Assembly (NCBI GenBank): GCA_964016885.1 | Contig: OZ024741.1 | Location: 231,570,001-231,634,000 of the forward strand | DNA length: 64,000 bases | Reading direction: 5' to 3' | Origin: Eledone cirrhosa | Taxonomy: Eukaryota | In this document: in pieces, positions 1 through 64,000 of the stretch | How positions within the stretch are numbered: the stretch's first letter is position 1 | How the letters are laid out: each line of letters opens with the position of its first letter | Translations under genes and position numbers: made by a program | The notes under the pieces: generated by a model | Told to the model about the DNA's origin: nothing | The model's input: the letters and a program-made list of their open reading frames with translations, nothing else | The model's database searches: none

Positions 1-144
1 TATGTAAACACACATATATTTATAAACATATATATATATACACATATATATATACATATATATATATAGATAAATATATACATATATACATATATATATA
101 TGTGTGTGTATATATGTATATATATATATATGTGTTTATATATG

Positions 145-221
<77 letters not shown>

Positions 222-474
222 GAGTAGGACCCGACGGCTGAGCTCAAGCCGTTTCGACGGCTAATTCTGGACTATTAATTATGAATTGATGGGTACAGTA
301 TGAATTGATGGGTACAGTAAAAATGGATGGGTACAGTGATACCACATTCATGCTGCCTATTATGCAGTTGGATTGGTTCCTGTTATTAATTCTGGCAATA
401 TTACACAACTATGACCCTCCCCAAGTATAACAATATTTGTTTCGACACACGATTTCATATCCAAAACCTCGCAA

Positions 475-552
<78 letters not shown>

Positions 553-884
553 TTCGTTTCTGAATTTGTTTAGCTAGATTCTTTATCTGAAAACGAGTGT
601 TGAAACCGATATTGTTATAATTTGGGAGGGTCATGTTGCCAATAAGAAACACTCGCACCAGTTGCTTTTACTTTAATTTATTATAAATTTAGGAATTTAT
701 AAATTTCCGGGTGGTTGGTTGGTTCCACAACCAGACGATTGTTCATATATTGTCAAAGTTCTTTCGTCAGACATTCTGGAACCTCTTCAGTCACTGGGGC
801 TTCTTTTCTTTGTTTTTGTGCCTCTCCTTTGTTCTGTCCTACGCCATCTTGTTTTTGTGTGTGTTGTGTGCTTAGTTTGCGCAT

Positions 885-1831
885 GTGTTAGATACTATCA
901 ATAACAAAAATCAGATCCTCCATTCCCATTATGCCAAAGCCATGACTTCCAAATATCTGATCCACCGAAACTCAGCTGTTTCAGACCACACCAAAATCAA
1001 CATACTGATTGCGGATTTGGTACGGGTGATGAGAAACCTGTCTCGCATGTGCAACCCCAAAGAATTAGAGAGACACATACAACACTTCCTCCACCGTATG
1101 CAGTTCTCTGGTTACAACCAGAGAGATAAGATCAGAGTATATAGAGGAGACAGAAACAAATGGGAAAAAATGGTAAATAATGATACAAATGGGACCTGCC
1201 CCTTGTATAGGAGCAAATTTTGGAATAGAATAGAAAGAACTAGGAATAAGGTTAATAGAATAAACTCATGGTATGATAGCAATAAATACCAGAGTGTAAT
1301 GTTCATCAACACAACCCATAGAGGTGAATTAGTTTACAAATTCAGAAGGAACCTAGATAAACATAAACTCAAAATTAAGATAGTAGAAAGACCAGGCACC
1401 TCTATAAAAACACTTATTAGCAAGACATACCATTTTCAAAGACCTCCCTGTATAGATAAGAAATGTATAATCTGTAAACTAAGCCCCATATTAACTGTAA
1501 AATTAGAAATGTAGTATATGGCATAAGATGTACTGAAGGGCAATGTAGAGATAAGAATATAGTGTACATAGGTGAGTCAGATCGTAGTATAGGAGAACGG
1601 ATAAATGAACACTGGCGAGACCTTCAAGATAGTAAAGAATCATCTGTACTCTACCAACATGCTAAAATAGAACATAAGGGTAAATTAAAGAACATAGAAA
1701 TAAAAATAGAATCTACACACATAAAAGACGCAATTTTTAGACAAATCACAGAGGCAATAAACATAAATGAACTCCAACCCAAATTAAATAGAAAGCATGA
1801 ATGGAATAGCAACATCACAACTTACAATTAA
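885..1831 (+). pseudogene. PLE RT C-terminus, Cys linker and GIY-YIG endonuclease, frameshifted near 1490
   Basis: ORFs 885-1514 and 1562-1831 join as ...CIDKKCIICK/NCKIRNVVYGIRC...VYIGESDRSIGERINEH...EAININELQPKLNRK, which are GIY-YIG motifs. Confidence 0.88.
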
Positions 1832-2030
1832 GGACAAAATGAAAACACACACACACATAGAACAAACAACCAGCCAGTAACATATAAATAAACAAATAAA
1901 TAAACGAATATAAGCAAACACAGACACCCGGATGTAACACATGCGCAAACTAAGCACACAACACACACAAAAACAAGATGGCGTAGGACAGAACAAAGGA
2001 GAAGCACAAAAACAAAGAAAAGAATCCCCA

Positions 2031-2073
2031 GTCACTGAAGAGGTCACAAAATGTGTGACGAAAGAACTTTGAC
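2031..2073 (+). ncRNA. Minimal type-I hammerhead ribozyme in family P pLTR
   Basis: gtca CTGAAGA g-gtcaca...tgtgac GAAA gaac TT tgac. Other copies at 2687-2731(-) and 58998-59042(+), and a degenerate copy near 752-795(-). Confidence 0.8.
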
Positions 2074-2225
2074 AATATATGAACAATCGTCTGGTTGTGG
2101 AACCAACCAACCAACTGGAAATTTATAAATTCCTAAATTTATAAATTTAATTTATAATAAATTGAAGTGAATGCAACTGGTGCGTGTGTTTTTTATTGGC
2201 AACATGACCCTCCCAAAGTATAACG

Positions 2226-2260
<35 letters not shown>

Positions 2261-2262
2261 TT

Positions 2263-2400
2263 GAAGGCGTGTGGCTGATTGGTTAGAGTATTGAATTCGC
2301 AATCGTAAGGTTGTGAGTTCGATTCCTGAACCAGGCGATGCGTTATGTCCTTGAGCAAGACACTTTATTTCACATTGCTCCTTCTACCTGGAGTTGCGAC
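2263..2400 (+). mobile_element. tRNA-derived SINE
   Basis: A box tggctgattgg and B box gagttcgattcc, followed by the SINE body motif tgtccttgagcaagacactt. Confidence 0.75.
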
Positions 2401-2509
2401 CGATAGATAGTATTAGCAATTGGAAAGACCAGCGGAAACATTGTTTCCTCGGTCCGATTTGACGAAAGTCGATCGTTCCTTTTGTTTATATATATATATA
2501 TATATATAA

Positions 2510-3020
2510 ATATATTGTTATACTTTGGGAGGGTCATGTTGCCAATAAGAAACACACGCACCCGTTGCTTTCACTTCAATTTATTATATATTTATAAATT
2601 CATAAATTTACAAATCTACAAACTTATAAATTATAAATTTCTGGTTGGTTGGTTGGTTCCACAACCAGATAGTTGTTTATATATATAGTCATAGTCCTTT
2701 CGTCACACACTCTGTGACCTCTTCAGTGACTGGGGATTCCTTTCTTCGTTTCTGTGCCTTTTCTTTCTTCTATCCTACGCCATTTTGTTTCTGTGTGTGT
2801 GTTGTGTGCTCAGTTTGCGCATGTGCCACATCCGGGTGTCTGTGTGTGTTTGTGTTCATTTTTCTAATTGTTTATTTATTTATTGTTGGTTGGTTGTTTG
2901 TTCTATGTGTGTGTGTGTTTTCATTTTGTCCTGTGTGTATAACAATATCGGTTTAACAATATCGGTTTCAACACACGATTTCAGATAAAGAATCTTGCTA
3001 AACAAATTCAGAAACGAAAT
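2510..3020 (-). mobile_element. Solo/inverted family P pseudo-LTR with HHR (2687-2731)
   Basis: Reverse complement of about 1832-2225. The minus strand reads agtca CTGAAGA...GAAA ggac TA tgact. Confidence 0.8.
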
Positions 3021-3087
3021 ATATAAATATATATATATAATATGTATATATATATATATATAAATAAATATATATATATATAAATAA

Positions 3088-3146
<59 letters not shown>

Positions 3147-3355
3147 AAAATGTATGGCCCCGACGGCAGAGCTCAAGCCGTTTCGACGGCTATTTCGACG
3201 GCTATTCCTGGGTAATTCATTCCAGAAGTAGCCGTCGAAACGGCTTGAGCTCTACCGTCGGGCTCATGCTTTTTCCTACCCTAAGTATTGTGTACCCTAA
3301 GTATTGAGTACTCTGGTGCGTTATGGTCCATCTGGTTCCTTACCACAATTTCTTT

Positions 3356-3408
<53 letters not shown>

Positions 3409-3499
3409 GTATATATATATATATTTATATGTAAATATATATATATATACTTACTCTTTTACTAATCTACCTGTTCCAGCGAGACGGCTGAGGCCATGC

Positions 3500-4378
3500 T
3501 TGGGCACCACCCTTGTTGCTACACATTTTATCTCTAGCCTGTATTGGTTGGCCACTGGAGCAAGAGGGAGTTTGTTTCTGTTGCCCTTAGGTTTCCCTCG
3601 TGACATGCTGTGGGCTCATATGGGATCCTGGATAGCAACTTGTCGAGTTGTTTCTTGAAGATATCCACATCCACACCATGCAGATCTCTCCGAACCCTCG
3701 GCAGCTTGTTGAAGATTTGAGGGCCCTTGAACCTCTGGCTATTGCAATATCTGCTCCCTATTCTAGATATGGAAGACGGTCCCTTTTGCCACCATACAGT
3801 GACGTCCTGCTCGACGGTTGGTCCAGCTCCCAATGCCAAAGTTTGGTGCTAGTCCCTCCAGGATTTTCCACATGCAGATCACTGTGTATCTCTGCTATCT
3901 GCGTTCCCAGGAGTAGAGGTTCAGTTCTTTTAGCCTCTCCCAGTAGCGTATCTCCTTCTTCGCGGCAATCCTCTTGGTGTAGCTTCGATGGTTTGTCTCA
4001 AACTCCGTGGTTAGTTTGACACCATGGGGTGACCACAAGTGGGAACAATAGTCCAGGCCGCTTAGGACAAATGTCCTCCATAGTGTCAACATGGTGTCTC
4101 GGTCTCTTGTCCGGAAAGTCCTCAAGATCCAGCTACCGATCATCTGCACATTTTCGCCACTTTCATGATGTGTTAGGAAAATGATGCATCATCGCTCATG
4201 TCTATACCCATGTCTTGTATCGATTTTGACACTGGGATATCGGTCCGTCCTGGTCCTGCGTAACTGTGTTGTTTTGTAGGACTTGGAATTTGCAAGCATT
4301 AAACTGCATGTTGTTGTCTTCCGCCCATTTGTATATGGCATCCAGATCTTGTTGTAAAAGGGCATCGTCAGGCCGGGT
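3500..4378 (-). pseudogene. CR1-like LINE RT C-terminal fragment
   Basis: WILRTFRTRD...LWRTFVLSGLDYCSHLWSP...YWERLKELNLYS and GPQIFNKLP...FKKQLDKLL, with multiple disruptions. Confidence 0.85.
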
Positions 4379-5217
4379 TTATGATGTATATATATAAGAA
4401 AAAAGATGAAATCGAAAATGCAACTGGAACCTATTTTTTTTTTAAATATATGTTTATTTGTTTTTTTACTGGTTTCGCAGTTCTGCTTTTCAAAAGTATA
4501 GTCTAGATGGAAGGTCTGTGGTTTTTCTCACATCTGATTGGTCTTTGAATGTTACATGTTTTATATGGAAAAAAGTGGCTCGAAATGCTAGGTTTTTAGA
4601 GAAGTAATTTTATTGGTTGGTGAATAAGTATAATAAATTTCGCGCCAGTTCGCGTTTCAAATTCCTTGAAACAAAGGGGGTGCGGGTGCTCAGGGTATTT
4701 TTTTTATATATGAGTGAAGTTTGGTTGGTTGATGCAGTCACGTGAATAAGCACATCAGCTTTCGCGCTAGTTTGTCTTTGAATTTCTTTTTGCTAAATAA
4801 AAAGTGGCTCATGAAGACTTTTTTTATAAATGTAATTTGATTGGTTATAAATGAAATTATGACTGTTACGCGAACAAGTGCATTAGATTTCGCGCCAGTA
4901 TTTTGGGTTTTTTTTAAATAGAGATTTAGAGAATTTTGTGCCAAACAAAAGAAAATGGTCAAGAAAAAATGGATGGAGAGAGTTGTTCTGAGTATGACTG
5001 AAGTGCTGAAATGTAATTTGATTAGTTATAAATTAAATGATGACAGTCACTTGAACATGTTCATTAAATTTAGCGCCCGTATTTGGGAATTTATTGGAAG
5101 CTCCCGGATAGTTTACATTTGTTAATATCGTATTTTTACTCCAATTATTTGTTGAGTGCTTCATATCAGTTATAAAACTATTTGCTTGTTGTATCCCAAC
5201 AATTTAAATAGAACTTT

Positions 5218-5327
<110 letters not shown>

Positions 5328-5339
5328 TACATATGAATT

Positions 5340-5636
5340 TATATATAGTGTATTTTGCAATACACTGTATGCTTAATTAAAAGCATTTTAAAGACCATAC
5401 GCTATTATTTTAAAGTAGCAACATTGTCGTTTAATTAAATTTTCGGCAGGCAGGGGGAGATAAGTTGACAACGCTGTTTCGTACTGATTGGTACTTGTCA
5501 ACCGCACTGTCAACTTATCTCCACCTGCCTGTCGAAAATTTAAGTAAGCGACAATGTCGTTACTTTAATAGAATAGCGTATGGTCTTCAAAATGGTTTTA
5601 ATTAAGCATACAGTGCATTGCAAAATACACTATATA
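5340..5636. repeat. Fold-back (~130-bp arms) related to the 310-bp retrozyme family
   Basis: tatatagtgtattttgcaat...gagataagttgaca pairs with tgtcaacttatctc...attgcaaaatacactatata. The right arm and flank resemble ggtcttcaaaatg...atatcgctatttcagagc of the 310-bp unit. Confidence 0.7.
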
Positions 5637-5778
5637 TACATTCATATATATATATCGCTATATCAGAGCACCAATTCAAATATATTACATATATATATAT
5701 ATATACACATATATATACAGAAAAATATGTAAACACATACATACACTCACACACACACACATACACACACACACGCAC

Positions 5779-5893
<115 letters not shown>

Positions 5894-6603
5894 AAAGTTA
5901 AAAGTTAAACAAGGTTCAATGAATAAATCAAAGTATGAGATTTACAATAGATTGGAAGCACTCAACAAAATGGTTTTCCAGAGTTATTAATATTAATTAA
6001 AATTATTAACAAAATAGATATTCTTGTGATCAAGTATATTTTATTATACATATTTCAGAGGTACTGAGTTAAGTTCAACTGTACGTCATCATCAAATAAA
6101 ATAAGATGATGCATGACATACACTGACACAGTAGATGGTTAAGATTCGGTCATGGTAGTGAGTAATATATGACAAAACTCAATATTTATATACTTTAATA
6201 TTGAGAACATGAGAAAAATATATAATACATACAATAGAGAGCGTGTGTGTAATACAGGGTAAAAAATACATGGCATCAATATAACTATTATAAAAATTTT
6301 AATTACTGAAGAAAGAGGAAAGAAAGGAAAGCATAGATGAAGAAACAGCTGATGGGATAATATAGGTAGTAGGTGCCTCGAAAGACAAAAGGGAGATGAT
6401 TAAGTTTCGCAAACAATTCATTATTGTTCACTTTTTATTTTTATATTTATTTTGTGTCTAGCCCTTATCCTTAGGACTAATGTAGTATTGACATATATTT
6501 ATAGTATATATCAACTAAATGATCCTTTTACCATAATTGATATACACATTCATTTTTAACAATATTATTTTAACAATATTTTCAGTAACCTATTTACTAT
6601 ATT

Positions 6604-6740
6604 GTAATAGTTGTTTGTACTTTTGGCACAAGGCCAGCAACTACCCAGTATATTACTGATACTTTATTTTATCGACCCTGTAAGGATGAAAGGCAAAGTT
6701 AACCTCGGCGTGATTAGAACTCAGATCATAAAGGGACGGT
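6604..6740 (-). mobile_element. tRNA-derived SINE (Octopus-type), partial
   Basis: ggcacaaggccagcaa...tactttattttatcgaccc...ggatgaaaggcaaag, same family as 19922-20113. Confidence 0.75.
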
Positions 6741-6926
6741 ATTATGTTATGTATTATGTTATGTATAATCCTTGAATATTTTTTGAAAAATCCTCTATGC
6801 ATGTATTTGGAAACCTAGTATTGTCACATAATACTTGGAACTGGAACCAATGGATAGAGTGTGGTAGCCGGATATCGAGAAATCAACCTGTTACAAGGCG
6901 ATAGTACTGGAGTGCACCATTTTTCC

Positions 6927-8289
6927 TATAAACAATCCTGCCTGTAAAGCTACACCACAGCTAACCAGCTTTTCTGTTTACTGACTCCTGCTTACAAGCT
7001 TTCATACTCTGCCTGTAAATCATGTACTTGCACTGCCTGTGAATTCATGTATCTATGCTTGGTTTGTTTTTTGATCATGCTGAGTAACAGCCTCATTCAT
7101 TTCTTGCTTTCCTCTCTCAACCTCCTTATGATCTATTGCACCATTTATATGATAAAAATGTTGATGTAATTTTTTATTATGTAATTTTTGGTGACATTAT
7201 ATATATCATGTATTGTGTGCCTCCCTTCTTTCCTTCTTCCTTGTTCTGGTGACTAGGCTCGGTGGAGCCTGCAACCTTTGATATACTTTTGTTTATAGGC
7301 TCTCATGATACCTGCCCTAGGGTATGGATGAAACACTGTTAGCAAATAAGACAATGTATTTCTAAGCACTCTCTGTTTATTCCTAAACTTATAACGGCTC
7401 TGTAGCATACTAGTTATCCTACATTGATCTAAAACCACACTTTCATACCAAGGACAATATATCTGTGTGTCTGTGCAGATTAGTATAATTATCATCCAAA
7501 CTATATCTATATATATATATACCCCCCCCCCCCACATATATATATATACATACATACACGTACATACAATAAAAATACACACATACACACGCACACACAT
7601 ATATTTATATACGTACATACACACATATATTCATACACATATACACATATATACATATATATATATACATATACACATATATACATATATATATATATAT
7701 ATATACACACACATATATAAACAATCCTGGCTGTAAAGCTGCACCACAGCTAACCAGCTTTTCTGTTTACTGACTCCTGCTTATAAGATTTCATACTCTA
7801 CCTGTAAATCATGTACTTGCACTGCCTGTGAATTGATGTATCTATGCTTGGTTTTCTTTTTGATCATGCTGAGTGACACCCTCATTCATTTCTTGCTCTC
7901 CTCTCTCAACCTCCTTATGATCTATTGCACCATTTATATGATAAAAATGTTGATGTAATTTTTTATTATGTAATTTTTGGTGACATTATATTTATCATGT
8001 ATTGTGTGCCTCCCTTCTTTCCTTCTTCCTTGTTCTGGTGACTAGGCTCGATGGAGCCTGCAACCTTTGATATACTTTTGTTTATAGGCTCTCATGATAC
8101 CTGCCCTAGGGTATGGATGAAACACTGTTAGCAAATAAGACAATGTATTTCTAAGCACTCTCTGTTTATTCCTAAACTTATAACGGCTCTGTAGCATACT
8201 AGTTATCCTACATTGAACTAAAACCACACTTTCATACCAAGGACAATATATCTGTGTGTCCGTGCACATTATATAATTGTCACCCAAAC

Positions 8290-8330
<41 letters not shown>

Positions 8331-8351
8331 CCACACACACACATACACACA

Positions 8352-8405
<54 letters not shown>

Positions 8406-8620
8406 CAATCATATATATATATACAAACATATATATATATACATACATACACGTACATACAATACAAATACACACATACACACACACACACAAACGCATA
8501 TATATACGTACATACACACATATATTCATACACATATACACACATATATATATACATACACACACACACACACTAACACACATATATATACACACACACA
8601 CATATATATATATATGTATG
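6927..8620. repeat. Tandem duplication, period ~789 bp, including microsatellite tail
   Basis: aacaatcctg...ccaaactatat is repeated at 6931 and 7720 with high identity. Confidence 0.9.
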
Positions 8621-8624
8621 CAAA

Positions 8625-9155
8625 AGATCTATTTAAATTGTTGGGATACAACAAGTAAATATTTTTATAACTGATATATAGCACTCGACAAGTATTTGGA
8701 GTAGATATACGATATTAATAAATGGCAACTATATTTATAAAACCATATTTATTTCATTATACATATTTCAGGGATACCAAATTAAAATATGGTATGCCTC
8801 ATCAGACAAAATATAATATATAACAGTTTTACAAATAAGCGTTGACGTACCCTTTTAAAATGCGACCATTAATTTTGGAGGCTATCTGGATAGTGAATTG
8901 TTTATATTATTTTAATAAGTCTTATTGTCCTTAACACTGAGACTTATTAAAATAATATAAACAATTCACTATCCAGATGGCCTCCAAAAATAATGGTTGC
9001 ATTTTAAAAGGATACGTCAAAGCTTATTTGTGAAACTGTTATATATTGTATTTTGTCTGATGAAGGCATACCATAATTTAATTTGGTATCCCTGAAATAT
9101 GTATAATGAAATAAATATGGTTTTATAAATATAGTTTCCATTTATTAATATCGTA
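8625..9155. mobile_element. Fold-back of Naiad-A-type pLTR with two oppositely oriented HHRs (8750-8813 -, 9049-9113 +)
   Basis: tattttgt CTGATGA aggcatacca...tggtatccct GAAA tatgta TA atgaaata. The arms are inverted around aataagtctta-ttgtccttaacac-tgagacttatt. Confidence 0.85.
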
Positions 9156-9157
9156 TG

Positions 9158-9205
<48 letters not shown>

Positions 9206-9310
9206 CATACACATAAACATATATACATATATATATATATACACATATTTATACACAAACATATGTTAACACATGCATACACACACGTACATATATATAT
9301 TTATATATAT

Positions 9311-9399
<89 letters not shown>

Positions 9400-9403
<4 letters not shown>

Positions 9404-11010
9404 TAAACAGAATAGAAAATGCTGACAAATTGTTCACAGTGAAAAATAGTTTAATTAGGAATAAGTGATAATTAGTAATAGTATTGGTTAGTATTAAGTT
9501 TTGGTTTTAAGTTTTACCGGTTGCGCATTTCTAATGCTTATCAAAAATTATTTTGAATGAGGCCTTTGACAACCATCCTCCAGAATATCCCTGTGTTGAA
9601 AAAGGACAATAGAATGAACCAAATCCTACGAACACACGATATCATAAAGAGCAAAGGACAATCTAAGTCAATGAAAAACATCCTAACACATGCCAAAGTA
9701 CTGCCAACCACAACAACGAAACCCACAGTAAAAAAATGCGATAGACCCAACTGTGGCATTTGCATCAACCTAATAGAGGGTTCGGAATTCTATTTCAAAG
9801 AAGGACAACGCTTTATAGTAAAACACAATTTCACATGAGCATCCGAAAATCTAATATATTTATTAACTTGCTCAGGTTGTCGAGAACAATACATAGGACA
9901 GACCAAAGACAGCCTCCGCCAACGCATGACTGTCCATAGATCCTAAATTAAAATACGGGAATACAGGAAAATACCACCGAGTGAACACATTGATACCTGT
10001 GCCGCCCAAAATCATCCCAACTTCAGAATCTTTCCCCTCTACAAATTTAAAGATAATGCCACCCACACCCAGCGCATCAGCAAGGAATCTTACTCTATTA
10101 ACAAATACGGACCCCGTCTAAACACTTCCCCCTAAGACAAATCCACAACATACACACGTCAACATACATACCTACATCAGCATACATCTCCACCCACATA
10201 TAAACACAATGACATACGTAAACACACATGTTCTATGGTGCAACACAAATATACACAAATTTGCATACCTTTTGATGTCTATAGATATAAACGTGCCGAC
10301 ACACACACATACATAAATGCACACATGCATTGCACACTGATGGGCACATACATAGTTGTGCACAGGTATTCTAATACGGCAAGGCCTAATGAATTCCCCT
10401 TGCAGTACGTACAATCTGGACACACTCCAGATAAATATTTGTGCACAGGTATACAATTTCTGGACACACTCCAGATACATGTGTACAATTTGTGCACAGG
10501 TATACAATTTGTGCACGGGTATACAATTTCTGGACACACTCCAGATACATATTTGTGCACAGGTATTCCAATACGGCAAGGCCGAATGGATACCCCTTGC
10601 AGTACGTACCATCTGGACACACTCACACACACACCTTGGTATTATGCCAATATTATATATCATTTCACACCTTTTATTATTAAGGTTTTTGATGTTCTAT
10701 TGAGAGAATTGATTTTACTGAAAATATCGAATAATGTACACCATTTTACCAGAAATAAATACTGATCCACCCACACACACACACACATTCTCTCTCACAC
10801 ACACACATATATATATACACACACACATACACACGCGTACATTAACATACAAAGAGACATACACACACACACACGCGCGCGCCCACACACACTTCTCCGT
10901 ATAAGACAAGAGCTGAACAAATATCTTTTAACATGTTAAAATATCCCCCACACACTTACAGACACACTAACATACAAAGAGACACACACACACACACACA
11001 CAACACACAC

Positions 11011-11103
<93 letters not shown>

Positions 11104-11214
11104 CTCCGTATAAGACAAGAGCTGAAAAAATATCTTTTAACATGTTAAAACATCCCCCACACACTTACAGACACATACCTACTGACCAACCCTCTACCAC
11201 GAATTACTCTGCCA

Positions 11215-11296
<82 letters not shown>

Positions 11297-11805
11297 TCTT
11301 AATAGGCATTTGAACTGTCAACAGGCTGCGGTTCGCACACACAACCCTGCTGACCATTATCACAATAACGAACCTCTTTACTACTACTACTACACACACA
11401 CACATATTTGTTGTGAAATACTTATCTCTCAGTCAGCCGCCACAAACCTACATTTGGCACAAAATCATTTTTTTACATTCACATGACCTCTACCGACCAA
11501 TCAAAATTCTTTTGACCACAAGAATTTTTGCAGCACGAATTGGCGCAAAACTTATTTTAATACCGCTGGAGCCACTTTTTAAACTTAAAAGCAGGTAGAA
11601 TTCCCAAAACTAATCAGATCTGAGCAAACATCACGGACGCTCTATCTCAACATTATTTTTGAAAAGCATTAGAAATGCGCCACCGGTAAAACTTAAGACC
11701 AAAACTTAATACTAACCAATACTATTACTAATTATCACTTTTTCCTAATTAAACTATTTTTCACTGTGAACAATTTGTCAGCATTTTCTATTCCGTTTAC
11801 CAATA
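9400..11805 (+). mobile_element. 5'-truncated Neptune-like PLE with inverted terminal arms
   Basis: 9400-9552 is the reverse complement of about 11652-11805. The internal remnant encodes a Cys linker and GIY-YIG. Another arm copy lies at 46987-47170(-). Confidence 0.8.
9557..10135 (+). pseudogene. PLE Cys linker and GIY-YIG endonuclease with two in-frame stops
   Basis: CDRPNCGIC...NFT*ASENLIYLLTCSGCREQYIGQTKDSLRQRMTVHRS*... Confidence 0.85.
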
Positions 11806-11838
11806 TATCATAACTTGTGTGTTACACCTCTATCCTTT

Positions 11839-11888
<50 letters not shown>

Positions 11889-11893
<5 letters not shown>

Positions 11894-13008
11894 ATAAATG
11901 CTCTGAAATAGCGATATATATGTGAAGATTGACATAGAATATTCGAAAATATTCTGTATGTTTATAATAAACATTTTGAAGACCTAATCGCTATAGAATA
12001 GAATACGTCACGTATTACAATTAGATTCTCGATAAAAGCAAGGGAAGTAACCTACGCGTTTCATTCTTATTAGAAATCTTCAGGATTACATATCCAGTGC
12101 TTTTATCGAGAATGACGCAGCTAGAGACTTATAGAATACTTAGCTGTGTACAGGAACTGGTTTGAAAGAGCGGTTGCCGGTCCGGCAGAAATTAGAAATT
12201 GGAATAAATGCTCTGAAATAGCGATATATATGTGAAGATAGACATAGAATATTCGAAAATATTCTGTATGTTTATAATAAACATTTTGAAGACCTAATCG
12301 CTATAGAATAGAATACGTCACGTATTACAATTAGATTCTCGATAAAAGCAAGGGAAGTAACCTACGCGTTTCATTCTTATTAGAAATCTTCAGGATTACA
12401 TATCCAGTGCTTTTATCGAGAATGACACAGCTAGAGACTTATAGAATACTTAGCTGTGTACAGGAACTGGTTTGAAAGAGCGGTTGCCGGTCCGGCAGAA
12501 ATTAGAAATTGGAATAAATGCTCTGAAATAGCGATATATATGTGAAGATAGACATAGAATATTCGAAAATATTCTGTATGTTTATAATAAACATTTTGAA
12601 GACCTAATCGCTATAGAATAGAATACGTCACGTATTACAATTAGATTCTCGATAAAAGCAAGGGAAGTAACCTACGCGTTTCATTCTTATTAGAAATCTT
12701 CAGGATTACATATCCAGTGCTTTTATCGAGAATGACACAGCTAGAGACTTATAGAATACTTAGCTGTGTACAGGAACTGGTTTGAAAGAGCGGTTGCCGG
12801 TCCGGCAGAAATTAGAAATTGGAATAAATGCTCTGAAATAGCGATATATATGTGAAGATAGACATAGAATATTCGAAAATATTCTGTATGTTTATAATAA
12901 ACATTTTGAAGACCTAATCGCTATAGAATAGAATACGTCACGTATTACAATTAGATTCTCGATAAAAGCTATAGCGATTAGGTCTTCAAAATGTTTATTA
13001 TAAACATA
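11889..13008 (-). repeat. Retrozyme-like tandem array R1: ~3.5 x 310 bp, one HHR per unit, short terminal inversion
   Basis: ggaataaatg recurs at 11891, 12201, 12511 and 12821. HHRs at 12047-12089, 12357-12399 and 12667-12709 (-). 12969-13008 is inverted. Confidence 0.92.
12047..12089 (-). ncRNA. Minimal type-I hammerhead ribozyme (R1)
   Basis: The minus strand reads gtaatc CTGAAGA tttct-aata-agaat GAAA CGCG TA ggttac. Stem I is extended by a 16-bp helix attctcgataaaagca/tgcttttatcgagaat. Confidence 0.92.
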
Positions 13009-13025
13009 TTTAGAATCTAGGGTTC

Positions 13026-16000
13026 ATTACGTTGTGATTATAATATTTATAATAAGAAATTGAAAAATTAAATAAAAAATAAAAAATTAAATATGATAAA
13101 TTAAAAATCCAAATTAAAGATTAAAATTTGCCTTAATATTAAACATTTAATTTAATATTAATATTAACAATTAAAAATTAAAATTAAAACAGTAGTATTT
13201 ATATTATATTAAGATGTATTAGTAATAATATATTGGTTTATATGTATATGTTATGGATTATAAATTATTTAAATAAATATATAATATTTTTCAATAGAGA
13301 AAATCTATTATAGTTTCTTTTATTAAAGTAAGTTTGTATATCGTGACCATATACTATTGCTTATTGAAAATAATAATAATTGTGAAATAAATAGGAAAAG
13401 AAAAGAAATTATACAATTCTTTAATAGCGTTAATCTGAAAGTAGAAGTAGAGAATAATTCTGAAATAGTTAATATTTTAGATGTAAATTTAAACTTAATA
13501 CTGGTCGTTATTATCCATTTCAGAAAATCAATGAGAATTTAAATTATCGTAACTTTAATTCCAATCACCTCAGATACGTTAAAAACACTATTGTAAAGTC
13601 TGTGCAGCAACGTATTTCTAGAATTTCAGCGAATAAAATTATATTTGAAGATAAGGCACTATATTATAACGAAGCGTTAAGTAGAGCAGGCTATAGTAAT
13701 GAAATTAAATACATTGATAATAAGGATGTGCTAATTAACCATAACTATAAATATAATTATAACAGGAAACCTTGCACTAACTCAAAAATAAAAAGAAGAA
13801 ATAGAACTAGAAATATATTATGGTTCGCTCCCCCTTTCTAATAAGTATTAAAACTCCAATAGCTAAATTATTTTTTAAAGCTCTAGATAAGTGTTTTCCT
13901 AAGACACACAGGTATTACACAATCTTTAATAGACATACTATTAAACTCTCATATTCCACCACTATGACTTTAGCGCAGAATATTAATAGAATTAATAATA
14001 GAAACTTAAAACCTAACCAGAATAGCATTAATACCTCTAGCAATATCCAATATAATGTTACGGCTCCCAATAGTATATATTCAGATAAATGTAATTGTAG
14101 AAATAAATCTAACTGTCCTCTAAATAATAACTGTTTAGTTAAAAATATAGTATATAATTGTAATGTCAAAACCAATGAAAATACCTATTAACTATATCGG
14201 CTCTACTTCCACAGACTTCAAATCTCGTTTCAATAGCCATACATGTTCCTTTACGAATATTGGTAAAACATCTTCAAATTCTCTATCCAACTTATCATGG
14301 AACTTAAAATCCAAGAATATTAACTATTCATTATCTTGGGAAATTATCTCCAAAGCTCCATCATATACAGCTGTATCCAAAAATATTCTTTATACTAAAA
14401 AGTAAGAACTCTATTAATTTACGAAATAATTTATTTAGTTCTTGTAAACATCGTTTAAACTCAACTGTTAGATATATATATAAAATGTAATATATGGTTA
14501 ATCTGCTTTACATAATGTTTTCTATATCCAACCAACTACAACTTCATCCTTCAGATTATATCTATATATGATTCATATATATTTAATTTACTTTCTATTA
14601 TCTCTACCTCATAAATATACTTTATATTACTTATCAATAGATTATAACCTTTTTTATATGACTACTTGAAATTCTTTTAAGAAAGATTTTTCCTTGAAAG
14701 ACTTTCTGAAGATTTAGAAAATTATTTGAAAGTCCCTTTGAAAGATGTAGAAAAACCATTATTTTCATATCTTCCAATATTTTATATCGTCAAACAATTT
14801 TAATATATATATCCAAATATTTATATATATATATGTAGAATAAAATGATTTTTATATATATATGCGGAATACCCTATAGTTTATGTTTCAACTATATTCT
14901 AAACTTTGATAACAATTATGACTTCTTATAAAATAACCTATGGTTTATGTTTTAATTATATTCTTAAGATAAAATTGTTTAACTTTATAACATTCATGAC
15001 TTCTCATAAAAAATGTTTAAAAAATTAATAAAAAACATTTTTTTAAAAGGTTTTTTATATATCCTTGGAGTCATTTGAGTTCTTAAAAAATCACTTCTAA
15101 CTTCCTTTATACTTCCTTACTGGCTTTATAATATAATTAAATAGTTATTCCTTTGTAAACTCGTAAATTTTCATAAATTTACAATTATCTGGATGTTTAA
15201 GTTTTGACTTACAACAATTAATAAATATAATTTTGCCAAACTTACTTTAATAAAATAAACTATACTAGATTTTCTCTAATATAAAATACTATATATTTAT
15301 TTAAATAATTTATAATCCATAACATACACATATAAACTAATATATTATTACTAATATATCTTAATATAATATAAATACTTCTGTTTTGATTTTAATTTTT
15401 AATTTTTAATATTAATATTTAATTAAATTTTTAATATTAAGGTAAATTTTAATCTTTAATTTGGGGTTTTTCATTTTTAATTTTTAATTTAATTTTTCAA
15501 CTTATCATTATAAATATTATAATCACAACGTAATATTATTCTTCCACGTTAATCTTATTTCTTCTTTCACTTCTTCTTTCACTTAGATATATTTACGCTC
15601 TGTATATTTTTCCATTAATATTTATTTCTTCGTCCACTCTGACTATCTTCACTATCACTATGTATAATCGTTCTTTCTTGCCTCTTCATTCTTTCTCCTT
15701 CCTTTTCTTTTTTCTCTCTCCCTTACATATCATCTTCTTCCAACAGTTTAATTTAAATAAACCGTTATCTTTTCAACTTTTCGGACACTCATTTGCATAC
15801 TCACTCATAACTTTGTATTACCCCCAATACAATATTATCTCCACCATCCAGGAAGCTCTAACCGTTAAGGTTGTCTTTTTTCCGGTTATGTAAATATTTA
15901 TTTATAAAACAAATCAGTATTTTATCTGATGAAAGCGCACCGACATTTTGGTTGCCCTTGAAATATATATAACACAATAAATATGGTTTTATTATTATAG

Positions 16001-16110
16001 TTTCCATTTATTAATATATTGTGTATTTACTCCACTAACTTGTTGAGTGCTTTATATCAGTTATCAAAAATGTTTAAGCTTGTTGAATCCCGACAATTTA
16101 AATATAACCT
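13026..16110 (+). mobile_element. Degenerate 5'-truncated Naiad-type PLE (copy C) with inverted 5' arm and 3' HHR (15918-15979)
   Basis: ORF pieces 13357-14490 are homologous to the C-terminal half of the 737-aa ORF (RNILWFAPPF, CNCRNKSNCPLNNNCL, YIGSTSTDFKSRFNSH). 13026-13310 is inverted relative to 15270-15535. CTGATGA...GAAA tatata TA lies ~1.4 kb after the ORF. Confidence 0.88.
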
Positions 16111-16111
16111 C

Positions 16112-16178
<67 letters not shown>

Positions 16179-16198
16179 TAATATATTATATATATATA

Positions 16199-18887
16199 TG
16201 TAGTGACCTACATTCCGCGGGCTCACATACATTCTCTGTGCGTGATTTGGCTCAGTTCAGCCAATCAGCGCGAGTAGAAGAGGATGTATTCCTACGCGCC
16301 CTGAGGAAGAAATTCCCCGCGAAGATTTGAAGAATCTCTCTCTTGTACCGGAAACTTCAAGCCAGCAACACGCATAATGTAACAGTGAGATATTGCACCC
16401 CTAGCCTCGCCGGCTTAACGGCGCAATGGCACATTCCATTTTGTAACCTCTTTGTATCTGTAACTTCAACCATATAAATAAACATACATTCCATCTCTAA
16501 TTACTGCTGTTGGGGTCGTTGTTATGTTACTCGTGTCTCAATAACATCTTTAATCCATGCTGCTGGAATTGGCGACCTGACGAAAGGAATATTGTAAATA
16601 GATGGTAAATAGATCGAGGGACCTTCCCTCACGTCTATGTCAACAAGATAATCCAACGAGGATACTATCACTTACCACACTGACAAATAACGACCACTGA
16701 TTCTACCACTCTGCTAATGTGGCGACTACTCAATAACCCATAACTGCTAAAGTGGTGACCGACGTAAGAGTATCACGCAGCACTTCTTATTCATTCAGTT
16801 TAACTTTTATTGCCACGTCGCAACTTGCGAAAATCCAGAATATTCCTTTTAAGATTTTTGAAAAATTAGCAGTATTTCAAAAACTTTTTCGCCACGAAAA
16901 AATTTCAAGATGGCTACCGACATGTCATGGCTACGCTTGACAACAGCAATGACAGCAGCAGCGACAGCGTTGTTTAACCACTGACCAATACAGGGAACAG
17001 TGAGTGGCAGCTTCATAACCTTACCGACGCCAACCACCACACATCGGAAATTTCGAAACGGCTTGTAACTTTACCGACGCAACCACCATACCTTCTGTCT
17101 CGTTACCACAGGGACGCGAGAAATTGAGACAGTAGTTTTCTCACCATTATGGCGTCAGACGTGACTGCCATATTTGGTGACTCCTACTCTACAGAAGATT
17201 CTTTGACATTACTTTAACAATAAGCAACACTACCGTGTGGCGGGACGGTAAGGTGGCCACGAAATCTCACAAAAACACCATACATCTAACCCCCAACGGC
17301 ATTAACAAACTTCTTTTTCAGTTTTCAGATAGAACTAGTGTCTGTACACTGGTGATGTGTGAACTATTTGACTTTGAAAAACTTTGAACTTATTGAGAAA
17401 TTTCTCTGCTCCCTTAGATTGACTTTGAATTATCAGTTTGTTACATTCACATATTTCTTTGTAGAATGCATTTACTTGTTTTGTGCTCTTTTGCTATTTG
17501 CTTGCTCATGGTTTTTGTTCATTCACATTCTTTGCTGTTTTACATGCCTGCATATGCACACATTTTTTTTATCACACACCAACATGTTGTTCTTGGTATA
17601 TGTTCTTCAAACGTAATATTCTGCGAGTCCCTTTTCAACTGGTTGAGATGCTGTCACATGCTAGCAGCTCACAGGGCTTAATCCGCTGGGTTTAAGCAGG
17701 CACCGCAACACGAGAATTCTAATTGCAGCTGAACTCAAACAGCTTCGCATCTCGTTGCACACTGATCGTCCATGACGGCCATCCGTCTTGTTGTTTTTGC
17801 CCGACTCGCTGGGAAAGCAACAAATTGAACTGGACGTGCCAATATTTCAGCCACTTCTGTGGATTCGCCCGAATTATGGAATTTACACTGCAACCCACCT
17901 ACAGATTAAACTTGCCTTTTGTTCTTTACAAAGCAACCAGCCATTTTTTCCTGGCTCCACAGCACATTCGACAATACATCTGGGGGCCATCATTTTCTCG
18001 CCAGCACTGGTAAACTACCATAATAGCTTCGTTCACAGCTACTGGTACAACGCTTACCATTAACATTTAATGCAAGAACAGCAACTTCGCCCATGTCAGA
18101 CTTTATCCGTTTTTTGTTAGACCTTTGGCGGTCACGTATAAACAACAAAACAACTGGTCATTTGACACAGCGGCTCAACACGGCCCGTAGCGCCTTATTT
18201 TTTGTTCTTGCATGCAACCTTCTGCTCAATTATTTTTTCACTGATGTGCTCTTTCAGCATTTGTTCTTGCTGATTTAATATGTGGGTCCTTGGTTTCTTC
18301 GTTATCGATTTTCGGCTGAAAATCTGGTTGGAGGTGATGTAGTGACCTACATTCCGCGGGCTCACATACATTCTCTGTGCGTGATTTGGCTCAGTTCAGC
18401 CAATCAGCGCGAGTAGAAGAGGATGTATCCCTACGCGCCCTGAGGAAGAAATTCCCCGCGAAGATTTGAAGAATCTCTCTCTTGTACCGGAAACTTCAAG
18501 CCAGCAACCCGCATAATGTAAGAGTGAGATATTGCACCCCTAGCCTCGCCGGCTTAACGGCGCAATGGCACATTCCATTTTGTAACCTCTTTGTATCTGT
18601 AACTTCAACCATATAAATAAACATACATTCCATCTCTAATTACTGCTGTTGGGGTCGTTGTTATGTTACTCGTGTCTCAATAACATCTTTAATCCATGCT
18701 GCTGGAATTGGCGACCTGACGAAAGGAATATTGTAAATAGATGGTAAATAGATCGAGGGACCTTCCCTCACGTCTATGTCAACAAGATAATCCAACGAGG
18801 ATACTATCACTTACCACACTGACAACTAACGACCACTGATTCTAACACCCTGCTAAAGTGGCGATAGCATCTATAACCAATACCTGC

Positions 18888-18891
<4 letters not shown>
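16199..18891 (+). mobile_element. Non-autonomous LTR retrotransposon (Gypsy-like), inserted in (TA)n
   Basis: Direct repeats 16199-16751 and 18338-18891 (TGTAG...CTAAA). PBS tggtgaccgacgt at 16753-16765 resembles the tRNA-Trp 3' complement TGGTGACCCCGACGT. Purine-rich ggttggaggtga precedes the 3' LTR. No gag/pol ORF. Confidence 0.85.
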
Positions 18892-18961
<70 letters not shown>

Positions 18962-18964
18962 TAC

Positions 18965-19069
<105 letters not shown>

Positions 19070-19137
19070 TATATTATATATATATATATATATTAATATA
19101 TTATATATATATATATATATATATTAATATATTATAT

Positions 19138-19170
<33 letters not shown>

Positions 19171-19249
19171 CAATATATCTATAATATATATATATAATAG
19201 ATATATATATATAAATATATATATACAATATATCTATAATATATATATC

Positions 19250-19312
<63 letters not shown>

Positions 19313-19388
19313 ATATCTATAATATATATATAATATATATATATACAATATATATAATATATATATATATAATATAAATATATGTATA

Positions 19389-19419
<31 letters not shown>

Positions 19420-19611
19420 CATATATATTTATATATATATGTGTATACTATATATATATAATATATATATATAATATAGTAATAAGAATATTTTTATTCA
19501 TGTATATTTGATACAACTATAAATAAGGAGAGTAGTACTGAGTACTAACCATTTACCGGTCTGACAAAAGGCCCAATGCAAATTTTCAAGTGATTTACAG
19601 AGCCGAGATGC

Positions 19612-20270
19612 AAATTGTTACAACGATGAAATTTTAGTTTAGAACATTTATTTCCTGATAATTGGTTCTTCCAGAGGGAAGTCTGGATTGAGCGGAGCAT
19701 AGAGAATGTCGAAGCATGTAACTAAAATCCATCATTGTACAACAATTTTCCTTCTTGTAACTTTTTTTCGTTCTTGTATTTTTTCCCTAAATATTTATTT
19801 TGCTTGTGCTATTTCGCTTATACATCTTACTCTCTCAAACAGTGCAGCTTGTAATCGGGTTCTTTCAAGCAACACATATGTTTAACTGCTGACTCTCCAC
19901 ATGATGCCTTGGACACTAAAAACAATAATTGTTTCAACTTTAGGCACAAGGCCAGCAATTACCCAGTGCATTACTGGTACTTTATTTTATCGACCCCGTA
20001 AGGATGAAAGGCAAAGTCAATCTCAGCGGGATTTGAACTCAGAACGTAAAGGGACGTAACTATGCTGGAAAGCATGGCGTCCAGCCCTCTACTGATACTG
20101 CCAATCCTCCGACTCTAAAAACAATAATGTACCCTAAAAGTTCTAAATGACTAAGAATTTAGTTATATGTTTGAGAATTCCCTACGCTCCGATGAATCCA
20201 GAATTCTCTCTGGAAGAAACAATTGTCAGCAAATAAATGTTCTAAACTAAAATTCAATCATTATAACACT
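19612..20270. repeat. Diverged inverted repeat pair (~115 bp) enclosing a SINE
   Basis: tgttacaacgatgaattttagtttagaacatttattt...atgtaactaaa versus tttagttatat...aaataaatgttctaaactaaaattcaatcattataaca. Confidence 0.65.
19922..20113 (-). mobile_element. tRNA-derived SINE (Octopus-type), near full length
   Basis: Minus-strand B box gagttcaaatccc and A-box-like tggcagtatcag, with the same body as 6604-6740. Confidence 0.8.
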
Positions 20271-20276
20271 TTGTAG

Positions 20277-20379
<103 letters not shown>

Positions 20380-21689
20380 ATATATATGTAATATAATATA
20401 TATATATATATAATATATATATAATACATATATATAGATATAATATATTTGCCCTACGGTTCTTATATATTTGATATATATTTATCCTTATCGAGCCCTC
20501 TTTGGATATTAGTCTTCCATTTTATTATTATTACTATAGATATAATAAATATATATAGTATATATATATAATATATATATATATAATATATATATAATAT
20601 ATCATATGTATATATAAAATATATATAATATATAATATATATTTATTATATATATATCATACATATATATATATATATATGTATAATATATATATAATAT
20701 GTATATATAATATATATATATATGATATATATATCACATATAATATATATATAATATACAATATATATTTATTATATATATAATATATATATATATATAA
20801 TAAATATATATATATACAATATATATATAATATATATATATATATAGTATATATAATATATATATATGTATAATATGTATAATATATATAATATATATTT
20901 ATATAATATAAATATATAAATATAAACATATATATATGTATATATATAATATATATAATATATAATATAATTATATAATATATATATATAATTTATTTAT
21001 ATATAATTTATTTATATATATATATAATATATATATATATATATACATCATATATATATAATTATATATAATATATATATATATATAACTATATATATAA
21101 TATATATATAATATATATATAATATATAATATATATATATATAATATATATATAATATATATATGTATAATACATATATATAGATACAATATATATATAT
21201 ATATATAATATATATATAAATAGTATATATATAAATATATAATACATATATATACTATATAATATATATAATTTATATATATAATATATAAGAAGGAAAG
21301 AAATGTGGTAAGGAACAAGGTGGACCATACCGCACCAACGTACTAAATAATTAGGGTAGTAGAGTGGGTAATAGGAACGAGTAGGACCCCGACGGCTGAG
21401 CTCAAGCCGTTTCGACGGCTAATTCTGGACTCAATTAGCCGTCAAATTAGCCGTCGAAACGGCTTGCGCTCAGCCGTCGGGGTCCTACTCGTACCTAATA
21501 TATAATATATATATATATAATATATATATAATAAATAATATATATTTATTATATATATATAATCCATATATATATATAATATATAATATATATATCATAT
21601 ATATATAATATATAATATATATATAATATATATATAATATAAAATAAATATTTATTAAATATATATAATAGATATATATATATAATATA

Positions 21690-22500
21690 AGAAATTGGAA
21701 TAAATGCTCTGAAATAACGATATATATGTGAAGATAGACATAGAATATTCGAAAATATTCTGTATGTTTATAATAAACATTTTGAAGACCTAATCGCTAT
21801 AAAATAGAATACGTCGCGTAAAATGTTTATTATAAACATACAGAATATTTTCGAATATTCTATGTCTATCTTCACATATATATCGCTATTTCAGAGCTTT
21901 TATTCCAATTTCTAATTTCTGCCGGACCGGCAACCGCTCTTTCAAACCAGTTCCTGTACACAGCTAAGTATTCTATAAGTCTCTAGATGTGTCATTCTCG
22001 ATAAAAGCACTGGATATGTAATCCTGAAGATTTCTAATAAGAATGAAACGCGTAGGTTACTTCCCTTGCTTTTATCGAGAATCTAATTGTAATACGTGAC
22101 GTATTCTATTCTATAGCGATTAGGTCTTCAAAATGTTTATTATAAACATACAGAATATTTTCGAATATTCTATGTCTATCTTCACATATATATCGCTATT
22201 TCAGAGCATTTATTCCAATTTCTAATTTCTGCCGGACCGGCAACCGCTCTTTCAAACCAGTTCCTGTACACAGCTAAGTATTCTATAAGTCTCTAGCTGT
22301 GTCATTCTCGATAAAAGCACTGGATATGTAATCCTGAAGATTTCTAATAAGAATGAAACGCGTAGGTTACTTCCCTTGCTTTTATCGAGAATCTAATTGT
22401 AATACGTGACGTATTCTATTCTATAGCGATTATGTCTTCAAAATGTTTATTATAAACATACAGAATATTTTCGAATATTCTATGTCTATCTTCATATATA
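21690..22500 (+). repeat. Second R1 retrozyme array (~2.2 x 310 bp) with inverted 5' arm
   Basis: HHRs at 22018-22060 and 22328-22370 (+). 21690-21820 is in the opposite orientation. Confidence 0.92.
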
Positions 22501-22567
22501 ATATAGTAATTGTTTCTACTTTAGACACAAGACCAGCAATTACCCAGTGCATAACTGAAATTATATA

Positions 22568-22633
<66 letters not shown>

Positions 22634-22879
22634 TATATAATATATATATAATATATATATAATATATAATATATATATATATAATATATATATAATATAT
22701 ATAGGTAAAATATATATGTATAGTATATATATATATAATATATATATTTTATATAATATATATATAATATATATATAATATATATATTATATAATATATA
22801 TATAATATATATATATTATATAATATATATATAATATATATATTATATAATATATATATATAATATAGTAATAATAATA

Positions 22880-24440
22880 AAGTTGATGACTAAAATACAA
22901 AGAGGGCTCGATAAGGATAAATATATATCAAATATATAAGAAGCGTAGTGCAAATATTTATTAAAATAACAGATTAAAATTTAAGCAAAGAATCGCTGCT
23001 TTCACTTTTAACGGGATCTTCTGAAACTAACAAAGTCAACCTGTGATCGCAGAACTGAACATTTTAAAAAAACGGTGCAACGGGAGGAAAACAGGAAGAC
23101 GATACTTTCGTCCGTCGACACGTTCCCTGGCAAAGAACGGGAAAAACGAATATAATACGTCATTATTTAGAGCGGTGAAAAACAATTACACGCACAGACA
23201 GAACCACGTTTATGATATAAAAGAGGTCGTAGACTAATATTCTCTCAGGTGGTACATAGAGACGTTCTCTGGTAATGAACGGAAAAAACGTAGATATTAC
23301 GTCATATGTGGAGCGTGGAGAACAATTGCACTCAAAGACAAAACCACAATTGGTATAACTGAAGTCGTAAACTAAAATTCTAACTAGGTAACCGAATGAT
23401 TCTCCCCTTCAGAGTTAAGGATAAAGTAAATTAAATACAGAGGTAATTGAAATTAAATAAATACATACACGGATCCATATACGTATATACACAAGCATAC
23501 GCGAAAACATTCGCCATAGTTATACAAATACAAGCACATATAAATATGTGTGTTTGTGTGCGTGTATACAATTAATTAAATAAACGTATATAAATAAATA
23601 AATACCTATATAACAAGCGCACACACATACCTACATGTAAATACACAAATGTTCGGAGACCAACGTCAACCAAAATACGAAGTACACATATACACACACC
23701 CTACATAAGTACGAACCCGAATACTCACACAGACGCAAAACACACGTATACACATAACCAAACGCATATGTACCAGAATATATAAAATATACGCCATAAC
23801 ATATACAATCAAATATACGTACGAGAACGTATACGTACCTTCACAAAACATACAGGTAATATATACTTACCTATGCAAATAAGTAATGGTATAAACATAA
23901 AATATACTTAGCTACCACATCGATACGTAAAATATCCGCGTATAGATCGTACTATAACGTTAGGGTATAATTTGGGGCTGTAATACAGGAAGGTTTTGTG
24001 CAATTTATGTTTACGAGCCGAAATTGCCTCCGATTTTTGTTTAAGATGTGGTCTGTGGCGTAGAGTATTTCCAGGGCCTCAGCGGCGCAGAGGTCACGTG
24101 GTATTTTATTTAAGTTATACGATCTAGCCCTTGCTAGGATCTCCCCGTGTAACTTAAATTGGGTGTGGTTGTCTTTTAGACTCCAGATATAAGCTGAAAG
24201 AGACGCCATATTCCTTCTTAGAGCGTAACAAAAAGAATGGGTATGCATGTAAAGACACTCCTTGAATCTATTGCCGGTTAACCCTATGTAGGCCCTACGG
24301 GACGTGGGTGTTTCAACCTTACATTTGTAGACAATGTTACGTGTTCCTACGGCTAGGTAGTTTAGCTAAATTTGAAGCTGTGATGTTATGTGCAAGGTTA
24401 GGAGTCGTAGAGTAAGAAATGTTAATAGTATTTCTATTAA
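22880..24440 (-). mobile_element. 5'-truncated Naiad-type PLE (copy D): GIY-YIG remnant at ~23950-24350 plus 3' UTR
   Basis: NIVYKCKV...YIGLTGNRFKE...HTHSF...SLSAYIWSLK...DLCAAE. The 3' UTR recurs in fold-back form at 32865-33860. Confidence 0.8.
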
Positions 24441-24464
24441 AAATGTTAATATATTTATGTGTAG

Positions 24465-24870
24465 TGTGTGTTTATATTTGTTTATTTATTTGTTTATTTA
24501 CATGTTACAGGTTGGTTGTTTGTTCTATGTGTGTGTGTGTGTGTTTTCATTTTGTCCTTAATTGTAAGTTGTAATGTTGCTATTCCATTCATGTTTTCTA
24601 TTTAATTTTGGTTGGAGTTCATTTATGTTTATTGCCTCTGTGATTTGTCTAAACATTGCGTCTTTTTTGTGTGTAGATTCTATTTTTATTTCTATGTTGT
24701 CTAATTTACCCTTATGTTCCCTTTTAGCATGTTGGTAGTGTACAGATAATTCTTGACTATCTTGAAGGTCTCGTCAGTGTTCATTTATCCGTTACCCTAT
24801 ACTACGCACTGTCTCACCTATGTACACTATATTCTTATCTCTACATTAACCTTCAGTACATCTTATGCTA
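24465..24870 (-). pseudogene. Family P GIY-YIG 3' fragment
   Basis: Reverse complement of about 1520-1900. Confidence 0.8.
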
Positions 24871-24886
24871 TATACTGTATATATAT

Positions 24887-24932
<46 letters not shown>

Positions 24933-24935
<3 letters not shown>

Positions 24936-25480
24936 GATATTAAATAAATGGAAACTATATTTATGAAACCATATTTATTTCATTATACATATTTCAGGGA
25001 TACCAAATTAAAATATGGTATGCCTCATCAGACAAAATACAATATATAACAGTTTTACAAATAAACGTTGACGTACCCTTTTAAAATGCGACCATTATTT
25101 TTGGAGGCTATCTGGATAGTGAATTGTTTATATTATTTTAATAAGTCTTATTGTCCTTAACACTGAGACTTATGCGACTATTATTTTTGGAAGCTGTCTG
25201 GATAGCTATCCAGACAGCTTCCAAAAATAATGGTCGCATCTAATAGGGTACGTCAAAATTACTTATAAAACTGTTTATATATTGTATTTTGTCTGATGAA
25301 GGCATACCATATTTTAATTTGGTATCCCTGAAATATGTATAATGAAATAAATATGGTTTTATAAATATAGTTTCCATTTATTTAATATCGTATATCTACT
25401 CCAAAAACTTGTCGAGTGCTTTATATCAGTTATAAAATATTTACTTGTTGTATCCCAACAATTTTAATTAGAACTTTTGT
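24933..25480. mobile_element. Second Naiad-A pLTR fold-back with HHRs at 24976-25039(-) and 25285-25349(+)
   Basis: Same arms and same central aataagtcttattgtccttaacactgagacttat as 8625-9155. Confidence 0.85.
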
Positions 25481-26085
25481 ATATATATATATATATATAA
25501 ATTGAAACAAAATGAAAACGAAATTTCATTTCTCACTCTTAGTATGGCACTTACTTAAATGTAAGTATGCATGTATACGTACATACATATATGTATACAG
25601 ACGTACAGTAGCATGCACATATATATATATATATATATATACATATACATATGCATACAGGTACACATACATATATGCACGTATCAGTTTAGCGGCGCTT
25701 ATTATAACGTCGCTTTGTTCGTTTGTAAACAAACTGAACAGCCTGAATTTATGCCATACGGTGTTAAGGCAACCACGTCACCTTTTTGTTCAACACTGAC
25801 ACAGGAACGATGTACTAGTTTCAAGCTTGTTAGCTATCATCAGCACCGTTTACCCATCTGCCAGATAGTTGAACGTTTGAAAGTATATACTTTCCTTATG
25901 AAAATTAACGGCTGAGCAGCCTAATTTGCATATTGAGTGAGTTAAATCGGTCAGGCATACCGAAAACGATAAATTGAAACAAAATGAGAACGAAATTTCA
26001 TTTCTCACTCTTAGTATGGCACTTACTTAAATGTAAGTATGCATGTATACGTACATACATATATGTATACAGACGTACAGTAGCA

Positions 26086-26171
<86 letters not shown>

Positions 26172-26628
26172 CATATGCATACAGGTACACATACATATAT
26201 GCACGTATCAGTTTAGCGGCGCTTATTATAACGTCGCTTTGTTCGTTTTTAAACAAACTGAACAGCCTGAATTTATGCCATACGGTGTTAAGGCAACCAC
26301 GTCACCTTTTTGTTCAACACTGACACAGGAACGATGTACTAGTTTCAAGCTTGTTAGCTATCATCAGCACCGAACAAAGCGACGTTATAATAAGCGCCGC
26401 TAAACTGATACGTGCATATATGTATGTGTACCTGTATGCATATGTATATGTATATATATATATATATATGTGCATGCTACTGTACGTCTGTATACATATA
26501 TGTATGTACGTATACATGCATACTTACATTTAAGTAAGTGCCATATTAAGAGTGAGAAATGAAATTTCGTTTTCATTTTGTTTCAATTTATCGTTTTCGG
26601 TATGCCTGACCGATTTAACTCACTCAAT

Positions 26629-26676
26629 ATGCAAATTAGGCTGCTCAGCCGTTAATTTTCATAAGGAAAGTATATA
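26629..26676 (+). promoter_or_regulatory. Octamer (ATGCAAAT), conserved spacer and TATA-like block upstream of the R2 HHR (putative snRNA-type promoter)
   Basis: ATGCAAAT at 26629-26636 and tatata at 26671-26676. The block is conserved in R2b (52713, ~53160, ~53585) and R3 (49303, ~49769). Function is inferred only. Confidence 0.45.
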
Positions 26677-26709
26677 CTTTCGAACGTTCAACTATCTGGC
26701 AGATGGGTA

Positions 26710-26754
26710 AACGGTGCTGATGATAGCTAACAAGCTTGAAACTAGTACATCGTT
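26710..26754 (+). ncRNA. Minimal type-I hammerhead ribozyme (R2)
   Basis: aacggtg CTGATGA tagct-aaca-agctt GAAA CTAG TA catcgtt. Stem I is extended by ctggca/tgtcag and gttcaac/gttgaac. Confidence 0.93.
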
Positions 26755-27469
26755 CCTGTGTCAGTGTTGAACAAAAAGGTGACGTGGTTGCCTTAACACC
26801 GTATGGCATAAATTCAGGCTGTTCAGTTTGTTTACAAACGAACAAAGCGACGTCATAATAAGCGCCGCTAAACTGATACGTGCATATATGTATGTGTACC
26901 TGTATGCATATGTATATGTATATATATATATATGTGCATGCTACTGTACGTCTGTATACATATATGTATGTACGTATACATGCATACTTACATTTAAGTA
27001 AGTGCCATACTAAGAGTGAGAAATGAAATTACGTTTTCATTTTGTTTCAATTTATCGTTTTCGGTATGCCTGACCGATTTAACTCACTCAATATGCAAAT
27101 TAGGCTGCTCAGCCGTTAATTTTCATAAGGAAAGTATATACTTTCGAACGTTCAACTATCTGGCAGATGGGTAAACGGTGCTGATGATTGCTAACAAGCT
27201 TGAAACTAGTACTTCGTTCCTGTGTCAGTGTTGAACAAAAAGGTGACGTGGTTGCCTTAACACCGTATGGCATAAATTCAGACTGTTCAGTTTGTTTACA
27301 AACGAACAAAGCGACGTTATAATAAGCGCCGCTAAACTGATACGTGCATATATGTATGTGTACCTGTATGCATATGTATATGTATATATATATATATGTG
27401 CATGCTACTGTACGTCTGTATACATATATGTATGTACGTATACATGCATACTTACATATATATATATTT

Positions 27470-28487
27470 ATTTTTATTTGTTTTTTATTTTTATTTTTAT
27501 TAATATATTGAAATCTGTTCTCTATTTCTGCTTGATCGACAATCATGTAGAGTAAAGACAAGAATAGTATTGTTAAAATTAATATAGACTCTATATATAT
27601 GTGTATATATACACACATATATGTATACTTGAATTTTTATAGCACAATGAGAATGTTTTCGTGTGTATTGGGAGTTTGTTTATAATTATGATATAAACAT
27701 ATGAATTTTTAAAAACTAGACATAAGATCATTACTTTTCACACATTATAGATACATGTCTCATTCATGTATACTAATATTTACATTATAATGCCTGTTTT
27801 ATACGAACTAATATTTTCTACAGGATGAAGCATAGCGTTTTTAAATTCTGCCTCGTTTATGTCTGGTTATTTTCATTTTCTCTTTTTCATTTTCTCTTTT
27901 TTCTCTCTATATAACGGCTATTTTCTCTCTTAACTACATACATCTCTCTTTACATTAATACTAGAGCTAAATAAATAAATAAATAAATGTATCAACCGAT
28001 ACTCAACTTCCTAGTTTCTCTATCTATCTCTATCTATCTCTTTCTTTTTTCCTCTCTCTATATATATTTCTCTCTGTTTCTTTACATGAAGTTCTTCTCT
28101 TTATCTATCTTTCTATATCTCTCTATTTAGTCACATGCATTTCTTCTTTTTCTTCGTTTCTCTTTCTTTCTTTCTTTCTCTCTTTCTTTTTACAACTGTC
28201 CACAATATTTTTTACTGCCAAATCAACCTCCCAAATGCAAGGTGATTGAAAGGGATGTCGTATCTATTTATTTATAAGACTGTTTATATTGTATTTTGTC
28301 TGAAGAAGGCATAACATATTGTTAATATGATATCCCTGAAATATATATAACGAAATAAATATGGTTTTATAAATATAGTTTCCATTTATTTAATATCATA
28401 AATATACTCCAAATACTTGTTGAGTGCTTTTATATCAGTTATAAATATTTACTCGTTGTTAACCCAACAATTTAAATATAACTTTTC
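27470..28487 (+). mobile_element. Naiad-A 3' UTR/pLTR fragment with HHR (28292-28357)
   Basis: Colinear with about 43500-44530. CTGAAGA aggcataacatattg...GAAA tatata TA acgaaata. Confidence 0.85.
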
Positions 28488-28490
28488 ATG

Positions 28491-28523
<33 letters not shown>

Positions 28524-28524
28524 C

Positions 28525-28557
28525 TAGTAGTAGCAGTATTAGTAGTTTTAGTAGAAT

Positions 28558-28638
<81 letters not shown>

Positions 28639-28643
28639 TAATC

Positions 28644-28679
<36 letters not shown>

Positions 28680-28707
28680 GTAGTGGTAGTAGCAGCAGCA
28701 GTAGGAA

Positions 28708-28740
<33 letters not shown>

Positions 28741-29008
28741 AGTAGTAGTAGCAGCAGAAGTAGTAGCAGTAGTAGTAGTAGCAGCATCAGTAGTAGTAGT
28801 AGCAGAAGTAATGGTAGCTGTAGTAGTAGTAGTAGTAGTCGTAGTAGTAGTAGTAATAGTAGCATCAGTAGTAGTAGTCGTATTAGTAGTAGTAGTAGTA
28901 ACAGTCGTAGTAGTAGTGGTAGTAATAATATAAGTAGTATTAGTAATAATAGTAGTAGTAGTATTAGTAGTAGCAGTAGTAGTAGTAGTAGTAGTCGTAG
29001 TAGTAGTC

Positions 29009-29064
<56 letters not shown>

Positions 29065-29248
29065 TGTAGTAGCAGCAGCAGTAGCAGCAGCAGTAGTAGT
29101 AGTAGTGTTAGTAGTAGTAGTAATAGTAGGTGTAGTAGTAGTAGTTTTAGTAGTAGTAATAGTAGTAGTAGTAGTACTAATAGTAGTAGCAGTACCTGCA
29201 GTAGTGCATTAGTAGTATTAGTATTAGTAGTAACAATAGTAGTAGTAA
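28525..29248. repeat. (TAG)n trinucleotide microsatellite, ~720 bp, imperfect
   Basis: Seen directly in the sequence. Confidence 0.97.
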
Positions 29249-30442
29249 TGTGTTCACGGCATATGTGACGTAACAGCTAATTACATTTATAAAAATTTAT
29301 CAATGGAAATGTTAATAATTAAGGGAGGTCACTCTCGTTATAGTCACTCTTAACATTAATTTGTTATGTCAATTATATATACTACCAGAAACTCCACCCT
29401 CGGGTGGTTTTCTGCTGGCATGTGTAGTGTGTATATTGATATTATACGCAAGTATATATACATGTAGATATGATACATAAAATAAAATCTTAATTGACAA
29501 TATACACAGAAATTGAACGAAGAATGTGTTACACTGTTTTATTTAATCAGTAAATTAATCCATGATACTTTAAAAAAAGACGATATTATATATAATCTGC
29601 ATTAGGAAACAATTAGTGACAGAACATTAGTATGTTTATTTAGGCGATCGCCAACCGGAAGAGTTGACATTTCAGAAATTTTAAAGACGTGAATCTTTAA
29701 ATAAACAAAACATATTTAATCAACAGCCACGAAATTTAGTAGATAAATTATGTAATATTCATTCATTATTTATTCAAAATAATCCAACTTATTTTACTAA
29801 TGAGATAAAAAATTATAAACCGTACGCAGTCCCACCCTCTTTGCTTTATTATAGTTTAGATTATATTTGCTAGTGTTTTCGTTCTGTAAACATTATATTA
29901 AATGAGTTTTAAAAAAAAAGAATTAATAAATAAATAAAACGTTATACTTATTTTACCCTCCCATTTCCGATTAAACCGAATGCTATCATGACTGTAATGG
30001 TGTGTTTCTGTAAATGTATATGTATGAATGTATGTATGTTTGTGTAAATGTATATGTGTGAATGTATGTATGTTTGTGTGAAAGTATATGTGTGAATGTA
30101 TGTATAATTGTGTGAAAGTATGTATGTTTGTGGGAAAGTATGTGTCAATGTATGTATATTTGTGTGAAAGTATGTGTGAATGTAATTATAATTGTGTGAA
30201 AGTATGTGTATTTTGAGAATTATGTCCGTGAGAGTGTATTTTTATAAGTTTGTGTTTGCGCGATTATAGTTATATACTCATAATAGGTGTATGTATGTGC
30301 ACAATCATACGCGTCACGTGTAGAAAATCATAATATTTCTGTCTCTCTCCTCACACACTCTCCCTCTTTCTATATATATGGTAGTTGAAGTGGTGGTGGT
30401 GAGGAGATGTCGGACGTGCATCTTTGAAAAGAAGTAAATTTG

Positions 30443-30840
30443 AAATTAGGCTGCTCAGGCGTTAATATGCATTAGGAAAGTATATACTTTCAGGCGTTCA
30501 ATCATCTGGCAGGAAGGTATACGTTGCTGACGATAGCTAATAAGCTTGAAACTAGTACAGCGTTCCTTTTTCAGTGTTGAACAAATGAGCAACGACGGTT
30601 GCTAGACACTGTACGGCTTAATTCGAGATGTTTGTTTACAAACACACCGAGCATTATAATAAATGTTCGGTGAATCCATACGTACATATATATATATGTG
30701 TGCATGTATGTATATATATATACATACATACTACTGTACGTCTGTATACATATATGTATGTACGTGTACATACTTATATTTAAGTAACAGCCGTACTAAG
30801 AGTGAGAAATAAAATTTCTTTTCATTTTTTCCGTTTATAG
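30443..30840 (+). repeat. Solo R2-family unit with HHR (30521-30563)
   Basis: acgttg CTGACGA tagctaataagctt GAAA CTAG TA cagcgt. Confidence 0.85.
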
Positions 30841-30903
30841 ATTAGATATGTTATATATATATATTATATATTATATATATGATGGGTCCGTCAACCCTTA
30901 TTA

Positions 30904-30938
<35 letters not shown>

Positions 30939-31314
30939 AGGGTTGACGGACCCATCATATTTATCAATGCCAGTACCGGTTGTATCTCAGCGCACTCAAT
31001 GGACATGTAAGATACATTACCAGAGTATACACATAGTTATTTGCCTCAACACAACACACGTAAAACGGGTGCCTATAAGGTTCCAGGACTCAAAGTTTCT
31101 GCCGCACTAATGAAGCAGTAAGGTGCACTGCGCCATCTGTCTGCATATATTATGCAACAATGCAAAATCGGCTTATGCGGCTTCATCAGCGAGTATCGCC
31201 TAATCAATAATCATTCGATAGACAGAATCCAAACACCGGCCCATGCCGGTCATGACTGTTTGTGACACGGTAAAGCGATTAGCAACTGGCAACCGATATA
31301 TATATATGTATATA

Positions 31315-31390
<76 letters not shown>

Positions 31391-31599
31391 ATATAATATA
31401 TATATATATTATATATATAATATATATAATATATATATATATTATATATATATATTATATATATATAATATATATATTATATATATAATATATATATTAT
31501 ATAAATATATTATATACATATATATTATATATATATTATACAATATATATATATTATATATTATATATATATTATATATTATATAACTATATTATACTC

Positions 31600-32520
31600 A
31601 CACTTTGACCGGGTTGGATGGTCTTTATCTCTCTCGTCTACGATTTCACAGAACTTATGTTCATCGATTTCAGGGACTTGGCTCCTTCTTCCTCCCGTTT
31701 GACCTGTGCGTAATTCTTTCCTTACTCACATTTCGACCAGGTTTGATGGTCTTTATTCTCCCTCGCCCTCGATTTCACAGAACTCATGTTCATCGATTTC
31801 AGGGACTTGACTACTACTTCCTCACGTTTCGTTGCATTATCATCTTCGTTTTGTTTACTGTCTCGCTCGTTCCCCCTATTTACGTGTCCCAACGACTTTC
31901 TTTAGCAGTTGCTCGCACCAACCAGAGGTATATGGTCTTTTAAACCGATGAAATACCAATGAAGGCTGGAAGATCACTGATGAAGGACTAAATTTATTCA
32001 TATGTAACCCATTCACAACCACGCAGAACGCCATGTTTTCATATTTTTCATATATATTTTCCTCCGCTCTGACCCGTCTGTTTCTTTCTTACTGCTTCCC
32101 CTTTTCTCTGTATCTCTCACTTCCTTTTCCCCATCTACCAGTCACTCTCTCTGTTAGACTCTTCCTCCTCACACTTTCACTCACTCACTCTCTGCTACTC
32201 CCTCTCCAACTTCCTCCCGTTTGACCTGTGCGAGATTCGTTCCTCACTCATACTACGACCGAATCGGATGGTCTTTATTCTCTCTCGTCTACGATTTCAC
32301 AGAACCTATGTTCATCGATTTCAGAGACTTGACTCCTTCTTCCCCACTTTCCCTTGCATTACCATCTTTGTTTGTTTACTCTCTCGCTCCTCCCCTCTAT
32401 TCACGTGTCCCAACGACTTTCTTTAGCCGTTGCACGCACCAACCAGAGGTATATGGTTTTTAGAGCGATGAAATAACAATGAAGGCTTGAAGATCACTGA
32501 TGAAGGACTAAATTTATTCA
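31600..32520. repeat. Imperfect tandem repeat (~520-bp period) with internal sub-repeats
   Basis: cgatttcacagaac...gttcatcgatttcag occurs three times and accagaggtatatgg...actgatgaaggactaaatttattcatat twice. Confidence 0.75.
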
Positions 32521-32807
32521 TATATATATATATATATATATGTAGGAGGTGAGTTTTATTGTAGCACAATAAAGCAATGCAGATATCGGGTAAATAGCAC
32601 TCTACAGTTTGTAGGACTGGAGTATAAATAAGATCAAAAGATGGTTAAAACTTCATTTAAAACTTCACTATTCACAAGTGATTTTAAGCTGCATAGCAGG
32701 TATCCCTATTTTATCTAATGAGAACGCAGATATCATCCCATGATGATATTGGTTTTTGAAATGGGAATAATAAAATACTTGGAACACTTTTCACCATCTT
32801 TTGATCT

Positions 32808-32864
<57 letters not shown>

Positions 32865-32867
<3 letters not shown>

Positions 32868-33860
32868 CAAAATAACAGATTAAAGTTTAAGCAAAGAATC
32901 GCTTCTTTCACCCTTAACGGGATCTTCTGAAACTAACAAAGTCAATCTGTGAACGCAGAAGTGAATATTTCAAAAAACGTTGCAATCGGAGGAAGACAGG
33001 AATGCGATACTTTGGTTCGTAGAAACGTTCCTTGGCAAAAAACGGGAAAAAACGAATATAATACGTCATTATATGTATACACGCACACACATACACAATA
33101 TATATATTTTTATATATATTTTTATGTGTATTTGGTGTATACATTCGTACGCGTGTGGGTATAGGCGTTGCGTGGGTTATGTATGTGCGTGTGTGTTTTT
33201 TCTTTCTTTTTTTTGTGGACGTGCGTGTTTTTGTATACCTATGGCGAGTGTTTTCGCGTATGCTTGTGTATGTACGTATATGGATGAGTGTATGTATTTA
33301 TTTCAATTACCTCTGTATTTTATTTACTTTATCCTTAACTCTGAAGCCGAGAATCATTTGGTTTCCTAGTTAGAATTTTAGTCTACGATTTCAGTTATAC
33401 CAATCACGTGGTTTTGTCTTTGCGTGCCATTGTTCCCCACGCTCCACATATGACGCATTATCTTCGTTTTTTCCGTCCATTGCCTCTATGAACCACCTAA
33501 TAGAATATTAGTCTACGACTTCTTTTATACCATTAATAGTGGTTTTGTCTTTCCTTTTAATTGTTATTCACCGCTCCAAATAAAGACGTATTATATTCGT
33601 TTTTCCCGTTCTTTGCCAGGGAACGTTTCCACGAACCAAAGTATCGTCGTCCTGTCTTCCTCCGGTTGCAACGTTTTTTGAAATATTCACTTCTGCGTTC
33701 ACGGATTGACTTTGTTAGTTTCAGAAGATCCCGTAAAGGGTGAAAGCAGCGATTCTTTGCTTAAACTTTCATCTGTTATTTTAATAAATATTTGCTCTAC
33801 GGTTCATATATATTTGATATATCGAGCCCTCTTTTCGAACCCTCTTTTCAAATTTATATT
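32865..33860. mobile_element. Fold-back of Naiad-D 3' UTR/pLTR
   Basis: 32865-33070 is inverted relative to 33585-33785. Both match 22900-23560. Confidence 0.75.
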
Positions 33861-34044
33861 TATTAATATATATATATATAGTAATATTTATTACTATATA
33901 TATATAGTAATACAACCAAACAGTGAGTGTGTTCTGTTATTAATTCTGGCAATATTACAGAAATATGATCCTCCCCAAGTATAACAATATTTGTTTCGAT
34001 ACACGGTTTCATATCAAAAACCTTGCAAAACTAATTCATCGCCG

Positions 34045-34096
<52 letters not shown>

Positions 34097-34836
34097 GTTA
34101 TTCCGGGTTGAATCGGAGGTAACCACAGTAAGTAAGGTACTCAATACATAGCAGAGTATAAAAGTTTTAATATAGATGAGATTCTACAGGACTAGAACTG
34201 TTTCATTCATTAGAAATCATCAGGAATCTGGGTATCAATAAATAAAAATGGTATTTATAGGTCTCTACAAGTGGTAGGAGTGGGTGGGGAGTGGGATGGG
34301 TGCAGGTCATTGGTTGATAGAAAAGGGAATTCATTAAAAGCTAATTCTACAAAGCTATAGTTTATTTTTATTTATTTATGTTTTTAGAGTAACAAGGGCA
34401 GACAGAATTCTATAAACAGGTTCCGGATGGCATACCATTCCTTGTCATTAAGTTTCTCTTAAGCTAACAGATGTCTATAAAATCAATGGGGGGTCAGTCA
34501 TGGTCGATAGAATTAAAGAAAAGGGAGATTCTTTAAAAGCTAAAATCATTAAGGTTCTACTAAGTGACAAAGGTCTAGAGAATTCTGTAGACAGATTCAA
34601 AATACTGAGTGCATATCTTACAATTATCTTCGAACTTTTCTTAAACTAATCAACTATATGCCAAAAATCAACAGACACATTCACAAAAAAACAAAAAAAC
34701 ATACTCACTCACACACTTACGCGCAACCATAAACACACACACAAACAAACACATATACACACATAAAAACACACACACATATACACAAATATATTCATAT
34801 ACATACATATACATACACACATACATACATACAAAT

Positions 34837-34889
<53 letters not shown>

Positions 34890-35156
34890 CACACACATAT
34901 ATATATACACATACACACACACATACACATATATATACACACACACACATATATACACATATAAATACACTCACACACATACATACAAACACAAATATAC
35001 ATGTGTATACATATACACACAAATACAAATAGACATATATACATACATACACACAGATATATATACACACACATATATACATATATATATATACATATAC
35101 ATATATATATACACACACATACATACATACACATATATATACATACACATACGTAT

Positions 35157-35199
<43 letters not shown>

Positions 35200-35428
35200 T
35201 ACATACACACACATATATATATATATAAAAAAAAAACCATACACACACATATATACATATACACACACATACACACATACACACACACACATATATATAC
35301 ATATACATATATATATATATATTCATATATATAACCATATACATATATACATATACACACATACATATATATATATATATATACACATAAACAAATATAT
35401 ACACATACAAACACACACACACATACAT

Positions 35429-35481
<53 letters not shown>

Positions 35482-35561
35482 TATACACATATATAAGGAA
35501 AAAGCACCATACATACATATATATATATATATATACACATATATATATATACACACACATA

Positions 35562-35615
<54 letters not shown>

Positions 35616-35666
35616 TATACACACACCCATATATATATATATACACACATATATACACACATATAT

Positions 35667-35717
<51 letters not shown>

Positions 35718-35776
35718 CACAAAAATATATACATATATATAAAAATATACACACATATACATACATGCACACACAC

Positions 35777-35835
<59 letters not shown>

Positions 35836-35947
35836 TATATATACATATATAATATATACACATACAAACACACATACAAACATACATATACACATACAAA
35901 TATATAAACATATATATACACATATATACACGCATGCACATACATAC

Positions 35948-36006
<59 letters not shown>

Positions 36007-36040
36007 TATACATATTATATATACACATATACACACACAT

Positions 36041-36085
<45 letters not shown>

Positions 36086-37446
36086 TATACATATTATATA
36101 TACACATATACACACACATACACACACACACATATATATATATACACATGGTGGCTGCCAACTCGTTTTCGAGTACGGCCACTACTTTATATCCATGTAG
36201 GAGAACCCCTACCGATGCGCTGAACGAGTGTGACTTTTTAGTCCAGCCAGCAACTTGAAAACTCTGGTACAAACACTACACTTGTGACAATTACTGACAC
36301 ATAGTGCTGGGCCCATGGTACCATGTGACGACAAGTGCAGAGAGATCTCCAGACATAAAGCAATGCCTGTGCCGTGAAGCTTTTATAGTGAGCAAAGGCA
36401 CTGCACAAAGCCAGTCCCACTCTCTTAACCAAGATGATATTTACCAAAAAGAAGAACAAGTCAACATCATTGGATACCATCAGGGTTGCAGGTGTTATAT
36501 CAGAGTTTTCCTTCTCCTAGAATTCTGCCTTGACAAAGGCTAAGGGGTCATCTCTCCCGGTGATTTTGGATGGCCATTGACTCCCAAGAGCTCCTTTTCC
36601 CTTTGACAGGTTTTGTCAAAGGGCAAAGGAGCCCCCAAGAGTCAATGGCCATCCAAAATATATATATACATATATATATATATACACATACATACATACA
36701 TATATATATATACATTCACATACATACATATATATGTATACACACATATATATATACATATACAGACACACACATACACACATACATATATATACACACA
36801 TACATACATATATACATACACACATACATATATACACACACATACATATACATAGATATAAATATACATACAAACACACATATATATACATACAAACACA
36901 TATATATACATACATACACACATATATATATATATACACACATACATACTCATACACACATATATATATACATACACACATATATATATATATATACACA
37001 CCCACATACATACACTCATACAGATTATATATATATATACATACATACATACAAACACATATACATACATACACACATATATATATACATACATACACAT
37101 TTATATATATACACAAACACATACATACTCATACACATATATACATACACACACATATATATATGTGTGTGTGTGCCAAAGATGTTTTCATTTCGTTGAG
37201 GGACAAATTATAATTTATTTTGATATAATGTCCTTATTTTTTACATTGTCTTTGTGTGTGTATATATATATATATGTATATATGTGTGTATATATATCTA
37301 TGTGTGTGTATGAGTGGATGTATGTATATATATGTGTGTGTGTATGTATATATATGAGTGTATATGTGTGTGTGTATGTATATATATATATATGAGTGTA
37401 TGTATGTGTTTGTGTGTGTATATATATATCTATATATATGTGTATA

Positions 37447-37477
<31 letters not shown>

Positions 37478-37904
37478 CTATATATATGTGTATGAGTGTA
37501 TGTGTATGAGTGTATGTGTGTATGAGTATGTATGTATATATATATAGGTGTGTGTGTATGTATGTATATATATCTATGTATATGTGTATGAGTATGTATG
37601 TATGTATGTGTATGAGTATGTATATATATATATATATATGTGTGTATGAGTGTATATATGTATATATGTGTGTGTGAGATCGCCAAAGATGTTTTCATTT
37701 CGTTGAGGGACAAATTATAATTTATTTTGATATAATGTCCTTATTTTTTACATTGTCTTCGTGTGTATATTTATATATATGTATGTGTATGAATGTGTAT
37801 GTGTATATATATATGTGTGTGTGTGTATATATGTGTATGTGTGTGTGTGTATGAGTATGTATGTGTGTGTGTGTATATATATATATATACACATACACAC
37901 ACAC

Positions 37905-37937
<33 letters not shown>

Positions 37938-38278
37938 CATATATATACATATATATATATATATATACATACATATACACACACATATATATACACGCAC
38001 ACACATATATACACATATATATACACACACACACACACACATACACATGCATATGTATAAATATTTATATATACATATAGATATATATATATATACATAT
38101 CCATATATATACAAACATACACATACATACACAGACCTATACATAAATATACACATATATATACAGACATATAACGCATATATACACATACACACACACA
38201 TATATATACACGCACACACATATATACACATATACACACACACACACACACACATACACATGCATATGTATAAATATT

Positions 38279-38323
<45 letters not shown>

Positions 38324-38526
38324 CCATATATATACAAACATACACATACATACACAGACCTATACATAAATATACACATATATATAGAGACATATAACGC
38401 ATATATACACACATATATACACACATATATATATATATATATACACATATATATATACACACACGCATACACACATACACACACACACACACAAATATAT
38501 ATACACACTCTCTCACATATGTATAT

Positions 38527-38581
<55 letters not shown>

Positions 38582-38650
38582 TACATATATACATATATAC
38601 ATATACACATATATGCACATATATACACATATACACACATATATATATAC

Positions 38651-38709
<59 letters not shown>

Positions 38710-38784
38710 TATATATACATACAAATACACACACACACACATATATATATACACACACCTGCCCACACAACTATATATATATAT

Positions 38785-38830
<46 letters not shown>

Positions 38831-38848
38831 GCACACACATACACACAT

Positions 38849-38955
<107 letters not shown>

Positions 38956-39380
38956 CACATACATATACATAGACATATATACATAAACATACATACATAC
39001 ATACATACATACACATACATACATACATACATACATACACATATATACACATACATATATATACATATATATACACACATATACATACATATACATACAT
39101 AAATATACACACATAAAACACATATACACACAAACATATATATATATATATATACACAGACACATACATATACACACATACAAACAAATATATGCACATA
39201 CAAATAAATAGGTACTCAATAAATATACGCATATACGCAGGCACATAATGACACCTCTGCATGCAGAAAATGTAGATACGAAAGAGGTACTCACATAACC
39301 ATAGTGTCCGTATTTCAGGTTGAGGAGGGGTGGGGGTAGGGTGGGGAGGAGGTATAGGGGCCAATAGGGGGAGGTCGTTT

Positions 39381-39720
39381 TTAGCCATCGGGCTTTAACA
39401 CTGGCTTAAAGTGTTTGAAAGTTGCAAAGTTCTTGTGCATGCAGTTCGGGCAGTGTTCAGAGAGTTTGTTCAGTAGCGGGCCCTTGGCGAATAAAATTTC
39501 GTAGCTCTCTGAAATACAAAGGTCGCAGCCCTTGTGTCCTCCGTTGTAAGAGCGCGCTTTCTGGAGTATTTTCCATTTAAGCGTGAAGGGGGTGGAGTTC
39601 CTTTTGAGGTCCCAAACGTAGGAGGCGAGTGTTGTCTGATTTGATTTATCCGGTCTTCTGAAGGAGTGGGTATGGGCATACCAACGGGTCTTAAAGTTGT
39701 TGGAGGTCATGCCGATGTAT
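39381..39720 (-). pseudogene. Naiad-type GIY-YIG endonuclease C-terminal fragment (5' truncated)
   Basis: [20 protein letters not shown]...[11 protein letters not shown]...W.I...Y....CDLCISE...LNK...CMH. Confidence 0.88.
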
Positions 39721-39727
39721 ATATGTA

Positions 39728-39777
<50 letters not shown>

Positions 39778-39967
39778 TGATAGAGAGTGTGTATATATAT
39801 TTGTGTGTGTGTGTAAGTGTGTATGCGTGTATGTATATATATATGTGTATATATATATATATATATGTATGTATATATGTGTGTATATATGCGTTATATG
39901 TCTGTATATATATGTGTATATTTATGTATAGGTCTGTGTATGCATGTGTATGTTTGTATATATATGG

Positions 39968-40010
<43 letters not shown>

Positions 40011-40012
<2 letters not shown>

Positions 40013-43000
40013 CGATATTAAATAAATGGAAACTATATTTATAAAACCATATTTATTTCATTATATATATTTCAGGGATATCATATTAACAATATGTTAT
40101 GCCTTCCTCAGACAAAATACAATATAGACAGTTTTATAGATAAATAGATTTGACATACCGTTCAACATCGACTAGTATTTGAAAAAGTTGATTTGGCAGT
40201 GAAAAATTGTAAACAGAAAGAAAGAAAGAGAGAAAGAAGGAAAGAAAGAAAGAAAACGAAGAAAAAGAAGAAAAAAAGAAAAAGAAGAAATGCATGCAAC
40301 AACATAGAGAGATGGAAAGATAGATAAAGAGAAGAACTTCATGTAAAGAAACAGAGAGAGATATATATAGAGAGAGGAAATAGATAGAGATAGATATATA
40401 TAGAGAAAAGTAGGTAGTTGAAACATCCGTTGAATGAACGTATCAATGATACATTTATTTATTTATTTATTTATTTAGCTCTAGTATTAATGTAAGGGAG
40501 ATATATGTGGTTAGGAAAGAAACCAGCCGTTATATAGAGAGAAAAATGAAAAGTAACCAGACATAGGCGAGGCAGAATTTAAAAACCCTATGTTTTAATG
40601 TAGAAATATTAGTTCGTATAAAAACCAGGCAATATAATGTAAATATCAGTATTCCTGAATGAGACACGTATCCATAATGTGTGAAAAGTAATGATCTTAT
40701 GTCTAGTTTTATATCTTGCTCCAATACTGTTGAGCGCTTTATATTATAACTGAAAAAATGGAATTCTTTAAGATTACTTCCTCTTTAAAAGACATACCTC
40801 TACCTAGAAAGAAAGACTTTATAAAACAATTAATAGATAAATCTGACTCTTTTATAAGGAGAATCAGGTGGCGAGCATTCCACTTTGATAAATCTAATAT
40901 AAATGAAAATGTCTCGGACTTAAACAAAGTTTTCAAATCTAAAAGAAATCCACCCCCTAACAAACTTTTATCTGACTTTGAAAACGATATAATTTCTATC
41001 ATACAAGGGGTCAAATTCAAGAGAAACTTCAAAGGCCAGGAATATCTGAAAGGCATTAAGGATAATATTGAGAGCTTAGAGAAAACTGAGAAGATCTTGG
41101 TGAAATCTGACAAGACCAACAACCTCTATGGAGTGCAGAAACACATGTTTAATGGCCTCATACTGAAGGAACTGAGGAAAAAGTACAAGGTAGCAGATAA
41201 GGCCGAGCTTGAGAAAATGAATGTCGAAGCATCTTGTATAATGCACGAGTTGGAAATTGAGAACAGAACACAACCTTTCGTGCCCAGGAAACCGAAGATC
41301 AATATGAAAGATCACAAAAGGAATTTTGAAAATGACTTGCCAGTTAGATTGATCGCACCATCAAAATCGGACCTGGGCAAATTAAGCAAAAACATTCTTG
41401 ACAGGGTGATACAGCAAATTAAAAACTTGGATTGTTTACCTAACCTGAGCTTGTGGAAGGGAACTGGAGAGGTTGTTGAGTGGTTTAAGCAAATTAAATA
41501 TAACAATAATAATAAGTTTATTCAACTTGATATTGCTAACTATTATTCTTCTATTACCCCTAATCTACTAAATAAGGCACTAAATTACGCATTCAAACAT
41601 ACAGACCTAACTAGCAATGAAATGCACATTATATTATCGGCTAGGAAAACATTGATAGAATTTAATGACCAACTATGGACCAGAGCAGATAGAGATAGCA
41701 ATTTTGACATTACTATGGGATCATCCGACTCAGCTCAGGTAACTGACCTTGTGGGCTTATTTTTAATCAATTCGCTACATAGGAAAATACCTGATACTAC
41801 CGGAGGTTTATATAGAGATGACATGCTTTTACTTATTGATAATAATAACTCTGAACTAAATAGAAAAAGAAAACAAATTACACAATTTTTTAATTACTTT
41901 AATCTAAAAATAGAAATTGAGAACAACCATAGAATAGTCAATTTCCTAGATATAACATTAAATCTCAACACATGTCTTCACTATCCTTTTCACAAGTTGA
42001 ATGAAAACTTAAACTATGTCAGCTTTAACTCTAACCACCCCAGATCTGTCAAAAACACTATAGTAAACTCTGTTCAAAAACGTATCTCTAGAATCTCGTC
42101 TAATAGAAAGATTTTCGACGAAAAATCCCAGTACTACAATGAAGCGTTAGCTAGAGCAGGATATAGTGATAAGATTATGTACATAGATAATGATAGACAA
42201 ACTAAACAAAATAACAACTATTTTAATTACGGCCGCAACCTTAACAACTATAATAGAAAGCATTACAATAATTCCAAAAGCCAAAAAAGAAATAGAACTA
42301 GGAACATAATATGGTTTGCCCCCCCTTTCTCACTAAACATTAAAACCCACATCGCTAAACTATTTTTTAAAGCTCTTGATAATCGCTTCCCTAGAACACA
42401 TAGGTATCACTCAATTTTCAATAGACATACTATAAAATTAACCTACTCATCCACCAAAAATTTAGCACAAAATATTAATAGAATAAATAATAGGAACTTA
42501 AAACCTAGCGATAATAGCATAAATAATATACAAGTTAACAAATGTAACTGTAGAGATAGATCTAAATGTTCGTTAAATAACAACTGCTTAGTTAAAAATA
42601 TAATATACAACTGTAATGTTAAAACGGACTCTAATTCTTTTAACTACGTCGGTTCCACATCGACGGAATTTAAACTTCGCTATAATAACCACAAGAATTC
42701 TTTCACAGATCCAAGCAAAAAATCTTCAACAGCACTATCAGGCGTACTCTGGCAACTTAGGCAAGATAACGTTAGATATTCGACGGCTTGGGATATAGTC
42801 TCAAGAGGGATTCCTTTTAATTCATCCCCTGAGACATGTGACCTCTGCGCGGAGGAGATATTCTTTATACTAAAATCTAAAAATTCCCTTAATCTACGGA
42901 CAAATTTATTCAGTTGCTGCAAACATAGATTGAACTCAACTTTTAAATATAAATTTAAATTTAAAATGTAGTATATTTAGTTTGATTTATAATTATTTGG

Positions 43001-43445
43001 GAAACTAGCCGATAAATCTTTCGATTTCTTCTTTTTATTCTTCTTTTTATTTTTATTTTTATTTAAACATTCTTCATGAAAAATTAAACTACCCTAAAAG
43101 TTGATGCTCCAAATATTTCGAATAAACGTTACACTAGATAAACATCTATATAAATATAAGAACATATGTAGACCAAATGGGCATCCTAAACTTTTTGAAA
43201 TGATTTCTGCTAGACGCGATTTGGTAAATAATGTTTAGCTTTATCTGTTTTCGACTCTGATGCTTATAATGAACTTGGCAATATATTGTCAATTAATTTT
43301 GAAGGGTTGATCTTTGTGGTCGATTTGCGTGGCATATTATGTTTCTATTATGTTTTTTATTTTTATTATTTTAATATTTTTTTATATTTTTAATATTTTT
43401 ATTTTTAATATGTAATATTTTTTAGTTTTCTATTTTATTTATTTG

Positions 43446-43478
<33 letters not shown>

Positions 43479-44530
43479 TTTTGTTTTTGTTTCTGATATT
43501 TTTTATTAATATATTGAAATCTGTTCTCTATTTCTGCTTGATAGATAATCATGTAGAGTAAAGACAAGAATAGTATTGTTAAAATTAATATAGACTCTAT
43601 ATATATGTGTATATATACACATATATGTATACTTAAATTTTAATAGCACAATGAGAATGTTCTCCGTGTGAAATAGGGGTTTGCAGAGTTGATCACGTAA
43701 ATTCACATCGATGTTTGTAGTTATCATATAAACATATGAATTTTTAAAACTAGACATAAGATCATTACTTTTCACACATTATGGATACGTGTCTCATTCA
43801 GGAATACTGATATTTACATTATAGTGCCTGGTTTTTATACGAACTAATATTTCTACATTAAAACATAGGGTTTTTAAATTCTGCCTCGCCTATGTCTGGT
43901 TACTTTTCATTTTTCTCTCTATATAACGGCTGGTTTCTTTCCTAACCACATATATCTCCCTTACATTAATACTAGAGCTAAGTAAATAAATAAATAAATA
44001 AATGTATCATTGATACGTTCATTCAACGGATGTTTCAACTACCTACTTTTCTCTATATATATCTATCTCTATCTATTTCCTCTCTCTATATATATCTCTC
44101 TCTGTTTCTTTACATGAAGTTCTTCTCTTTATCTATCTTTCCATCTCTCTATTTTGTTGCATGCATTTCTTCTTTTTCTTTTTTTCTTCTTTTTCTTCGT
44201 TTTCTTTCTTTCTTTCCTTCTTTCTCTCTTTCTTTCTTTCTGTTTACAATTTTTCACTGCCAAATCAACTTTTTCAAATACAAGTCGATGTTGAACGGTA
44301 TGTCAAATCTATTTATCTATAAAACTGTCTATATTGTATTTTGTCTGAGGAAGGCATAACATATTGTTAATATGATATCCCTGAAATATATATAATGAAA
44401 TACATATGGTTTTATAAATATAGTTTCCATTTATTTAATATCGTAAATATACTCCAAATACTTGTTGAGTGCTTTTATATCAGTTATAAATATTTACTAG
44501 TTGTAACCCAACAATTTAAATATAACTTTC
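40011..44530 (+). mobile_element. Young Naiad-type Penelope-like element A with ~700-bp inverted arms
   Basis: 40011-40710 is the near-identical reverse complement of 43746-44445. HHRs at 40054-40119(-) and 44337-44402(+). A probable TSD reads atatatg(t/c)atatata. Confidence 0.92.
40758..42971 (+). CDS. Penelope-like retroelement protein (RT + Cys linker + GIY-YIG endonuclease), Naiad-type, intact 737 aa
   Basis: KSDKT, QLDIANYYSSI, FDITMGS, YRDD, NFLDITLNL, SNHP, WFAPPF, CNCR...C...C, IIYNC...YVGST...FKLRYNNH, CDLCAEE, CKH. Confidence 0.95.
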   Translation: MEFFKITSSLKDIPLPRKKDFIKQLIDKSDSFIRRIRWRAFHFDKSNINENVSDLNKVFKSKRNPPPNKLLSDFENDIISIIQGVKFKRNFKGQEYLKGIKDNIESLEKTEKILVKSDKTNNLYGVQKHMFNGLILKELRKKYKVADKAELEKMNVEASCIMHELEIENRTQPFVPRKPKINMKDHKRNFENDLPVRLIAPSKSDLGKLSKNILDRVIQQIKNLDCLPNLSLWKGTGEVVEWFKQIKYNNNNKFIQLDIANYYSSITPNLLNKALNYAFKHTDLTSNEMHIILSARKTLIEFNDQLWTRADRDSNFDITMGSSDSAQVTDLVGLFLINSLHRKIPDTTGGLYRDDMLLLIDNNNSELNRKRKQITQFFNYFNLKIEIENNHRIVNFLDITLNLNTCLHYPFHKLNENLNYVSFNSNHPRSVKNTIVNSVQKRISRISSNRKIFDEKSQYYNEALARAGYSDKIMYIDNDRQTKQNNNYFNYGRNLNNYNRKHYNNSKSQKRNRTRNIIWFAPPFSLNIKTHIAKLFFKALDNRFPRTHRYHSIFNRHTIKLTYSSTKNLAQNINRINNRNLKPSDNSINNIQVNKCNCRDRSKCSLNNNCLVKNIIYNCNVKTDSNSFNYVGSTSTEFKLRYNNHKNSFTDPSKKSSTALSGVLWQLRQDNVRYSTAWDIVSRGIPFNSSPETCDLCAEEIFFILKSKNSLNLRTNLFSCCKHRLNSTFKYKFKFKM

Positions 44531-44646
44531 CATATATGCATATATAAATATTTATACATATGCATGTGTATGTGTGTGTGTGTGTGTGTGTATATATATG
44601 TGTATATATGTGTGTGCGTGTATATATATGTGTGTGTATACGTATG

Positions 44647-44701
<55 letters not shown>

Positions 44702-44804
44702 GTATGTGTGTGTGTATGTGTATATATGCGTTATTTGTCTGTATATATATGTGTATATTTATGTATAGGTCTGTGTATGTATGTGTATGTTTGTATATAT
44801 ATGG

Positions 44805-44849
<45 letters not shown>

Positions 44850-44868
44850 TTTATACATATGCATGTGT

Positions 44869-44900
<32 letters not shown>

Positions 44901-44977
44901 GTGTATATATGTGTGTGCGTGTATATATATGTGTGTGTATATGTATGTATATATATATATATGTATATATATGTATA

Positions 44978-45024
<47 letters not shown>

Positions 45025-45108
45025 GTATGTGTGTGTGTATGTGTATATATATATATGTGTGTGTGTATGTGTGTGTATATGTGTATATATAATATGTATA
45101 TGTGTGTG

Positions 45109-45141
<33 letters not shown>

Positions 45142-45192
45142 GTGTGTGTGTATGTGTGTGTATATGTGTATATATAATATGTATATGTGTGC

Positions 45193-45248
<56 letters not shown>

Positions 45249-45377
45249 GTATATATATATGTATGTATGTGCATGCGTGTATATATGTGTATATATATGT
45301 TTATATATTTGTATGTGTATAGGTATGTTTGTATGTGTGTTTGTATGTGTATATATATATATATGTATATATATATG

Positions 45378-45458
<81 letters not shown>

Positions 45459-45517
45459 GTGTGTGTGCATGTATGTATATTTGTGTATATTTTTATATAT
45501 ATGTATATATGTTTGTG

Positions 45518-45572
<55 letters not shown>

Positions 45573-45585
45573 ATATATGTGCGTA

Positions 45586-45620
<35 letters not shown>

Positions 45621-45622
45621 GG

Positions 45623-45662
<40 letters not shown>

Positions 45663-46138
45663 GTGTATATATATATATATATATATGCATGTGTATATAT
45701 GTATATATGTATATGGTTATATATATGAATGTATATATATATATATATATATGTATATGTATATATATGTGTGTGTGTGTATGTGTGTATGTGTGTGTAT
45801 ATGTATATATGTGTGTGTATGGTTTTTTTTTATATATATATATATATATGTGTGTGTATGTATATTTGTATACGTATGTGTATGTATATATATGTGTATG
45901 TATGTATGTGTGTGTATATATATATGTATATGTATATATATATATGTATATATGTGTGTGTATATATATCTGTGTGTATGTATGTATATATGTCTATATG
46001 TATTTGTGTGTATATGTATACACATGTATATTTGTGTTTGTATGTATGTGTGTGAGTGTATTTATATGTGTATATATGTGTGTGTGTGTGTATATATGTG
46101 TATGTGTGTGTGTATGTGTATATATATATGTGTGTGTA

Positions 46139-46237
<99 letters not shown>

Positions 46238-46838
46238 ATGTATGTATGTGTGTATGTATATGTATGTATATGAATATATTTTTATATATGTGTGTGTGTT
46301 TTTATGTGTGTATATGTGTTTGTTTGTGTGTGTGTTTATGGTTGCGCATAAGTGTGTGAGTGAGTATGTTTTTTTGTTTTTTTGTGAATGTGCCTGTTGA
46401 TTTTTGGCATATAGTTGATTAGTTTAAGAGAAGTTCGAAGATAATTGTAAGATATGCACTCAGTATTTTGAATCTGTCTACATCATTCACTAGACCTTTG
46501 TCACTTAGTAGAACCTTAATGATTTTAGCTTTTAAAGAATCTCCCTTTTCTTTAATTCTATCGACCATGACTGACCCCTCACTGATTTTATAGACATCTG
46601 TTAGCTTAAGAGAAACTTAATGACAAGGAATGGTATGCCATCCGGAACCTGTTTATAGAATTCTGTCTGCCCTTGTTACTCTAAAAACATAAATAAATAA
46701 AAATAAACTATAGCTTTGTAGAGTTAGCTTTTAATGAATTCCCTTTTCTATCAACCAATGACCTGCACCCATCCTACTCCCCACCCTCGCCTACCACTTG
46801 TAGAGACCTATAAATACCATTTTTATTTTTTGATACCC

Positions 46839-46889
46839 AGATTCCTGATGATTTCTAATGAATGAAACAGTTCTAGTCCTGTAGAATCT
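46839..46889 (+). ncRNA. Type-I hammerhead ribozyme with 3-bp extended stem III (Naiad-B pLTR)
   Basis: agattc CTGATGA tttctaatgaat GAAA cag-ttctagtc-ctg TA gaatct. Confidence 0.85.
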
Positions 46890-46901
46890 CATCTATATTA
46901 A

Positions 46902-46983
<82 letters not shown>

Positions 46984-47163
46984 ATATTGGTAAACGGAAT
47001 AGAAAATGCTGACAAATTGTTCACAGTGAAAAATAGTTTAATTATGAATAAGTGATAATTAGTAATAGTATTGGTTAGTATTAAGTTTTGGTTTTGTTTT
47101 ACCGGTTGCGCATTTCTAATGGTTGTCAAAAATAATTTAGAGATAGAGCGTCCGTGATGTTTG

Positions 47164-47206
<43 letters not shown>

Positions 47207-47208
47207 AG

Positions 47209-47245
<37 letters not shown>

Positions 47246-47263
47246 ATATATATATATATTATA

Positions 47264-47645
47264 CTAGCAGCACTACCCAGCGTTGCCTGGGTAGGTAAAA
47301 TAATATCTGCTTTGATGAAAAGGTGTTGATCTTAGCAACATGCATGCCATATAAGGGGGGGGGAGATGAATTACCCCTATCACTGAGATACGCGGGTAAC
47401 TGACGAAGTTGAACCAAATAAATTGATTTATGTGTGAGGTGGAGCCGAAGTTTCGAATTTGAACAAAGTAGGTTGATTAATGATGGAGTTAGAGCCGAAA
47501 AAGTGAAAAGTTGAGTCTAATAGTGGTATTTTTTAATATTTAAGCGGCACCAACGCCGTCCCTGAACAACAAATGCAAAATATAAAGCCATTCCAGGATG
47601 TGTAATGATAAACTCTATTTTGCTTTAAAATTTAAACGAAATCGA
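47264..47645 (-). mobile_element. Non-autonomous Helitron 3' terminal fragment
   Basis: The minus strand ends in hairpin ctacccag-gcaacg-ctgggtag followed by tgctgCTAG|T. The 5' boundary is uncertain. Confidence 0.65.
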
Positions 47646-47750
47646 TGGCACGATTGAATGTATATGAGCCAGTGTGTATGAGGTGTGTGTACGTGCACCT
47701 ACTGTGGGGTAAGGGCTTGTTTATTTGTGTGTACATTTATATGTATGTAC

Positions 47751-47835
<85 letters not shown>

Positions 47836-48100
47836 AGAGCGACTCTGTCTTTGTGCCTCTATATACGAACACGTGTGTGTATGTGCGTGTGCGTGTCTAT
47901 GTGTATGTCTGTACGTGTTTGTATATATGAGCAGATATACGCGGACCGCATATGTGTGTCCATGTATGCGTATGCGTGTGTGTGTGCGCGTGTGTCCGCG
48001 TATGAGAGCTGATGTACCCGAGTATGTAGGCAGGCGTATGTGGACGCGTATGTTGTTAGTTATATGGTTGTGTGCGTGTGTGAATGTATGTGAGTCTGTG

Positions 48101-48155
<55 letters not shown>

Positions 48156-48239
48156 GTGTATGTATGTGTGTATGTATATTTGTGTTTATGTGTATATGTG
48201 TATGTGTGTGCGTATATGTGTATATGTGTGTGCGAGTGG

Positions 48240-48650
48240 ACTTGTGAAATACCAAACCCACCATGAATTCATTCAAGTGTGTCTGCGAGAGGGTAGCTGA
48301 AGGACAGCCTGACTGCAAATATTGGCCAGAATTTATGATGACGTAGAAAAACAACAACCAACAGGAGGACAAGCGAGGAAGATGTTTTTTTACGCTAACA
48401 CCCAAGTTAGAAGTTTTGATCCGGAATTCTTGCCAGTGTCCGAAGAACTTGCAGTTTCCAGAATCAGACAGATCCATACTATGATCCTGTCTCGAGCTGT
48501 CTGCCGGCGAAACAATTGTAACACACAATAAATTGAGTCCAGATGCATCACTAGTTTTTCGTTTTATATTATATCAAAGTCTGCTCTGTAACAACATAGA
48601 GTGCTCAACCGGCATGCCGCCTATAGAAGCATCGTAGCGACCATCAAACA
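48240..48650 (+). repeat. Dispersed repeat (second copy ~59900-60310) with degenerate HHR-like motif
   Basis: Shared aatttatgatgacgt...gtctcgagctg...ccggcgaaacaattgtaacacacaataaattg...gtgctcaac. Confidence 0.7.
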
Positions 48651-48663
48651 CACACACACACAC

Positions 48664-48735
<72 letters not shown>

Positions 48736-48786
48736 ATAATACATATATATATATTGAACATATATATATACTATATATATATATAC

Positions 48787-52210
<3,424 letters not shown>

Positions 52211-52242
52211 TAAAACCTTCGTTTTGTGTAGAAACTTACACT

Positions 52243-52279
<37 letters not shown>

Positions 52280-52288
<9 letters not shown>

Positions 52289-53930
52289 ACGTACATACAT
52301 ATATGTAAACAGACGTACAGTAGTATGTATAGATATACATATATGCACACATATATATATGCACGTATCGGTTTACGAACATTTATTATTATGCACGGTT
52401 GGTTTGCTTGTAAACAAACAAACAGCCCGAATTACGCCGCACAGTCTTTAGGCAACCACTTCACCTTTTTGTTCAACAGTGACACAGGAACGAAGTACTA
52501 GTTTCAAGCTTATTAGCTATCGTCAGCATCGTTTCTCACTCTTATACGGCACTTACTTAAATATATGTATACTTACATACATATATGTATAGAGACGTAC
52601 AGTAGTATGTATATATATAAGTAAGTTCCGTCTAAGAGTGAGAAATGAAATGTCGTTTCATTCTATTCCATTTATCGTTTTCGGTGTGCCCGACCGACTG
52701 AACTCACTCGATATGCAAATTAGGCTGCTCAGCCATTAATATGCATAAGGAAAGTATATACTTTCAGACGTTCAACCATCTGGCAGGAAGGTATACGATG
52801 CTGACGATAGCTAATAAGCTTGAAACTAATACATCGTTCCTGTGTCAATATTGAACAAAAAGATGACGTGGTTGCCTAAAGACTGTACGGCGTAATTCGG
52901 GTGTTTGTTTGTTTACAAACAAACAAACCGAGTATTATAATAAATGTTCCGTAAACCGATACGTGCATATATATATATGTGTGCATGTATGTATATATAT
53001 ACATACTACTGTACGTCTGTATACATATATGTATGTACGTATACATACATACATGCTTACATTTAAGTAAGTGCCGTACTAAGACTGAGAAATGAAATTT
53101 CGTTTCATTCCATTCCATTTATCGTTTTCGGTATGCCCGGCCGACTGAACTCACTCGATATGCAAATTAGGCTGCTCAGCCGTTAATATGCATAAGGAAA
53201 GTATACACTTTCAGAATTTCAACCATCTGGCAGGAAGGTATACGATGCTGACGATAGCTAATAAGCTTGAAACTAGTACATCGTTCCTGTGTCAATGTTG
53301 AACAAAAAGGTGACGTGCGGCGTAATTCGGGCTGTTTGTTTGATTAAAAACAAACAAACCGTGCATTATAATAAATGTTCAGTAAACCGATACGTGCATA
53401 CATATATGTGTGCATGTATGTGTATATATACATACTACTGTACGTCTGTATACATATATGTATGTACGTATACATACATACTTACATTTATGTAAGTGCC
53501 GTACTAAGAGTGAGAAATGAAATTTCGTTTCATTCTATTCCATTTATCGTTTTCGGTGTGCCCGGCCGTCTGAACTCACTCGATATGCAAATTAGGCTGC
53601 TCAGCCGTTAATATGCATAAGGAAAGTATATACTTTCAGACGTTCAACCATCTGGCAGGAAGGTATACGATGCTGACGATAGCTAATAAGCTTGAAACTA
53701 GTATATCGTTCATGTGTCACTGTTGAAGACAAGGGTGACGTGGTTGCCTAAACACTGTACGGCGTAATTCGGGCTGTTTGTTTGTTTACAAACAAACAAA
53801 GCGAGCATTATAATAAATGTTCGGTAAACCGATACGTGCATATATATACGTGTGCATGTATGTATATATATACATACTACTGTACGCCTGTATACATATA
53901 TGTATGTACGTATACATACATATTTGTATG
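52280..53930. repeat. Retrozyme-like array R2b (425-447-bp units) with inverted 5' arm
   Basis: HHRs at 52489-52533(-), 52795-52837, 53242-53284 and 53667-53709(+), with core CTGACGA. Each plus-strand unit is preceded by ATGCAAAT. Confidence 0.9.
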
Positions 53931-54710
53931 TATACTTATACATACTAAATACATGACGCTTTATCTCTCTAATACAATCTGAGTTACTCTACCTAACTCC
54001 CATACATACTGCAAACCCACTCCTTAATAATTTCCTTTAGAGAGAGTGAAAAAAATAAAGGACGTAACCAGAGAGATGTATTTAACAAACGTTAAATACA
54101 TGACGCTTACATCTCTTATATATGCTTATAAACCCACTCCTTAATAATTTCACACAATTACATTTCGTGTATAAGATGTTTACACGTTTATTGAGAGAAA
54201 AAAAAACACATAGGTATTTTTGGCCAAACAACTTCACATTGCTGCATATTTACACGTTTATTGAGTGAACAAAAACGACATAGGGATTTTTGGCCATACA
54301 ACTTCACATGGCTGACAGAAGCGCCCTTTAAACAAACTGAGTTATTTATTTGCCTCTATAAGAATGTATTAAACGGTCTAACTTAGGTCAACGACTATTT
54401 ATTTATTTCAAAATCACCCACAATTACGGAAATAATTTCCTCTCTCTACTCCACATGAAAATAGAAAAAAAAAATACATGCTCACACACAATCACATTTT
54501 GTGTATAACATATTTACACGTTTATTGAGTGAAGAAAAAAAAACAACTTCAAATTGCTGACAGAACCGCGCTTTCAACAAAATGTGAGTTATTTATTTGC
54601 CGTTCGTTCTCCAACTTTTCCCCCTGCGGAACACAGACAATTTTCAGCCTTATACTTTGAAAGGCAATTTGGCTGTAGAAGTAACTTTCACCCTTTCTTT
54701 TTCACATAAA

Positions 54711-57700
54711 ATGCCACCTAAAAAGAGAAGTCGCCTCGGTCGCCATATCGCGTCAGCCACGGCGCAGAGGGCGATTACAGCCAACGAGCCCTCCGAGGAA
54801 ACTGCTTTAAGACTTTCACAGAGCGCCTTGCGTTCATTGGGATGCAGAGCTGCTGAAAGTTTTCAACAACGCACCGCCGGCCTAGCCAAGATGGCTTCAT
54901 ACGACGCCCCGAGACGTGCTGCGATGTGCGATTCGGAGCGGGCGATACGTCATTCCCCAAAAAGACGCTTCTACTGCTACTTCCAGGGCTTCAGAGGGCC
55001 CGGAACAAAGGTCGACACGCCTGAATAGAAACGCTGCTGCTACTGCTGCTTCTAGGGCTTCAGAGGGCCCGGAACAAAGGGCGGCTCGACTGAATCGAAA
55101 CGCTGCGGATACTGCTGCTTCCAGGGCTTTGGAAGGTTTGGAACGACGGACGAATCGCCTTGCTAGGAACGTTGCGGCTATGACTGCTTCCATGGCTTCT
55201 GAAGATACAGGCGGGCGCTCCATTAAGATTGCAAGAGTGGCTTCTGCTACTGCTGCAAGAGCTTCCCATGACCCCACAGGAGCAACATTCTACGTTGGAG
55301 CGGAACAGTCGACGACAAGAAGCTTCCCGCGGTGTGACGAGCCCCGACAACCCATACTGGCACCTACGGGCTTTCAAGTATGAGCCCAACGTTAACTACT
55401 CGTTTAGTGCCGACATAAATATAGGGGAAATGCGCTTCAATTACAAATTCAGCAATGCTGAAAAGTGGGCTGGGGAGCCACCTGCAATGTGCTGCTTAAA
55501 CGGTAAGGTCAGCTTGCCCCCTCTTGGGGAACCACCAGAGCCTTTGAAGGAACTACTTACTGGTTCTACCTCAAGGTCATCCAAATTCCTTCAACTCATA
55601 AGGAAGTACAATTGTGCGTTTCAAATGACTTCTTTCGGGGTTAACGTTGTCAGAGAAAGTGGTTGGATGCCTACTTTCAAGGTCCAGGGGCAGGTGTACC
55701 ATCTTATTGGGTCGCTCCAGCCACTACAAAATTGCAAGCATTCATTCCTTCAAATTTACTTCATTTCTAACTACAGTAGGCAAGTTGATGCACGGTTCGG
55801 CGTTATTCCAACACCTGCAAACCCTGACGCTGACACTTTTGAAAGGGACGTGTTTCTCGGTCTTCAAAACATGCTTCATGAGCACAACAGTTATATTCGA
55901 AGTTTCAAATACGCATTGCAAACAAATCCTTCACCAAACTTCACCATTGTCATCGATGCTGACAAAAGACCTTCTGGGGAGCACGCATGCCGTTATAACG
56001 CTCCTTCGTGCAATGAAGTGGCCGTAGTTATCCATGGTGAACAGCACAATAAGCGAGACATAGTTCTTCAAAGTCGTGACAGTGGTCTTCGACGTATGAA
56101 TGAGACGCATTGTTCATACGACGCCCTGCAGTATCCCCTTCTTTTTGCATCCGGAGAAGACGAGTACCATTTTGGCATTCCTCAGCGCAAACCAAACGAG
56201 CCCACTGCTGCGACATCTAAAACTGTTTCATGCATGGCTTTATACTCATACCGCTTCATGACGAGGCCTAACAATTTCAGCACCCTGCACAGGTCACGGG
56301 AACTGTTTCACCAGTTTGCAGTTGACATGGCTGCAAAGATGGAGTCGGAGAGACTGCTTCATAAAATTGAATCAGAAGCAGCTGCGCTCAGACTCCTACA
56401 TCCATTTGCGTGACGCCGTCAGGAATGACAATGACCCCCGGAACATCGGCAAAATGTGCATTCTCCCCGAACGCAGGAATGCTATGACGTTCGTTCGGCA
56501 TTATGGGCGCCCCGATTTATTCATCACGTTTACGTATAACCCCAAGTTGGTTGAGGTTACGCGGGAACTCATCCCAGAGCAGCAGTACTGCCATCGGCAT
56601 GATATTATTGCCAGGGTTTTCAGGCAGAAGCTGGCTAAGCTAATTGATCTAATAAAAAGGGGGGAAGGTTTTCGGGCCTGTTAGGTGCCACATGTATACT
56701 GTTGATTGGCAGAAGAGAGGGTTGCCACACGCGCACATTTTGGTTTGGTTGGTCACAAAAATAAACCCTACAGTTATAGATGACGTCATCGCAGCGGAAA
56801 TACCGGACCCCGTGGTTGACCGGCAGCTGTACGACATTGTAAAGGCACACATGGTGCACGGTCCTTGCGGTCCCGGTTTTCAAGAATTCTCTTCATGCCA
56901 CAAGGACCATGTGTGCACTAAACGATACCTAAAGAGGTTTATTGAGGAGACCCAGAGCGGCGGCAACAGATACCCACTGTACAGACGAACGCGGCCTGAG
57001 AACGGTGGATTCACAATGACGTTACGTGGTCATCAAGTTGATAATAGGTGGGTGGTCCCGTACTGTCCATTTCTGATGAAAACTTACAACGCTCATATAA
57101 ATGTGGAGTTCTGTCATTCAGTGAAGTCGATAAAGTACATATGTAAATATGTTAACAAGGGTTCCGACGCTGCAATGTCCGGCCTTCAAAACGACAATAG
57201 CAGGGACGAGGTCTCAGAGTACTTGGCAGGTCGATACATCAGCAGTGGTGAAGCTTTTTGGCGGATATTCGGGTTTCCACATCACCAAAGGAACCCCGCC
57301 ATCATACAATTAGCGGTTCATTTGGAAAACGTCCAGCGGGCTTACTTTACTGAACAGACTGCTGTTCATTTGGCGGCCAATCCAAAAGAAACAACTTTGT
57401 CTGTTTTATTTACGCTTTGCCAACTTGACACATTTGCAAAAACACTTTCATATCCTCAGGTCCCGTCCTACTACGTGTGGTCAAACAACACTTGGGTGCG
57501 TAGGAAGTAAGGTTAGGATGTTGAAGGACATACTGGTGTCAAGTTTGACAGTTGTCTAGGAAGAGTGTACATTGTACCTCCCAACCAGCATGAGTGTTAT
57601 CACCTGCGCCTTCTCCTCCATGAGGTTTTAGGCCCACAAAGCTTTCGAGACATAAGAAATGTTGACGGTGAATTATGTGATACTTTCCCGGAAGCCTGCT

Positions 57701-58843
57701 TTAGGCGTGGCCTTTTGGAGGATGATTCACAATGGGGTGCCACTATGGCAGAGGGCGTTTTGTTGAAATCTCCTAAAAGACTAAGATCACTTTTAGCTAT
57801 TCTACTCCTATGGGGCGACTTGGGTGATCCGGCCTCTTTATGGCTTACCTACAAACATTACATGTCTGAAGATTTCCTGCGTCACGCTCAGTTGCTAAAA
57901 CCATCGATGGAGGTCGGGTAGAGTGACCTCATTTACAACAGGGCGCTGCTTGAAATTGAAGATACTGTTCTCGATATGGGCGGTAGTGCGTTGGCTGTGT
58001 ATGGCCTACCTTCAACAAACCGGGAAGGCGCAAACACTCTGTCTTCGGATTTGCTGCGTGAGACATCTTATAATGTTGACAAGCTTGCCCAGTACATAGC
58101 GGAGAATGAGCCAAAGCTCCTTCCAGAACAGAGAATCGTTTACAACTCCGTTGTTAATTCTGTCCGGGGCAAAGCTGGGGGGATTTTTTTCACTAGAGCT
58201 GATGCAGTACGTGCGTGTCTTAAGTCGCATTGTGGCCCCTGGTGAAGACTCTGAAACTTCACACTAACATGCGTGCTCTCATGTGAGGTGATATCACATC
58301 AGCAGCATTTTCTCACACCCTCCTTGCACTTGGCAAAGGCAAAACGCCCGGGGATGAAAAAGGTAATATTGCCATCGACTAACTTTGTACCATTGTTAGT
58401 ACGCCTTCTGATCTCAGGGATGCAGTGTTCCCAGATCTCCAAGCAAATTATCAGAATATGGATTGGCTAACCCAAAGGGCTATTCTGGCCCCGAGGAATA
58501 AAACTGTTAATCATATTAATGATCAAGTGCTAAAACTTATTCCTGGGGATGGCTACGTATATAAGTCTATCGATAGAACTCCTGAACCTGAGGACGTCAT
58601 AAACTATCCAATAGAGGTACTAAATTCCTTTGAGCCCCCCGGATTAACCCCAAACATTTTGAAACTTAAAGTTGGTGCCCCTATAATGCTCATTCGAAAT
58701 TTGGTTCCGCCGAAACAATGCAATGGCACACGTTTCGTCGTTAAGTCCTTAGCTCCCAATCTGATTGAGGCCAGGATAATCACAGGGTGCGGTCGGGGCA
58801 ACGTTGTGCTCATACCGAGAATGCATATTTTCCCATCAGGAGC
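54711..58843 (+). pseudogene. Helitron RepHel transposase, frameshifted and internally deleted
   Basis: MPPKKRSRLGR start, 23-aa STPR-like repeats, CCLNGKV, YNCAFQMTSFG, YDALQYPLLF. Rep motifs YGRPDLFITFT, WQKRGLPHAHIL and KYICKYVNKG. PIF1 motifs RAILAPRN and LKVGAPIMLIRNL...CNGTR. Confidence 0.93.
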
Positions 58844-59190
58844 AAATAAATAAATGAACAAATAAATAAATGAACATAAACACACACAGACACCCGGATG
58901 TGGCGCATGCACAGACTGAGCACACAACACACACACAGAAACAAAATGGCGTAGGACAGAACAAAGGAGAGGCACAGAAACAAAGAAAGGAATCCCCAGT
59001 CACTGAAGAGGTCACAGAGTGTGTGACGAAAGAACTATGACTATATATAAACAACTATCTGGTTGTGGAACCAACCAACCAACCAGAAATTTATAAATTT
59101 ATAAATTTATTAGAAATTTATTATAATAAATTGAAGTGAAAGCAACTGGTGCGTGTTTTTCTTATTGGCAACATGACCCTCCCAAAGTAT

Positions 59191-59197
<7 letters not shown>
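58844..59197 (+). mobile_element. Family P pseudo-LTR truncating the Helitron; HHR at 58998-59042
   Basis: Colinear with about 1885-2225. Confidence 0.85.
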
Positions 59198-59278
<81 letters not shown>

Positions 59279-59344
59279 GTGAGTTTTTTTTTACAAAATG
59301 AAAAATATCCGAAGTGTCCTACACGAGTGAAAGTATAAAGAAAA

Positions 59345-59618
59345 AAAGATGAAATCTATAATGCAACTGGAGTCTTATTTTAAAAAAAATATATATATTT
59401 ATTTGGTTCCTTTACCGGTTTCGCAGTACTTCTGCTTTTCAAAAGTAGAGTTAAGATGGAGGCTCTGTGGTTTTTCTCACATCAGATGTGAGAAAAACTA
59501 CAAAGCCTCAATCTCAACTCTACTTTTGAAAAGCAGAAGTACTGCGAAACCGGTAAAGGAACCGAATAAATATATATATATATTTTTTAAATAAGACTCC
59601 AGTTGCATTTTCGATTTC

Positions 59619-59624
<6 letters not shown>
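59345..59624. repeat. Fold-back (~140-bp arms) with two U3:A8-variant HHRs; a single-arm copy lies at 4400-4535
   Basis: Centre tctcacatcagatgtgaga. ctt TTGAAAA gcag-aagta-ctgc GAAA CCGG TA aag at 59523-59558(+) and 59410-59445(-). Confidence 0.8.
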
Positions 59625-59695
<71 letters not shown>

Positions 59696-59726
59696 TATAT
59701 ATATATTATATATATTTAAAAAAAAA

Positions 59727-59860
<134 letters not shown>

Positions 59861-61138
59861 TTGCTCTGACACACATCCACAAGTGCACGCATATGGATGT
59901 TTGGACCACCAAACACACCAGTAATTCATTGAAGTGTAGAAGACATGGGACATTGAATGATACCTGTGGTCACAATTTATGATGACGTGGACAACCAGCG
60001 GCCAATCACTGGACGCGCGAAGAGGATGAGGTTTTTGACAGTACAGGCTCATAGGATCAGATATCCAATGAAAGAATATGCTACTCAATCATTAGACGTG
60101 TTCGTCGAACCTGCAGTTCAAAAATCAGACATATCCACACAACGATCGCGTCTCGAGCTGCCCGCCGGCGAAACAATTGTAACACACAATAAATTGGGTT
60201 CGGATCCATCACAGATTTTTCGTTATATATCATATCTAACTCTGCTCTGTAATGGCATAGAGTGCTCAACTGGCATACCGCCTATGGAAGCATCTTAGCT
60301 ACAATCCCACACATAAATATATGATATATATATATATATATATATGTGTGTGTTTACCTGACCGTCGAGATTTGAAATTATAAATCGACTTATGTATTGT
60401 TGTAATTTTTCAGAAAATAAGAGAAATCACTGAAGGAGATAAGTATCTGTACTTTGACGCGAGTATTTTACGTCTGTTAGCGTTTTAAATGAGTTTATTT
60501 TCACTGTGTGATATTCTCCTAAAAACAACACACACAAACACACGTGCATTCTATGTCTACCACACAGAATGTAGAAAGCTAGTCAATTAACGTAATTTAA
60601 TTTTTATTTAATTTAATTTTGTATTATTTTGTTTTATTTTGTGTAACATAATTTAATATAATTTTATTTTTGTTTTTGACTCAGTGAGCATGTGTATTTG
60701 TTGTTGTTTTTTGACATATTAATTTTACAATAACTACGGTTCACTATATACGGTTCTCCTTATTTATATCTCTAAACAAACCGATACCTACATTTAAAAT
60801 CAACTTATATAAATCTTCGTGATTCTATGTCTTTAACTTATTTGGGTTTCATTCATTTATTTGTTTTTAATTTATTTTATTTTATTTTATTTTAATTTAT
60901 TCTGTCTCCTTTCATATTTCATGTTGATATTATTTATTTTTCACTTTGTTTTGGTGTTTTAATCGCGAAATATTCTTTGAACGATTTTAATTATTAATAT
61001 TTATAGTTGTCTTTGTCCGCTCCACGCTGCTACTTTTCCTCGCTCTCTCTCTGTATTGCTATTTCTCACGCTGTCTCTGTCTCTCTACTTCATTCTTCCT
61101 CTCTCTCTATCTCTCTCTCTAGATCACACGAGCTCTCT

Positions 61139-61179
<41 letters not shown>

Positions 61180-61479
61180 CTCTCTCTCTAAACCGCACCT
61201 TGAATTTATCACCGGACTTATCTATCTCCCTCTCTCTCTCTAACCTTTCCCCCCACATTTCCCGTTATCTCTCTCGCTCCTCTCTTCTGTCTCTCTCCCC
61301 TTTTTTTTCATTTTTCTTTTTCTCTCTCTCTCTCTGGATCGCACAAGCTCTCTCTCTCTTTCCCTCTAAATCGCTCCTTAAATTTCTCACTGGAATTATA
61401 TCTTTCTCTGTCCCTCTCTAACCTCTCCCCTACCATTCCCACTATCTCTCTTTCTCCTCTCATCAGCGAAATGTATTAC

Positions 61480-64000
61480 ATACAGGGAACAGATGAAGTT
61501 AGGAGTCAGCGAAACTTGTCAAAGATGGAACTAGCGATTTTGATCAAGGGGTGGAGCCTGGCTGATAGGTCACCACCAATAAAAATATGGCGGGGACCCT
61601 GAAGAACCCTGGGTTTCTCAGGACTCTGGCGCAGATAGAGAGAAAAAGAAAAGAAATCGAGAGGGCCTATGTCCTCATAACGCCACATATGGCGATGCTA
61701 AGCCGTGTCCTCAAGGAAGAGAAAAACGAAGAGAAAGGAGAAGAAACAGAAAGGAATAAAGCGCAAGCACGGTCCTGAAAGAAAATGTCATACCCACCGG
61801 CACAGTCAGGGAGAGGAGGCCGGGCAAACAACAAGCAAACAGTAAAGGTGAGAAGCGAAATCACATTCCGAAGGAGAATCAAGCACAGAGGGACCAGTGG
61901 ACAACTGTCCAATAGAAGAACAGAAAGCACCGAGGCACTGGGATCAGGAAAACCCAGGTAAGGTGTAAGTTCTTCAGGAACGGGACCTGCTGGCATGGAG
62001 AGACAGGGATGGGCTGCAGATTCGCTAACCCCAGGCCCCAAACGAAATATGCCCATCCTACTCGCACAACATGCCCCAAACAGGGCCCAAACAAGCCGCT
62101 CCAGAAGAATACTGATGTCGCTTGTGCCGCTCCAACAAGGAGAAGGCACGCACATAACGATGAGATATTGGTGGCAGCAGCAGAGCAGTACATTTTTTTA
62201 GTGATAGCAGAGAAGATTGTGGGACAGCTGAACTGGCTGCATCATTTTCAGAGCCAACGTCACCCACACCAGCACTCGAGACCACCACAATTAAGGGACC
62301 CAGAGTGGCCGCCGCTGACACCAGGTCAGGTGTCATACCGACAGCCAGGGCTGGCACCCTAAGAGTCACACAGCAGTGCTGCTGCTGAATGTCAGAGGCC
62401 TGGTAAAACTCACTCACATGAGCAAAATTTCCTACCTGGGAGAGTTAGCCATAAGCAATCAAGCATTATGCAGTGCACTAACCGGAACGCACCTGACAAG
62501 CAGTATAGCAGATGCAGAAATACATATACCGAAATATACTGTATTTAGTTCGGACAGGAAGGAGAGAACTCATGGTGGGATTGCTCTGTATATCCGTGAA
62601 GATGTCACACCAATTGTACTGTTGACACATTCAAACTCTGTCTGTGAGACACTGATAGTACATATGAAGCAACTAAATACAGTAATATGTGTCACATATC
62701 GGCCGCCCGATGCCTTCAGTCATGAGGGTAAATTTAAGGATAGCCTCAGTAGGATAGAAGAGGTTCTGGACAAATTGGACCAGGGTCTCAACATTCTATA
62801 GCTGGGAGACTTCAAACTGCCAAATGTCAAATGGCCTGAGGTACACCTCCTCCCTGGAATGATGTCATTTGATCAGAGACAGACGGAATCACTGCTGGCC
62901 CTCGCACACTGGCTGTTCATCGAACAAGCAGTACTCCTCCCAACAAGAAGCGAACATGTCCAGGACCTCCGTTTCACAAACAACGAAGTGCTCATCCACA
63001 ATGTAAAGGTGACACCAACAATTCTCTCGGATCATAACTTAGTATAACTAATGATATGTGGTCCGAGAGAACCAACAGAGGCACAACCATCAAGAAGCAC
63101 CGGGGCGTTATCCAGCCTTAACTTCTACAAAGCTAACTGGAAAAAGAGCAAGAGAGAAATCCGGAAGCAAATATGGAGCGAAAACACCGACACCAACACA
63201 CAATTTCAACACTTCATGACAACGATACACACTATATGCAAAACGTTTATCCCGGAGAAAAAATCAAACAGAAAAAAAATCTAATTCCCAGAGATAGGAA
63301 ATTCCTCATGAGACGTAGAACCAAGCTCTCAAACAAGTTGAATGCACAACAAGAAAACAAAAACAAGAAAGAATTCTATTTGAAACGTGCACTACTTGAC
63401 ACCTAGATTATACAAAACTTTCCCATGAAAATGAGAGGGCAAAGAAGAAAGCAGAGCCATAGAAAATATTAAAACAAACCGTAAGGCCTTCTTTAAATTT
63501 GCAAAAGAAACTGCCTCGTTACACTGCAAGATTGGGATACACTTCCATATAGACGGTTCATTAACCGAGAATTCCCAAGAGTTAAGTGAAATACTGAACG
63601 AACAGTACAAAAGTGTGTTCAAATGTCCACTGAGGAACATGCAAATAACAAAGCCAGGTGAGTTCTTTGTTGCCACAACTCTACATGACGAAATGGCGAC
63701 CATCAACCACATAAACATAACGGAGGAGGATGTGGTATACGCCATAGATGAAATTAGAACAGACTCAGCTGCTGGACCTGATGGATTCCCAGCAGTCCTC
63801 TTAAAAACATGTAAGCGGGCCTTAGCAACTCACTGAAGACACTCTTCAGAAGCTCCTTGGCTAGCGGTATACTATCCAGGGAGCTGAAAGGAGGTACAAT
63901 ATGCCCTATCCATAAAGGAGGTAGCAGAGCGGAGGCCAAAGACTATAGGCCAGTCTCCCCGACGTCACACATCAGTAAGGTCATGGAGCGATTCTTCAGA
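61480..64000 (+). pseudogene. CR1-like LINE: ORF1 remnant plus ORF2 APE endonuclease and start of RT, disrupted, running off the window
   Basis: LLNVRGL, GGIALYIR, TYRPP, LGDF, SDHNLV (APE). SAAGPDGFPAVLLKTC and PIHKGGS...DYRPVS.TSHISKVMER (RT). Confidence 0.9.

What the first reader, a model, noticed from the sequence alone, without database searches (positions are those of the whole stretch)
11889..13008. R1: near-identical 310-bp self-cleaving tandem unit predicted to yield a 310-nt structured (circular) RNA
Seen: units differ by only 1-2 substitutions, and a second array lies 10 kb away (21690-22500) in the opposite orientation. The HHR stem I continues through an internal loop (ctggatat/ttccct) into a perfect 16-bp helix. 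The rest of the unit is rich in small hairpins (agaatatt-cgaa-aatattct, tgtttat-a-ataaaca, aatacgtcacgtatt, tgccggtccggca). Inference: a recently active non-LTR retrozyme.
Basis: partly seen in the sequence, partly recalled or inferred. Interest (0 to 1): 0.7.

Follow-up and report, generated by a model that had tools for sequence, protein, structure and literature searches.

The report
Retrozyme arrays copied from one RNA
This is one of well over a thousand young insertions of a 310-base non-coding repeat with a predicted self-cutting RNA motif, and the way the insertions are built suggests that a borrowed Penelope-type reverse transcriptase copies a single small RNA, likely a circle, round and round from both ends of the cut host DNA.

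Summary
The repeat is real and is a non-LTR retrozyme: 310-bp ORF-less unit, type I hammerhead (minus strand in 11888-12969), at least 11,488 cores genome-wide. Insertions are two tandem arrays joined head to head in (AT)n; in 64 of 64 unselected two-arm loci one arm ends at unit position ~139 and the other at ~165, the Penelope 'tail on one end'. Of 127 loci (923 units), 126 carry one haplotype; 30 private variants are fixed in every unit, 21 of them A>G on the ribozyme strand against 21 of 215 single-unit changes (p=3e-12), mostly in the long helix. Best reading: one ADAR-edited monomer RNA, likely circular, templated all units of both arms by twin-primed rolling-circle reverse transcription. 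Not shown: cleavage, expression, circles, the helper element. Eight loci share mosaic variants between arms. The scan found this family and the two-arm/circle reading before on other DNA of this genome, and ADAR scars in other Penelope elements.

The parts
11842..11889 (.). (AT)n microsatellite target next to the arm's 3' end
11888..12969 (-). Array 1, 'long-end' arm: 3.49 units, unit position 14 to 165 (position 1 = base after the predicted cleavage site)
12969..13008 (+). 40-bp inverted stub (unit 57-96): start of the second arm, cut short and joined to an older Penelope-like copy (deletion inferred)
12667..12709 (-). Type I hammerhead, copy 1; predicted cleavage after 12673
12357..12399 (-). 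Type I hammerhead, copy 2; predicted cleavage after 12363
12047..12089 (-). Type I hammerhead, copy 3; predicted cleavage after 12053
11888..11922 (-). 'Tail' (unit ~131-165) between the two fixed arm ends, present at this end only
21690..21820 (-). Array 2, long-end arm (unit 39-169) running into an AT-rich microsatellite
21820..22500 (+). Array 2, short-end arm (unit 76 to 136, 2.2 units); hammerhead cores at 22024 and 22334, predicted cleavage after 22054 and 22364
21994..22082 (+). Rod around the hammerhead: 16-bp helix (21994-22009 with 22067-22082), internal loop, stem I
13026..16115 (+). Older, frameshifted Hydra-like Penelope element abutting the stub (own inverted arm 13026-13336, 88% alike to 15237-15534; RT/GIY-YIG fragments about 13337-14510); neighbour, not shown to be the parent

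Best explanation
The 310-bp unit is a non-autonomous Penelope-dependent retrozyme whose insertions are two head-to-head tandem arrays in (AT)n, likely made when a Penelope RT/endonuclease cuts the microsatellite and both DNA ends prime reverse transcription, at two fixed sites about 26-35 nt apart, on one monomer RNA that is probably a circle and is copied round several times. Shown here: unit, copy number, two-arm layout, strict short-end/long-end pairing, one haplotype per locus, strand-specific A>G fixed in all units, microhomology at the central joint. Inferred: tandem transcripts are cut by the hammerhead acting as a dimer (helix III is one pair plus a palindromic tetraloop), monomers are ligated, ADAR edits the rod-like helix, two RT subunits roll with strand displacement, the two cDNA 3' ends anneal by microhomology and host repair fills in. 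The short end primes by pairing of the (AT)n primer with an AU run in the template; the long end has only about 2 nt of homology.
For: Pairing rule: 31 of 31 classifiable junctions in 41 best-score loci (3 of 34 unclassifiable), 22 of 22 in position-ordered loci (one a duplicate, 1 more cut off), 12 of 12 among 20 loci picked by the short end only (6 single-arm, 2 cut, no short+short). Genome-wide 1,333 exact short-end and 1,137 long-end junctions with (AT)n, reversed-pattern control 0. One template: 126 of 127 loci pure at subfamily sites; 30 private variants fixed in all covering units (3 to 25) in 25 loci, 26 of the 30 spanning both arms. RNA editing mark: A>G 21 of 30 fixed vs 21 of 215 single-unit changes (p=3e-12); A>G:T>C 21:2; by distinct site 9 of 17 (p=4e-5); still 8 of 17 without the two hot sites (p=3e-4); 8 of 9 sites paired; 12 of 16 independent events in the rod/stem I that holds 16 of 92 A; 5' neighbour U in 16 of 21, never G; hot sites recur on up to five haplotype backgrounds and are all-or-none (2 partial cases). 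No free 5' end: 911 crossings of the cleavage site with 6 changes at the two flanking bases; arm starts at unit 1-3 in 3 of 236, as chance gives. Twin priming, not fold-back: arm-start offsets uniform (KS p=0.56), 7 shared vs 114 unshared unit-specific changes in nearest register, overlap of 2 nt or more at 51 of 79 joints vs 18% expected. Ribozyme alleles: core position N7 has three fixed alleles, stem I changes keep pairing, no fixed change in the 12 invariant core bases. Literature: two internal RT start sites defining the tail, both strands cut and extended, predicted dimer (PMC11167929); inverted copy with tail on one end and (TA)n targets (PMC8557442).
Against: No RNA, cleavage or circle was observed. 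Eight loci share a variant between arms that is present in only some units; five lie in nearest register and may be later conversion within the palindrome, three do not, so multimer templates occur or conversion is wider. One such locus shares a catalytic G12 change. 16 of 127 loci have variants in two or more but not all units, so local duplication also acts. Single-unit changes are not depleted in the core (10 of 2,400 vs 155 of 61,177 bases). The absence of fixed core changes is not significant alone (about 1.6 expected). The antisense strand folds better than the sense (z -6.3 vs -4.4) and the active-like fold lies 3.6 kcal/mol above the circle's minimum. In vitro the anole Penelope used unprocessed RNA and did not need its hammerhead, with no strand difference in start site (PMC11167929); 8 of 9 Xenopus dimers did not cleave (10.64898/2026.07.22.740005). 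No autonomous element with this priming module was found. Assembly polishing could smooth units; the sequencing method is unknown.
Confidence: 0.72

Rival explanations
1. Same Penelope twin priming, but the template is a cleaved linear monomer held as a nicked circle by stem I, and the RT jumps end to end repeatedly.
For: Gives the same monomer bottleneck and all-or-none edits; stem I and the rod keep the two ends together.
Against: 905 of 911 crossings are clean at the two flanking bases and arm starts do not pile up at the cleavage site, 3 of 236; related retrozymes form circles in vivo (PMC7229834).
Confidence: 0.12
2. The template is an uncleaved linear multimer read from a source array; the hammerhead is a passenger, as for the anole Penelope in vitro.
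For: Eight loci with mosaic variants shared by both arms, one with a dead core; PMC11167929.
Against: Editing of a multimer should give mosaic A>G, but it is all-or-none over up to 19 units; 22 of 76 young loci have fixed private variants and 5 have mosaics; serial 5'-truncated copying cannot fix new alleles in all units nor keep arms of 27 units.
Confidence: 0.1
3. Short insertions were expanded afterwards at the DNA level (unequal crossing-over, circular DNA), as a satellite; uniformity is homogenisation.
For: Model proposed in 10.64898/2026.07.22.740005; repeated variants inside some long arms.
Against: The youngest loci already have long arms on both sides with almost no changes; arm lengths correlate (rho 0.33); it does not explain strand-specific A>G or the fixed ends.
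Confidence: 0.05

Closest known systems
Animal non-LTR retrozymes (coral, mussel, axolotl: PMC7229834; Xenopus and other vertebrates: bioRxiv 10.64898/2026.07.22.740005)
   Same: ORF-less tandem unit of 150-450 bp, low GC (34%), one type I hammerhead per unit, co-occurring Penelope-like elements. The ribozyme joins the one-pair helix III with palindromic tetraloop of axolotl HHR_Amex1 to the U-U base of helix II of HHR_Amex2.
   Different: The sections read describe no head-to-head two-arm insertions, fixed paired ends or editing marks; rolling-circle copying is there a hypothesis. Here no RNA data and no parent pLTR.
Penelope-like elements: Poseidon PAc of anole (PMC11167929); Naiad, Hydra and non-autonomous Chlamys/MRC1 (PMC8557442)
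   Same: Inverted 5'-truncated copy, tail of about 30-40 bp on one end, AT-rich/(TA)n targets, two internal RT start sites downstream of a hammerhead; multi-copy head-to-tail non-autonomous forms.
   Different: No ORF; both arms are multi-unit; the two sites are used strictly one per arm; the short site is homologous to the (AT)n primer, whereas PAc primed without homology.
Newt satellite 2 / amphibian hammerhead repeats (as summarised in PMC7229834)
   Same: About 330-bp tandem unit, weak helix III, cleavage as dimers.
   Different: Here dispersed over more than a thousand small two-arm loci with defined ends.

Membership tests
non-LTR retrozyme | Short (150-450 bp) tandem unit with one type I hammerhead per unit | tested here: met
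   Rfam only sub-threshold
non-LTR retrozyme | No protein coding, no LTR/PBS/PPT; GC under 50% | tested here: met
   no ORF of 80 aa or more over either array except low-complexity frames; 106 of 310 G+C; no tRNA-primer search was made
non-LTR retrozyme | Dispersed multicopy, recently mobile | tested here: met
non-LTR retrozyme | Self-cleavage in vitro (monomer or dimer) | not testable with these tools
   only fold, dimer helix III (-9.5 kcal/mol) and allele pattern
non-LTR retrozyme | Expressed as linear and circular monomer RNA | tested here: inconclusive
   indirect genomic signs only
non-LTR retrozyme | Target-site duplication where present | tested here: inconclusive
   flanks are microsatellite; no clear unique duplication in 40 loci
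Penelope-like element (as mobiliser) | Inverted 5'-truncated copy with tail on one end | tested here: met
Penelope-like element (as mobiliser) | (TA)n target bias | tested here: met
Penelope-like element (as mobiliser) | Homology to the pLTR of an autonomous element | tested here: inconclusive
   only a 28-bp hammerhead core, 89% alike to one young family; three families looked at, in part, of many
autonomous Penelope-like element | RT plus GIY-YIG ORF | tested here: not met
   the unit is non-coding

The most novel reading that the evidence does not exclude
The genome holds a direct record that one ADAR-edited circular RNA is copied by a dimeric Penelope enzyme from both cut DNA ends at once, each subunit bound to its own start site, by rolling-circle reverse transcription; RNA edits are thereby written into every unit of new insertions and are a main source of the ribozyme's heritable evolution.
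Probability: 0.5. Interest if true: 0.78.

Novelty: new member of a known kind. Interest (0 to 1): 0.58.

Why it matters
How animal retrozymes move, and what the hammerhead and the 'tail' of Penelope elements are for, are open questions: rolling-circle copying by Penelope enzymes has been proposed but not shown (PMC7229834), and in vitro work left the later steps open (PMC11167929). This family gives a 310-nt substrate with two mapped start sites, a strict one-site-per-arm rule and natural barcodes, so the model can be tested directly. It would also be a case of RNA editing feeding heritable change, and of an RT that writes tandem copies from a small circle.

Tried and rejected
Rfam at gathering score: nothing; the miRNA hits at E-value level are microsatellite noise. 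Sequencing runs: no RNA holder listed. Laying contigs: one run breaks into 590 pieces; three runs each hold a single 340-base contig (310 + 30, what a cycle in an assembly graph gives) of the sister haplotype; kind unknown, and low-depth host DNA would look the same, so not used as evidence. My first reading, an uncleaved multimer as main template, was dropped after younger loci showed fixed variants. Fold-back copying of arm 1 into arm 2 rejected. The adjacent Penelope fragment as parent rejected: no unit homology and much older. Parent or helper search: 30 loci of the window's intact family, about 15 of a second, 25 of a Neptune-like family gave no priming module; the one hit was a neighbouring sister retrozyme. 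Pfam gave only a weak GIY-YIG hit for one fragment and none for the intact ORF. The constrained circular fold failed numerically; the energy was evaluated instead. Paper searches for 'Penelope + hammerhead + twin priming' (0 papers), 'retrozyme + A-to-I + rolling circle' (2 unrelated), five-term search from 2021 (1 review), host guess 'octopus' and ADAR/retrotransposition (listing only) found no report of this anatomy in retrozymes; the library lacks most subscription papers.

Full report
What is there. The 310-bp repeat is at 11888-12969 (3.5 units, 99%) and 21820-22500. I number the unit from the base after the predicted cut. The hammerhead is on the minus strand in array 1 and on the plus strand in the long arm of array 2, cut sites after 22054 and 22364. 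It is type I: six-pair stem I, CUGANGA, a U-U at the base of a four-pair helix II, GAAA, and a helix III of one pair closed by a palindromic tetraloop, which can form six pairs between two copies (-9.5 kcal/mol). PMC7229834 (parts 2-4 of 6 read) describes both features in axolotl retrozymes, which cleave well only as dimers. Stem I continues into a perfect 16-bp helix. The circular 310-mer folds at -69 kcal/mol, z -4.4 against 100 shuffles, but the antisense folds better (z -6.3), so the fold score says nothing about strand. Rfam does not call the ribozyme at threshold.

Family size and age. Exact 23-base core patterns match 2,600 (window type) and 8,888 (sister type) times, controls 0. The first 41 loci differ from the unit by 165 substitutions in 64,030 bases. 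Pooled over 127 loci and 923 units (one low-quality duplicated locus left out, one insertion fetched twice counted once), the 76 youngest loci have 0.4 single-unit changes per kb, the 51 older ones, which include both window arrays, 1.8.

Insertion anatomy. Most loci are two tandem arrays joined 5' to 5', their 3' ends pointing out into (AT)n. 5' ends fall anywhere; 3' ends fall at about 139 (range 125-139) or about 165 (155-172). In every two-arm locus where both ends could be classed there is one of each: 31 of 31 in best-score loci (34 junctions, 3 unclassifiable), 22 of 22 in position-ordered loci of contig 1 (one duplicate, one more cut off), 12 of 12 among 20 loci chosen by the short end alone (6 single-arm, 2 cut). 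Forty further loci were chosen as pairs and do not count. Genome-wide there are 1,333 short-end and 1,137 long-end exact junctions. At the short end the AT run often overwrites base 131 (17 loci), so the primer pairs with the template's AU run and the tail is 26-35 nt. This is the layout drawn for Penelope-like elements, inverted 5'-truncated copy and a 30-40-bp tail at one end (bioRxiv 10.1101/2021.04.23.441226 and PMC8557442, passages and section 11), and PMC11167929 (parts 1-2 of 4, the main text) showed that the tail lies between two internal RT start sites and that both target strands are cut and extended. In 102 simple two-arm loci (six complex ones left out) the two arm starts are unrelated (KS p=0.56), either arm can be longer (52 vs 47), the joint overlaps by 2 nt or more in 51 of 79 cases against 18% expected (BLAST ends, so approximate), and only 7 of 121 unit-specific changes are mirrored. 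That fits two cDNAs primed apart and joined by microhomology, not fold-back. Window array 2 is a complete example (169/136). Array 1 keeps its long-end arm and 40 bp of the second arm, which is joined to an older frameshifted Penelope copy, probably by a later deletion.

What the template was. 126 of 127 loci are pure at the eleven subfamily alleles. Thirty private substitutions are fixed in all covering units (3 to 25) in 25 loci, 26 of them across both arms. Twenty-one are A>G read on the ribozyme strand and two T>C, whereas single-unit changes are 21 A>G and 30 T>C of 215 (p=3e-12); counted once per background 16 of 24, once per site 9 of 17; the excess holds in young and old loci and without the two hot sites. 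Eight of nine sites are paired, 12 of 16 events lie in the rod and stem I (p=7e-7), the 5' neighbour is U in 16 of 21 and never G. That matches ADAR's taste for duplex RNA and 5' U (recalled, not from a call). The hot sites recur on three to five haplotype backgrounds and are all-or-none, with two partial cases. Some of these may be inherited lineages rather than fresh edits, but each still needs one unit to have been multiplied. An edit in one unit of a linear multimer would give a mosaic; an edit in a monomer copied round gives this. Arms cross the cleavage site 911 times with 6 changes at the flanking bases, and 3 of 236 arms start at positions 1-3, as chance gives: the RT met no free end there.

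Results against. Eight loci share variants between arms in only some units; five are in the nearest hairpin register, three not. One carries a G12 core change in four units. Sixteen loci have partial repeats of a variant. So multimer templates, conversion or local duplication also happen. The first 41 loci alone had led me to favour a multimer. Single-unit changes hit the core at the neutral rate. The anole enzyme did not need cleavage in vitro, and Li et al. (10.64898/2026.07.22.740005, parts 1-3 of 5) saw cleavage in 1 of 9 Xenopus dimers and favour DNA-level expansion. No expression was shown here.

Selection on the RNA. Subfamily alleles cluster in the variable parts of the ribozyme: three alleles at N7, pairing-preserving changes in stem I, loop II changes, and a change that closes the U-U pair; none is fixed in the 12 invariant bases. 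An older sister family of about 330 bp (1,776 candidates) has a different ribozyme module but the same priming region and ends; in an alignment of 17 sequences two hairpins just upstream of the short site keep three pairs by double changes, few independent events, so modest support.

The helper. The genome holds young autonomous families: a 745-codon frame at 40734-42971 with the RWK-like, DKT and CxCx5C marks of the Hydra clade (section 11 of PMC8557442), 31,252 candidates, itself two-armed in (AT)n; a second Hydra-like family, 99% alike among copies, whose hammerhead core is 89% alike to R1's over 28 bases; a Neptune-like family. Of 18 single-arm loci, one (L062) has a young arm of the second family head to head with R1, and one (L174) passes from R1 into the tail of a relative of the first. 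Either could be a co-insertion or a later rearrangement; tails of those families are longer (about 60-90 nt by eye). The helper is not identified.

Verdict. Earlier notes of this scan, read after my analysis, report the same family with the two-arm and circle reading on other DNA of this genome and ADAR scars in Penelope copies; they are not independent support. In their few displayed lines I saw no use of fixed A>G changes as a barcode for this family. Interest 0.58.

Noticed in passing
window 40013-44532: Young two-armed Hydra-type Penelope element with an open 745-codon frame (40734-42971), arms 99.3% alike, hammerhead-like motif near 44346, tail of about 90 nt; Pfam finds nothing in the protein.
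   Followed up: partly
window about 34170-46900: Arms of a second young Penelope family (hammerheads at 34223 minus and 46845 plus, arms 97.6% alike; GIY-YIG piece about 39300-39720 minus) with the first element nested inside; its UTRs contain long microsatellite-like tracts.
   Followed up: partly
window 25500-27700, 48800-50200, 52200-54200: Three other hammerhead tandem families (periods about 464, 466 and 425-447 bp), each with cores on both strands in the same head-to-head layout.
   Followed up: no
window 5330-5740: Diverged two-armed relative that shares R1's priming module but has a different, decayed ribozyme module.
   Followed up: partly
window 15917-16140 and copies near 5100, 8530, 25280, 28260, 44310: Repeated Penelope 3' end with a hammerhead that has a long helix II, ending in (AT)n.
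   Followed up: no
window 16198-16751 and 18337-18891: Direct repeats of 555 bp, 97.5% alike, flanking 1.6 kb without a long ORF; inserted in (AT)n; LTR-like or pLTR-like non-autonomous element.
   Followed up: no
window 21340-21500; also near 3180-3310: Short inverted-repeat element in (AT)n that also recurs next to R1 ends in other loci (L052, L064, L066, L273).
   Followed up: no
L203:2690-5450, L218, L224, L205, L208, L220: 311-bp subfamilies with one base added just after the cleavage site, with C or U at N7.
   Followed up: partly
L063 flanks; L046:2430-2492; L056:2700-2950: Host or repeat flanks duplicated in inverted form next to insertions.
   Followed up: no
L255:4-6788: Arm of more than 21 units with three linked variants in 4-5 of 25 units: higher-order repeat or multimer template.
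   Followed up: no
window 9557-10135 and 23952-24365: Fragments of a Neptune-like (8,961 candidates) and a further Hydra-like Penelope family.
   Followed up: partly
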